This document shows, piece after piece, positions 1 to 64,000 of a stretch of DNA of 64,000 bases; the first letter of the stretch is position 1; each line of letters starts with the position of its first letter. The notes under the pieces were generated by a model. That model had not been told where the DNA came from. It saw only the letters and a program-made list of their open reading frames with translations, and ran no database searches. The position numbers were made by a program, and so were the translations under genes. This DNA comes from Lytechinus pictus. Taxonomy: Eukaryota. The stretch is from NCBI RefSeq assembly GCF_037042905.1, contig NC_087245.1, positions 4,528,001-4,592,000 of the forward strand. The letters run 5' to 3'.

Positions 1-204
1 TAGTTAGAGAATTTTACTCTTGATGGACAATCACAGGAGAGAATTATATATGCAGGTGAATATTAAAGCAAACATATAATCTAACTGATATTTAACAAGT
101 TCAAAACAATACTTTGTGGCAGGATTAGATTATCATTCAAAGAGGTATCACACTGAGTGGTGAACAAAGCAATAACATTGGGTTTTGGTAGCTTGGTTAT
201 AATT

Positions 205-1155
205 AAACAAGTGGAATGCCTCTGGCCGTCTCACCTGCATCACGCGATTCAATATAGCAGCAGTGCTGATTTTGAAAACTACTATAACTCGCACAAGATG
301 TTCAGTGATACTTGGTTACTCTTATTTCCACGTTTTATGAACTAGACCAATACACTTATAGAGATATGATGGCAATTCAACAAATACCCCCAACGTGGCC
401 AAAGTTCTTTGACCTTAACATGACCTTTGACCTTGATCATGTGACCTGAAACTTGCACAGGATGTTCAGTGATACTTGATTACTATTATGTCCAAGTTTT
501 ATGAACTAGACCAACACACTTTCAAATTTATGGCTGTAATTCAACAAATACCCCAATTTGGCCAAAGTTCATTGACCCTAAATGACCTTTGACCTTGATC
601 ATGTGACCTGAAACTTGCACAGGATGTTCAGTAATACTTGATTACTATTATGTCCAAGTTTCATGAATCAGATCCATAAACTTTCAAAGTTATGATGGTA
701 ATTCAACAGATACCCCCAATTCGGCCAAAGTTCATTGACCCTAAATGACCTTTGACCTTGGTCATGTGATGTGAAACTCAAGCAGGATGTTCATTGATAC
801 TTGATTAACCTTATGTATAAGTTTCATGAACTAGGTCCATATATTTTCTAAGTTATGATGACATTTCAAAAACTTAACCTTAGGTTAAGATTTTGATGTT
901 GATTCCCCCAACATGGTCTAAGTTCATTGACCCTAAATGACCTTTGACCTTGGTCATGTGACATGAAACTCAGGCAGGATGTTCAGTAATACTTGATTAA
1001 CCTTATGGCCAAGTTTCATGAACTAGGTCCATATACTTTCTAAGTTATGCTGTCATTTCAAAAACTTAACCTCAGGTTAAGATTTGGTGTTGACGCCGCC
1101 GCCGTCGGAAAAGCGGCGCCTATAGTCTCACTCTGCTATGCAGGTGAGACAAAAA
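205..1155 (-). mobile_element. Non-autonomous Helentron/HINE (DINE-1-like) element with internal ~120-bp tandem repeats, copy 1
   Basis: Sub-terminal inverted repeats GTCTCACCTGCAT (228-240) and ATGCAGGTGAGAC (1138-1150), an adjacent partial IR, a GCC-rich hairpin and internal TGACCTTTGACC repeats. Two more copies occur in the window. Confidence 0.7.
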
Positions 1156-1871
1156 TAATGGAGAAGAAAAAGAGAATACAAACAGAATAAAGAAGCTTAG
1201 AAAAGGATCTAGGATCAACAAAAATACAAAGAATAGACACTGATAAGAAAAAGTAATTACATTTTAAACTTGTTTCTTCTTCTTCGTATCACAGATTTAC
1301 AAGACAATCTACCAAAATACCATCCATGGCTGAAACTTTGCACATTATTATAAAGCTTTTACATGTATTAGATATTATGATCCCATGGTAACATGTGATA
1401 ACTACATTATTTTGCATGACAACAAGGCACTCATCTCATCCTAGATAGATCTGTCTCTTGGTATTATTACCTCCAGGCATGTATCATAATTGGGGCACAG
1501 TACAGTATTTACAACTGATTATTACATGTATCAAGGAAAGGTAAGTGATAAAATCTCAATCAGTTTGCTAAGCCTGTCTGTGATAAAACTATGATTGAAA
1601 ATATTCAGATATTAATTTTTTTATGTGAGAACTTACTTATAGCACAAGCAATTAAACCACAAAAGGAAGGTAAAGTTTTCTTGAAACGGTGATGACTCCT
1701 CTTTTCCTATCAAGGGACACGTACCCACAAAAGTACTTTGAAACCACTGCACTCTCACACCCAGTCACCCATGAATTTGTCAAAGACTGTTTACAAATTC
1801 CAGGCCGAGTATGAGGTTGGATACCTTGAAATATGTTCTGTTCAATAATATGTTATGTTCTATTCATTTTA

Positions 1872-2105
1872 TAGAATACCGAAGCGATGACATCAGTTGC
1901 CATGGTGTCATGGCGGCCTGGTTCTAAACAAATGAACCCGCCGAATGAAAGCGTGTTTCTCATAGAAGAAAATGGCTGCTATCAGAATTTGATCGCTTGC
2001 AACCTATTTTTTCAGACGGGCCAAAGTCAAACAAATGTGTACAGACAATCGTCAGCTGCGACTCTATTTAGAACCAGCCCGCCATGACCCCACTTCGGTA
2101 CTCTA
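1872..2105. mobile_element. MITE with imperfect TIRs (TAGAGTACCGAAG...GTCATGGCGG(C/G)CTGGTTCTAAA)
   Basis: Left TAGAATACCGAAG...GTCATGGCGGCCTGGTTCTAAA is inverted at right as TTTAGAACCAGCCCGCCATGAC...CTTCGGTACTCTA. Confidence 0.6.
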
Positions 2106-2174
2106 TTTGTCTTCGAGTTTAATTGTGTCGTTCTTTTGGTAGTCTCTTGTTAGACCATTCGACGGAATACTCAC

Positions 2175-2321
2175 CTTTGCATGTCCAGCTTTTGTGATGA
2201 CAGGCATGTTAAAAAACTGACCGGTATAATACTGTAAGGCTCCAAGTAAGATGACCGCTATACCATCACCTTCCTTCTCAATCACACTAAGCACATCCTC
2301 TGTTCTTATATCATACTCTCC
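2175..2321 (-). CDS. KYNU: Kynureninase coding exon 7 ([49 protein letters not shown]); gene continues left of window
   Basis: 147 bp, ttttag| ... |gtgagt. Strong match to vertebrate [49 protein letters not shown]. Confidence 0.97.
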
Positions 2322-2883
2322 CTAAAATCAAGAATAAATGTCAATGTAAAGTCAGAAATACAAAATATAATGGTAGGTCTTTTTCAGAAGGTTTACTTTT
2401 AGACAAGTTCTCATTGGAAAAGGATTGGTTGCACAAAGCTCTGGCCTATAGAATTTCATGAAGAAATTAATCTTTGATTTTTTTTGCCAACTGTTAAAAC
2501 CTACATGCCCTTCATGCTTGATTCCAATGTATATAAGGTCAATGAAATGTTCATTATTTTGTAGTTTATATAATTTTTATGTTTTATACTCCCTATTTGT
2601 GTTTCTGTTATTCTTTCTTTGCGCTATGTATCTGATGAAAAGGCAGTATATAAATGAAGTGTATTATTATTATTAATTCTATTTCAGCATTAGGCAATAT
2701 AGGCACATGATAATTAGTGATATTACCATTATGCGGGACAATGAAAACAGGATACTGAAAATATTCAGTAAAAAATGATTATTCATTATAACACTACAAT
2801 GGAATGTAAACAAATCAATAATAAAAGCTTTATAATTCTTTATTTATGCATGTCAGTTTTGGAGAGTGAATCAAACTATTATA

Positions 2884-3070
2884 CAGATATTGCCTATCTA
2901 GAGTTTGAATGTAACATTTTGTTTCCTCGACGGAGTTATATTTTCCCCAAGGGATTATATTTTGCCCGAAGTGCGCAGCGCTGAGTGAAAAAATTCTCCC
3001 GAGGGAACAATAAAGCTCTGGAGGGGAGTTGAAATGTTATTTATTAAAAAGATAGACAAGGCAATATCTG
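2884..3070. repeat. Degenerate palindromic head of a non-autonomous element (probably extends to ~3460)
   Basis: CAGATATTGCCT (2884-2895) is inverted as AGGCAATATCTG (3059-3070) around a central GCGCAGCGC. A second hairpin lies at ~3280-3352. Confidence 0.45.
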
Positions 3071-3467
3071 TTATATTATATAGTCCATGTAGATTCGCTA
3101 TCAAAGACTGCATTCATCACTCTGACTTTATGATTAACCCTAAATTCTTGCTGCAGCTCTGATCAATCCAAGTCATAAAGATTTTTAAAAAATACATTAA
3201 GCGCATTCTATGCAATTGACACGTAAACACTAGCGCGTATATCAAGAAACTACCTAATTACACAGCTTGTAAGCAGCCAGTGATGTCACCTTAGTGAATA
3301 TAACACCGCACTTTACAATGCAACGCAGTTATATTCACTGAGGTGATGTCACAACCTAGAATATAACAAATGCGATCCTCACAGCTCTGGTCACATGATG
3401 GCGCACTGACATATTACTGATTGGAATCTACATAACCTATGTAATATAACGTTTTATTAACACATAC

Positions 3468-3542
3468 TTTTCTTGGTTCCACGAATATAATGCTTCTTGC
3501 TGGATCATATCCATTGAGACGTATTTGAGATTCCACTGTATA
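3468..3542 (-). CDS. KYNU: Kynureninase coding exon 6 (YTVESQIRLNGYDPARSIIFVEPRK)
   Basis: 75 bp, cacag| ... |gtatgt, phase 0 to 0. Matches vertebrate [25 protein letters not shown]. Confidence 0.95.
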
Positions 3543-4349
3543 CTGTGTTTAGAAACAGGAAAAAAAGAATTCAAAACAAGTGTCAAATGGAAAATTCACT
3601 ATCTTTCATCACCTTGAATAAAACCTTTTGAATTAATACCAGCAGCATGTAATACAATATAATTTTAGTGTTTACGATGTATAATGTAAAATTGTCTTTC
3701 TTTTACTCAGATATTCATGACTTTCACGGGAGTGGATTATTATTTGCTGACACTAGGTTTCGTGGAAAGCAAAGCAAATACCTATGATAGAGTTCAATCT
3801 CCAGTGTACAGAAAATCAACTGACCAATTTCCATGCAGTATTTTCTTATTTACTTGCTTGAATTTATCTCATTCCGATATACCTTGTGGCCGAAAAGCAC
3901 CCACAAAATTATGGTTGAAGCTTTTTACTTCAGAGAGCACTTACAATCTCTATGCAATAGATTGCATACTTATTTCTTTAGTAGAGTTCGCAAGGCATCC
4001 TTGTGGAGACATGCTCACAGCATCCATTTTGGGGGAAAATCTAAAAAATTTACAATCACATGTACCTTACTTAATGTTTTCCAGTTCCCAACATCCATCT
4101 GAAATTCAAGGTTTAGATTGGTAAAAAGCTATCCAAATTTCATCCTTACTATTAAGAGTATCATGAGCTACCGAGAATTGATTGATGCCTTAATTGTGAT
4201 TCTGATCCATAAAATGGCATCGGAATCCATAGACATTCTGACATGACTCTGCCCCAGGTATCACTGTATGATAACTGAATCAACTGAATACAAGTCAGTA
4301 ATTCAATAACTTTAATTGGTTTTCTTCTTAATAAATATTTCTAACTTAC

Positions 4350-4421
4350 ATGATCACTGGGAAAGGCCTTTGATTCAATGAGAATTTTATGTCTCTTTTC
4401 TGTAGGACGATAAAAGGACAT
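4350..4421 (-). CDS. KYNU: Kynureninase coding exon 5 ([24 protein letters not shown])
   Basis: 72 bp, tttacag| ... |gtaagt, phase 0 to 0. Conserved KILxExKAFPSDH motif. Confidence 0.97.
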
Positions 4422-4471
4422 CTGTAAAAAAGAAAAAGGGAAGAAAAGAATAAAGAAGAAAACAAAGAAAG

Positions 4472-7400
4472 CACTGATTGAAATGTGAGTGACTGTGATG
4501 AAGCATGCATCTCATTAAAAAGGATTCCAAATAAAACAATGATTGAAATGTGACTGTGATGAAGCATGCATCTCATTAAAAAGGATTCCAAATAAAACAC
4601 TGATTGAAATGTGACTGTGATGAAGCATGCATCTCATTAAAAAGGATTCCAAATTAAATACTGATTGAAATGTGACTGTGATGAAGCATGCATCTCATTA
4701 AAAAGGATTCCAAATTAAACACTGATTGAAATGTGACTGTGATGAAGCATGCATCTCATTAAAAAGGATTCCAAATTAAACACTGATTGAAATGTGACTG
4801 TGATGAAGCATGCATCTCATTAAAAAGGATTCCAAATAAAACACTGATTGAAATGTGACTGTGATGAAGCATGCATCTCATTAAAAAGGATTCCAAATAA
4901 AACAATGATTGAAATGTGACTGTGATGAAGCATGCATCTCATTAAAAAGGATTCCAAATAAAACACTGATTGAAATGTGACTGTGATGAAGCATGCATCT
5001 CATTAAAAAGGATTCCAAATAAAACAATGATTGAAATGTGACTGTGATGAAGCATGCATCTCATTAAAAAGGATTCCAAATAAAACACTGATTGAAATGT
5101 GACTGTGATGAAGCATGCATCTCAATAAAAAGGATTCCAAATAAAACAATGATTGAAATGTGACTGTGATGAAGCATGCATCTCATTAAAAAGGATTCCA
5201 AATAAAACACTGATTGAAATGTGACTGTGATGAAGCATGCATCTCATTAAAAAGGATTCCAAATAAAACACTGATTGAAATGTGACTGTGATGAAGCATG
5301 CATCTCATTAAAAAGGATTCCAAATAAAACACTGATTGAAATGTGACTGTGATGAAGCATGCATCTCATTAAAAAGGATTCCAAATAAAACAATGATTGA
5401 AATGTGACTGTGATGAAGCATGCATCTCATTAAAAAGGATTCCAAATAAAACAATGATTGAAATGTGACTGTGATGAAGCATGCATCTCATTAAAAAGGA
5501 TTCCAAATAAAACACTGATTGAAATGTGACTGTGATAAAGCATGCATCTCATTAAAAAGGATTCCAAATAAAACACTGATTGAAATGTGACTGTGATAAA
5601 GCATGCATCTCATTAAAAAGGATTCCAAATAAAACACTGATTGAAATGTGACTGTGGTGAAGCATGCATCTCATTAAAAAGGATTCCAAATAAAACACTG
5701 ATTGAAATGTGACTGTGATGAAGCATGCATCTCATTAAAAAGGATTCCAAATAAAACACTGATTGAAATGTGACTGTGATGAAGCATGCATCTCATTAAA
5801 AAGGATTCCAAATAAAACACTGATTGAAATGTGACTGTGATGAAGCATGCATCTCATTAAAAAGGATTCCAAATAAAACACTGATTGAAATGTGACTGTG
5901 ATGAAGCATGCATCTCATTAAAAAGGATTCCAAATAAAACAATGATTGAAATGTGACTGTGATGAAGCATGCATCTCATTAAAAAGGATTCCAAATAAAA
6001 CACTGATTGAAATGTGACTGTGATGAAGCATGCATCTCATTAAAAAGGATTCCAAATAAAACACTGATTGAAATGTGACTGTGATGAAGCATGCATCTCA
6101 TTAAAAAGGATTCCAAATAAAACACTGATTGAAATGTGACTGTGATGAAGCATGCATCTCATTAAAAAGGATTCCAAATAAAACACTGATTGAAATGTGA
6201 CTGTGATGAAGCATGCATCTCATTAAAAAGGATTCCAAATAAAACACTGATTGAAATGTGACTGTGATGAAGCATGCATCTCATTAAAAAGGATTCCAAA
6301 TAAAACACTGATTGAAATGTGACTGTGATGAAGCATGCATCTCATTAAAAAGGATTCCAAATAAAACAATGATTGAAATGTGACTGTGATGAAGCATGCA
6401 TCTCATTAAAAAGGATTCCAAATAAAACACTGATTGAAATGTGACTGTGATGAAGCATGCATCTCATTAAAAAGGATTCCAAATTAAACACTGATTGAAA
6501 TGTGACTGTGATGAAGCATGCATCTCATTAAAAAGGATTCCAAATAAAACACTGATTGAAATGTGACTGTGATGAAGCATGCATCTCATTAAAAAGGATT
6601 CCAAATAAAACACTGATTGAAATGTGACTGTGATAAAGCATGCAACTCATTAAAAAGGATTCCAAATAAAACACTGATTGAAATGTGACTGTGATGAAGC
6701 ATGCATCTCATTAAAAAGGATTCCAAATAAAACACTGATTGAAATGTGACTGTGATGAAGCATGCATCTCATTAAAAAGGATTCCAAATAAAACAATGAT
6801 TGAAATGTGACTGTGATGAAGCATGCATCTCATTAAAAAGGATTCCAAATAAAACACTGATTGAAATGTGACTGTGATGAAGCATGCATCTCATTAAAAA
6901 GGATTCCAAATAAAACAATGATTGAAATGTGACTGTGGTGAAGCATGCATCTCATTAAAAAGGATTCCAAATAAAACACTGATTGAAATGTGACTGTGAT
7001 GAAGCATGCAACTCAATAAAAAGGATTCCAAATAAAACACTGATTGAAATGTGACTGTGATGAAGCATGCATCTCATTAAAAAGGATTCCAAATAAAACA
7101 CTGATTGAAATGTGACTGTGATGAAGCATGCATCTCATTAAAAAGGATTCCAAATAAAACACTGATTGAAATGTGACTGTGATAAAGCATGCAACTCATT
7201 AAAAAGGATTCCAAATAAAACACTGATTGAAATGTGACTGTGATGAAGCATGCATCTCATTAAAAAGGATTCCAAATAAAACACTGATTGAAATGTGACT
7301 GTGATGAAGCATGCATCTCATTAAAAAGGATTCCAAATAAAACACTGATTGAAATGTGACTGTGATGAAGCATGCAACTCAATAAAAAGGATTCCAAATA

Positions 7401-9335
7401 AAACACTGATTGAAATGTGACTGTGATGAAGCATGCATCTCATTAAAAAGGATTCCAAATAAAACACTGATTGAAATGTGACTGTGATGAAGCATGCAAC
7501 TCAATAAAAAGGATTCCAAATAAAACACTGATTGAAATGTGACTGTGATGAAGCATGCATCTCATTAAAAAGGATTCCAAATAAAACAATGATTGAAATG
7601 TGACTGTGGTGAAGCATGCATCTCATTAAAAAGGATTCCAAATAAAACACTGATTGAAATGTGACTGTGATGAAGCATGCAACTCAATAAAAAGGATTCC
7701 AAATAAAACAATGATTGAAATGTGACTGTGATGAAGCATGCATCTCATTAAAAAGGATTCCAAATAAAACAATGATTGAAATGTGACTGTGGTGAAGCAT
7801 GCATCTCATTAAAAAGGATTCCAAATAAAACACTGATTGAAATGTGACTGTGATGAAGCATGCATCTCAATAAAAAGGATTCCAAATAAAACACTGATTG
7901 AAATGTGACTGTGATGAAGCATGCATCTCATTAAAAAGGATTCCAAATAAAACAATGATTGAAATGTGACTGTGATGAAGCATGCATCTCATTAAAAAGG
8001 ATTCCAAATAAAACACTGATTGAAATGTGACTGTGATGAAGCATGCAACTCAATAAAAAGGATTCCAAATAAAACACTGATTGAAATGTGACTGTGATGA
8101 AGCATGCATCTCATTAAAAAGGATTCCAAATAAAACACTGATTGAAATGTGACTGTGATGAAGCATGCATCTCATTAAAAAGGATTCCAAATAAAACAAT
8201 GATTGAAATGTGACTGTGGTGAAGCATGCATCTCATTAAAAAGGATTCCAAATAAAACACTGATTGAAATGTGACTGTGATGAAGCATGCATCTCATTAA
8301 AAAGGATTCCAAATAAAACAATGATTGAAATGTGACTGTGATGAAGCATGCATCTCATTAAAAAGGATTCCAAATAAAACACTGATTGAAATGTGACTGT
8401 GATGAAGCATGCATCTCATTAAAAAGGATTCCAAATAAAACAATGATTGAAATGTGACTGTGGTGAAGCATGCATCTCATTAAAAAGGATTCCAAATAAA
8501 ACACTGATTGAAATGTGACTGTGATGAAGCATGCAACTCAATAAAAAGGATTCCAAATAAAACACTGATTGAAATGTGACTGTGATGAAGCATGCATCTC
8601 ATTAAAAAGGATTCCAAATAAAACAATGATTGAAATGTGACTGTGGTGAAGCATGCATCTCATTAAAAAGGATTCCAAATAAAACACTGATTGAAATGTG
8701 ACTGTGATGAAGCATGCAACTCAATAAAAAGGATTCCAAATAAAACAATGATTGAAATGTGACTGTGATGAAGCATGCATCTCATTAAAAAGGATTCCAA
8801 ATAAAACAATGATTGAAATGTGACTGTGGTGAAGCATGCATCTCATTAAAAAGGATTCCAAATAAAACACTGATTGAAATGTGACTGTGATGAAGCATGC
8901 ATCTCAATAAAAAGGATTCCAAATAAAACACTGATTGAAATGTGACTGTGATGAAGCATGCATCTCATTAAAAAGGATTCCAAATAAAACAATGATTGAA
9001 ATGTGACTGTGATGAAGCATGCATCTCATTAAAAAGGATTCCAAATAAAACACTGATTGAAATGTGACTGTGATGAAGCATGCAACTCAATAAAAAGGAT
9101 TCCAAATAAAACACTGATTGAAATGTGACTGTGATGAAGCATGCATCTCATTAAAAAGGATTCCAAATAAAACACTGATTGAAATGTGTCTGTGATGAAG
9201 CATGCATCTCAATAAAAAGGATTCCAAATAAAACACTGATTGAAATGTGACTGTGATAAAGCATGCAACTCATTAAAAAGGATTCCAAATAAAACACTGA
9301 TTGAAATGTGACTGTGATGAAGCATGCATCTCAAA
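4472..9335. repeat. 61-bp tandem satellite, about 80 copies, filling KYNU intron 4422-9389
   Basis: Unit ACTGATTGAAATGTGACTGTGATGAAGCATGCATCTCATTAAAAAGGATTCCAAATAAAAC, near-identical copies with a few recurrent variants. Confidence 0.99.
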
Positions 9336-9389
9336 AAAGGAAATAGAACAATTTATCAAAGTGAATGTTAACAATGTTGTTTTACTCAC

Positions 9390-9451
9390 CAGTAATAGAT
9401 GTAAATTGACAGTGAGACCATTCATGATTGCCAATTCCTCTTCTTTACAAC
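9390..9451 (-). CDS. KYNU: Kynureninase coding exon 4 (GCKEEELAIMNGLTVNLHLLL)
   Basis: 62 bp, ttgtag| ... |gtgagt, phase 1 to 0. Conserved MNxLTVNLHLL motif. Confidence 0.96.
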
Positions 9452-9559
9452 CTACAAATATGAGAGAAATAGAAATGAAACAGAGAAAAAGTCCATGATA
9501 TTATTGCAAGAACGAGTAACAAAATGTTGCTGTCACTCCCCATGTTAAAAAAAATGGTA

Positions 9560-10800
9560 AGGGGGATGGGAGGATGACTAAGAAGAGAGGATAAGAAAGA
9601 AAAGGAGGGGAGAAAGAGGATGAAGAGGGGAAGGAGGAGGAAGAAAAGGAGGGTGAGAAGCACTACAAAGAAGTAAAAGGGGGGTAGAGAAAGAGGATGA
9701 AGAAGGGAAGGAGGAAGAGGAGGAGGGTGGGAAGGAGGACTAAGAAGAGGGAACGAGAAAGAGGTGGAGGGGAGAAAGAAGGTGAAGGGAAGGGGAGGAA
9801 AAGGGTGGGAAGGAGGACTAAGAAGAGGGGACAAGAAAAAGGTGGGGGAGAGAAAGAGGATGAAGAGGGGAAGGGGGAGGAAGAAGAGAAGGGTGGGAAG
9901 GAGGACTAAGAACAGGGGACAAGAAAAAGGGTGGGGGAGAGAAAGAGGATGAAGAGGGGAAGGGGAGGAAGAAGAGGGTGGGAAGGAGGACTAAGAAGAG
10001 GGGACAAGAAAAAGGTGGGGTAGAGAAAGAGGATGAAGAGGGGAAGGGGAGGAAGAAGAGGGTGGGAAGGAGGACTAAGAAGAGGGGACAAGAAAAAGGT
10101 GGGGTAGAGAAAGAGGATGAAGAGGGGAAGGGGGAGGAAGAAGAGGGTGGGAAGGAGGACTAAGAAGTGGGGACAAGAAAAAGGTGGGGTAGAGAAAGAG
10201 GATGAAGAGGGGAAGGGGAGGAAGAAGAGGGGAAGGGGAGGAAGAAGAGGGTGGGAAGGAGGACTAAGTAGAGGGGACAAGAAAAAGGATGAAGAGGGGA
10301 AGGGGGAGGAAGAAGAGAAGGGTGGGAAGGAGGACTAAGAAGATGGGACAAGGAAAGGGTGGGGGAGAGAGAGCGAATGAAGAGGGGAAGGGGAGGAAGA
10401 AGAGGGTGGGAAGGAGGACTAAGAAGAGGGGACAAGAAAAAGGTGGGGTAGAGAAAGAGGATGAAGAGGGGAAGGGGGAAGAAGAAGAGGGTGGGAAGGA
10501 GGACTAAGAAGAGGGGACAAGAAAAAGGTGGGGGAGAGAAAGAGGATGAAGAGGGGAAGGGGAGGAAGAAGAGGGTGGGAAGGAGGACTAAGAAGTGGGG
10601 ACAAGGAAAGGGTGGAAGGGGAGAAAGAGTGTTTTGATGTGAAGGAGGAGGAAGGAGGGTGAGAAAGAGAAATAAGAGGGGAGAGACAAAAAAGGAGGGG
10701 AGAAGGGGAGAAAGAGGATGAAGAGGGATGGAGGAGTAAGAAGAGGAATGTGAGAAGGAGGACTAAGGAGAGAGAAGGAGGAATAGGATGGGAGAATGAG
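9560..10800. repeat. Purine-rich (GA) minisatellite, unit roughly 80-85 bp
   Basis: Recurrent GGGTGGGAAGGAGGACTAAGAAGAGGGGACAAGAAAAAGGTGGGG...; occupies most of KYNU intron 9452-10945. Confidence 0.95.
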
Positions 10801-10945
10801 GAGAAATAACATAATTATGATCATTTAAAATGCAGCTGGTATTAATAAAATTATTATTTCCTGTGAGGAATGTCTAAATGAAATATCCTAATATCATCCA
10901 TATATGTACACGCCCACATGTACCTATTAAAGTGACTGATCTTAC

Positions 10946-11028
10946 CAACAATGTTGGACATGTCAGTAGCAAGTACTTCATCACAGAAAGCCCAAGGCAT
11001 CTGACCGCAAAGATGTCCGTGTACTCCC
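10946..11028 (-). CDS. KYNU: Kynureninase coding exon 3 (GVHGHLCGQMPWAFCDEVLATDMSNIV)
   Basis: 83 bp, tttttcag| ... |gtaag, phase 2 to 1. Matches vertebrate [27 protein letters not shown]. Confidence 0.95.
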
Positions 11029-11840
11029 CTGAAAAAAAAAATTAAGCATCATATCAGTAACTCCTGGAGGATACACTTTTTATATATTCATCCTGAATAT
11101 TAACAAACATGTATGATCAGAAAAGGAAATTTGACCAATAAACAAATCATGTATCTGGGGTGGTATTCTGAGATCCATTTGATCTACAATAAAGATTTAA
11201 TTTAATTCAACAAAGGAATGAAGATAAACTGTATGTCCGGATCTTTTAAGATGGTTGCTTAGCAACAATCTGAGACTCAAAATTGTATTTAATGCATGCT
11301 CCTATAATCAATGGATGGACTTTGATGGATAACAACAAGTTTGAAAACGCAGTATCTAGGTCGCTCTATAATTCAAGTGAAATCTAATATCCAAGCCATG
11401 TGAATGGAGTCAAAGCCCAAGGCATTCTGAAAATTATGCAATTTTATTTTAGCAATACAATTACCTCAAGAGTTACAGATATATCTAAAACACATTTTGG
11501 AAACAGCAGTATTGAAGAAAAGGTATAGGCCTTTACAGTATAAATCATCTTTATTTGATAATCAAATATAAAAGGTACAATTTACAAAATTAAGCATCAC
11601 ATCAGTAACTCCTGGAGGATACACTTTTTATTTTTTCATCCTGAATGTTAACAAACATTTATGTACATGCATACATGTATGATCAGAAAAGGAAATTTGA
11701 CCAATAAATATAACATATTGAGTAGCTGTTGTAAAGCTCTAGCTGCCACATGTATGCACACAGCCGAGGAAGAAACTGCAGGGAAAATAAAGTGATCTGA
11801 GATCCATTTTATCTCCTTTATTGTCATTTTATCTGCATAC

Positions 11841-12019
11841 CTGGCAGGTGTTTCATAAAGCTGTTCGTAAGTTAAGAGCGACTGGTGATCCTTTCTTTAA
11901 TATGGTAAATGATATTCACCATTAATGTTCATTGGTGATTATTTAGCGCGTAAGAAAGGTTCACCAGTCGTTCTTAAAGTCGCTCTTAACTTACGAACAG
12001 CATTATGAAACGGCCCCCT
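11841..12019. mobile_element. Palindromic MITE
   Basis: GTTTCATAAAGCTGTTCGTAAGTTAAGAGCGACT is inverted as AGTCGCTCTTAACTTACGAACAGCATTATGAAAC. Confidence 0.75.
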
Positions 12020-12324
12020 GTTCGTGAAGCACTTTCCAGTAAGAAAGGCTGTGTAATAGCACTCTGTTATTCAACCAATGAAAATCCTTTCTGCCAGGTG
12101 TGGCAAAGTAGTAAGAGTGTGTCAATTTCATAACATACCAATGTGCTTGCACTATACATTGTATATACACATGAATTTCTTTTTAAAAAATGAACAATAC
12201 TCATCTTTGATGAGATGTCAATAACACAATATAAACAGAATATAAGTCAAAAAGAGTCTTTGGACAAATTTCATTAATCTACAAGAATAATGTTTTGAGT
12301 ATTACTGTCAATGATAATTTTTGT

Positions 12325-12600
12325 GGGGGAATCATAGTGGTTATGACTCTCGGCTTTCTATCTGAGCGATGTGGGTGCGATTCCCAGCCATTGCGTTTTT
12401 TCCTTCAGCAAGACATTTACCAACATTATATGTGCTACACTCAACCCAGGTGACTGTAGTCTGTAGGAAGGAATTCCTTGAAAGCCAGAGCGCCTGTAGG
12501 CATCATGGCTATAGCCGGGGTAATAAAAGGCAGTTGAGTATATCCATTTACATAGAATTTGCACATTTATAAATGTGCAATCATTATTATCATTATTAGT
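12325..12600 (+). mobile_element. tRNA-derived SINE (degenerate); partial relatives at ~19610-19730 and 41110-41830
   Basis: A-box-like TAGTGGTTATGAC, B-box-like GGTGCGATTCCC, body CACTCAACCCAGGTGA shared with the other copies, and an (ATT)n tail. Confidence 0.7.
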
Positions 12601-12780
12601 TTCTCTTTATTTCACAGTCAGACTAATAGTCCCCACACTATTTTAAGTTTATATTACTATTATTACCTAGGCTTCAAAGTAACAAGGGCACAATCACACC
12701 ATTTGCGTAGCAATGGTTAAATATGTAAGCGATGGATGTCCCAGACGCTGTAATACGCAGACCTTCCTCTGTTGCATATC

Positions 12781-13158
12781 ATAGATTACCGAAATGTGAC
12801 ATCGTCAATATTCCCTTTTTGCATTTCAGCATTATTGATACCATATTTTGGTTGAGCATGATAAAATACCTCCACAACCCAAATTCTGTAGGAATCAGTC
12901 CATGGTGCCACAAGATATGAATACATAATCACCCCATTGAAATCAATGTATTATTTGCCTGGTTCCTAAAGTTTAGAACCAGGTCAATAAACCATTGAAC
13001 TTGAACAATGGGTCATTAGGTTATATCCAACGCCCCCATGGACCAATTCCCATCAAACTTGGGTTGTAGAGGTATTTCATCATGCTCTACCAAAATATGG
13101 TATCAATAATGCTGAAATGCAAAAATGTGTTTGTGACGTTATCACATCAGTACTCTAT
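12781..13158. mobile_element. Long-TIR palindromic MITE
   Basis: TTTTTGCATTTCAGCATTATTGATACCATATTTTGG...CATGAT is inverted at ~13075-13125. Termini ATAGATTACCGA / TCAGTACTCTAT resemble the MITE at 1872. Confidence 0.75.
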
Positions 13159-13334
13159 TATATTTATATTCACAAGACAAAAATGTACCTGAGATCTTAT
13201 TTCACATTTTACCTGTGAGATATGAGTGATCTTCATTTTCTTGATATTATCTTTAAAATGAATACCGGTATCATTTTAGAGATAATATTAGAAAAGTAAA
13301 GATAAAGTTGATTGTAGAATACCGCCCATGAAAC

Positions 13335-16300
13335 CAACGTTCTCGCCAGGTTCAGTTTCACGGTTGTCGGAGCGAAGCTCCGACGTGCCGCGCAGCGGCC
13401 TCGATGCGTGCGAAGCACGCATAGGGGGGTGGGTGCGAGAGGGGGGATGTGCCCCCCTCCCGCGCGAAGCGCGGTTAGCTTTTGACATTATCCGTATCGA
13501 AGAGCTTATATTGCAGCTAAATGCATCACATTAACCACTTTGCTGCGGCGGATAAATGATTTTTTTCGGCGGCTTCGGCATTGAATTCTATCAGCTAATT
13601 ACACACAGGTCACAGCGCAATGTTGAACTGACAAACGAGCCGAGATTCTCGGCGAGTGGCGAGAGTTCGTGCCCCAACGTCTACCGAGCCTTGCCGTGGA
13701 ATCCTGACCATGTGGCCGTCTATTCGATTGCGTTGGTGGAATATTTGTCAATTATTAAAATTGTAGGCTTATTACTGTTCCATGTCTCGTAATCTGCATC
13801 AATGAAGAATTAAAAAGTTATTCCTTGTTTGTAACCTTGTCCGTATTAGATGTAGATTTATCTCTCTAGTACTAAGTTAGTAGTAGCCCCTTTCCTTGCA
13901 AACCGCACAAGAACCCTGCCGTTATCGTCAAAGACTTAGTGATAATCCTTCGATCGATCAAAAGGCGCAGCTAGCGCACAGGCGAAGGCTTCAAGATCTT
14001 TTTCATTAGCTATTATTTTGCGTCTTTCGATTCAACTTTACAGTTGGATTGGACGCAGTTAATTTATAACAAATGGAATAATTATATGTATTACGAAATC
14101 GCATTTTAATGATATCACTCGTTATTAAAAGAAAATGGGAAATTCAAGAATCTACACCTTTGGTTTTCATGTTAAAACTGAGGAAGAAAGACTGAAAGAG
14201 AGTGAGAGCAAGAGAGACACTGAAAGGTCCGAACTTGATTAAAATGAGATCAACTTGATACTCACTCTGTCATGGGTCTTTCATAATCACAAAACACGAT
14301 GCATACTCATTTATTTTATGGGAAAGACTTACTGAATCGTATTTTTTGTCAAACATCTAGGTCTAACTTTTAACAAGAATACAAATCACAATTTGAGAAA
14401 AAGTAACGACTAAATATGACCATAAATAGGTCTATGATATGACATAATCATGATCGAATACACCTCTCTTTTCCAAGTACCGCTGTTCATACTGTGTGTC
14501 CTAAAAAGGCACTGACTGACAATAAATCCCTTATTCCCAAGGGCCTCATGAGCTTGACCACAGCCAAGGATTTTCACTGCGTAATCATGATTCGGATCAT
14601 TCAATTAAGTAGGGCACGCGCCTTTGTTTACAAAACATGCCAAACATGATGCTTGTCTGCAAGTCTGCATATTCAGACTCTATTTTGCTTTGAATTTTCT
14701 CTAAATCCGCGATTACAAGTTTTCTCAGGTTCTCATCTTTGAATCGAATCATTAGCGATATGTTGATTTAGATATACAAGTAAATTCAATATACAGTTAC
14801 AGGTTATTGGTTAACAGTACAGTGCAGCCGAATTGAAGATTAAAATTAAAGCAATTGCAAGTGTGCGTTATAGAGAAAGACTAATCACCAATTGAACGTG
14901 GTTACCAACCAAGGAAAGAAGAAGTGGTCCGATTTCTCCCCACGTGGACATCGTGGCAAATCCACATTCATGGCGAGTCTGCCCTTAGTTACGATGCCGG
15001 TGGCGCATGGATGGTCAGTACCTATTCATACTTATTATCATCAACGGACCCATTTATCCCTATTTATTGACATGTTCATGATGTGATTCTATTTTGTATT
15101 TCTATTTTGTGGTAGTGCGGTATTTCTCATCGAAATCATCTTCAGGATTATATTACCGACCAAGGCAATGTATTTCATCGAACGAGCGAATTTCGAGAAA
15201 TTGCATTCTAACAACATTCCCTATTATGCGCGGGAATATGTCCTTAGAGAAGGGTAGGGGTTGCCTTCTGATTTTCCGAGTGAAAATTGGGAAGGAGGGA
15301 GAAAGAGAAAGAATTGTAAGAAAAGTAGGAAAAACAGGAGAGGTTCGGGCGGGTCGTATTATTCTGATATCTCTATAATTCACAAAATACATTACAGAAA
15401 ATCACATTGTCTTACGGCTATTGCCCCCTCCGCATTTCAAGTCAAATATCCTGGCACTCAATGCTCCTGCCCTGCCCCATTGAATTTCAATCAGAATATG
15501 GCAAAAACGGGAATTTATCTTTTTTTTCTCAGAGTGATAAAACGGCTTATTATTGATTTTGTATTTGTTGTTTTTTTAACTGCAACTTTTGAGGATTTAA
15601 TATTAACCAAGAACGACTGGTTTAATAATAGTGTCCATCTGAAAACTAGATAAAGACTCAAGCATTGTTTTTGGTAAGAGAAAAATACAACCGCGTGTGG
15701 CGCCAGAAAATGTGAAAAGTTTGAATATAAATTTTTAATTTGAAAAACTACTAGAATTTGTACCAAGCTTCTGCCCATCTCTGGTACCTTAAACACTACC
15801 GTCAGAGAGTGTTTCGTGAATAGCAACGTAGGCGCCTAATTTTCATTATAACTACAAGTATAATTTATTGTCAACGAGTAAGAACAAGTTCTTATAGCTC
15901 CTTGGTTCTAGACATGTCTTTATGCATATTCATTGGGTTGGCAGATGATGACATATCCCCACTTGTTCTTATGTATTTTATTAAGGCGGCAATTGCCCTC
16001 ACGAATACAATTTTTGAGCGAAGAGGAGAGAGGCCACTGCCGCCAAACACGAAGTCTCGTTAGAAAAAAAAGAAAAGCGGGAGAGACGGAGAGATATCCG
16101 CTCTGGGCGATATGCATGCAGCGCATGCTGCACAGTCATATGACAGTGGGCCTTTCGAGCGAGTTGCACGCACGCTAAATAGTAAGGGCACTGATCGAGC
16201 GAAAAGCCAGTGAATGGAGAGAAGACGGAATTTAGGAGGGTTCTCTGCTCGAAACCGAAGCAGACTCAGTGGCGAGGCTCAAATTTCTGACAAGTATGTC

Positions 16301-16482
16301 TTAAAAACAAAACTTTCATGATGAATCTCGTTCATTTCAAAACTTAGTAATGACAATATCTAGCGTGTTTCACGGTTGTCGGTCAGGGTTGTCGGGGACA
16401 TTCACGGTTGTCGGCCAAGGCTCACAAAACTTTCACGGTTGTCGGCGGCCGACAAAGGTGACGCGTGTTGGCGAGAACGTTG
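13335..16482. mobile_element. Non-autonomous hAT-type DNA transposon, 3.1 kb
   Basis: Perfect 14-bp TIR CAACGTTCTCGCCA / TGGCGAGAACGTTG and perfect 8-bp TSD CATGAAAC (13327-13334, 16483-16490). Subterminal TTCACGGTTGTCGG repeats. No transposase ORF recognised. Confidence 0.9.
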
Positions 16483-16553
16483 CATGAAACTAGCTACATG
16501 AAGCAATACAGCTTCGGTCTTTTCTAAATTGCATCATGTACACACTGGCAGTC

Positions 16554-18147
16554 CAGACCTGCCAACCTCTGGGAATGAAAAATTGTATTCTGTGATAAAA
16601 CAAACTGTATTCCCCCCCCCCAAAGTGTATTTTATAATAAAATGCATGGCGCACTTGCTCATCGCGGCGCTCAAGCTACATGCAAGCTAAAATGCGCACT
16701 GCTCTTGCAGATGAAAAAAAAAACATTGAAACATGTGTATATCTTACCCTGGTTTTAACAAAATGATTGAAAAAAAAACCAAGTTACCTGAAATTACATT
16801 GATCCAATAACCATATTTGTGTAAGTTTTATGAAATAGAGACATATAGAGATGATTTTTCTCAATAAATTACGATTCAGTAAAAAAAAACAACATATTTT
16901 TAAAAGAGACAAGTGGAACGCCTCTGGCAGTCTCGCCTGCATTACGCGATTTAATATAGCAGCAGTGCTAACTTTGAAAACTACTATAAAATAATCATTC
17001 ACAAAAACACCATTCATATAATGACATAATACCACGTTCATTGACCATAGATGACATTTGAACGGTGACTTAAGACTTGTCAACTACACCCATGCCACAT
17101 TTCATTCACTCTATCCATAAACTTTCAAAGTTATGATGGCAATTCAACAATTACCCCAACATGGCCTATGTTTATTGACCTTAACTGACCTTTGACCTTG
17201 GTTTTGTGACCTGAAACTCACAGGGGATGTTCAGTGATACTTGATTACTCTTATATCCCAAGTTTTATGAAATAGATCCATAAACTTCAGAGTTAGGATG
17301 GTAATTTAACAAAGACCCCCAACACGGCCAAAGTTCATTGACCTTAAATGACCATTGACCATGGTCATGTGACCTGAAACTCGCACAGAATATTCAGTGG
17401 TACTTGATTAATCTAATGTCCAAGTTTCATGAACTAGATCCATAAATTTTCTAAGTTATGAAGGCAATTCAACACATACCCCCAACTTGGCCAAAGTTCA
17501 TTGACCCTAAATGACCTTTGACCTCGGTCATGTGACCTGAAACTCAGGAAGGATGTTCACTAATACTTGATTAACCTTATGTCCAGGTTTCATGAACTAG
17601 ATCCTTACATTTTCAAAGTTATGATAGTAATTCAACAAATACCCCCAACTTGACCAAAGTTCATTGACCCTAAATGACCTTTGACCTTGGTCATGTGACC
17701 TGAAACTAGTGCAGGATGTTCACTAATACTTGATTAACCTTATGCTCAAGTTTCATGAACTAGGTCCATATACTTTTTAAGTTATGATGTCATTTAAAAA
17801 ACTTAACCTTCGGTTAAGATTTTGAAAATAATTCTCCCAACATGGTCTAAGTTCATTGACCCTAAATGACCTTTGACCTTAGTCATGTGACCTGAAACTC
17901 AGGCAGGATGTTCAGTAATACTTGATTAACCTTATGTCCAAGTTTCATGAACTAGGTCCATATACTTTCTAAGTTATGATGTCATTTCAAAAACTTAACC
18001 TTAGGTTAAGATTTGATGTTGACGCCGCCGTCGGAAAAGCGGCGCCTATAGTCTCGCTCTGCTATGCAGGCGAGACAAAAACGTACTGCCGTATTTTGGT
18101 TGCAAAGCGTACTAAATACGCCCAAAACGTACTGGTTGGCAGGTCTG
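16554..18147. mobile_element. hAT-like MITE (TIR CAGACCTGCCAACC) interrupted by HINE copy 2
   Basis: 14-bp TIR at 16554 and 18134-18147. The flanks TGGCAGTC / TGGCACGT are only partly duplicated. Confidence 0.7.
16908..18080 (-). mobile_element. Helentron/HINE-like element, copy 2
   Basis: subTIRs GTCTCGCCTGCAT (16930-16942) and ATGCAGGCGAGAC (18064-18076). Same internal ~120-bp repeats as copy 1. Confidence 0.72.
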
Positions 18148-18215
18148 TGGCACGTGGCATACCTCTATCTTCTCTTTAAGTGATTACAACTTTTGCCAAT
18201 TCATAACTTTCTTAA

Positions 18216-18799
18216 AGGAGAATGAAACCCTTGAAACCAGCTGAATCCATATCAAAGAGAAAAATCAAAGAAACATATTGTTGAAAGTTTGAGGAAGATT
18301 GAATGAATAATAAGAAAGTTATGAGCATTTGAATATTGAGATCACTAATGCCTTGTAGATCCTCCCATTGGCAATGCGACCAAGATCTGTGATGTCACAC
18401 ACGTACAACTCCCTCATTACTTTAGTACTTATTTCACTTATATTCTCACTTTTATAGAGTCTATCCCAAGGTGAGGTGTTCTCTTTATGAGAGGACAAGT
18501 ACAGAGGTTTCACAACATTATATCATTGATGAATCGTTTGTCATATGATTAGAATGAGCAAAAAGAGATGTTTTGGGGTATATTTTCAGTGTCCAAAAGG
18601 GGAGAGTTGTTCATCTGTGACATAATAGACCTTGGTCGCATTGCCAATGGGATGATCTCCATAGCATTAGTGATCTCGACATTCAAATGCTGATAACTCT
18701 TCTATTGCTAGTTCTATTTTACTCAAACTTTTGTTGATCTTATTCTTTGATTTTTCTGCTTTCACAAAAGCTTACTTGCTCCAAGAGTTTCATTCTCCT
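18216..18799. mobile_element. Kolobok-like MITE (TTAA TSD)
   Basis: TTAA|AGGAGAATGAAAC ... GTTTCATTCTCCT|TTAA, with long internal inverted arms. Confidence 0.8.
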
Positions 18800-18803
18800 T
18801 TAA

Positions 18804-19545
18804 CCCTTTAGCACCTGAACCGCCCGAGACCGCCCTTCCTATTTCACACTGAACCGCCTTTAACCGCCCGTACGTTTTCTTTGCGCTATAGTATCTCTTG
18901 TCTATGATTTACCGTGGTAATATTGCGTGTGCATACCGCATAGGTTGGCTGCTACATAGATCTGCATAGAAAAGTGTATGCTCCTATTGAGTATAATAGA
19001 GAAAAACCGATTGACATGCATCGGTGTGTAGCAAGTTCCAGACTGTTGCGCAGTCGATCTCAGCAAAGATGGCTGCGTCCATGTATCGGAAAACCACTTA
19101 CTTCGCCGAAGAAGCTCGGGCGTTGCTATATGTTCATCAAAACGTTGGATATCACACAGAGTGACATCTAGATGTGAGTTGGAATTAATTTTTGACATAT
19201 TTGATCCAAGATTTGGTGAAAACTTTAGTATTCTGTCAGTGATACTTTACATTTTTTTGAAGGCGTGGGACTGGGGCGGCTGAAACCCGAACTTTTGTTT
19301 TTTTTCTTCTCGCTCTGCAAACAATTGTCAAAGGTCAATATTCGTACATCTGATTGAACTTTGCCATGTACCATTCTATTCAACAGGTCCTATGCTACAA
19401 AATAAATATAACTTGTAATGAACAAAAGTAAATTTATAAAAAACTATTTCAATTTGTTTGGAACAATGCCTACTTATTACCAGTTTTATTGTTTCCTCCA
19501 GTGAGTAATTGCCATTATGCATAGGAATCTGTAGGTGCTATAGGG
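18804..19545. mobile_element. piggyBac-like non-autonomous element
   Basis: TTAA|CCCTTTAGCACCT ... AGGTGCTATAGGG|TTAA. Shares its left TTAA with the Kolobok-like MITE. Confidence 0.78.
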
Positions 19546-19814
19546 TTAAGGACTAGAGTGTGATACAATTTGTTCCAACTTGAATAACGATTTTTATTTC
19601 TTTTTCATATCTTTACCCACATTTTGCTGCACTCAACCCAGGTGAGGTGAATGGGTACCAGGCAGGATTACTTCCTTCAATGCACTAAGCCATTTAGCAG
19701 CTGCAGCTAAATCCGGGGTAATAAATAGGTCACCATTGAATTGCCAACTTCATGAAGATAATCAATGCCTTTATGCTTGATATCAGACCTTAAAATGACC
19801 TGTGTTACCTGTTA

Positions 19815-20196
19815 GACACCGTTCTCGCTACTTCCTAAAAGAAAGGTTGAAGCGATCTTCCAAACCAGTTCATAAAACCACCTCACGATCTCGTTTTCAA
19901 GATTGCTTTGCCTCGTTAAACTGGTTTTAGTGTGAGGACACAACCGTTCTTTGGAAAGTGATCTTCGCACATTTTGAGCGCTATTCCACACACTGTGTGT
20001 AGAATGCCTACGCTGCGGTATCGAATTTCGCGCAAAACATGTCACCCACTGAGAGCGTTCCCATAGCAACAAAATTGCTTTACATGAAGTGATTTTGAAA
20101 ACAACTTTCGTGTGATCAAGTGGGAACGCTATCAAAGCAATCTTCCAAACTGGTTTTCAGTAAACTAGTTTTAAAAAGCGTAATGAGAACGGTGTC
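19815..20196. mobile_element. PIF/Harbinger-like MITE (TTA TSD)
   Basis: TTA|GACACCGTTCTC ... GAGAACGGTGTC|TTA. Confidence 0.8.
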
Positions 20197-20199
20197 TTA

Positions 20200-21822
20200 G
20201 ACCCCTGTTACATCTGAGAGATTCCCTACCTCGGGCCGGCCCGGGGCCTACCTAGGGTCGGAAAGAAATCAGATGTAAACATCCCAAACCTACCTCGGGC
20301 CACCTTTTAGCGAACCTACCTGAGACAACATCCAGAGGTAGTCTCGGGTAGGTATCGGGCCGGCCCCGGTCCACCGATTTGTAGATGTAAACGCACACAA
20401 GCTTTCGAACCTATCTCGGTCCGTTCGCCAGCTGTCAAATTACGTCATAGCGCGCGCTATCCCCTCCCCAGCCCCGTCGTTCTTCTAATGTTTTGCGGCA
20501 TGCGAGATGTGAATTGTGATTGATAAAGTCTTTGATTTGAGTGGAAAGAAGCATGGACCTATTACGAATGGACATTCAACAAGAGCATTTTATGACCACC
20601 ACCTGTTTCCAGCTGTCAAAATCGCTGTCTAACCCTTAACTTTCTCTTTACGCGGTTTTTACGACGACCGCCCAGGGCAATTGTTTACACAAGCTCCTTT
20701 CGGTCATTGATCGTCACCGATCGATCACTGGCCCTCTTTCGACCAAAGTCGGTCATGTTTTAGCCCCGATTACCAATAGGGAAAGTCTCTACATTACCTA
20801 GAATGCAATGCGCAATTCATATCCGGTTTTTCAGTACATTATTTTAGGCTGTCTATAATGTGCGATTGTCGTCTGACCATAAAAAAAATTCCGTTAAATT
20901 TCATCAATCCTGTGGAATTTTGTGCCCAAATGAAAATCAACTTCTGACCGAAGGTAAGCGCTACTATCAACATCAATACTGTCCGAAAAAGATTCATTTT
21001 GAACGTTTTCCCGCACATTTCTCCGTCGAATTTCAACTGCTTTTTTGCCTTAGATATACGGATCTGCAAGGTGATGAAAATGCATTTCATGTGCGGTTGT
21101 TTGCGATGTACGTAAAAAATATGTTTATGCACGCCTGTTTTCTTGTTTCTGCTATCTTTTTCATAGCGCTAACGTTCGCTGCAGAGCGCTAACGTTCGCT
21201 GCTGTGCGTTACTTTTGATAAAGTGAACGAACAACATCGCAATGGGTAGGAGCAGCATACAATTGATTTCCGCTGTCCATCAGTGAGAGCGTGTTTTACG
21301 ACCGGCTTGATGGGCGTCAGCTGACAGCGCTCTGTTTATAAAAGGATTAGCGGTGACAGTCTTCGGCCCAAAGGAGGGGATTCGTCCATGAAAGAAGGAA
21401 GCATTTTAAACTTATCCTTTTCAAGTCGATCATATCTTCAACGACTGCTGGGATCATCAGCATTCTTCCAGAATCTCGGGTAAAGGTAAAGGTAAAGAGT
21501 CGTTTCGACTCTCTCTGGAAATGATCGGCACATGTCCCACCCTGTCATTTCTGTGTAGCAGCCGACGAGTGTAACGATATGTAAACAACTTCAATTAGCG
21601 CGCGCAAATTATTCAGAGCCTAGATCGAGAGCGCCCTTTGGTGTCAGCAATCGGATACCACTCGAAACCGTACCGATAGGGGAGGGAACGAACACTGTGA
21701 TGTAAACAGACCACATTTCGGACTCGGTCCGTTCGCGAAGCTAATCCACCAATAATCCAGTCAAGGTTGCAAGTGGACTCGGTCGGGTCACGGGTAGGAA
21801 ACTTTCAGATGTAAAAGGGGTC
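20200..21822. mobile_element. PIF/Harbinger-like non-autonomous element, 1.6 kb (TTA TSD)
   Basis: TTA|GACCCCTGTTACATCTGA ... TCAGATGTAAAAGGGGTC|TTA, with internal GATGTAAAC subterminal motifs. Confidence 0.82.
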
Positions 21823-21825
21823 TTA

Positions 21826-22880
21826 TTCTCACCTTTCCCTTTACCTATCCTACATACATGTAGTAAGGTCACTAATCTAGGTCACCTCAGACTCAAAACA
21901 ATTTCCATAGTCAGTCCAGGTCCTAACCATAAGCAATATACATTGTAGATCAAGGCCATGTTTGCTTACAAAGAGAACGTTCTCATCATACTTTCTAAAA
22001 CTTGTTTACTAGAAACCAGTTCAGGAAACCAGTTTGGAAGATAAACACACCATGATATTATCAAGTTAGCGGAGGGGTCGAGGTGCAGGTTGCAAAAGCA
22101 TGGTCTAAGAATATGTTGGAGAGTAAGAAATTAGAATATACATGACCAAAATAATAATATAAAACTGAAATGCAAATCAGCACTGGGAACAATGGAAAAG
22201 ACGATTTGGAATGATCACAAGCGAGGAAAGAAGCCCTGGGTGGTTACTTCCATTGATGAGCAGATACCATGCATTATTAATGCTTGATATTAGACCTTAA
22301 AACGACCTGTGTACCTATTATTTTCACCTTGCCCTAAGTTACTTATCCTACATGTAGTAAGGTCACTAATCTAGGTCACCTCAGACTCAATCAATTTTCC
22401 ATGGTCCATAGTCCGTAACCATAAGCAATATACATGTAGATCAAGGCTATGTTTGCTTACATTGAGATAAACCAGTTGAGGTCTATTAGCTTATAACAAT
22501 ATGGTACTATATACTCATATCACACTCTGGCGCTGAATTGTTGAGATACCGAAGATGAAAATCAACACTGGGAACTATGGAAAAGACAATTTGGAATGAT
22601 CACAAGCGAGGAAAGAAGCCCTGGGGGCCACTTCCATTGAGGAGAGGATACCATGCATTATTAATGCTTGATATCAGACCTTAGAACGACCTGTGTACCT
22701 ATTATTTTCACCTTGCCCTGAGTTACTTATCCTACATACATGTAGTAAGGTCACTAATCTACATGTAGGTCGCCTCAGACTTGAAACAATTTTCCATGGT
22801 CCATGATCCCTGACCATATTAAAAGCAATATAGATCAAGGCTATGTTTCCCTACATTGAGAAAAAAACCAGTTGACGTCA
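21826..22880. repeat. Tandem ~384-bp repeat (3 copies; the first starts at ~19773 and is split by two transposons)
   Basis: ATGCTTGATAT(C/T)AGACCTTA at 19773, 22280 and 22664. GTAGTAAGGTCACTAATCTA occurs three times. Confidence 0.85.
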
Positions 22881-23468
22881 CTTAGCCTACAACAATATGG
22901 GCCTACTTCAGTCAATCATGAGATGTGCACACTGTGCAATCTCGATGAAACTTCAAGCAGTCCATTAAAAAAAAATGTCAAAAATCTTATACAAATTATC
23001 TTTTATTCAACTTTACAACTTCAAATGTTTACATCATCAAGAAGAATTATTCTCTCAAATAAGCTAATTTTAAAATTTCTGCTTTCGAAGACCAATTACT
23101 ATTTTGGCTACAGTATATACAGAGAACCTTCCCTGGTGACTTATGGTTGGTTTGGAGGTGGCTGGTCACATATTAAATTATTCTAAACAAGTAAAAAAAA
23201 TTTACCTTGTGTTTTTTTATGCTCTGAATTTCTTTAGCATTCAAATTCAATCAAGTACTTCCATGGGTTATTCATCAATTTCGCCAAGTTTAATATCATT
23301 TTAAAGCTTTTTTTTCATATACAGATGAAGATATAAATACAGTGAGGAGAAAGAATAGATTGCATCATAAATGTTTAGCCCCAATTTCCATATCAGATGT
23401 CTTGCCATTTTGTCCATTCCCATTTACATGTAAATGGTTTCATATTTTCAACAAATGGAAGCAGATTA

Positions 23469-23611
23469 GGGCTCCATAACACAAAGGTTTGCAATCAATC
23501 GCTAAAAGCCAAAGACTGATCAAGATCATCGTTGCATGCGCACTCTGTTTGAAATACTGACCTAGAACCAATCAGTGGGGTTCTTTTGCAAACCTTTGTG
23601 TTACGGAGCCC
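23469..23611. mobile_element. Small palindromic MITE
   Basis: GGGCTCCATAACACAAAGGTTTGCAA is inverted as TTGCAAACCTTTGTGTTACGGAGCCC. Confidence 0.75.
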
Positions 23612-24402
23612 AGGTGAGTCATTATACATGTCAATGATCCGGGGGGGGGGGGGGGGGGGGGGCCACTTCCATTGACAAGTGGATACCATGCGCAACCATG
23701 GGGTCTCGAAAAGCACCCTAAACATGTATTTTCCATTTTCTGAAAATGCACCCCTTAACAAGTATTGGCGTGTGAAACTCTACCCTTAACAAGTATTGGA
23801 AACAAAACGATACTCTTGGCAAGTTCCCTGAATTGCATGACGAAAACATCCCATTAGAAACAGCACACCAGATTTTCACACTGTTACTGAAGATTTAATC
23901 CTGTAATCCTAAGACGCTTGTCCTTAATACAATTACTACTAATACACCTCTTCTATTGTGTTTCTGGTAATACTATAATCCCCTCCAAGTATTGTACTAA
24001 GCCGGACAGTTATATGCAAATTAACTTGTGATGTGGGGAGGGGGGGCTGTGCATACAATCATTCCCTGTATGTTATCAATAAGTTTTCCTAATTGGTGAA
24101 ATAAAATGAACTACATAATTTGTGGGGAGGATGTAATAGATTTGTATTCCTTCTATTTATCATCATTATCAACCAATGGAGCTATTTACACGATTTACCC
24201 CTGATAGTTTACCTCTCCTCCCTCTTCTATATTTAGTTCATACATTTTATATTTTAAATGCATTCTGCATTTTATATCTTCAAGAAGAATATATTTTCCT
24301 TAAATACTTTATAAAGTGAATATGAAGATAACAAACATCTGAATATAAGCAAACTTCTTTTAGTTTCATATTTAACAGTAAACATGCACTATGTATATTC
24401 AT

Positions 24403-24551
24403 CAGGGGCCGCGGAAGTGGGGGGACTATAGTGGGACTATAGCCCCCCCCCCCCAAAAAAAAAAAAAAAAAAAAAACGTAAAAAAATGATCATAGGATTG
24501 TGGATTTTTTTTGCATGGTCCCCCCACTTTGAAACCGTTCCGCACCCCCTG
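24403..24551. mobile_element. Small MITE (CAGGGG...CCCCTG ends)
   Basis: CAGGGGCCGCGGAAGTGGGGGGAC vs GTCCCCCCACTTTGAAACCGTTCCGCACCCCCTG, with TTCAT on both flanks. Confidence 0.55.
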
Positions 24552-24985
24552 TTCATAATAATAAGTTATAGCATTTATGAGGCCCGGTATGAGGCACAAA
24601 TTAACTTTGCCTATTCAATGGTGCAATAATTATATATGCAAGTATAGTTATAATTCACGTATATTATTCATACATGTAGTTATAATAAGCTGTGGTCCTA
24701 TACTAAAATAAATGTAAACAAAACTAACTGAAATGGCATTTAGCACCCCCTCACCCTTCCAGTTCAGAAGTGAAGGTCATAAAATTAAATTATTCACCAG
24801 AGATGTGTATAATACTTTGATCAACAAATGTGTATCCACACAAGGACGAGCAGATACAAAGCTTGCCGTTTCGAGAGGGCCTTTATAGAGTACAAGGAAT
24901 CATAGCTGCAAATTCAGACTTTTTAACTTGGAAGGGTTTCCACAGCAGACTACACTTAGACCACTATTATCATCTACCATCTTAA

Positions 24986-26488
24986 AGGACAAGTCTAATA
25001 CAACAAAATAGTTTATATGAATAAAACGAGAAAAATTCAACTTGCATTGAAAATCGCATTGAAATCAGATGTAAAATAAGAAAGTTATAACATAACAAAA
25101 CACTTGGGCCTATGTGCACATCCTGCATAGTCGATAGGCAAATTAGAGGACTGATGACATTATCCAGTCACTATTTCTTTGTATTTCGTTGTATTAAATA
25201 CAAAATATTCGAAATATTCTCCCAATTGTTATGTTAACCAAAATTTCATATTCTTCTTACTTAACATCCAATTTTATTGAAATTTTCATGGTTACATTTG
25301 TATTTATGATTTATTAAAATCATCATTTTTTCTGGGGTGGTCATGACCTTTAAGTCAGTTGAATAGAAACCGGTTTTAAAGTTAAAGGACAAGTTCATCT
25401 CAATAAAAAGTTGATTTGAATAAAAACAGAAAAATCTAACAAGCACAATACTGAAAATATCATCAAAATCGGATGTGAAAATAGGAAAGTTATGACATTT
25501 TAAAGTTTCGCTTCGATTTTACAAAATAGTTATATGAACATCCCGGTCATTATGCAAATGAGGGAACTGATGACATCACTCACTCACTATTTCTTTTGTA
25601 TTTTGCTATATGAAATGTGAATTTTCTTCTCATTGTCCTGTGAAACAAAGTGTTTTTTGCCTTGAACATGTGGAATTACCATTGTTTAACAGTTATGATT
25701 CAGTAAAGTTGGTCCTTATTGTCAAATCTGTTAAAATCTAAATATTGTATAATTCATACAATAAAAATACAAAAGAAAGAGTGAGTGAGGGACATCATCG
25801 ATTCTCTCATTTGCTTGTGACTAAATTGTGCATATAACTGTTTTGTAAAAAATAAGCGAAACTTTAAAATGTCATAACTTTCTTACTTTTCATCCGATTT
25901 GGATGAAATTTTCAGCATTATGCTTCTCTGATTTTTCTCTATTGAATAAAATCCGGGGGGGGGGGGGGGGGGCGGCACTCAGTATATAATGCATAGTGGG
26001 TATGTGCCGCGAAGGGGACCCCAATTTTTACACTAAAATTTCCGTTCCAAGGCAAAGCATTTTCGTCTTCTTGAGAAAAAAAAGAAATCCGATCCAAAGC
26101 ATATCATTTTGTTCTTATCGTGAAAAAAGAAAGAAATCCGCTCCAAAGCTTCGCAAATTTTCCGTTACGCCGTTCCGGTCGCATTGATCTGCTACAATGA
26201 GCCGCGATTTTGGTGAAAAGCGGCCGCGGAGCGCTGCCCGACTATCGCCGCTTCGCTAGCGCACCCGGCGCCTGTGCCGCCGGGCAAGCTGCATGCACGT
26301 ATGCCCGTTCCATAGGGATGCATAAACATTTGTAGTTCCGAAACCTGTTCCGAGGAAACCTCCTTTTACAATTTGCCCGCTCCAAAGCCCCCGTTTTTTG
26401 TCTCGCCAGCGGCACATCCCTACTACTTTTTTGGTCGAGTGCCCCCCCCCCCGGATTAATAAACATGTTTCTGAGGTGGACTTGACCT
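24986..26488. mobile_element. Two adjacent Kolobok-like MITEs (24986-25349 and 25386-26488); the second contains a CCGGG-ended MITE (25953-26454)
   Basis: TTAA|AGGACAAGT ... (A/T)TGACCT|TTAA termini occur twice, with homologous bodies. The nested element has CCGG(G)n...CACTC / GAGTG(C)nGG termini. Confidence 0.72.
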
Positions 26489-26769
26489 TTAATGGGAATG
26501 CTCGAAACATGCAGTCTTGGAATTGATCATTTAAAGAGTAGAACAGGCTGAATATATGATTTTGACTGAAGAATAATCAGATAAACATCACAAAACATTG
26601 AAAATTCAATCATGCTACATGTACATCTAGTTGTTAAAATGCTAGGCCCAACAGTAAGAAATTAAAGTTAGGCCTTGTAAATGTATTATTTTCCAAACTC
26701 GGGCGGGAGTCGATCGAGTCTTGCGCAATAATCGCGATCGCGAGCATTCGTGCTCCATCGCATCTAGGG

Positions 26770-26947
26770 GTGTGTATTTGAGTTTTGTCAGACGTGTATC
26801 AATCAGGTATGCTTATTTACGTCTGGGACCGACCTTTATTAACGTCACTATCCGAAAGACATCATCAGGGCTCGAACCTCGAACCTCTGCATCAATTTGT
26901 AACTTCCCCACAGCTTGGATTACAGGCGCACGCCACAACGCCCAGTT
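26770..26947 (-). mobile_element. SINE with a 7SL/Alu-domain-like 5' head
   Basis: Minus strand reads ACTGGGCGTTGTGGCGTGCGCCTGTAATCCAAGCT (27/35 identical by eye to the 7SL 5' end GCCGGGCGCGGTGGCGCGTGCCTGTAGTCCCAGCT). This is followed by a B-box-like GGTTCGAG, GTCTTTCGGAT..GACGTTAA and a CA-rich tail. Confidence 0.7.
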
Positions 26948-27362
26948 GCATATTAGTATTGGATTCAGACCCTACATTCCATTTTTTTAAGATAGCTAAA
27001 CCCAATTAGCCGATCCATAAATAGATGTACAATATTTATATATCGATATATATATTTATAATTAATTTGAGGATAAAATATATTTAAAGTTAATATAAGA
27101 AGAAAATCTTTACAAAATTTTGAATAAGTTTGTTATAGAGGCTACAGATTCGACGAGAGGGATTTCCCTGAGAGCAGTATTGAGGTAAAGGAAGTGTGCT
27201 AATTGGATAACAAAAAGCTAGGAATTCCATGAAAAGAGTCTTTACAAAGACCGTCTTTTCATGTCGCCGATTTGCTATGATGTGTTGAACGGTTGCGGGT
27301 GGTACGTGTGGGTGCGGGGTGCTCTGGACGGGGTTCTCGGAGGAAAAAAGGCAATACAGAAT

Positions 27363-27394
<32 letters not shown>

Positions 27395-28299
27395 GAATAT
27401 CAAGGGGAAAAAACACCAAGGAGATTCTCCGCGTTGAATTTGAAAGCAAATACAACAAGAAATATTTTTACAACATGCTTAAGTTTTTAAGAATCGAGTA
27501 GGGCCCGCTCTTCCAACAATCTAATCTTGCTATATTAGCTAAAAAGATAAACTTTTTACTTTGCTTTATTTTCAACAAACACAGATGAACTTTCATGATC
27601 GCAAATTGTAATTGGCTGTCGAACCTCTTTTATCTGGTGTTGACTATAATGACCGAACTTCCCGGGAAAATGTTGATGTATGAATAAACACTAGCATTGT
27701 ATTTGTATTTCAATGTTCTCTCTAAGCACCGTTTGAGCATTTATATTGGAATGGGTACATAGTATATCAAAGATCAAACATATCCCGAAAATTCAGCACT
27801 TTCCATGCCCCATGTTTCCATGTTTCAAATCTGAAAGATTTGTTAAAGCTTCTTAAAATGATCCCTGCGTGTTGGCATGAAAAATTATATTTTCAGCCCC
27901 TTATGCCTAAGGGTTTGTTACAAATCAATTTTACAGAGACATAGGTCTAAAATTCTAAAATGTAAATGGGCGAAGCCAAAATGAAGAAAACAATAAAACA
28001 TTATCAAATCAACGTACAAGAAACCCACACAAACACGAAACAAAAAAGTGTGCATGCCATAGGGTAAAACAAAAAGGAAAGCATAAACAAAAAGAAAGTG
28101 TGCAGAAAAAAAAGAATAGTGAAAACTTAGATTTTATAGCACGTACTTGGCGACATAAACGGAATACTGCATTGACAAATACTTTATATACGTATATAGG
28201 GCCTACATATATTTATTTTTACTACGTGGTAGATTTTTTTTTTGGGGGGTGGGCCTTAAAACTCCCCAGAGCCGACCCCCCCCCCCCCCCCCCCCCGAA

Positions 28300-31200
28300 A
28301 CAACGCCTGCATGTTGGCATGCAATGCTTGGAAGCATATTCATTTTTTTTATTGTGAGTTTGCTTTTTGTCATTATTATTTTTTTTTTTTGGGGGGGGGT
28401 GGAATATCCCATCATATCATCCAAGTTTAAAAGTTCACATCATTTACCGGATAGCAAACATGTTCTCGTAATTGCTGTTTTTATTTATCATATTCATTTA
28501 TTCGGTTTAAAACAAATAATCGTTTCTGCTAGTGGAGTGTAAAAAAATAAAATGTGGAATCTCCGTTGATTAATTCACTTTCAAATACCACAGATTCAGT
28601 TCATTTTTTCCAAATTATTTTTCTTAAAACCTCCATGAGAACCGAATCTATCAACTTGCGGGTCTGCGTAGAATAGACTACAACTCGGGTTTCACTCACC
28701 AAATTCAGCCTCTCGCCTGCTAACCGACTCTAGCAACTTGCGGGTATGCGTAGAATTGACTACAACTCGGGTCTAACCCACCAAATTCAGCCTCTCGTCT
28801 GCTGGGCTTATATGGGCTAGCGCTTGTATGTCAGCGTTTTAAAAACATGACAGGTTTTGGTCCGAAAAACCTTTCCTTTTATCCAAGGATGACAAATTCC
28901 TATCGCAATTTTCCCCCGAATTTTCCCCATGCAAGAGAAACTATGATTACCCTTGTTTTAAATTGAAATACATTGCCGACAAGCATTCATATTCAATTCT
29001 TTTTTATTGTGAGTTTGCTTTTTTTTGGGGGGGAGGGTATCCTATATCCGACGACTATTTACTTCAAAGTATTTTGATTGACATTTTCCTGTTCAGTTTC
29101 ATGCTAATTGTATATAATAGTTACTTTTGTTCACATGATTTTCCAGAATATTTCCTCGGAAATGTTGCTGTTTTTATTTATTTCATTCATTTATTTGGTT
29201 TAAAATAAATCATTGTTTAAATTGATTCTTCCGCTAGTGGAGTGCAAAAAAAAATCTGGAACCTCCGTTGATTAGTTCACTTGAAAATACCCAAGATTCA
29301 GTTCATTGTTTTCAAGTTATTTTTCTTAAAACCTCCATGAGAACCGACTCTAGCAACTCGCGAGTCTGCGTAGAATAGACTACAACTCGGGTCTAACTCA
29401 CCAAATTCAGCCTCTCGTCTGCTGAGCTTATCATGATAGGTGACTGTGTGGGATAGCGCTTGTATGTCAGCGTTTTAAAAACACATGATAGGTTATGGTC
29501 CTAAAACCTTTCTTTTATCCAAAGATGTTAAATTCAGCTATCACAATTCTTCCCATGCAAGTGAAACTTTGATTAACCTTGTTTTAAATTGATATAAATT
29601 GCCGACAAGCATTCATATTCATTTTTTTATTGTGAGTATGCTTCTTTTTTTTTTTGGGGGGGGGGGGTATAAGAATATCCTATATCCGACATGTTCAAGA
29701 CTATACGTGCTTTTTACTGTAAAATAATTTGATTGACATTCTCCTGTTCAGTTTCTTGCTAATTGTAATTGTTACTTTTGTTCACATGATTTACCAGAAT
29801 ACTTTCCTCGGAAATGTTGCTGTTTTTATCCATGCATTTATTTGGTTTGAAATAAATCCTTGTTTAAATTGTTTCCTCCGCTAGTGGAGTGTAAAAAATA
29901 AACTCTGGAATCTCAGGTGATTATAGTTCATTTTAAAAATACCCAAAGATTCAGTTCATTGATTTCAAGTTATTTTTCTTAAAACCTCCATGAGAACCGA
30001 CTCTAGCAACTTGCGGGTCTGCATAGAATAGACTAAAACTCGGGTTTAACACACCAAATTCAGCCTCTCGTCTGCTAGGCTTATCATGATAGGTGACTGT
30101 GTTGGCTACTCGGGTTTAACACACCAAATTCAGCCTCTCGTCTGCTAGGCTCATATAGCGCTTGTATACTATGTCAGCGTTTTAAAAACACATGACAGGT
30201 TTTGGTCCTAAAACCTGTCCTTTTATCCAAAGATGTTAATTCAGCTATCGCAATTTTTCCCATGGAAGTGAAACTATGATTACCCTTGTTTCAAATTGAA
30301 ATACATTGCCGACAAGCATTCATATTCATTTCTTTTTTATTGTGAGTTTGCTTTTTTTATTGGGGGGGGGGGTAAGAATATCCTATATTCGACATGTCCA
30401 AGACTACGTACTATTTACTTTAAAGTATTTTGATTGACATTTTCCTATTCGGTTTCTTGCTAATTGTAATTGTTACTTTTGTTCACATGATTTACCAGAA
30501 AATTTCCTCGGAAATGTTGCTGTTTTTATTTATTTATTTCATTTATTTGGTTTGAAATAAATCCTTGTTTAAATTGTTTCTTCCGCTAGAAAAGTGTAAA
30601 AAATAAAATCTGGAATCTCCGGTGATAAGTTCATTTTGAAATACCCAAAGATTCAGTTCATTGTTTTCAAGTTATTTTTCTTAAAACCTCCATGAGAACC
30701 GACTCTAGCAACTTGCGGGTCTGCATAGAATAGACTAAAACTCGGGTTTAACACACCAAATTCAGCCTCTCGTCTGCTAGGCTTATCATGATAGGTGACT
30801 GTGTTGGCTACTCGGGTTTAACACACCAAATTCAGCCTCTCGTCTGCTAGGCTCATATAGCGCTTGTACTATGTCAGCGTTTTAAAAACACATGACAGGT
30901 TTTGGTCCTAAAACCTGTCCTTTTATCCAAAGATGTTAATTCAGCTATCGCAATTTTTCCCATGGAAGTGAAACTATGATTACCCTTGTTTCAAATTGAA
31001 ATACATTGCCGACAAGCATTCATATTCATTTCTTTTTTATTGTGAGTTTGCTTTTTTTATTGGGGGGGGGGGGTAAGAATATCCTATATTCGACATGTCC
31101 AAGACTACGTTCTATTACTTTAAAGTAATTTGATTGAAATTTTCCTGTTCAGTTTCATGCTAATTGTATTTGTTACTTTTGTTCACATGATTTACCAGAA

Positions 31201-33770
31201 TATTTCCTCGGAAATGTTGCTGTTTTGATCCATGCATTTATTTGGTTTGAAATAAATCCTTGTTTAAATTGTTTCTTCCGCTAGAAAAGTGTTAAAAATA
31301 AAACTGGAATCTCCGGTGATAAGTTCACTTTGAAATACCCAAAGATTCAGTTCATTGTTTTCAAGTTATTCTTCTTAAAACCTCCATGAGAACCGACTCT
31401 AGCAACTTGCGGGTCTGCGTAGAATAGACTAAAACTCGGGTCTTACTCACCAAATTCAGCCTCTCATCTGCTAGGCTTATCATGATAGGTGACTGTGTAG
31501 GCTACTCGGGTTTAACACACCAAATTCATCCTCTCGTCTGCTAGGCTTATCATGATAGGCGACTGCGTGGACTAGCGACAGGTTTTGGTCCAAAAACCTT
31601 TCCTTTTATCCAAAGATGTTAAATTCATATCGCAATGTTTCCCATGCAAGTGAAACTATATTAACCTTGTTTTAAATTGAAATACATTGCCGACAAGCAT
31701 CCATATTCAATTATTTTTTTGTTAATTGCTTTTTTTTTTTGGGGGGGGGTAAGGATATCCTATATCCGACATGTTCAAGACTACGTTCTATTACTTTAAA
31801 GTAATTTGATTGAAATTTTCCTGTTCAGTTTCATGCTAATTGTATTTGTTACTTTTGTTCACATGATTTACCAGAATATTTCCTCGGAAATGTTGCTGTT
31901 TTTATCCATGCATTTATTTGGTTTTAAATAAATCCTTGTTTAAATTGTTTCGTCCGCTAGAAAAGTGTTAAAAATAAAACTGGAATCTCCGGTGATAAGT
32001 TTACTTTGAAATACCCAAAGATTCAGTTCATTGTTTTCAAGTTATTCTTCTTAAAACCTCCATGAGAACCGACTCTAGCAACTTGCGGGTCTGCGTAGAA
32101 TAGACTAAAACTCGGGTCTAACTCACGAAATTCAGCCTCTCATCTGCTAGGCTTATCATGATAGGTGACTGTGTAGGCTACTCGGGTTTAACACACCAAA
32201 TTCAGCCTCTCGTCTGCTAGGCTTATCATGATAGGCGACTGCGTGGACTAGCGACAGGTTTTGGTCCAAAAACCTTTCCTTTTATCCAAAGATGTTAAAT
32301 TCATATCGCAATGTTTCCCATGCAAGTGAAACTATATTAACCTTGTTTTAAATTGAAATACATTGCCGACAAGCATCCATATTCAATTATTTTTTTATTA
32401 ATTGCTTCTTTTTTTTTTGGGGGGGGGGGGGGTAAGGATATCCTATATCCGACATGTTCAAGACTACGTTCTATTACTTAAAAGTAATTTGATTGAAATT
32501 TTCTTGTTCAGATTCATGCTAATTGTATTTGTTACTTTTGTTCACATGATTTACCAGAATATTTCCTCGGAAATGTTGCTGTTTTTATTCATGCATTTAT
32601 TTGGTTTGAAATAAATCCTTGTTTAAATTGTTTCTTCCGCTAGAAAAGTGTAAAAAATAAAATCTGGAATCTCCGGTGATGAGTTCATTTTGAAATACCC
32701 AAAGATTCAGTTCATTGTTTTCAAGTTATTTTTCTTAAAACCTCCATGAGAACCGACTCTAGCAACTTGCGGGTCTGCATAGAATAGACTAAAACTCGGG
32801 TTTAACACACCAAATTCAGCCTCTCGTCTGCTAGGCTTATCATGATAGGTGACTGTGTTGGCTACTCGGGTTTAACACACCAAATTCAGCCTCTCGTCTG
32901 CTAGGCTCATATAGCGCTTGTACTATGTCAGCGTTTTAAAAACACATGACAGGTTTTGGTCCTAAAACCTGTCCTTTTATCCAAAGATGTTAATTCAGCT
33001 ATCGCAATTTTTCCCATGGAAGTGAAACTATGATTACCCTTGTTTCAAATTGAAATACATTGCCGACAAGCATTCATATTCATTTCTTTTTTATTGTGAG
33101 TTTGCTTTTTTTATTGGGGGGGGGGGGGGTAAGAATATCCTATATTCGACATGTCCAAGACTATACGTTCTATTACTTTAAAGTAATTTGATTGAAATTT
33201 TCCTGTTCAGTTTCATGCTAATTGTATTTGTTACTTTTGTTCACATGATTTACCAGAATATTTCCTCGGAAATGTTGCTGTTTTTATCCATGCATTTATT
33301 TGGTTTGAAATAAATCCTTGTTTAAATTGTTTCTTCCGCTAGAAAAGTGTTAAAAATAAAACTGGAATCTCCGGTGATAAGTTCACTTTGAAATACCCAA
33401 AGATTCAGTTCATTGTTTTCAAGTTATTCTTCTTAAAACCTCCATGAGAACCGACTCTAGCAACTTGCGGGTCTGCGTAGAATAGACTAAAACTCGGGTC
33501 TAACTCACCAAATTCAACCTCTCGTCTGCTAGGCTTATCATGATAGGTGACGGTGTTGGCTACTCGGGTTTAACACACCAAATTCAGCCTCTCGTCTGCT
33601 AGGCTTATCATGATAGGTGACTGTGTTGGCTACTCGGGTTTAACCATGGACCTATTTCGTAATAGGTAATAGCTCCATGGTTTAACACACCAAATTCAGC
33701 CTCTCATCTGCTGGGCTTATTATGATAGGTGACTGTGTGGTCTACTCGGGTAGTAACAAACCAAATTCAA
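28300..33770. repeat. Tandem array of ~650-700-bp units, about 8 copies
   Basis: AAAACCTCCATGAGAACCGA recurs at ~28627, 29327, 29981, 30683, 31377, 32053, 32737 and 33435. Internal ~60-bp subrepeats CACCAAATTCAGCCTCTCGTCTGCT. Confidence 0.95.
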
Positions 33771-33774
33771 GTTC

Positions 33775-36700
33775 TTGTCACATACATCTTAGATAAATGA
33801 ACAAATTAACTATCAAGAACGTTTTAAGATTGTTTCGACGGAACTGTCAGGCACGTTTAAAAAAAATTGAAGTGCCTACAAATATGAAAGTACATTTGAT
33901 GTACCTTTCTCTATGAACTCCCGTTCACCAAAAAAATATATAAAACAGGCATTGCTCTGATAACGACAAAGAAAAATAAAACAGATAGAAGTCACAAACA
34001 TCTTAGATAAATGAACAAACTATCAGGAACTTTTTAAAGTTGTTTCGAGTTGCTCACAATTAAAAATATATTATATATATATATATATATACCCTTCGTT
34101 ACCACGGTCATGAACGCCGTTGTCCTAAAAGAATAGTAAATTACGCAAGAGAAATAAAACAAAATGGAAGTCACAAACATCTTCGATTATCGACAAACTT
34201 TCATGAACGTTTAAAAAATTGAAGTGCTTACAAATATAAAAGTAAATTTTATGTACCTTTCTTTATGAACTCCCATCCTCCAAAAGGAAATATAATAGAT
34301 GCAAGGAAAATGAAATAAAATAAAAGTCGCAAACATCTCAGATTCATGAACGAACTATCAGGAACGTTTTGAAATTATTTTTAGCTGCTCATAAGTAAAA
34401 ATATATTTTATATACATTTTGTTAAAGAAACTCCCGTTCTCCAAAAAGAAATATAAAAGACAGGGATGGAAAATAAAACAGAATAGAATTCACAAACATC
34501 TTAGATTAATGTACGACCTTATAACGTTTTAAAATTATTTTGAGGTGCTCACAAGTAAAAATGCATTTTATACTCTCGTTATGAATTCCCGTTCTCCAAG
34601 ATGAAATAATTATAAAAGACGTATATTATTCGGATAACGGCTGAAATAAAACAGGAAAGAAGTGAAGAACATCTTAAATAAATGAACAAACTATCAGGAA
34701 CGTTTCAAAATTATTTCGAGTTGCTCACATTTTAAATATACCTTTCGTTTTGAACGCCGTTCTCCTAAACGAATAGTAAATTACGCAAGAGAAATAAAAC
34801 AAAATAGAAGTCACAAACACCCGGCATAAACATCTTCGATTAATGAACAAACTTTCAGGAACGTTTTAAAAAAAGAATTGAAGTGCTTATAAATACAAAA
34901 GTAAATTTTATGTACCTTTCTTTATGAACTTCCGTTCTCCGAAAGGAAATATAAAAGACGCAATTAAAATAAAACAGAATAAAAGTCGCAAACATCTCAG
35001 ATTCATCAACGAACTATCAGGAACGTTTTAAAACTGTTTTGAGCTGCTTACAAGTAAAAATATAATTTATGTTATTTACATTTCGTTAAAAAAACTCCCG
35101 TTCTCCTAAAACAAAGATAAGGGACGGAAGGAAAATAAACAGAATAGAAGTCACAAACATCTTAGATAAATGAACAAACTATTAAGAACGTTTTAAATTT
35201 ATTTTGAGGTGCTAACAAGTAAAAATGCATTTTATATATCTCTCGTTATGAACTCCCGTTCTCCAAAATGAAATATAAAAGACGTATATTATTCGGATAA
35301 CGGCTGAAATAAAACAGGAAAGAAGTCACAAACATCTTAAATAAATGAACAAACTATCAGGAACGTTTCAAAATTATTTCGAGTTGCTCACATTTTAAAT
35401 ATACCTTTCGTTTTGAACGCCGTTCTCCTAAACGAATAGTAAATTACGCAAGAGAAATAAAACAAAATAGAAGTCACAAACACCCGGCATAAACATCTTC
35501 GATTAATGAACAAACTTTCAGGAACGTTTTAAAAAAAGAATTGAAGTGCTTATAAATACACAAGTAAATTTTATGTACCTTTCTTTATGAACTTCCGTTC
35601 TCCGAAAGGAAATATAAAAGACGCAATTAAAATAAAACAGAATAAAAGTCGCAAACATCTCAGATTCATCAACGAACTATCAGGAACGTTTTAAAACTGT
35701 TTTGAGCTGCTTACAAGTAAAAATATAATTTATGTTATTTACATTTCGTTAAAAAAAATCCCATTCTCCTAAAACAAAGATAAGGGACGGAAGGAAAATA
35801 AACAGAATAGAAGTCACAAACATCTTAGATAAATGAACAAACTATTAAGAACGTTTTAAATTTATTTTGAGGTGCTAACAAGTAAAAATGCATTTTATAT
35901 ATCTCTCGTTATGAACTCCCGTTCTCCAAAATGAAATATAAAAGACGTATATTATTCGGATAACGGCTGAAATAAAACAGGAAAGAAGTGAAGAACATCT
36001 TAAATAAATGAACAAACTATCAGGAACGTTTCAAAATTATTTCGAGTTGCTCACATTTTAAATATACCTTTCGTTTTGAACGCCGTTCTCCTAAACGAAT
36101 AGTAAATTACGCAAGAGAAATAAAACAAAATAGAAGTCACAAACACCCGGCATAAACATCTTCGATTAATGAACAAACTTTCAGGAACGTTTTAAAAAAA
36201 GAATTGAAGTGCTTATAAATACAAAAGTAAATTTTATGTACCTTTCTTTATGAACTTCCGTTCTCCGAAAGGAAATATAAAAGACGCAATTAAAATAAAA
36301 CAGAATAAAAGTCGCAAACATCTCAGATTCATCAACGAACTATCAGGAACGTTTTAAAACTGTTTTGAGCTGCTTACAAGTAAAAATATAATTTATGTTA
36401 TTTACATTTCGTTAAAAAAACTCCCGTTCTCCTAAAACAAAGATAAGGGACGGAAGGAAAATAAACAGAATAGAAGTCACAAACATCTTAGATAAATGAA
36501 CAAACTATTAAGAACGTTTTAAATTTATTTTGAGGTGCTAACAAGTAAAAATGCATTTTATATATCTCTCGTTATGAACTCCCGTTCTCCAAAATGAAAT
36601 ATAAAAGACGTATATTATTCGGATAACGGCTGAAATAAAACAGGAAAGAAGTCACAAACATCTTAAATAAATGAACAAACTATCAGGAACGTTTCAAAAT

Positions 36701-37850
36701 TATTTCGAGTTGCTCACATTTTAAATATACCTTTCGTTTTGAACGCCGTTCTCCTAAACGAATAGTAAATTACGCAAGAGAAATAAAACAAAATAGAAGT
36801 CACAAACACCCGGCATAAACATCTTCGATTAATAAACAAACTTTCAGGAACGTTTTAAAAAAAAGAAGTGAAGTGCTTATAAATACAAAAGAAAATGTTA
36901 TGTACATTTCTTTACGAACTTCCGTTCTCCAAAGGAAATATAAAAGACGCAATGAAAATCAAAAAGGATAAAAGTCGCAAACATCTCAGATTCATCAACT
37001 AAGTATCAGGAACGTTTTAAAACTGTTTTGAGCTGCTTACAAGTAAAAATATGAATTATGTTATTTTACATTTCGTTAAAAAAAACTCCCGTTCTTCAAA
37101 AACAAAGTAAGAGACGGAAGGAAAATAAACAGAATAGAAGTCACAAACATCTTAGATATATGAACAAACTATAAGAAACGTTTTAAAATTGTTTTGAGTT
37201 GTTCACAATTTAAAATATATTTTATGTACCTTCCGTTATGAACGCCGTTCTCCTATAAAAGAATAATTAATTACGCAAGAAAATAAAACAAAATAGAAGT
37301 CACAAACATCTTAGAACTATCAGGACGTCTTAAGTGCTTACAAGAATAAAAGTAAATTCTATTTACCTTTCGTTATGAACTCCCGTTCTAAAAAATACGT
37401 GTAAAAGATGCATTATTCACAAACATCTAAGATTAATGATCGAGCTATCAGGAACGTTTTAAGATTGTTTTGTGTTGGCTAACCGGTAAGATATATATAT
37501 ATTATATATATATATATATATACATGAGTTGGCTAACATGTAAAATATACTCATACAACTCTTGTCCCCTCCTCCCCCCCCCAAAAAAAAAAATATATAT
37601 ATATATCAATGAATCGTTAATACTCTGACAGCAGTGGAAATGAATAAAACAGAAGAAAAGTCACAAACATGCATCTTAGATTAATAATCGAACTATCAGG
37701 AGCGTCTTAAACCTGTTTTGAGGTGCTAAGCTATTAAAGTAAATATAAATGTAATATACTTTTCATTTTGAAATCCCGTTCTCCAAAAATAAATATAAAA
37801 TACGCATTATTCTGACGACAGAAGAATAAAAAACAGAATCATAAGTCATT
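33775..37850. repeat. ~165-bp AT-rich satellite with a 663-bp 4-mer higher-order repeat
   Basis: Monomer marker GTCACAAACATCTTAGA...GAACAAACTATCAGGAACGTTT. Diagnostic CCGGCAT at 34821, 35484, 36147 and 36810 (period exactly 663). Confidence 0.95.
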
Positions 37851-39454
37851 GGGTCCGATCAAGACCAAACATACTTTGACTTCTTTATTGAAAAGGGGCC
37901 CCAGCGGAGTACGGACCGATACCACCATGACCACCGCTGGTCATGGATACCACACACAAAACATGAAGCTATTAACAGAGTTTCATGCACAAAATGTTCG
38001 TACGCACTGCACACACAATCTTCTAATGGGCTGGTACTAGGTGAGAGCTAACTGTCTTTTGCTACTTAAAGAGGATTATCCCTAATAGGATTACCGAGGA
38101 AAGACATAGGACTGGAAACTTAATCCTCAGAAAGACCCTGTGGAATGTGGTGTCTTGAACCCGAGTTAGCAAGTTATATTAGGGCAAAGGCCTAACAGGC
38201 CGTTTTCGTCATGTGACCCCCTAAACAATTACAGCGATATTTATATTGTTATGTCACGGACGTCGGTTTTACCTTCACCTACATCATTGGGTTTAGTACA
38301 GCCCCACCTCTCACATCTCACGCAAATCGTACTCTAAACACGTAGTGTTGACTCTTGGGGCAGAAGTACATCCTTCATAAAACATTTTAGTCTTAATTTT
38401 TTACATCCACGCAAATTTGACCCTAAATACATAGCTATCATACAAAAAATAGATACCCTTTTTTCATTATTTAAGTGTTTTTGACACCCTTATCACGTTA
38501 CGTACATATTATGGCCTATCTTGAAAAAGACATCCTTTTTACATGTTTTTTTAGTCGCGCATGGTATCCACTCCTCAATGTAAGTGCCCCCCCCCCCGGG
38601 TCAATGATTTACATCCTTACATCCCATTCTGTGACTGATTTACTTTCAGTCTGTTTTCTGCCCTTTAATATTTTCATTTTGTTTCTAACACATAGGTAAA
38701 AATTTTACAAGCTTGGGTGAATGTTTTAAAAAGGAACAATATGTTGTCAGTCCCACCTCATCCCTTCATTTCCCAAATATTTCATCTTGTGAATGCAAAC
38801 ACCTTGATATATGTTTTTTTAGTGAAACATATAAACAATATTATAATATAACAGAAAATGAAAGTATATAGGTATCAAAATTATAGATGTTCATGCAAAA
38901 TCATGCATGTCATTGTCAGCTAAATGTACACAGCCAAAATATACTACACAATCAAATTAACAAAGGAATGAAGATGCACTGACAGCACTGTAAGTCCAAA
39001 TCTTTTAAGAGGATGGTTGCTTAGCAACAATAGCTTCCTATATATATCGATGGATGGACTTAAGATGGCTGGCTAACAAGTTTGATAGAATGACACGCAG
39101 TATCTAGGTCGCTCTATAATTGAAGTGGAATCTAATATCCAAGCCATGCAAATGGAGACAAAGCCTAAAGGCATTCTGAAAATTATGCAATTTTCTTTTA
39201 GCAATGCAATTACCCCAAGACCAGAGTTACAGATATATCAAAAAAACATTTTGGAAACAGTATTGAGGTAAAAGTACATGTATTGGCCTACTTTATATGT
39301 TTGTTTTCACATAATGTAAAGACAAGCAATAGCAACCAAAAATATTTCAATACTAAAGTCAATATTCAATGTTTAACAAACTGCACACAGAGAATCAAAC
39401 ACATAACTAATTTGAAATGAATCCTAGTTAAAGTGAACATGTTTCATAATGTTA

Positions 39455-41097
39455 AGGCCTGGTCACACCGCCCGAGCGTTGTTGGAGCGGTAGGGAGAGA
39501 GGGTCGAATTTCGACAACGCTCGTCACCGCTCACAAAATTTAGGAAAAAATCGAAAACATGGGCGTTGCCTTAGCGGTGCACCGCTGAAGCCAGCGTAGC
39601 TTTAGCGTTGGTTTAACGGTGGCGAGCGGTCGCGAGCGTTGGTTTAGCGGTGACTCGAGCGTTGATAGAGCGGAGTTCTGCGCATGCGGGCGTCGCACAG
39701 TGGGCCAGAATGAGTTGAAAGTGCGCCAAAATTATTTTCCGTGTTATATTTTTACTTTAACATGTAGATTAAGGGTAATTTTGGGCGTAGAATCGACTAA
39801 ACATAATTTAAAGCCCATATGACGTCACTTTGATACCAAATTTTGATTGGCTGCTTAAAACCTATCTGTGAAAAGAAAAAATTCCCCAAACAATGTGAAG
39901 TATATAAACTTTGTGTTATGTGTTACTTTAAGATTGATCAGAGTGAATGTTGGTTTATGCTTCTCACATGCCTAAAAAGTGTGTATGAGATCCTGAAAAT
40001 AATTTTATGGCATCAAAATGATCATTAGATTAAAAAAATACTTTAAAATCTGAAAAATATTAACCGTGCTTTATTAAGCTGTGTAGACTTGGTTAAAACG
40101 CGGAGTATATAACACAACAAATATTTTACTATGATGAGGGTTTTTGGCTGAAATTATTCTACAAGTAACTTTTATCTCTGGAAGAGGGCTGGGTAGCCCT
40201 TATATGCGTTATCAACCTTCATTTTGTTTACATTATGCCCAGAATTTCATGGAATGGAAGGGGAATTGTCCCCGCCGTGCAAAATTGCAAAAATGAACAG
40301 CAATGTACACCCCACACGGTGCGCTGCGATGACTGCACGGAATAAAAAAGACCGTTTTTGAACAGGTTTTTGGGGTGATGTCTCAAGTAAAATCGGCTCT
40401 AACATAAAAACGGGCAGCTAAATTTGGTATTGACTTAAAGCTTAGACACCGGGCGAAATGATGATAGAATTTAAACGGAAATCCACGGAAATCAAAACGT
40501 TTCTCATGTAAATGCAAAAAACATGATTATCAGCCCATTTTGATTCCAAATGAGCTCCTTACTCATTTCTCCCCGTAGTTATAGCCAAATTCTGGTTCCG
40601 CTCCGACACCTCCATACCAACGCTAAACCAAGGTTCATCACCGCAATGGATCGCTACTTTAACGCCCACCACCTTTCCAGCAATCCCGTGTCCGCTCGGA
40701 AAACGCTTACAACCGCTCCACCAAAGTTTGTGAACCGTTTAATCACCGGCCGGGCAACACTGGTGAAGCAGCGGTTGTCCAGCGTTCAAGATTTCTGCGT
40801 TGGCCTAGCGGACCCAAGCGTTCACGAACTTTCATCTAGCGGTGCCAAACTTTGACTGGGCGTTGTTAGAGCGGTAATCAACTTTGCTGGAGCGGAAAAT
40901 TGCCCGCTCCTCACCGCTCGCAATATTTTGAGCAGCTCAAAACTTTCGGAGCGGTAGGAGGGACCATCAGCGGTGGCCGAGCGTATTCGGCGTTGCCTTA
41001 ACGAAGGCCAACTTTGGTTAAACGGTGGTGAACGGTAGCGAGCGGTGATGATTTTTTCTCTCCGCTCCAACAACGCTCGGGCGGTGTGACCAGGCCT
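39455..41097. mobile_element. PIF/Harbinger-like non-autonomous element (TTA TSD)
   Basis: Perfect TIR AGGCCTGGTCACACCGCCCGAGCGTTGTTGGAGCGG at both ends, TTA on both flanks, and AGCGGT-rich subterminal repeats. Confidence 0.88.
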
Positions 41098-41137
41098 TTA
41101 ATCTTTTATAGGGTGGAGGTGCTGCAGCTCAGTGGAT

Positions 41138-41627
41138 GGTTACACTTCGTAATTCCAAAGGTTCTTTATTCCGAAGGTTCGTAATTCCGAAACACGTAAA
41201 TTGCCTATACCTCGATGTTCGTTAATCCGAAAACGTAATAGGGTTCGTTAATCCGAACATTTGTGGCGTTATTCCGAAGGTTCGTTATTCCGAAGGTCCG
41301 ATAATCCGAAAACGAAATAAGGTTTGATGTTCCGAAGGTTCGTTAATCCGAAAACGAAATAAGGTTCGTTGTTCCGAAGGTTCGTTAGTCCGAAAACGAA
41401 ATAAGGTTCGTTAATTATTTAGTTTTCGGACCAACGAACCTTCGGAATTACGAACCTCATTTCGTTTTCGGATTAACGAACCTTCGGAATTACGAACCTC
41501 ACTTCGTTTTCGGACTAACGAACCTTCGGAATTACGAACCTTCGGAAATACGAACCTTCGGAATAACGAACCTTCGGAATATCCGAACCTTCGGAATAAC
41601 GAAGCTTCGGAATTATAAATGTATGCG
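41138..41627. mobile_element. Foldback-type MITE made of TTCCGAAGGTTCGT repeats in inverted arms, inserted in a SINE
   Basis: CAGTGGAT is duplicated at 41130-41137 and 41628-41635. Repeat orientation flips at ~41415. Confidence 0.85.
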
Positions 41628-41830
41628 CAGTGGATATACGTCTCTGCATCTGTTGCTTTGAATCACAAGGTCTATGGGTTGGAATCCCACTGCAGCACTC
41701 ACATCCTTTGGAATTTACAGTGTACCTAAATTTGCTACTCTCCACCCAGGTGTAGTAAATGGGTAACTGGTAGGAAGAAATTCCTTGAATGCTTGAGCAC
41801 CTGGTAAGAGTAGCTGTGTTTAAAGCCAGG

Positions 41831-42690
41831 TTTTATGTTTCATCTGCATAGCAGAGCGAGACTATATGCGTACATGTAGCTTTTCCGATGGCAATGGCGT
41901 CATCGTCCACATCAAATCTTAACTGAAGGTTAAGTTTTTGAAATGTCATCATAACTAAGAAAGTATATCGGCCTAGTTCATGAAAGATGGGCATAGTGGT
42001 TATCAAGTAATACTGAACATCTTGCCAGAGTTTGATGTCACATGACCAAGGTCAAAGGTCATTTAGGGTCAATAGACCATGTTGGGGGAACAACATCAAA
42101 GTCTTAAACGAAGGTTAAGTTTTTTAAATGTCATCATAACTGTATAAGGGTAATCAAGTACCGATATTACTGAACACCCTGCCTGAGTTTCAGGTCACAT
42201 AACCCAGGTCAAAGGGCATTTAGGGTCAATGAACTTTGGTCATATTAGGGGTATTTGTTGATTCCCATCATAACTTTTAAAACTTAGGGATCTGGTTCAT
42301 GAAACTTGGACATAAGAGTAATCAAGTAGCACTGAACATCCTTTGTGAGTTTCAGGTCACATGACCAAGGTCAAAGGTTATTTGACCAAGGTTGACCAAG
42401 GTTTATTTTTTTAAATATCATAACTCTGAAAGTATAAGGATCTAGTTCATGAAACTTGGACATAAGAGTAATCAGGCATCAGTGAATATCCTGCGTGAGT
42501 TTCAGGTCACATGACCATGGTCAATGAACTTTGGCTGTGTTGGGGGTATTTGTTGAATTGCCATCATAACTGAAAAGTTATGGATCTAGTTCATGAAATA
42601 TGGACATAAATTTAAGGGTAATCAAGTATCCCTGATAATCTTGCACAAGTCTTTGGTCAAACAAAGGTAAAATGTCATTTAGGGTCATTT
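41831..42690 (+). mobile_element. Helentron/HINE-like element, copy 3 (opposite orientation, diverged, truncated)
   Basis: Starts TTTT..CATCTGCATAGCAGAGCGAGACTAT; GGTCAAAGGTCA / GGTCACATGACC ~120-bp repeats. Confidence 0.68.
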
Positions 42691-42732
42691 TATTCAACAC
42701 AGTCAAATATGATATCAGATTATTTTACTCAC

Positions 42733-42853
42733 ATTTTGGCCCATTTTTCCAGTTCAGCATCAAAATAGAATTTGAGTCCTTTGGGCTGAAGACCAAGTGA
42801 ATTACCACAGAAGTAGATACATTCATCTTCTTTATTAACCAGAGATAGATCAA
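42733..42853 (-). CDS. KYNU: Kynureninase coding exon 2 ([40 protein letters not shown])
   Basis: 121 bp, ttgtag| ... |gtgagt, phase 1 to 2. Contains the KYNU motif [13 protein letters not shown]. Confidence 0.97.
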
Positions 42854-43855
42854 CTACAACAAGAAACAATCAATGTTTAATAGTGTGTTAGGATTCACAT
42901 TCAAATATGTATTCACTTCCAACTGAAAAAAAAACCATAATATTAAATCATCACAATTGAAAAAATTATTTAAAAAACAATAAACAAAGACAAAGAAATA
43001 CAAACTTTTAGATTTGCTTTACGGATCTGTGAATATATGTGGAAATGGTGGGGGGGGGGGGGGGGGGTTGCAACAAGTAATATGTAGATGCCATTTCTAG
43101 AAACCAATGACAAAAAGACATCTTCTAGCTAACAGGCTATCCCCACTGTGTACATCTAGATACCTGTTTCACGAAGAGCTTCCTAGCAAAACATCTCTTG
43201 ACATATATACTACAAGTGATAAAAGAAGTAAACACAGAGTCTTAACTTTGCAAAACCCATTCTTTTTAACATAAATTTGGCAAACCTTGATTATTCTAAT
43301 ATATCAGAAAATAGAAATGACAGCAATGAGAATAGAGACAATGTAGGCAATTCCTGATTAACAATGAACAACAGAGCATTAAATTGCTTCTAAGAAAACA
43401 TTATTTCATAACTTATAAACCAGTTTTGCAATGAGAGTGGTACATGTACGTCTGGAATATTTCATCTTATTTTCATTAGAAAGAGAAAGCTAGGGCTGAA
43501 GCAAAATGGGTAACTGACATTCAAAAGACAGTTAAAGAACTTTCTTTTTTGACAATAGTTTGGCACACAATTCTGAGTTACAGTTGTAAACTTAAAAAAC
43601 AGAAGACATGTGCGTCAGTGAATTGGAGAAAATAAAGGAGTAGTCCCTACCTTCCATCACAAAGCATTAGTATACCACTACCACAAAGATTAAAAATTGT
43701 TGCAAAGTTAAATATTCACAAATTTCATATTGTCTGAATTTATTAAAACTTTCACCTATGAGCTTCACTAAAGCATCTTTTCAAGCAACTGTCCACTTGG
43801 GTTGGATTTCCCTTTTAACTGACTACCTGATTCTTCAATTGTAAAAAAGATTTAC

Positions 43856-44108
43856 CATCTGGTAATTCCTTCATCTTAGGCATGATGAATTCCTCTCTAA
43901 GTGGAGCTAGCTGATCAAGTTCATCCATCTTCTTGGCAAAGCTGTCACTGAGAATGTCCAAACCAAACCTATTGGCCTTCTCCTTCAATTCTTCTAGAGG
44001 TGACATTCCAGTCTGGCGGTCGGTCTTCATCACCTTCTTACGAGGTGGTGATGAGCCATTTTCAGCAGTCCGCGTATCCGTTGATTCTCCTGCTCGTTTC
44101 TCAGCCAT
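43856..44108 (-). CDS. KYNU: Kynureninase, first coding exon (MAEKRAG...DELDQLAPLREEFIMPKMKELPD)
   Basis: ATG at 44108-44106. DELDQLAPLREEFIMPKM resembles vertebrate KYNU DEEDKLRHFRECFYIPKI. Donor G|GTAAAT at 43855 (phase 1). Upstream acceptor ttcag| at 44135-44136, so the exon begins at 44134 with a short 5' UTR. Confidence 0.92.
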
Positions 44109-44849
44109 TGTAGAAATGATTCCGATTGCAGGGCCTGAAGTGTTCAAAATTGTGAATTCAGTTTATAACATTAACAGTAATTTGACTTGAGGTTATTATT
44201 ATTAAACTAAACAAAACTTTCTAATTTCTTCAATAATCTTTTGTGACTTTGCTTTATCAGAGCTGCATCCATCCAGATTTGATTTCAAATAATGGCACCT
44301 GTAAAGTTTCCTAATAAACAAATCAATTAATAATTGCCATAGGTTTGTGCATTATCGCAGATTTATCGAACGAAAAAGACAGAACTCAACCAGAGTAGAC
44401 AATAAAGGCCTTGTTTTTCCTTTTTTCATTAAAATTTTAAAAATATCGTAATTTTATCTAGATCTAATTCTAGATCTAGAGTCTAGGTCTAGTCCTAGAT
44501 CTATCATCATCTAATCGGTGCAGTCACAAAGTGAAAAAAAAGGCCGAGTGGGGTTCCGCCAGGGGGAGGGGGTTTATGACTGCAGAGTCCCTAATTGTGC
44601 ATGCACAACAGAGAGCCGTCAGTGTAGGGGGAATTCAAGTAAGAAAAAAAGGAATATTTAGAAGATTGTAAGATTTTATTGACTTTGTCGACCACCTCTC
44701 GAGTATGAGAGTACAAACATATACATGAATACAAAAAACAGAAGTGATGATATATACATGTACAACTTGGTATGTGAAAACAACAGATAACATATTTACA
44801 AATCAAGGCGTTAAGGACATTTGACTACTCTACCACTACGTGTACACAC

Positions 44850-47800
44850 GTTCTCATCTACTTTACTTTCTATAAAACTATTGTCTGTTTTCTTTGGTTG
44901 TGAAAAAAAATTAAACAATCATTCTGACAAATTTTGATAGTTTTTTTCAAGTGGCAAGCATTATCTGAATTGAATAGCTTGGGCATGTGCAATGCATTTG
45001 GTTTACTGGCCATAAGATTACTGGATAAATACAGAATTCTCTCTTTGTGAAAAAAGGGACAAACAAAAATGTAATGAAATTCATCTCCTATGTCTGCATG
45101 TCAACATAGAGTACAATGCAATTCATCTGTCAGGCTTGCATCAAACCTCCCCTTATTAACAGGCAATCCATTTGTTCGACATCTGAATTAACTTGAAGTG
45201 ACATAATTTTTCTTTCACAGGATCTGTAAATACTTTTCAAACGTCAGAGTATCCTTAAACATTCTATAATTTGTTCATGTGTCTGCCCACCACTCTTGAG
45301 AAACATATTAAAAAGTAGAAGTTTAGCAGTGTGTGAAATCCATGCAGTACTAAATCCATCTCCCTGTGCCAACCACACATTCCCTTGCCCTGTATAATGA
45401 AAAATATTTGTGATAAATAGGTGGTTTCAAACCGCCTCGATCACAAGAATCCCCGTTTAATTACGAGAACTTTTTTAGGCTGAAAAATACCCATTAATTA
45501 TTCCTGCATTCACACCGCCCTGAAACATACCCTTCGGGATAAGTTCCTGAAGTAGTTCCTGAAGTTACGAGCATGCCCAGTATGGTCTGATAAGCAAGCA
45601 AGGCGCGAGATTCAAAATCACTAGCCCAGCAGCCACCCACGGCGCCGCACCCAACGACACGCTGGGCTAAAAGTTCCCGTAATTTGCTTTCAGACCGCCA
45701 AAATACCCACGACCTTGGAAAAATCCCCGCAAAAGTTCTCGTAATTTCGCCAAGTACCTACTATTTATCGGGTATTTTCTTTCGGGGATATTACGCGTAG
45801 TTTGCTTTCACATCGCCAAAATACCTGGTATTTTCTGATCGGGGTAAATTTCCCGATCAGAGATTACCTGGAACTGGCGAACTTCGAGGCGGTCTGAAAC
45901 CACCTAATGATAACCATTGTGATTTTGATAGAGATTGTATGTCTCCTTGTACATTGTAAATGCAAAAGAAATTTCCAAATTGTAAATATATTAGTGCTTG
46001 GATTCTTTTCCCGTAACTAATCCCAACCAGTGTTATTCCTCTTTATTTATCAGGATTAGTTTCTACACCCTTATTCTTAAAAATAGGAACGATAATCCCA
46101 TCTTTTAGGCACCATTCAGTTGGAACAATATCACTGTCCAGTACCACATTAAAGAACTTTACCAACATGTAAAGCATCTCTACAGGACATCTTTTAAGAA
46201 AGTCATTTCTTATGAGGTCTTTTCACATGCTTTTGAATTTTTAAGTCTCCTAATCATTAATTCTACTTCTTTTAAAGTGACTGCCACCCAGAGAACAATC
46301 TGTCTCAGAAAGTTCTTAAGGATCATCTCCCAGGCTTGAGGACTGTGCATCTTACCTGTACCTAAACGACTACAATGATCCACAAAATCCCCTAATGAAA
46401 CATTTCCTAATTTCTTTCCCTCATTATTACTGTTGAGTAATTGCCAATATTCTTTTGGATTGGATGCCTGTAATGAACGGAGATATTAATTTAAATCCCT
46501 ATGATATGATCTCTTTTATGTCTCAATAAATTATTACATGTAGGCCTATATTGCTTTCCTAAAGATCCATGATTCAACAAACATGTTGCTTACATGTATG
46601 AGCCTCCAAGAAATTTAAACTTTCTCTATAATCGATTTTGAACATTCAAATATTTCTGATGAGCAGCTCTGCATCAAACCAAGTTTGTTGATTGTTTTTA
46701 CCCTTTTTGAAAGACTCATCCATATGGTTAAATTATCACAAGATTGCCTCCACTTACACTTTCCAACATCTTGTGCAACGTTTACAAACATGTCACATAA
46801 TTGTGAATAATAAATATCAATAATACCTTGATTTGCATTCCCATCCAAACAACCCATATTTTCACACATTAGCTCAGCAGAGTCCTTGATTTTCTGTTTA
46901 AACATTGCAGTGCTGTCACTGTTCCATTGGAATGTTTAAATAAATAGTGTTGACTTTCATTGGGTTGTGTATCTAAATTTGCTTTGCTCACTCTAGAGGT
47001 TTGAGAAATGTTAAAAACAGCATCAACATCAGCAGATTCAGAATTTGGGGATTGTAAAGTCACACTGACAGGATAATGAACATCAAACATTTATCAAATA
47101 CATCAATGCTAAAACGTGTGATGCTAGAAAGAAATTAGCGTAAAAATATGTTAACATAATCAGTAGTGCTACAGCCTCCATTTTTGTTGAAACGTGTTTA
47201 TTTTCTGACATACTGAACATAACCCCTCTCCTTCCATTAACAATCCTAAGATCAAAACTTTGTGACACAAATCAATATTAGACTTTCCTTTATTATTAAC
47301 TTGAACATCAGTATTATATTACGAGGAGCTAGAAAATCTAAGCTGTCAGTAGTTGCATACATTTCAGAAACATAATTACTAAAGCCTAATCCAATTTGAT
47401 CTGTCAACACATCTTCTACACTTACAAAATCATCAAGGAATCTGTCCATACATTAAAATTGCCCAACAAGCAAAAAGATGCATCATAAAAAACTACTTAT
47501 AATATCATTAATCATGTCCTGCACTAGGTTGTCAAAAACTTCATTAGAATGGTGAATTGATCCCTCACATAGTAGATACAAAGCGCTGACAATAAATAAA
47601 AAACCTAGAATTTTACTATCTATCTTAACCCATAAAATTGATTCAGAAACTGTTGTGTAAATTCTCTCAGAACAATTAAAAATGTGATCGTTTATCAGAA
47701 TACATACCATGAAACCAACCAAACTTTCGTTTCTTTGAATATTTTGGCATACTATGACACTGAAAAACGTAAAGATGAGATTGAGACAGCCCAGGTGTGT

Positions 47801-47960
47801 CTGACTGTCTCTAAAAGACAGATAATATCATTTGCTTGCAAATACAAGTACAAAATTCTAATACCTAGTTTACTCTGCAAACCATTAACATTCAAAGCTA
47901 TAAGTGAAATCTGGGTAAGATCAAAAGATGAAACAGGGCCAGGAATTTCCTGGGTCGAAA
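44850..47960 (-). pseudogene. Degraded non-LTR retrotransposon ORF2 (APE endonuclease, partial RT, C-terminal Cys/His knuckle; tentatively RTE-X-like)
   Basis: Minus-strand fragments LIALNVNGL..DIICLLET (~47900-47810), SESILWVKI, DLRIVNGR, IVPIFKNKG..NPDN (~46100) and IGDEFHYIFVCPFF (~45090). Many stops and frameshifts. Confidence 0.8.
45419..45905. mobile_element. MITE inserted in the degraded LINE (3-bp TSD AAT)
   Basis: AAT|AGGTGGTTTCAAACCGCCTCGA ... TCGAGGCGGTCTGAAACCACCT|AAT. Confidence 0.82.
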
Positions 47961-48229
47961 TTTCGTGGAAGAGGCCTGACTTTTTCAGCTTGCCTTCACT
48001 CCATCCAAGGTGCTTGAAGAGGTCGTCGAGCCTGTTGATGATGTGTTTCTTGTGCGGATCGCTCTTTAGAGTGTATGAACCTTCCCGTCAAATGTCCATA
48101 CTTTCTCAGTGGACTCATACATGTACTTAAATAAGGATAACTTATGGACGATACTGAATTAAGTCGTTAAGACTCTTTGTTCAGCTCCAAATTCCTTTTC
48201 CTCTATAAGTAGGCCGGATCATGTCCTGG

Positions 48230-49080
48230 TGGGTCAGCGTCAAACTTGAACTTCACATCTCCAATACTTGTCCAGTCCATTCCCGAAGCTGTAGGCAATG
48301 GGTGCATTAACTAATTCATTACTGAGACTATTCCAGGGCTTTCTCAAATCTTATGTAAAAAGATTTCTTATGTCTCTCAGTGACTGATCTTGGGTTAGAC
48401 AATTTTTTATCATGACCTCTGGTAGGCCCATGCACCTTACCCAGATCTGGCACTACCTCCTGGTTATATCTATGAAATACAGTAACTTGTATCCCCTCGC
48501 GCACAGCAGTATGTCAATGTACATGTAGGGAGTTCAATTTGAATCGAGTTGTTTGTAATTTTCGTTTGGAAGTTTTTTAGCCTCGGGTACCAATTTAGTG
48601 GCCCTCTTTTGTACATTTTCCAGTGCATGACTATATTTCTTCAAGTAAGGACTCCATACGGCATGTGCATACTCTAAATGTGGTCTGATCAAGGCTCTAT
48701 ATAGGAGTAAAAATTATCCTTGTGTTGATAAACAAATGTTCTTCTTTAGATTCATTAACCTATTGACTTTACTGATCTTTGCCTCAAAATGTTGGTCAAA
48801 ACTAAGTTTTGCATCAATGATCATGCCTAAATCTTTACTGGTTTCAACTTGTGATAGATTATGTGTATGTGACATTTGTCATTGTGTAGCCATTAAATTC
48901 ATCATTCTTTTTTTTTTCCAGTTGTAACGTACACAACATTTATCTGGGCGGAACTTTATAAAAAATTTGTCAGACCAGGAAACAAAACGATCCAAGTCTG
49001 CTTGTAGTAACTCGGAATCATTGACATTGTCATTTTCTACATGTTTCTCTTCGTATCGTCTGCAAATAAGTAAGACATGC
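48230..49080 (-). pseudogene. 5'-truncated, degraded CR1-like LINE (RT C-terminus)
   Basis: Minus-strand LFADDT, LLQADLDRFVSWSDK and [36 protein letters not shown]. Confidence 0.85.
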
Positions 49081-49995
49081 CAATAAATAAACATTAGATT
49101 ACAGTCAGTCGGCAAGCCCTCAAAAAGTGGCTTCTTTTATCCAAGTGATATTCATGACTAGAGTGTTTTTGCATTGTTAATGAGCTTAGTGCGGACCAAA
49201 ACACCTCTATTTATGCGGCCATTGCTGCTCTAAATATTAACAAAATTTCATGTTTTTGGTATCTTTATAAAAAAAGAAAGATCATTCTTTCAGGTCATGT
49301 GTTTGGATTTTTAAAAAGATGTTGTAATATAGGGGAAACTTTTGATCTAAAACATGAAAAAAAATAATTATTTTCATGCAATGAAATTTGTTGTTTTTAC
49401 CCTTAATTTCTGTTCGAGCACAAATGATTTTTACATTATGATAAAGCTGAAGATTTAAGCTTTAATATGATATAATTTTTATATGAAGAGGTATTATAGA
49501 TGGGTCAGCAACCAGCTTTTCATAAGCCAAGTACATTTAGCAGCTCAAAAACAAGAATACTGTGCTCTGATTGGTCATAGAGACCACACACCAACGCAAA
49601 TTCCAATGTTCCCCACACTGGGCTTCTGAAGGTCACACTCACCATGTGGTAATCTCTTCAAATTACCCACGCTTGCTGTTTTGAAAACATTACTCAGCCA
49701 ATCAGAACTCTAGATTTTATGCTACTCAGAAATTTCAGAAATCTCGTCTTGCATCTTGATGGAAAAGGCTGGCTGCTGACCCATCTAAAAGGTGTCACAT
49801 ATCAAGAGTGACGTATGAAAGTAGAGAGTTTGAGCTTTCTGATGATATAAATAATAATTGCTAGAGGGTATTCATTTGTCTCGCAATCTACTATGGTCAA
49901 CAAGGAAATTCGTGATCGCTCTCGCAAAAAGTGTTCACTAGCTTTCTAGGAAATTCGTGATTACTCTCGCAAAAAGTGTTCACTAGCTTACAAGT

Positions 49996-50036
49996 TCACG
50001 AGCTTTCGAGTGCCGCTGCAACTCTTTATCAAGTGA
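49996..50036 (-). ncRNA. Mirror copy of the PLE hammerhead-like motif
   Basis: Reverse complement of 52319-52359. Confidence 0.6.
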
Positions 50037-50266
50037 CGAAAAAATATCTGATAACGTAGTCTATTTATACCAATCCCCAGGACCGTACGCACGAACGTGG
50101 GAACAATAGGTGGGCACTGATCCGTTATGTGATTGGTCGGGCGTTTCACCAATCAGAGCGTCGATGTACGGTGCGGCCGGTGATCCGTATATGCAAATAA
50201 GCCTGAGGTATATGCAAATACGCCACGAGTCGGCAATATGAAAATAAGACAAAATTGGCGGGCTCG

Positions 50267-51520
50267 CTAGTTTCCCGTGGGTGGGGGTTGACTAGCTGAG
50301 CGGTCCCTCGCTCGGGGCCGGGAACGATCGGGTCGGCATGCACTGCCAGGTAAGGGGGTATTGTGCTGTCGGATGGTTCGCATCCAGAAATCAGGGATGT
50401 CGATCCCGCTGTCTCTGTTGAAGTTGTTAGGACAAAGTCGTATACTAATAGCTTCCTTAATCCTGCGTGTATACCAATGTCTCTCTTTGGCAACGCAATG
50501 TACACCCTCCCAATCTGGGTAGTGTTGCTTCTCCCAAGCATGTTCTGCCACCGCGGATGTGTTGGTTCGCTGTAACCGAACATCGCGCTTGTGTTCAGAA
50601 ATGCGTTCAACTATCGGTCGGGCTGTTTCACCGATGTAAGACCCGTCACATCCTTGGCAAGGAATGTTGTATACTACGCCATCACGTCTGTGATCAGGGA
50701 TGGGGTCTTTGGGGTGACCAAGCTGTTTGTGTAGGGTGGTGTCTGAGCGGATAACCGTTCGGATACCGTGACCTTCTAATCGGCGTTTGAGTTGTGGTGA
50801 AAGACCATCTATGTATGGCAAGTCTTGAAAACCTTCTGATCCCTTAGGAGATGTTTCTTCTTGAAAGTGTTCTCGATAAAACGGCGTGGGTAGCCGTTGC
50901 TGTGTAAGGCGCCACGTATGTGTGCTCTTTCTTTCGGGAGTTCAGATGGGTGAGTTATAATACGTGCTGCTCTGTCGAACAGGCATTTAACAAGACCCTT
51001 CTTGACCGATTTGTCGTGATGAGAATCATATGGTATGTATTGGTCTGTGTGAGAGGGCTTGCGGTAGACAGAGGTGAAGAGTTTCCCGCCCTCGTGTCTT
51101 TGGACTAGCGTGTCAAGGAATGCTAATTTCCCTCCTTGCTCAGTCTCCAGAGTGAACTGGATGGACGGTTGCTGGCTATTCATGCATGCAAGTAGGCTGT
51201 CTGTTTCGGAACTATTTACAATTATGAAAGTGTCATCGACATATTTCTTCCACACCCGAGGGCAGCATGTGGAAGGACACTTGGGCAAGGCATTCTGTTC
51301 AAAACCTTTCATATAGGTTAGCCACAACCGCTGAGACTGGGCTACCCATTGCTGCTCCCTCTGTTTGCTCATAGAAAGAGCCTCTGTACAGAAAATATGT
51401 GGATCTGAGGACGAACTCCAGGAGTTCGGCTATTTGTTCAGGCATAAGTGTGGTACGTTCTGCTAATGTAGGGTCGGATTGCATGCGTTGCAGGGCCGTA
51501 CTGCATGCGCCCTCTATGAC
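50267..51520 (-). pseudogene. PLE reverse transcriptase / GIY-YIG endonuclease ORF, frameshifted (ORFs 51299-51577, 50809-51372, 50267-50821)
   Basis: Three consecutive reading-frame fragments reconstruct the RT palm (YVDD), the thumb and the GIY-YIG domain. Confidence 0.88.
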
Positions 51521-52097
51521 GGTTTTCAAGACTTGCACAGTCTTGCCATACATAGATGGTCTTTCACCACAACTCAAACGCCAATTAGAAGGTCACGGTA
51601 TCCGAACGGTTTTCCGCTCAGACACCACCCTACACAAACAGCTTGTACACCCCAAAGACCCCATCCCTGATCACAGACGTGATGGCGTAGTATACAACAT
51701 TCCTTGCCAAGGATGTGACGGGTCTTACATCGATGAAACAGCCCGACCGATAGCTCAACGCATTTCTGAACACAAGCGCGATGTTCGGTTACAGCGAACC
51801 GACACATCCGCGGTGGCAGAACATGCTTGGGAGAAGCAACACTACCCAGATTGGGAGGGTGTAAATTGCGTTGCCAAAGAGAGACATTGGTATTCACGCA
51901 GGATTAAGGAGGCTATTAGTATACGACTTTGTCCTAACAACTTCAACAGAGACAGCGGGATCGACATCCCTGATTTCTGGATGCGAACCATCCGACAGCA
52001 CAATACCCCCTTACCTGGCAGTGCATGCCGACCCAATCGTTCCCGGCCCCGAGCGAGGGACCGCTCAGCTAGTCAACCCTCACCCACGGGAAACTAG
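51521..52097 (+). pseudogene. Inverted copy of the PLE GIY-YIG endonuclease region
   Basis: VLPYIDGLS...GVVYNIPCQGCDGSYIDET...SAVAEHAW...FNRDSG. YIG is changed to YID in this copy. Confidence 0.88.
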
Positions 52098-52318
52098 CAA
52101 GCCTGCCAATTTTGTCTTATTTGCATATTGCCGACTCGTGGCGTATTTGCATATACCTCAGGCTTATTTGCATATACGGATCACCGGCCGCACCATACAT
52201 CAACGCACTGATTGGTGAAACGCCCGACCAATCACACAACGGATTAGTGCCAACCTATTGTTCCCGCGTTCGTTCTTGGGGATTGGTATAAATAGACTAC
52301 GTTATCCGATATTTTTCG

Positions 52319-52359
52319 TCACTTGATAAAGAGTTGCAGCGGCACTCGAAAGCTCGTGA
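52319..52359 (+). ncRNA. Minimal type I hammerhead-ribozyme-like motif in the PLE pLTR (variant core)
   Basis: TCAC-TTGATAA-AGAGTTGCAGCGGCACTC-GAAA-GCTC-GTGA: stem I TCAC/GTGA, stem II GAG(T)TGC/GCACTC, GAAA core. Lies downstream of TATAAA (~52287). Confidence 0.6.
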
Positions 52360-53314
52360 ACTTGTAAGCTACAGTGAACACTTTTTGCGAGAGTGATCAC
52401 GAATTTCGTAGAAAGCTAGTGAACACTTTTTGCGAGAGTGATCACAAATTTCCTTGTTGACCATAGTAGATTGCGAGACAAATGAATACCCTCTGGCGAT
52501 TATTTCAGTCCGCAATAATGAACCTGTTTAGTATTAGATCTAAATAATGTTTGTGCCCAAAACACAAAATTTTGCACAATTTGCAAGAGAAAACAGAGGA
52601 AGAAAACTCTGTTTGAGGCCTCTTTTCAAGCCTGAAATTCACCTACATGTATTTATCCAAATATTTTATTCAAAAGAAATAACCAATATAAAAGAGTAAC
52701 GTTTACTCTTTCCTATGGTACAAAAATAATCAATTTCACTCAAGGAAAAAAATTGTTAAATTCTTTGAGAAAAAAGTATCCCAATTCATGAGATTTTGTA
52801 GGGATATGAATTCAGCCACGAGAGAACTTGGATAAATCTTGCTCATTTGCTCATTAACATAGGGGCTTGCAGACTGACTGATTAGATCTACTTTTTACAA
52901 AATCTGATCTGGCAGATCATTGATGTATGGCAGTGAGTCCAAACTTCGCATGTGTCCATGCTTCGCGGACGGTCATTATCTCAAAAAGTATTCAATATCT
53001 TTAAATCTGACACCACCTAAAATTACCCTCTAGCATAAGTTTCTTTAGGATGAGTTAGGTAGGACAAAAACAAACAGCATTTCTACTAAAAAGCATTACA
53101 TTAACTAGACCAAAAGCTTCAGTCTCTGTATTTTGGTTGTTCCGCTGAACTACGTTGGCTCCACTCACCATACATAGACTGAAGGGGATGGGGCCCCGTA
53201 CCTACAGCCAACGTATAGTGAACTAGCGTTTTATAGATCGCGATTTAAAACTGTTTTTTAAGCAAAATTGAAAGTTTCATGGTTTCCATTATCAGGGAAA
53301 TATAAATTGCATAC

Positions 53315-53430
53315 CTTGGGCCGGAGTTATTGAAAAAAATCCTCTGGATGATTGAGAAATCTGTCATCTAAGACATTTTCACCTGACCTGACGGTTTTTC
53401 TTGCAAGTTGCCATCTTGAATGACGTCATT
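53315..53430 (-). promoter_or_regulatory. Candidate KYNU promoter and non-coding first exon
   Basis: Perfect CRE TGACGTCA (53421-53428) abuts a YY1-like CAAGATGGC on the minus strand (53410-53418), followed by donor-like AG|GTATGC at 53315/53314. The first coding exon has a splice acceptor, so an upstream exon is required. Linking this site to KYNU is inference. Confidence 0.45.
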
Positions 53431-55099
53431 ATCGTTATTAACTTAATGTCTCGAATCGATAAATCGCGATTATAACTAGTACTAGTACTAGTATAACTAG
53501 TATCGTTTATCTTCGGTTTCGTTCGCATATGGAGCAGATCGTATAATATCGAAAGCAATATCGATATCACATTCGTGATTGTTGACGTTCGTTTGTAAAT
53601 ATTTTATAGTTTGGCTGCTATTTTGACCATTTTTATCGTGTTCAACCCAATTAAACATCGGTAAAGTATATTTTTCATGCCTTTTTCATCTATATCGTTT
53701 AAAGTATTTAAATATTGGAATATCAAGTTTTAAAAGTTTGTTGTTTATACATCCTTAGATTGTAAATTCGATGTGTAAAATTACATCAAACTTTGGACTG
53801 TGAATTGACAAAAGGGAGGGAATGAGAACACATGCAAGCCCACACGTACACCCTACCGTCGGTAAATGGGGATTACAGTAAAATGTCAGAAATTGTTGAA
53901 TAAATCCCCAGAAACGACGGTTATTCCTGTCTATACATTAACATATTCTTTATTAGCATTAATATCACAGACATTGCTCAAAATTTACCTCAAAATTTCC
54001 TAAATAGTGAAAAATATAGCTTAAATATTCCATAAAATCATGTATGCATGTTGGTCCATCCCTATAATATGCTATACTGGGCTAGTCGCTAAAAATAGGA
54101 ATTTTAAAGTCTTAAGTTTATGCTGACCTAGAACTGTATGAGCCTCTGAGAGGAGCCATGGAAACGTGTCACATCAATAGATAATCAACTTGGCTGCCAG
54201 AAAATGTGAAGATGTCGCTAAGGTTAAATTCTATTTTCTACGTTGTTCACACAAAATATAGAAAGAAAATTTGAGGCCAACTCACCTATTGACTTTTTGG
54301 ACACATATCTACAGCACAAATATAGTGCATAGCCTAGCCTGGACGAGTTCAATATTCATGAAAATATTGACAAAAGATTAGCAAATTTGTCAGCGTTAAC
54401 GCCCGTTCTGAAAACTTCTAAACAGGCACCACAATATCATCATTTTCCAAGCAGAAATCATAAAAAATGTGTCAGAGTTAAACATGTTACTGATCGATTC
54501 TAGAGCAATTGCCGTCCATCTGAAATAAATGTTTCAGGCTTGAGCTTGAGTTTGTTTAAATCTCCACAAAACTTTGGTCCGTGAAGTGATCATAAGTTAG
54601 ACCTTGATCCAGATTAGACAGCTGGCAGTCATTTGTTTTGAGTTTTTAACATTTTAAATTTTGTTTCTCCTCGTTCACAGACGGCTCGCGGGGAGCACTC
54701 GCCAAGTTCTCTCCTACCCCCGTCTCGATCGGCCATTTTTGTTATAAATCGTAACAAAATGGCCGATCGAGACTGTGGTAAAAGGAGAGAACTTTTCGTT
54801 TTTTTGAAGTTCCAGTTTGTGCCCAGATGTCAGGAAACTGCCACTCGTTAGACCTTCATCCATATAATCGTGGTAAATGCATAATTTCTGTTTTCACAAT
54901 TCATTTGGAGAAATATTTAGACCATAAATCACCCTTGTCCCATGAGTATGGTCAAATACACGGTAAGCCCCTGGGTTACTGCCTGGTAAGCCTCCTGCCC
55001 TGGCTACCCCCACTCACACACACTAGTATCAGTATCATAATTCATAATATCATGACTATTGCGAGGTTAGTGGCTACCACATCCCCCCCCCGTCCTTCT

Positions 55100-55215
55100 T
55101 AGCCAGGAGGCTTCTTGAGAGTAAAAATCATTTACTAACGTATGCTTACTTCATTGAGAGTAAGCATACGTCAGTTAATGATTTTTACTCTCAAGAAGCC
55201 TCCTGGGCCTGGCTA
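55100..55215. mobile_element. Small palindromic MITE, ~8-bp TSD
   Basis: TAGCCAGGAGGCTTCTTGAGAGTAAAAATCATT is inverted at the right end. Flanks GTCCTTCT / GTCCTTCC. Confidence 0.72.
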
Positions 55216-55657
55216 GTCCTTCCGCGATTCCGCATGGTAGATCTTACGGCACACTTACTGCGGCAGCCCGAACACGTACCGGTACTACGGCACACAAACC
55301 TCGCACTGCCCGTTGGCTTGGCCGGAGCTTCAGATCAGCGAGACGGCGCGGCGAGCAGGCAAGTGCAAGTTTACATGACTGACTCTTTGGAGTAAGCACC
55401 TTAAAGTTAACTTATGATACCTACCGGTATTTCACTATTTGCTTTTGAATTGAGTGGGTTTTTATCTACGTCATCAAATCACATTTTAATTTAATTGAAA
55501 CAGCAATATCATGACACAAACTTACCGCCTGTGCTTACTAGCAAAGATAGTGCAGGGATATGGATCGAAGCAAAGATATCGGACACAATTAACCATCCCA
55601 CTTGCTCATTTGATAACGCCATCTTCGGCGGCGCGGCATGCATGTTAGACGATTTAA

Positions 55658-56596
55658 GGACGTTCCACAGTTAAAGTGAAATCCATGTCATTTTTACCAA
55701 ACTTTGCACATAGATACTTTAGAACCTTAATATTCGAAATATGCAAAAATTAACATAGGTCCATGTGCTTGATTTTTTGCTATAGAGCTTCAAAGTTCAC
55801 CCAAATTGATGTTCTTAAGAATTGCGCATTCAAAAGAATTTGGCATTTTTAGACCGCCCAAGATTACTACAATGAATTTAAACCTCCATTACTCAGTCAA
55901 AATACATGAAAAAGTCATCAAATTTCGCAAGAGAGTTAATAATTGTATCGTTAGAATGGAGAATCTATTAATAGTGCTATTTGTTTGCAATTTTAAGTTT
56001 AACAGCACTGTCAGTTCTTAAAAATGGCGTAAAAGATAACAAAATCCCAATCTAAAAAATGTAAAATTTCAGTTACAAACTACAAACGTACAATAAATGC
56101 TGCACTTTATTCAAAATCCATGTCATTTTCACCAAAATTTGCAAAGTTGTAGAGGAAGGTATACCTAAGAGGTACAAATATTAAAAAATATGGGTTCATG
56201 TGCTTGTTTTTAAACTATCAGCATTTTTATTAGAGCAAATGTGCTTTTCAAAACACCCAAAATGGGCCGAATGCTTAGTATCTATTTGAAGAAAAAATCA
56301 AAACCACTCTACCATTTATTCAAACTCGGGGTAATATTCGTGATTCTTGGCAGCACTGCAGAGTAAAGTATTTTGAAATTATAGAGAATATTTTTTTGAA
56401 TGGTCCATGGAATAATTCAATTTTTTAGCTTCATGAAATAACGCATCGGATCTGCAGTTAAAGTGCAGAAGATGAGAAAAATCAGCTCATACCCGCAGCT
56501 AATTAATCACCTGTTCATCCATTGTGACGTCAGCGCGCAGAGTGTAAACTATGCGCAGATCATAATGCGCACAAATATAACTGTGATGGAACGTCC
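55658..56596. mobile_element. Kolobok-like non-autonomous element
   Basis: TTAA|GGACGTTCCACAGTTA ... TAACTGTGATGGAACGTCC|TTCA. Confidence 0.65.
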
Positions 56597-57186
56597 TTCA
56601 TTTGCAGAATACAGAAACTAGACTCTAGAGTCTAGAATAGAGTTTAGATTGCACGCTCTTTTTTACGTTCTAGTGATTGATTGCTGGACGATAAGGACTA
56701 AGATCTGGACTGTAGCTGAGTCAGTAGCAAATAAGTTATAGTGAGTATCAAGAGTCAGATATGTAATTTCTGTAGCCGTATTGACAACGGTCACTAGTCA
56801 GTCTAGTCTATATTATACTATAGTGGGCGTTCATGTAGCTCCCGTGCAATTCGAAAGTGTTTATCACAAAATTGTGATATCGCCGATTAGGCGTGTGTGG
56901 ACAAGAATTGCATGCGTGAGTATACGTAATAGCCGTCTGTGTTGCCCCGCTACCCCAAAAAGGCCAAACAAACCTTCTGTATCTGTCCGTTGACATACAA
57001 TCACCACCAGCATCTGGTTGTAGCGTACGCATGTTTGGTTGTTGTTGTTATTTTGAATAGGCAAGCTATTTGTATTATTATTAACTATAAAAAAAAGTAT
57101 AAACTAGTCTAATGTATCATTGTATGGCACCGAGTCCAAGGCAAAGAGGCAGTGGCGCACAGCTAGGATTTTTTTCGGTATTTTAT

Positions 57187-59468
57187 AGATGGCAAATATA
57201 GCGATCTTCAACGCTTATATATAAGCGTCGAAATTTGTAGCCATCTCCTTGTATTAGTCTATAATATACGACGTGTCAAATTGTAGCGAACTAGTTCGCT
57301 ATTTCCAGATCTCCTAAAAGGCTCTATATATATATACGAGGGGGAATTGTAGCGAACTAGTTCGCTATTTTCCAGATCTCCTCTATATATATATATACGA
57401 GGGGGAATTGTAGCGAACTAGTTCGCTATTTTCTAGATCTCCTTTCGGATCTCCTCGATATATATACACGAGGGGGGGAATTGTAGCGAACTAGTTCGCT
57501 ATTTTCCAGATCTCCTCTAGATACATACTACGGGATTTGTAGCGAACTAGTTCGCTATTTTTCGGATTTCCTCTATATATATATACGACGGGAAATTGTA
57601 GCGAACTAGTTCGCTATTTTCCAGATCTCCTCTATATATATATACGACGGGAAATTGTAGCGAACTAGTTCGCTATTTTTCGGATCTCTTCTTTTGTAGC
57701 GAACTAGTTCGCTATTTTTCGGATCTCCTCTATATACGACAGAAAATTGTAGCGAACTAGTTCGCTATTTTTCGGATCTCCTCGATATATACACGAGGGG
57801 GAATTGTAGCGAACTAGTTCGCTATTTTCCAGATCTCCTCTAGATACATACTACGGGATTTGTTCGCTATTTTTCGGATTTCCTCTCCCTATATATACGA
57901 CGGGAAATCATAGCGAACTAGTTCGCTATTTTCCAGATCTCCTCTTTATATATATACGACGGGAAATTATAGCGAACTAGTTCGCTATTTTTCGGATCTC
58001 TTCTTTTGTAGCGAACTAGTTCGCTATTTTTTGGATCTCCTCTTTATATATACGACGGAAAATTGTAGCGAACTAGTTTGCTATTTTTCGGATCTCCTCT
58101 ATAAAATTTTATACACGAGGAGGAATTAGTGAACTAGTTCGCTATTTTTCTAATCTTTATATATACAAGAGACGGAATTGTAGCGAACTAGTTCGCTACA
58201 ATTCCCCCTCGTGTATATAATTTTATAGAGGAGATCCGAAAAGTAGCGAACTAGTTAGCTACAAATCCCGTCGTATGGATATAGAGGAGATCTGGAAAAT
58301 AGCGAACTGGTTCGCTACAATTCCCCCTCGTATATATATATAGAGGAGATCTGGAAAATAGCGAACTAGTCTGCTACAATTTGACAATATGGCATCAATA
58401 TATACAGCCAAAACCTGCAGATTTTCACTTTGAAGCCTTCACAATAATGTAAGCTTTGGAAAAAATGACAACTAGTTCGCTACAATTTCCCCCTCGTGTA
58501 TATGAAGAGATCAGAAAAATTGCCAACTAGTTCGCTACAGTTTGCCATGTTTATATTTTAGAGAGGAGATGAGAAATGGCGAACTAGTTTGCAACAATTT
58601 CCTGTCGTATACATGTAGAGGAGATCCGAAAAATAGCGAACTAGTTTGCTACAATTCCCCCCTGGTGTATATATAGAGGAGATCAAAAAAATAGCGAACT
58701 AGTTCGCTACAATGCCCCCTCGTATATAGTTCGCTACAAATCCCGTCGTATGTATATAGAGGAGATCTGGAAAAATAAAAAAATAGCGAACTAGTTCGCT
58801 ACAATTCCCCCTCGTGTACATATCGAGGAGATCCGAAAAATAGCGAACTAGTTCGCTACAAATCCCGTAGTATGTATATAGAGGAGATCTGGAAAATAGC
58901 GAACTAGTTCGCTACAATTCCCCTTGTGTATATATCGAGGAGATCCGAAAAATAGCGAACTAGTTCGCTACAATTTCCCGTCGTTTGTATATAGAGGAGA
59001 TCTGGAAAATAGCGAACTAGTTCGCTACAATTCCCCTCGTGTATATATCGAGGAGATCCGAAAAATAGCGAACTAGTTCGCTACAATTCCCCTTGTGTAT
59101 ATATCGAGGAGATCCGAAAAATAGCGAACTAGTTCGCTACAATTTCCCGTCGTTTGTATATAGAGGAGATCTGGAAAATAGCGAACTAGTTCGCTACAAT
59201 TCCCCTCGTGTATATATCGAGGAGATCCGAAAAATAGCGAACTAGTTCGCTACAATTTCCCGTCGTTTGTATATAGAGGAGATCTGGAAAATAGCGAACT
59301 AGTTCGCTACAATTCCCCCTCGTATATATATATATATAGAGGAGATCTGGAAATGGCGAACTAGTTCGCTACAATTTGACACGTCGTATATTATAGACTA
59401 ATACAAGGAGATGGCTACAAATTTCGACGCTTATATATAAGCGTTGAAGATCGCTATATTTGCCATCT
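57187..59468. mobile_element. Foldback element: ~110-bp near-perfect TIRs enclosing about 35 repeats (~55-60 bp) with palindromic core TAGCGAACTAGTTCGCTA
   Basis: AGATGGCAAATATAGCGATCTTCAACGCTTATATATAAGCGTCG... is exactly inverted at the right end, with TAT on both flanks. Repeat orientation flips at a 32-bp perfect palindrome (58174-58205). Confidence 0.92.
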
Positions 59469-61508
59469 TATTATTTCCCGATTTTTTTCCTGGGCTGGAT
59501 CTGGGCTGGGGAGACACCGGGGGGTCCTTGCTTTTTCAAGGGGGCACCATTTTTTCTGTGTGTGTATGTGTCACAAGGGTGGATCCACTCGTCATCCCCG
59601 ACCATTCACCATACAGCAAAAGGTAGGGGATGGGACTGTGTTTAGGCCTGCTTCCTGGCAATTTTTTAACTTCTTCTTCTTCTGGAAACAGTACAGTCCA
59701 CCGTCTGGTGTATTGTCGTACTTATGACTAAAAGAGTAAAAGAGTTGGACTTATGACTAAAAGAGTAAAAGAGTTGGACTTACCAATGATTGTCAAGAAC
59801 CAAACGAAGATTTTGGTTCCACTGTAGGAGTGTAGCTCTGTTGTAACTTCACATCCAAGAAATATTATCCCTTCTATGATTTCTTTCGAAATCGTATAAA
59901 ATTGTCAGGAAATTCTTCTTTATCCTCGTCTGTCCATAGAATCCTATGAAGAGTGCCGTAACGCCCTCTTGTGCTGAATAAAAGAAAGCTAATGGGAGCG
60001 CGACCACAGAGCTGGATTATTCATGCTTCTGATCAATACCCGTTTCCAGTGAAGCCTGTTCCTGCGAAAGTAGTCTTTTTATCACCTGACACTAAAATTT
60101 TTTTTCTCACTATTTTTGTATATCAGAATTATATTTTTGTCACAGGTGGCGGAAGCGGGGGGGGGGGGGGGGTGGGGGGGGGTAAGAGGGGACACGTCCC
60201 CCTAAATTTTAGATAGAGGGAAAAGTTCCCCCTAAAAAAGAAAAAGAAAAAAAGACTGAGGAAGAAAGAAAGAAAAAAGAATGGAGGAAAGGAAGGAAGG
60301 AAGCAAGCAAGCGATTTTCGTCAGAAAAAAAAAATACAAGCAAAAAAAAAAAAAAATCGCATCCAAATGGAGGGGATTTCGGTCAAATATTTGAACCTTA
60401 TTTCCAGAAAAATCTTAGCTATAATTGACAGGGCCCTGGGAAATGGGGGCGCTCAATTAAATATGCAAAGCCAAAAAATTATTCCAGATAAATTTGAAAA
60501 GCAAAGGGAAAAAATCCAGAAGGGACACAGCTTTAGAGTGTGGCAAATATTTCTTAGTAAAATTCAATATCAAGAAAATTTCGTTCCCTTTTCATAAGAA
60601 TCTTAAATAGTAATAGAACATAGCATAATATATTACACTTTTCCTTTCCTTTTCTTTCTTTCACATTTTTTTTATTTCTTGGTCGTATCCTATAGCCTTT
60701 CCATTCTACCATTATTCCCGTTTCTCCTCTTTTTGAATTATAGATTCCATTTTGCTATCTCTTAATTCTTTCCCCTTTGTCACTCATTTATTAGCATTTC
60801 GGGATGAGTTTCTCACATTATGTTCTCCTTTCCTTCCTTTTCACTCTTTCCTCGCGTTGGACTTTTTATATCTATATTCTTTCTTTCCCTTCATCTACTT
60901 CTCTTTTACCCTTTCCATTTTTCTTTCTTGCCCCCCCCCCCCTCAAGTTCTTTTTCTTCTCATTCTTTCCCTTTCTCTCTTCTCCTTTTCCCCTTTTCCA
61001 TTTTTAAAATGTCATTTACACTGTTTTATTCTTTAAATATGTTTATCGAGACGAAACAAGATTGCCAATTTGTCTTGCTAGAGGCTATCGAGACTTCCTT
61101 ACCAGAATGCATCACGAGCTGAGATTCGTCCAAACGGGTGGATAAACCTCTCTGGTTTTGTGAGATTTTTTTTCTTTTTCGATTTGTCACTGTTGAACAC
61201 CATAGTAGCAACCCAGAGGATCAATCGGTATGATTGCATCTTTGAAAGGGCAGGGCAAGCGCAACTAGTTGGAACTGAGCTGAAGATAGCGGTTTGTTTT
61301 TGGTGAAGATTTGTTTATATGCCATTTTGACAAGAGTTACGACAAACTTTTGTACATACCATAATTATCCTTTTTCATATTAGAAGGATACACAAGAATA
61401 ATATTTCATATATGTATACATCATGATGTGGAAGAGGTTCATCGTGGTGAAGGATTGAGTAGAAGAAATTAACCAGTTGTCTCACTATGTAGCAAACGTA
61501 GTGTGAAA

Positions 61509-61546
61509 GCGACGTTTCGTCTGCAAGCTGCTAGACTTCGTCAGGC
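61509..61546 (-). ncRNA. Minimal hammerhead ribozyme motif (probable PLE pLTR remnant)
   Basis: Minus strand GC-CTGACGA-AGTCTAGCAGCTTGCAGAC-GAAA-CGTC-GC: canonical CUGANGA and GAAA cores, stem II GTCT/AGAC, GUC cleavage triplet. Stem I is only about 2 bp. Confidence 0.65.
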
Positions 61547-61559
61547 AATGAGCAAAGAC

Positions 61560-64000
61560 TGTTGTTGTTGTTGTTGTTATTTTAAATAGGCAAACTAGTC
61601 AGTTTTGACTATTGTTGCCTTGTAAATTTGCTTTCCCTTTTTTTTCAAAAAGAATAATTTCTTTGTTCAATCTATATCAGTTAAAAAAAGTAAAGGAAAG
61701 ATAGGAAAGAAAAGTTCCTAGGAAATCGTGCAAGACCACCTCTCCTGCCCTGTATTAGTACGTTATCCTGACAAGCCCGCTCGAGGTACATTTCGAGGGC
61801 GTCTCAGGCGTACAAACAAATTGTACTCCCTATGTCTCTCAAACGTGAGCAGGTGGCGCTCTATCCGATACCTCGTAGAACTCCATTTAAAATTCCGCAG
61901 GTGAAAATTTATGTCAAATCGATCAGATCAATATCAACATTTTTTTTTTATAACTTTTTAACAAACAAAAAAAAACATTTACAGTAGAGTAAATACTGAC
62001 ATTCAAGGGCCATATGATAAAGTGAAAGTGACAAGAAAGGTGCACACATAGACTATTTAGGTGAAAACATCATCGATTACATCATAAACAATTTCCCCCA
62101 AGATCGATGAATAATATTATATATACACCTTGCTCAGAAAAAGTATTATGGTTACGAAGTCTTGACTACACCCTGTTGTAATGGTTGCCATCCTGGCAAC
62201 CATATTGAAATCTATAAGTCCTTTTGAAATATCTGATAAGTGCACTTTGGGTCTTTACTGCGAGATTCTCCACTTTACGTTCCGCATCAGAGATATTGTT
62301 AACATTTAATTCAGCAAGTAATAGGGCTCGTTGAATTATAAATCTAGGGCAAACATATAAGAAGTGGTAAATCGTTTCTCTTTCATTGCAGAAATCACAC
62401 TTTCCAGTTGTGTGTCTTCCCGTCTTAAAAAGGAAGTCATTCAAACCCAAACCTCCCAAACGTAATCTGTGGATAATTTTTTCACCACTTTTGTCTGTGC
62501 AGAGATAATCAAAGGGTGTTTTTTCTGATACAACTTTCTGGTATTTTCTTAATTCTGAAGTTGACTTGTCCCATCTCTTCTGCCATTCATTTCTTGCAAG
62601 GACTCTTACAATCTTTTTTGTTTCTTGGATATTCAAACCATTATTTATCTCTATTTCTTGTTTTAGGGCTGCCTTTGCATAGAAGTCAGCCGTTTCGTTT
62701 CCATTAACCCCACAGTGAGAAGGAATCCACTCTAAGCAAATCAATATACCTTTATATTTTAGACAAGTAGCGGTATTTATGATTTCTCTAACGAAATTAT
62801 CATCGTTGTTTTCCTTCACTGCTTCGATAGCACTCAGAGAATCGGTAAAAATTACCACTTTATTATAAACATTCAAATTTTCCAACCACTGCAATGCCAG
62901 AACAATGGCGACCAATTCTGATCTATACGATGATGTAAAATTTTGCATTCTTTTACATTCAATTACCCGCATAGCAGGCACGTAAAAACAAGCAGAGGCA
63001 TTGCCGTGCACCGGGTCTCTAGAACCATCAGTGTAAATATGGAGATTCTCTCTCCACTTTGTATTGATATACTCCACAGTTGTGTTATATTGATAAAAAA
63101 CGTTATCACTTTTGGATACAAGCTCATGCAGCTTCAATGACACTTCTGGTGGAGAGAGATGCCAAGGAGGCAAGGGTGTATAAGACTGAAAAGATTCAGT
63201 TGTGTAGTATATCTCATCTTCCAAAACTCTCAAACCAAAAGGTTTTCGTGCTTTCTTATTTTTTTCGTATTCAAATTGCCAACAGTTCTTCAATGAAGAT
63301 TGGAGTGGGTGTTTGGCGTTTTGTCTTATTTTTGCTTTGTAAACATTGCTAAGCATGTATCTTCTCAGATCGAGTGGTAATTCACCAGTATCTACCTGTA
63401 AGGATTCCAGGGAGGTACCCGGCAACGCCCCTGTGCACAATTTTAAAGCCTGGTATTGAATAGTCAACAAGAAGTTCTTCACATGATCATGAGCTGAATC
63501 ATATGCTTCTGCTGCATAATCCAACAATGGCCTGATGACCACTTTATAAAAAGTCAAAAGGCTTTTATAACTACTTCCCCACTTAGTTCCCACTAGTCTT
63601 TTCATTATATTTATTTTCTTTTTTGCTCTTGTTACAATCATATTTATATGTGGTCTCCATGTTAACTTTCTATCCAGTACTACTCCTAAAAATAGATGTT
63701 CGTCCTTTTGTGGTAAGGGGACCTCATCTAATTCAATCTGTACACATTTGTAAGTGTTACTAAAAAGCAAAGTAACAGATTTTTCTTTAGAAAGGGTAAA
63801 ACCCCATCTGTTGAACCACTCATTTAGGATATTCACATAGGTTTGTACTTTTCTTTTTAGAAAATCAATGTTTTTTCCACTTTTCCATATAACACAGTCG
63901 TCTGCGTATATAGAAATATTGACAGATTCGTCCATTGGTATGTCCGACAACATTAAATTGAAAAGGACGGGACTTAGGGAACTACCCTGCGGTAGCCCTT
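61560..64000 (-). mobile_element. RNase H-containing LINE including 3' UTR and (AAC)n tail
   Basis: The ORF2 above, a ~600-bp 3' UTR and a minus-strand tail CCTATTTAAAATAACAACAACAAC at ~61590-61560. A near-identical short 3' end occurs at ~57035-57068. Confidence 0.85.
62166..63998 (-). CDS. Non-LTR retrotransposon ORF2 C-terminal part: RT, RNase H, CCHC knuckle (I/Nimb-like group); continues beyond window
   Basis: Uninterrupted frame: GLPQGSSLSPVLFN, IYADD, FLGVVLDRKLTW, RNase H IYTDGS / SELVAI / IFTDSLSA / WIPSHCGVNGNETAD, and CDFC..ETIYHFLYVCP. Confidence 0.95.
   Translation of the reverse strand, partial: GLPQGSSLSPVLFNLMLSDIPMDESVNISIYADDCVIWKSGKNIDFLKRKVQTYVNILNEWFNRWGFTLSKEKSVTLLFSNTYKCVQIELDEVPLPQKDEHLFLGVVLDRKLTWRPHINMIVTRAKKKINIMKRLVGTKWGSSYKSLLTFYKVVIRPLLDYAAEAYDSAHDHVKNFLLTIQYQALKLCTGALPGTSLESLQVDTGELPLDLRRYMLSNVYKAKIRQNAKHPLQSSLKNCWQFEYEKNKKARKPFGLRVLEDEIYYTTESFQSYTPLPPWHLSPPEVSLKLHELVSKSDNVFYQYNTTVEYINTKWRENLHIYTDGSRDPVHGNASACFYVPAMRVIECKRMQNFTSSYRSELVAIVLALQWLENLNVYNKVVIFTDSLSAIEAVKENNDDNFVREIINTATCLKYKGILICLEWIPSHCGVNGNETADFYAKAALKQEIEINNGLNIQETKKIVRVLARNEWQKRWDKSTSELRKYQKVVSEKTPFDYLCTDKSGEKIIHRLRLGGLGLNDFLFKTGRHTTGKCDFCNERETIYHFLYVCPRFIIQRALLLAELNVNNISDAERKVENLAVKTQSALIRYFKRTYRFQYGCQDGNHYNRV

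Follow-up and report, generated by a model that had tools for sequence, protein, structure and literature searches.

A 14-kb non-autonomous TIR element carrying two tandem arrays in a kynureninase intron of the sea urchin Lytechinus pictus

Results

The window analysed in this study is a stretch of 64,000 nucleotides from contig NC_087245.1 of Lytechinus pictus (positions 4,528,001 to 4,592,000 of the forward strand; assembly GCF_037042905.1). It consists of AT-rich animal DNA that is rich in repeats, and Rfam gave no match across the window. An exon on the minus strand (positions 2175-2321) resembles solved kynureninase structures with an E value of 1.5e-15, which identifies the host gene as the kynureninase gene. 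The exons at 42733-42853 and 10946-11028 join in frame. Thus, intron 2 is about 31.7 kb in length, and a large element with terminal inverted repeats (TIRs) occupies 45% of it, as the earlier note had said in stating that the insertion makes up nearly half of an intron of a housekeeping gene. The features of the locus are collected in Table 1.

Table 1. Features of the kynureninase intron 2 locus and of the element inserted there (positions in the window)
Feature	Position	Strand	Basis or remark
Intron 2 of the kynureninase gene	11029-42732	-	Flanked by exons 42733-42853 and 10946-11028; exon order deduced from the reading frame
Host MITE TSD, left copy, 9 bp, GTCAATGAT	23630-23638	+	Sequence comparison
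Host CCGGG-ended MITE, left half, 197 bp, TG at its end	23639-23835	+	Sequence reading
Non-autonomous TIR element, 14,378 bp, flanked by a TG duplication	23836-38213	.	TIR pair, X4 contig, flank comparison
Left end: 12-bp TIR, ACACCA.ATT motif at +30, six TAAT[A/C]C repeats from +61 to +146	23836-23985	+	
Small nested CAGGGG...CCCCTG MITE-like piece, TTCAT on both sides	24403-24555 (approximate)	.	Sequence reading
Decayed, older copy of the TTAA-ended MITE family	24982-25354	.	Sequence comparison
Nested TTAA-ended MITE, interrupted by the second CCGGG MITE; long TIRs, arms 81-89% alike	25382-26492	.	
Second CCGGG-ended MITE, related family, decayed TSD	25953-26454	.	Sequence comparison
Array A: units of about 690 bp, 70-bp sub-repeats, recent three-unit (2,054-bp) duplication	28433-33776	+	
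35-bp CATG...CATG hairpin, 7-bp duplication, P-type excision scar	33645-33679	.	Absent from sibling units
Array B: monomers of about 165 bp, diverged monomers at both edges	33777-37840	+	
Weak hairpin after array B, z -1.4 (control -5.5)	37843-37882	.	X4 contig departs at 37882
20-bp scar CATGACCA...TGGTCATG, 8-bp duplication	37926-37945	.	
26-bp CATG...CATG scar, 7-bp duplication	37962-37987	.	
Right end: TIR, 25-nt motif common with array A at 38143-38167, three TAATCC repeats	38064-38213	-	
Host CCGGG-ended MITE, right half, 386 bp, TG at its start	38214-38599	+	Sequence and run contigs
Host MITE TSD, right copy, 9 bp, GTCAATGAT	38600-38608	+	Sequence comparison

The window contains a single copy of the TIR CATGACGAAAAC (23836-23847) and a single copy of its inverse (38202-38213). 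The match is perfect over 12 of 12 bp, and the extended pairing covers 18 of the first 22 bases. A TG lies outside both ends, while a longer duplication does not fit (best 3/7 bases). It was found that the element interrupts an older CCGGG-ended MITE, the arms of which (23653-23696 and 38554-38597) are 89% complementary and the 9-bp target site duplication (TSD) of which is perfect despite the 14,378-bp insert between its halves. The TIR pair lies exactly at the two breaks of this MITE; by chance, a perfect pair of inverted 12-mers would fall no more than 20 bp from both breaks with a probability of about 2e-4. Both statements of the earlier note on this point, that TIRs with a TG duplication sit inside a CCGGG-ended MITE and that this MITE is bounded by a perfect 9-bp TSD, were thus borne out. 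The TIR element is real and well bounded.

The two ends resemble each other beyond the TIRs. The top 6-mer common to both 200-bp ends is TAATCC, with three copies in each where the expectation is 0.28 (p = 5e-7, uncorrected for 2,080 words). At the left end there are six TAAT[A/C]C repeats, a number attained by one of 227 background bins, the background including the left end itself. A degenerate subterminal block from +30 to +117 of the left end aligns with +61 to +145 of the right end, and one of 2,000 shuffles equalled its score. The shared motif is therefore unequally placed, 30 from one end and 61 from the other. Together, the TIR and the shared subterminal motifs indicate that both ends belong to one element. 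The subterminal units, six on the left and three on the right, are 6 bp long, as against 10-20 bp for the CACTA repeats in the accessible part of a study of CACTA elements (PMC8978399).

The element has seven stop-to-stop frames of at least 90 aa, the longest of 132 aa. None of 18 six-frame read-through translations matched Pfam at an E value of 0.01; these covered 23836-31400, 33400-35300, and 36900-38213, that is, the unique parts and representative repeats but not the remaining repeat copies. Thus, the cargo has no recognisable ORF in the parts scanned, in agreement with the earlier note. The left 4.6 kb contain nested MITEs, among them a TTAA-ended MITE (25382-26492) which I take to be putatively Kolobok-like. 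The earlier note mentions neither these MITEs nor the subterminal repeats of the ends nor the three excision scars described next.

Three short CATG...CATG hairpins inside the element have the form of the P-element excision junctions printed in the accessible part of PMC2895639. In the window, 3 of 84 CATG pairs show 7- or 8-bp direct repeats and all three lie within the element, whereas none of 221 control pairs with other palindromic ends do so. The ends of one of the three match the TIR of the element at 7/8. At the 20-bp scar, sequencing run X4 (see below) has a different, shorter piece between the same direct repeats; the 26-bp scar is missing in this run, where the 7-mer is single.

Both tandem arrays of the earlier note, one of about 690 bp and a higher-order one of about 165 bp, were recovered. 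Array A is 5,344 bp in length and contains seven full units of 653-702 bp (89-100% alike where aligned) as well as partial units; a deleted partial unit extends back to about 28335. Array B is 4,064 bp in length and has 24 anchored monomer starts, spaced mostly by 156-179 bp. Four monomers form a 663-bp unit, present in four copies at 34608-37253 that are 93-100% alike. The three central 663-bp copies differ at one to seven sites, and in array A a shift by 2,054 bp matches at 1,042 of 1,068 positions. Clearly, both arrays expanded recently, and the suggestion that the element incubates satellite DNA holds in the sense that the arrays grew inside it. The edges are more diverged: edge units are 89-91% identical in array A, and edge monomers 69-91% in array B. 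The two known copies of the right arm, in the window and in run X4, differ by about 2%. Since the edge units are more diverged than the right-arm copies, the array seeds look older than the last jump, and on balance they may well predate it.

It was revealed that the 70-bp sub-repeat of array A contains a 25-nt motif that matches the right arm at 22 of 25 positions, while the best of 300 shuffles reached 20. The array copy of the motif faces inward, as an element end would, and all 16 matches of the merged motif lie within the element. In a global alignment, the array A units have CATGA 62 nt before the motif, as compared with 60 nt in the real right end. This suggests that each array A unit may hold a whole, decayed right end, the significance having been computed for the 25-nt motif alone. 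The probable starting point of array A is a segment that contained a copy of the element's own end and became duplicated. Arrays A and B show no kinship and do not lie in inverted orientation, and there are no long inverted arms built of repeats; a foldback structure was thus rejected. Kinship of array B with the 163-bp arrays found elsewhere in the window was likewise rejected, since the monomers are unrelated.

Is the element mobile? Pattern scans for the TIR, the rejoined MITE junction, and a motif of array A gave no match in viral contigs, metagenome contigs, or prokaryote genomes, where animal DNA would not be expected and a negative result carries no weight. Public sequencing runs were searched with 28400-38213 as the query. 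Eight runs (X1 to X8) matched, none with half of the words. The share of words was 0.38 in X7, 0.34 in X8, 0.11 in X1, and 0.05-0.06 in X2-X6, values not taken here as evidence on the copy number or distribution of the arrays. Contigs of four of the eight runs were compared with the region 37608-39450, and the listings cover 32 of the 11,895 pieces and 21 of the 690 loose ends. In run X4, a 319-nt contig matches 37988-38213 with five differences; its match breaks off exactly at 38213, and 28 unlike letters follow. The right end thus leads into other DNA, which means a second insertion site and an element that has moved. The cut-and-paste mobility proposed in the earlier note is supported to this extent, the second site being one contig, for the right end only, in one of the four runs; the right arm and the unique intron flank are both missing from X7, X8, and X1, and X4 lacks the flank adjoining the MITE. 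The depth of the X4 right-arm contig is 49.9 and that of a unique intron contig is 47.4, depth being no copy number, and among the matches listed only one X4 contig covers the right arm. The near-unique depth and the single covering contig suggest a low copy number.

The other side of the junction was found in X7 and X8, where at least three listed MITE contigs begin exactly at 38214. A single TG at the MITE junction appears in one loose-end consensus, which is weak (two contigs, agreement 0.63). These contigs agree with the expectation that intact MITE copies join at the predicted junction. A 4-bp CATG TSD with a correspondingly shorter TIR was rejected, since the X4 contig matches through 38213 and the MITE contigs begin at 38214.

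In X4, one contig covers the last part of array B (37608-37882, at about 90% identity), and another, not joined to it, covers the arm from 37887 onwards. The former follows the window sequence up to 37882 and then continues with 190 unlike letters. Two readings suit this departure: the X4 copy may have received a further insertion, or array B may have a carrier of its own that ends at 37882.

Discussion

The reading that I favour, at a rough probability of 0.55, is that the element is a low-copy, non-autonomous cut-and-paste transposon which carried two arrays and landed in a MITE. A transposase encoded elsewhere would bind the short TIR and the clustered subterminal repeats and excise the element. 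Insertion would take place with a 2-bp stagger, as by enzymes of the CMCT clade (EnSpm/Mirage/Plavaka-like), and the target would have been the older MITE in intron 2 of the kynureninase gene. Since only the ends matter in cis, the interior collects passengers, namely the MITEs, the P-type scars, and the two tandem arrays. Array A would start from the duplicated segment bearing the element's own end sequence. The seeds of both arrays were probably inside at the time of the jump, and unequal exchange would have enlarged both afterwards. That the arrays were transported by the element is somewhat favoured.

The strongest competing history is a less probable but serious one: a shorter TIR element jumped, and the arrays arrived later with a nested carrier and grew in place. 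Such a carrier could be a Helentron or HINE with array B, or with A and B, as its core repeats, and the TIR element would never have moved them. In the accessible part of PMC7492417, oyster HINEs have monomers of 140-180 bp and at times two consecutive arrays. The left 4.6 kb are visibly nested, and the X4 contig follows array B to 37882, the last base of the hairpin, before it enters 190 letters of other DNA. The hairpin is, however, not significant (z -1.4 against -5.5 for the control). At 37732-37855, the summed depth exceeds that of the right arm some 40-fold, but summed contig depth is no copy number and the excess is explicable by array B's own 24 monomers. A HINE should also be bracketed by a pair of subTIRs. 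The search for an 11-12-bp pair around arrays A and B gave seven scattered 12-mer matches and no pair, whereas the same test found overlapping inverted runs, and hence the pair, for both control elements with 163-bp arrays in the window. A HINE subTIR pair for the two arrays was therefore rejected. The monomers of array B, moreover, show no relation to the 163-bp monomer, and array A has a motif in common with the TIR arm, two points against a nested carrier.

That the TIR match is due to chance, or the region an assembly chimera, is very improbable: the TIR is just 12 bp long, the region contains 887 perfect inverted 12-mer pairs (the long ones listed being mostly homopolymer runs), and no read or contig spans the whole element, but the position of the TIR pair coincides with both MITE breaks (chance about 2e-4), further motifs recur at the two ends, 38213 is also where the match of an independent contig stops, the MITE TSD is perfect, and the window sequence is without any N.

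To which superfamily does the element belong? The transposases of the CMCT clade have C(2)C and H(3-4)H motifs, and those of the P superfamily have a THAP domain. From its termini and the 2-bp duplication, the present element would probably belong to CMCT. According to the accessible part of PMC12730594, CMCT elements mostly have CA..TG ends and TSDs of 2-5 bp, and EnSpm/CACTA termini are CAC..GTG. The present element agrees with the wide CMCT definition (CA..TG ends and a 2-5-bp TSD, its length being taken from a single insertion site) but not with the EnSpm/CACTA one, as it ends in CATGA. The EnSpm/CMC label of the earlier note is therefore a possible one: the 2-bp duplication fits, as do the subterminal repeats but for their shorter units, while the CAC terminus is absent and the parts scanned contain no transposase.

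A less probable alternative is that the element derives from the P superfamily, a 7-bp TSD having been eroded on one side by a deletion of 5-6 bp to leave an apparent TG duplication. This touches the superfamily alone, and both histories of the arrays could go with it. Of the first 10 bases of the element, nine are those of the fly P end (PMC2895639, accessible part). All three CATG scars of the window with 7- or 8-bp repeats lie within the element, one of them matching the TIR at 7/8, and the right flank starts with the first three bases of the left 7-mer. The unequal spacing of the subterminal motif (30 and 61) resembles that of the P binding sites (9 and 21 bp) in the accessible part of PMC7776569. 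On the other hand, a P origin requires a further deletion, one that by coincidence restored the MITE junction, and the flanks match at only 3/7 and 0/8, so that no 7-8-bp TSD is present. Multiple short subterminal repeats are, in addition, the description of CACTA elements in the accessible part of PMC8978399; the accessible part of a P-element review gives each end a single 10-bp site and a single internal repeat of 11 bp.

More speculatively, the element could represent an undescribed animal lineage of CMCT type in which P-like CATGA ends go with a 2-bp TSD and the two ends differ by some three helical turns. Its satellite would be self-made, from a tandemly amplified, putatively transposase-binding end (there are 17 inward-facing copies of the motif core), and the whole 14-kb unit would have moved with its arrays. 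If true, this would be a self-made and self-moving satellite, and the array may help to recruit the transposase.

The 14-kb element is a clear new example of a known link between transposons and satellites and not a new type of element; satellite-bearing DNA transposons as a general phenomenon are already in print. The comparisons that follow draw on the accessible parts of the papers cited. The closest likeness is Jozin, a CACTA element of Chenopodium quinoa (PMC8978399), a TIR element of 16.5 kb that has subterminal repeats and, near one end, an array of 5.5 kb. The Jozin array consists of 32.5 copies of 171 bp; it is a captured satellite and recurs in other Jozin copies. Jozin differs in that it comes from a plant, contains coding sequence, ends in CACTA, and has a TSD of 3 bp. 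The sea-urchin element, in contrast, lacks an ORF, ends in CATGA, and is flanked by a 2-bp duplication; its arrays are two in number and are seen joined to these ends in one copy. PlavakaB, a CMCT group (PMC12730594), has CA..TG termini with CATCA ends and a 2-3-bp TSD. It is described from fungi and defined by its transposase, whereas the present element has CATGA ends and no transposase. The Drosophila P element shares the CATGA end (9/10 bases) and the unequal spacing of internal motifs (PMC7776569, PMC2895639), and Galileo has tandem repeats within its TIRs (PMC7776569, PMC2895639, PMC3573991). P has an 8-bp TSD and a 31-bp TIR and Galileo a 7-bp TSD, as against 2 bp and 12 bp here (PMC7776569, PMC2895639, PMC3573991).

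The Cg_HINE Helentrons of the Pacific oyster (PMC7492417) are also non-autonomous and have central arrays of 140-180-bp monomers, sometimes two in a row. They differ by their subTIRs, a 3′ palindrome, and the lack of a TSD; around arrays A and B, the search gave no subTIR pair and, after array B, a weak hairpin. In Drosophila virilis, Tetris (PMC4079207) is a non-autonomous TIR element whose own repeats seeded satellite arrays. Tetris is a foldback element with the repeats inside long TIRs, whereas the arrays of the present element are internal, mutually unrelated, and on one strand. In the published literature, no account was found of this element or of CATGA-ended elements with a 2-bp TSD in echinoderms; Repbase, Dfam, and supplementary files lay outside this search, and the family may already be catalogued.

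With its clear boundaries, the locus lends itself to the question whether satellites originate in transposons or merely hitchhike with them. Array A has sequence in common with the element's own end, array B may be foreign, and growth continues in both, within the intron of a metabolic gene. Of greatest interest is the motif common to array A and the element end. With a large, low-copy insertion such as this 14-kb element, a single event can nearly double the length of an intron.

P-type excision scars in the element

All three of the window's P-type excision scars, that is, CATG...CATG hairpins with a 7- or 8-bp duplication in the form of a P-element excision junction, lie inside the 14,378-bp non-autonomous TIR element; the probability of this arising by chance is about 1%. 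With the third scar discounted, ACAC[C/A]AAAT follows the duplicated target directly in two scars, and this shared motif may reflect a target preference.

HINE-like elements

The window's three elements with 163/192-bp arrays served as controls. Like HINEs (non-autonomous Helentrons with a central tandem array), two of them have a pair of subTIRs, and one of these two also has a terminal hairpin.

Scars and array-bearing elements in the window
Feature	Position	Remarks
P-type excision scar	33645-33679	within element
P-type excision scar	37926-37945	within element
P-type excision scar	37962-37987	within element
163/192-bp array element	286-1150	inverted subTIR pair, 12-15 bp
163/192-bp array element	16910-18085	inverted subTIR pair, 12-15 bp; strong terminal hairpin
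163/192-bp array element	41930-42690	third of its kind

Other repeats

Intron 2 of the kynureninase gene holds two copies of a 320-bp segment (38955-39276 and 11204-11525; same strand, 76% alike). A local duplication (about 390 bp) contains short pieces, at 22237-22260 and 22623-22656, that resemble the end of the CCGGG-ended host MITE. At 39454-41098 lies a 1.6-kb element whose 37-bp TIR is perfect; a MITE made of inverted 16/42-bp repeats (41146-41613) follows it.

In a different intron of the gene, 80 copies of a 61-bp repeat with 97% identity (4463-9341) precede a purine-rich 84/169-bp array (9559-10772). A Penelope-like retroelement remnant, whose 3′ part is duplicated, was found at 50146-52218, where the frames are broken and contain reverse-transcriptase-like sequence together with a weak GIY-YIG match (E 0.004). 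At 57260-59390, a 57-59-bp unit forms two mutually facing inverted arrays in a foldback-like structure.

Follow-up and report, generated by a model that had tools for sequence, protein, structure and literature searches.

A 2006 report is said to describe an 'Alu element' in amphioxus. That element is not counted in the SINE1 lineage lists given in the accessible text of Kojima 2020 (PMC7245038) and Kosushkin et al. 2026 (PMC13023118), where 7SL-derived SINEs are known only from Euarchontoglires (supraprimates), hagfish and the shrew mole. All 7SL-derived SINEs are held to have arisen by the same central deletion, which has been proposed as the enabling event in the available part of the latter source (PMC13023118). 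Alu, FLAM, B1 and the shrew-mole Urop are accordingly described there as monomers derived wholly from 7SL with a central deletion of about 183 nt, and they carry a poly(A) tail, are driven by L1 and are flanked by target-site duplications (PMC13023118). The hagfish (Eptatretus burgeri) element SINE1-1_EBu has an independent 7SL head on an older tRNA-type SINE; it retains 96 nt of the 5′ part of 7SL together with the 3′ part and the 7SL B box, and it ends in an RTE-derived, simple-repeat tail that is not poly(A), with target-site duplications of about 17 bp and, by implication, a non-L1 partner (PMC7245038).

The element described here is of SINE type, is about 177 nt long, and runs on the minus strand from 26946 to about 26770 of the 64-kb stretch of DNA that was analysed (the window). 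We consider it probable that it is one copy of a chimeric SINE family in which a 7SL 5′ head has replaced the front of a tRNA-type SINE in a Lytechinus-like host. As is usual of SINEs it is short (<1 kb), interspersed and non-tandem, being single in the window and having its body in unrelated flanks elsewhere. An earlier note on this DNA had placed the 7SL-like letters on the minus strand and had the element leave 7SL soon afterwards, and both points hold: the 7SL-like stretch begins at 26946, and the likeness ends after about 45-47 nt. The head proper (26902..26946, minus strand, 45 nt) resembles the 5′ Alu domain of 7SL as modelled in Rfam Metazoa_SRP, with a closing helix, two hairpins and the UGU turn. 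It is followed by a linker (26879..26901, minus), delimited on sequence, which holds the head junction and a first B-box-like copy and whose origin could not be matched to the relatives described below. The B-box-like motif that the earlier note had pointed out is indeed present, as two tandem copies at 26885-26879 and 26878-26868, the second of which (26868..26878, minus) is a B box of tRNA type. The body comprises a 5′ part (26822..26860, minus), which has a 3-nt insertion relative to three metagenomic relatives, and a 3′ part with a short CA tail (26770..26821, minus), the presumed LINE-recognition end, which those relatives share down to the same end point. The CA tail announced by the earlier note is present, but only as a remnant of three CA units, whereas the relatives carry longer CA or CCAA runs there.

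Among the four Rfam matches listed for 26400-27200, Metazoa_SRP was the best, with a score of 32 bits and an E-value of 2e-6. This score falls under the Metazoa_SRP gathering score of 70 bits, and at gathering thresholds Rfam listed nothing in the window. The convincing part of the alignment covers the first ~45-47 nt; the 3′ end of the model is forced on with low posterior values, and the alignment offers no credible 3′ part of 7SL anywhere in the element. In nt 1-45, 12 of the 14 Alu-domain base pairs are canonical, a count that leans favourable, the structure having been aligned to this very sequence; at least 12 pairs were reached in 3 of 2000 dinucleotide shuffles (mean 6.6). The two failing pairs adjoin the first loop, where pairing is often absent. 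The three Alu loop-loop pairs can also be formed in the head, one of them as G-U, with positions numbered after the human Alu structure. Folded alone, the head has a minimum-energy structure of two hairpins without the closing helix, and folding of the whole element against shuffles gave a z of 0.14, with a minimum-energy fold other than the Alu fold. Given the best match to Metazoa_SRP and the 12 retained pairs, the 5′ end is 7SL-derived in the sense used for SINE1, and the earlier claim of a match to the 5′ end of the 7SL Alu domain is upheld beyond chance, with the fold kept. The label 'Alu-like' that accompanied it fits the 5′ ~45 nt only and not the element as a whole: in both position and sequence, B box and body are those of a tRNA-type SINE module.

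Evidence for that module comes from metagenomes. A 19-base motif of the body, used as seed against metagenome contigs, gave seven matches, whereas prokaryotic genomes and viral contigs gave none. Four of the seven (L002, L004, L005, L007) were dropped as relatives, their match being limited to the seed. In the other three (L001, L003, L006) body and CA tail, about 90 nt, recur at 85-90% identity to the window; they align to 26860-26770 over 83-91 nt with BLAST E-values of 1e-20 to 3e-28, and, with the seed counted, 71, 76 and 76 of 84 columns are identical to the window. Among themselves the three copies (L001:481-586, L003:431-592, L006:169-372) share the ~90-nt body and tail at 85-93% identity and bear three different heads. 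All stop at one common point in CA- or CCAA-type repeats, where L001 ends with its contig and L006 has CCAA repeats; in L006, 9 nt are also duplicated internally. None of the three has flanks related to those of another or to the window. Body and tail thus form a mobile module that occurs behind several heads. No target-site duplication was found for L003 or L006. The module was not found under any family name in the supplements searched.

The heads of the three relatives show no similarity to the window head, and their 5′ parts gave no SRP match in Rfam at E<=5. Going by their motifs, these heads appear tRNA-like: a B-box motif begins exactly 18 nt ahead of the body in each, as the second motif of the window does, and L003 also has a hairpin about its B box and, at 443-452, a motif resembling an A box. 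ARAGORN predicted no tRNA in any of the three, nor did Rfam. Because the 18-nt offset is that of the relatives, the B box of the window belongs by position to an old tRNA-type head, and it would be a remnant of the tRNA head of the parent element. The ~23-nt linker showed no significant likeness to the heads of the relatives, 333, 85 and 60 of 500 shuffles scoring as high for L001, L003 and L006, respectively; a 10-nt linker match to L006 was likewise discarded as not significant.

The body carries a second recognisable trait. Comparison by eye with the rows for AmnSINE1, EbuSINE1/2, Pan_1-3 and the Nin SINEs in two supplements shows that its opening ~35 nt correspond to the first Deu/Nin block, and the exact 11-base start is common to the body and AmnSINE1. 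The second Deu/Nin block and its 3′ motif are not recognisable in the body, which thus lacks a full central Deu or Nin domain. The Deu/Nin resemblance proposed in the earlier note is therefore real, but it is short, taking in only the first ~35 nt of the domain. Such domains are often used in part, according to the available text of PMC5786205. The element is not classed here as a Deu-SINE. With the Deu/Nin-domain SINEs (AmnSINE1, EbuSINE1/2, Nin and Snail SINEs) it has in common those opening ~35 nt of the central domain. For these SINEs an exchange of heads (5S rRNA on a tRNA head) is on record, as are CR1/L2 partners; unlike in the urchin element, the heads recorded for them in the accessible parts of the sources are tRNA or 5S and never 7SL. 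SINE2-3_SP of Strongylocentrotus was likened to the element as a Deu/Nin-domain SINE by description only.

Set beside the described 7SL-derived systems, the urchin element agrees with SINE1-1_EBu in having an independent 7SL head on an older tRNA-type SINE, a simple-repeat tail and, by implication, a partner other than L1. It differs from SINE1-1_EBu in keeping only ~45 nt of 7SL and a tRNA-type B box, in its Deu/Nin-like body block, and in that no target-site duplication was found. With Alu, FLAM, B1 and Urop it shares the 7SL 5′ Alu domain at the start of a short Pol III-type element, as far as these are described in the accessible text of PMC13023118. In contrast to those monomers its 7SL likeness ends at 45 nt, and linker, B box and shared body follow after nt ~46 in place of 5′ and 3′ 7SL parts joined by a central deletion. 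With no such joined parts, it is not an Alu-type monomer. Nor does it have the poly(A) tail associated with L1 mobilisation of Alu, B1 and Urop, ending instead in a CA/CCAA-type tail. A possible precedent for a hybrid head is the left unit of types II and III of the tree-shrew Tu, for which the available part of PMC13023118 gives a tRNA-derived or dual 7SL/tRNA origin; Tu, compared here by description only, is mammalian and multimeric and has full 7SL-derived monomers, unlike the urchin element. The boundaries of the head equal those of SA46 and AY46, the minimal 46-nt Alu constructs of Moldovan et al. (PMC11760393), but these are engineered and need an external promoter since they are without a B box, whereas the urchin element would use the tRNA B box. 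SINEBase assigns a head at >=60% identity to tRNA, 5S or 7SL over >=60 nt (available text of PMC3531059); measured against the Rfam consensus, the 7SL-like stretch of ~45-47 nt is shorter than this.

These comparisons suggest a course of events. The parent would have been a tRNA-type SINE with a tRNA head, a B box, a short Deu/Nin-like block and a CA-tailed 3′ end. The front of its head would have been lost and the first ~45 nt of 7SL gained in its place, probably through template switching or recombination as the RNA was reverse-transcribed. The resulting Pol III promoter would be a hybrid, with an A box from the new head and a B box from the old one, from which transcription is predicted. 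The 7SL A box occupies nt 6-15 (PMC7245038), and the B box lies ~50 nt downstream of this position in the head; the A box was placed by its 7SL position and the B-box motif at 26878 by positional homology to the three relatives. The 5′ end of the RNA would fold as the Alu 5′ domain and, by analogy with human Alu, should bind SRP9/14, which may then deliver the RNA to ribosomes engaged in LINE protein synthesis. In human cells the 46-nt 5′ domain binds SRP9/14 and suffices for Alu jumping, nt 1-46 giving 86% (7SL) or 73% (AluY) of full Alu activity as against 12% for nt 1-20 and 7% for the 3′ domain; the 46-nt fragment is unable to spread further because it lacks a B box (Moldovan et al., accessible text of PMC11760393). 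A LINE would recognise the 3′ end, most probably one from the CR1/L2 group and not L1, since both a poly(A) tail and a target-site duplication are absent; CR1/L2 LINEs are partners of known sea-urchin SINEs in the available text of PMC3747384. New copies would be inserted through target-primed reverse transcription. No partner LINE was found within the window.

The role given to SRP9/14 in this scheme may be questioned without touching the origin of the element. In a simpler mechanism the 7SL piece would be a replacement A-box promoter and nothing more, with SRP9/14 binding irrelevant to mobility, which we regard as possible though rather doubtful. Capture at the ribosome, which poly(A) Alu uses, would be dispensable for an element whose 3′ end is matched to a LINE. 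Body and tail also spread behind several other heads, and a young head would keep its fold by mere inheritance from 7SL. The borrowed piece is, however, the whole 45-46-nt domain and not just the first ~20 nt that bear the A box, and the hagfish SINE1, with a LINE-matched tail of its own, likewise retains the Alu fold (PMC7245038).

That the element is one copy of a chimeric family has in turn to be weighed against a single accident, in which template switching linked a 5′ piece of 7SL RNA to a tRNA-type SINE on one occasion and the product was never amplified. No second copy was found in the 64-kb window, either by blastn or with a profile of the body (next match E 7.5), so that the window holds one 7SL-headed copy, and none of the three body-sharing relatives has a 7SL head, all of them carrying other heads. 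Chimeras of small RNAs of such a kind are known (PMC7245038). No target-site duplication was seen at the window element, the best flank repeat being 6 nt with one mismatch. A one-off retrocopy is nonetheless improbable, as the distance from A box to B box is a workable one and the head ends where the functional 5′ domain ends. A search of sequencing runs with 26000-27340 listed 24 runs, 20 of them with a small share (<=0.17 of 138 words) and none on record as an RNA holder; this segment also contains a MITE-like repeat, so the matches are no evidence on the element.

The resemblance of the head to 7SL might also be fortuitous, if an ordinary tRNA-derived SINE had a drifted head that looks like 7SL because both are GC-rich A-box sequences. 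A similar GC-rich run opens some tRNA-type SINE heads (the Lsa_3 row of the comparison), the B box is of tRNA type, and the SRP score lies under the cut-off. In Rfam, no tRNA or 5S match was found around the element at E up to 10, which is a weak test of this explanation because the tRNA-like head of L003 escapes Rfam as well. Against chance stands first the extent of the match, which goes beyond the A box to span the 7SL-specific turn and the second hairpin. The match remains significant in a search of the full 64 kb with the complete set of 4227 Rfam families (E 1.6e-4), and of the three closing pairs, two have both bases changed from the Rfam consensus and still pair. The dissimilarity of the three heads of the relatives to the window head speaks in the same direction, and we hold a chance likeness to be very improbable.

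The chimeric element lies within a recognisable host gene. The open frame at 43845-44087 (minus) corresponds to kynureninase of Lytechinus variegatus at 94% identity, which suggests that the host is a Lytechinus species or a close echinoid and bears out the 'echinoderm-like' lineage that had been proposed for this DNA. By tblastn of the protein P0001 on the window, the kynureninase gene occupies 2175-44156 on the minus strand, where six exons cover residues 6-292 of P0001 at 86-100% identity. The element sits in sense orientation to the gene inside an intron of ~31.7 kb (11028..42731, minus), which is bounded by the exons at 42854-42732 and 11027-10944, those for residues 106-146 and 147-174. 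Contamination by vertebrate Alu or 7SL DNA, or an assembly artefact, is hardly credible even though the head is similar to the 5′ ends of 7SL and Alu in vertebrates (Rfam consensus, mir-1268 match), as the element lies inside an echinoid gene intron, its head is joined to a non-Alu body that occurs in marine contigs, and its paired positions differ from the consensus.

The introns of the kynureninase gene are very long and filled with repeats, and the rest of the gene lies beyond the left end of the window. Nested MITE-like repeats adjoin the SINE in its intron, occupying 25382-26492: an element with long inverted arms (25413-25953) has had its right end seemingly pushed to ~26492 by a second MITE-like element, whose inverted ends lie at 25950-26010 and 26409-26457, and a diverged further copy of the first is found at ~24982-25353. 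Tandem arrays are present at 4449-9352, within a kynureninase intron (61-nt unit, ~4.9 kb, ~97% identity), and at 28433-33769 and 33842-37836 (units of ~690 nt and ~665 nt), and a palindromic array of ~56-nt units at 57187-59468. Between 49853 and 52504 a retroelement fragment is duplicated as a large inverted repeat (975 nt, 96%); its frames are reverse-transcriptase-like and GIY-YIG-like (Pfam GIY-YIG E 0.0038, under the cut-off), and it is presumably Penelope-like. Broken frames at 46615-48130 look LINE-endonuclease-like by eye and gave no match in Pfam. Strong hairpins at 55097-55213, 54713-54782 and 41357-41480 score under the cut-offs of miRNA-precursor models and are probably palindromic repeats.

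No 7SL-derived SINE in an echinoderm was reported in the literature searched, in which coverage of subscription papers and Repbase Reports is thin, nor was an invertebrate element joining a 7SL 5′ head to the back half of a tRNA-type SINE described in the literature examined. We see a modest chance that the 7SL-headed family is already deposited in a catalogue under some name, and a lower one that it is annotated there as 7SL-derived. On balance we lean slightly towards the view that this SINE family is the first with a 7SL head in an invertebrate and that 7SL heads arose here independently for a fourth time, by a new route in which a tRNA-type SINE captured only the 45-nt domain that binds SRP9/14. 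If so, the use of the 5′ 45 nt alone, with a borrowed B box, would break the central-deletion rule as put forward in the available text of PMC13023118, and the element would match the minimal Alu domain defined by experiment (accessible text of PMC11760393). The range of the 7SL head type would then take in invertebrates, in a lineage to which laboratory sea urchins belong. If the proposed origin is right, this lineage would hold a natural experiment in which the same body carries either a tRNA head or a 7SL head, and it would test whether ribosome targeting mediated by SRP9/14 boosts the mobility of SINEs with non-L1 LINEs. It would thereby become testable whether the Alu trick of binding SRP9/14 and targeting ribosomes is a general one or special to L1.
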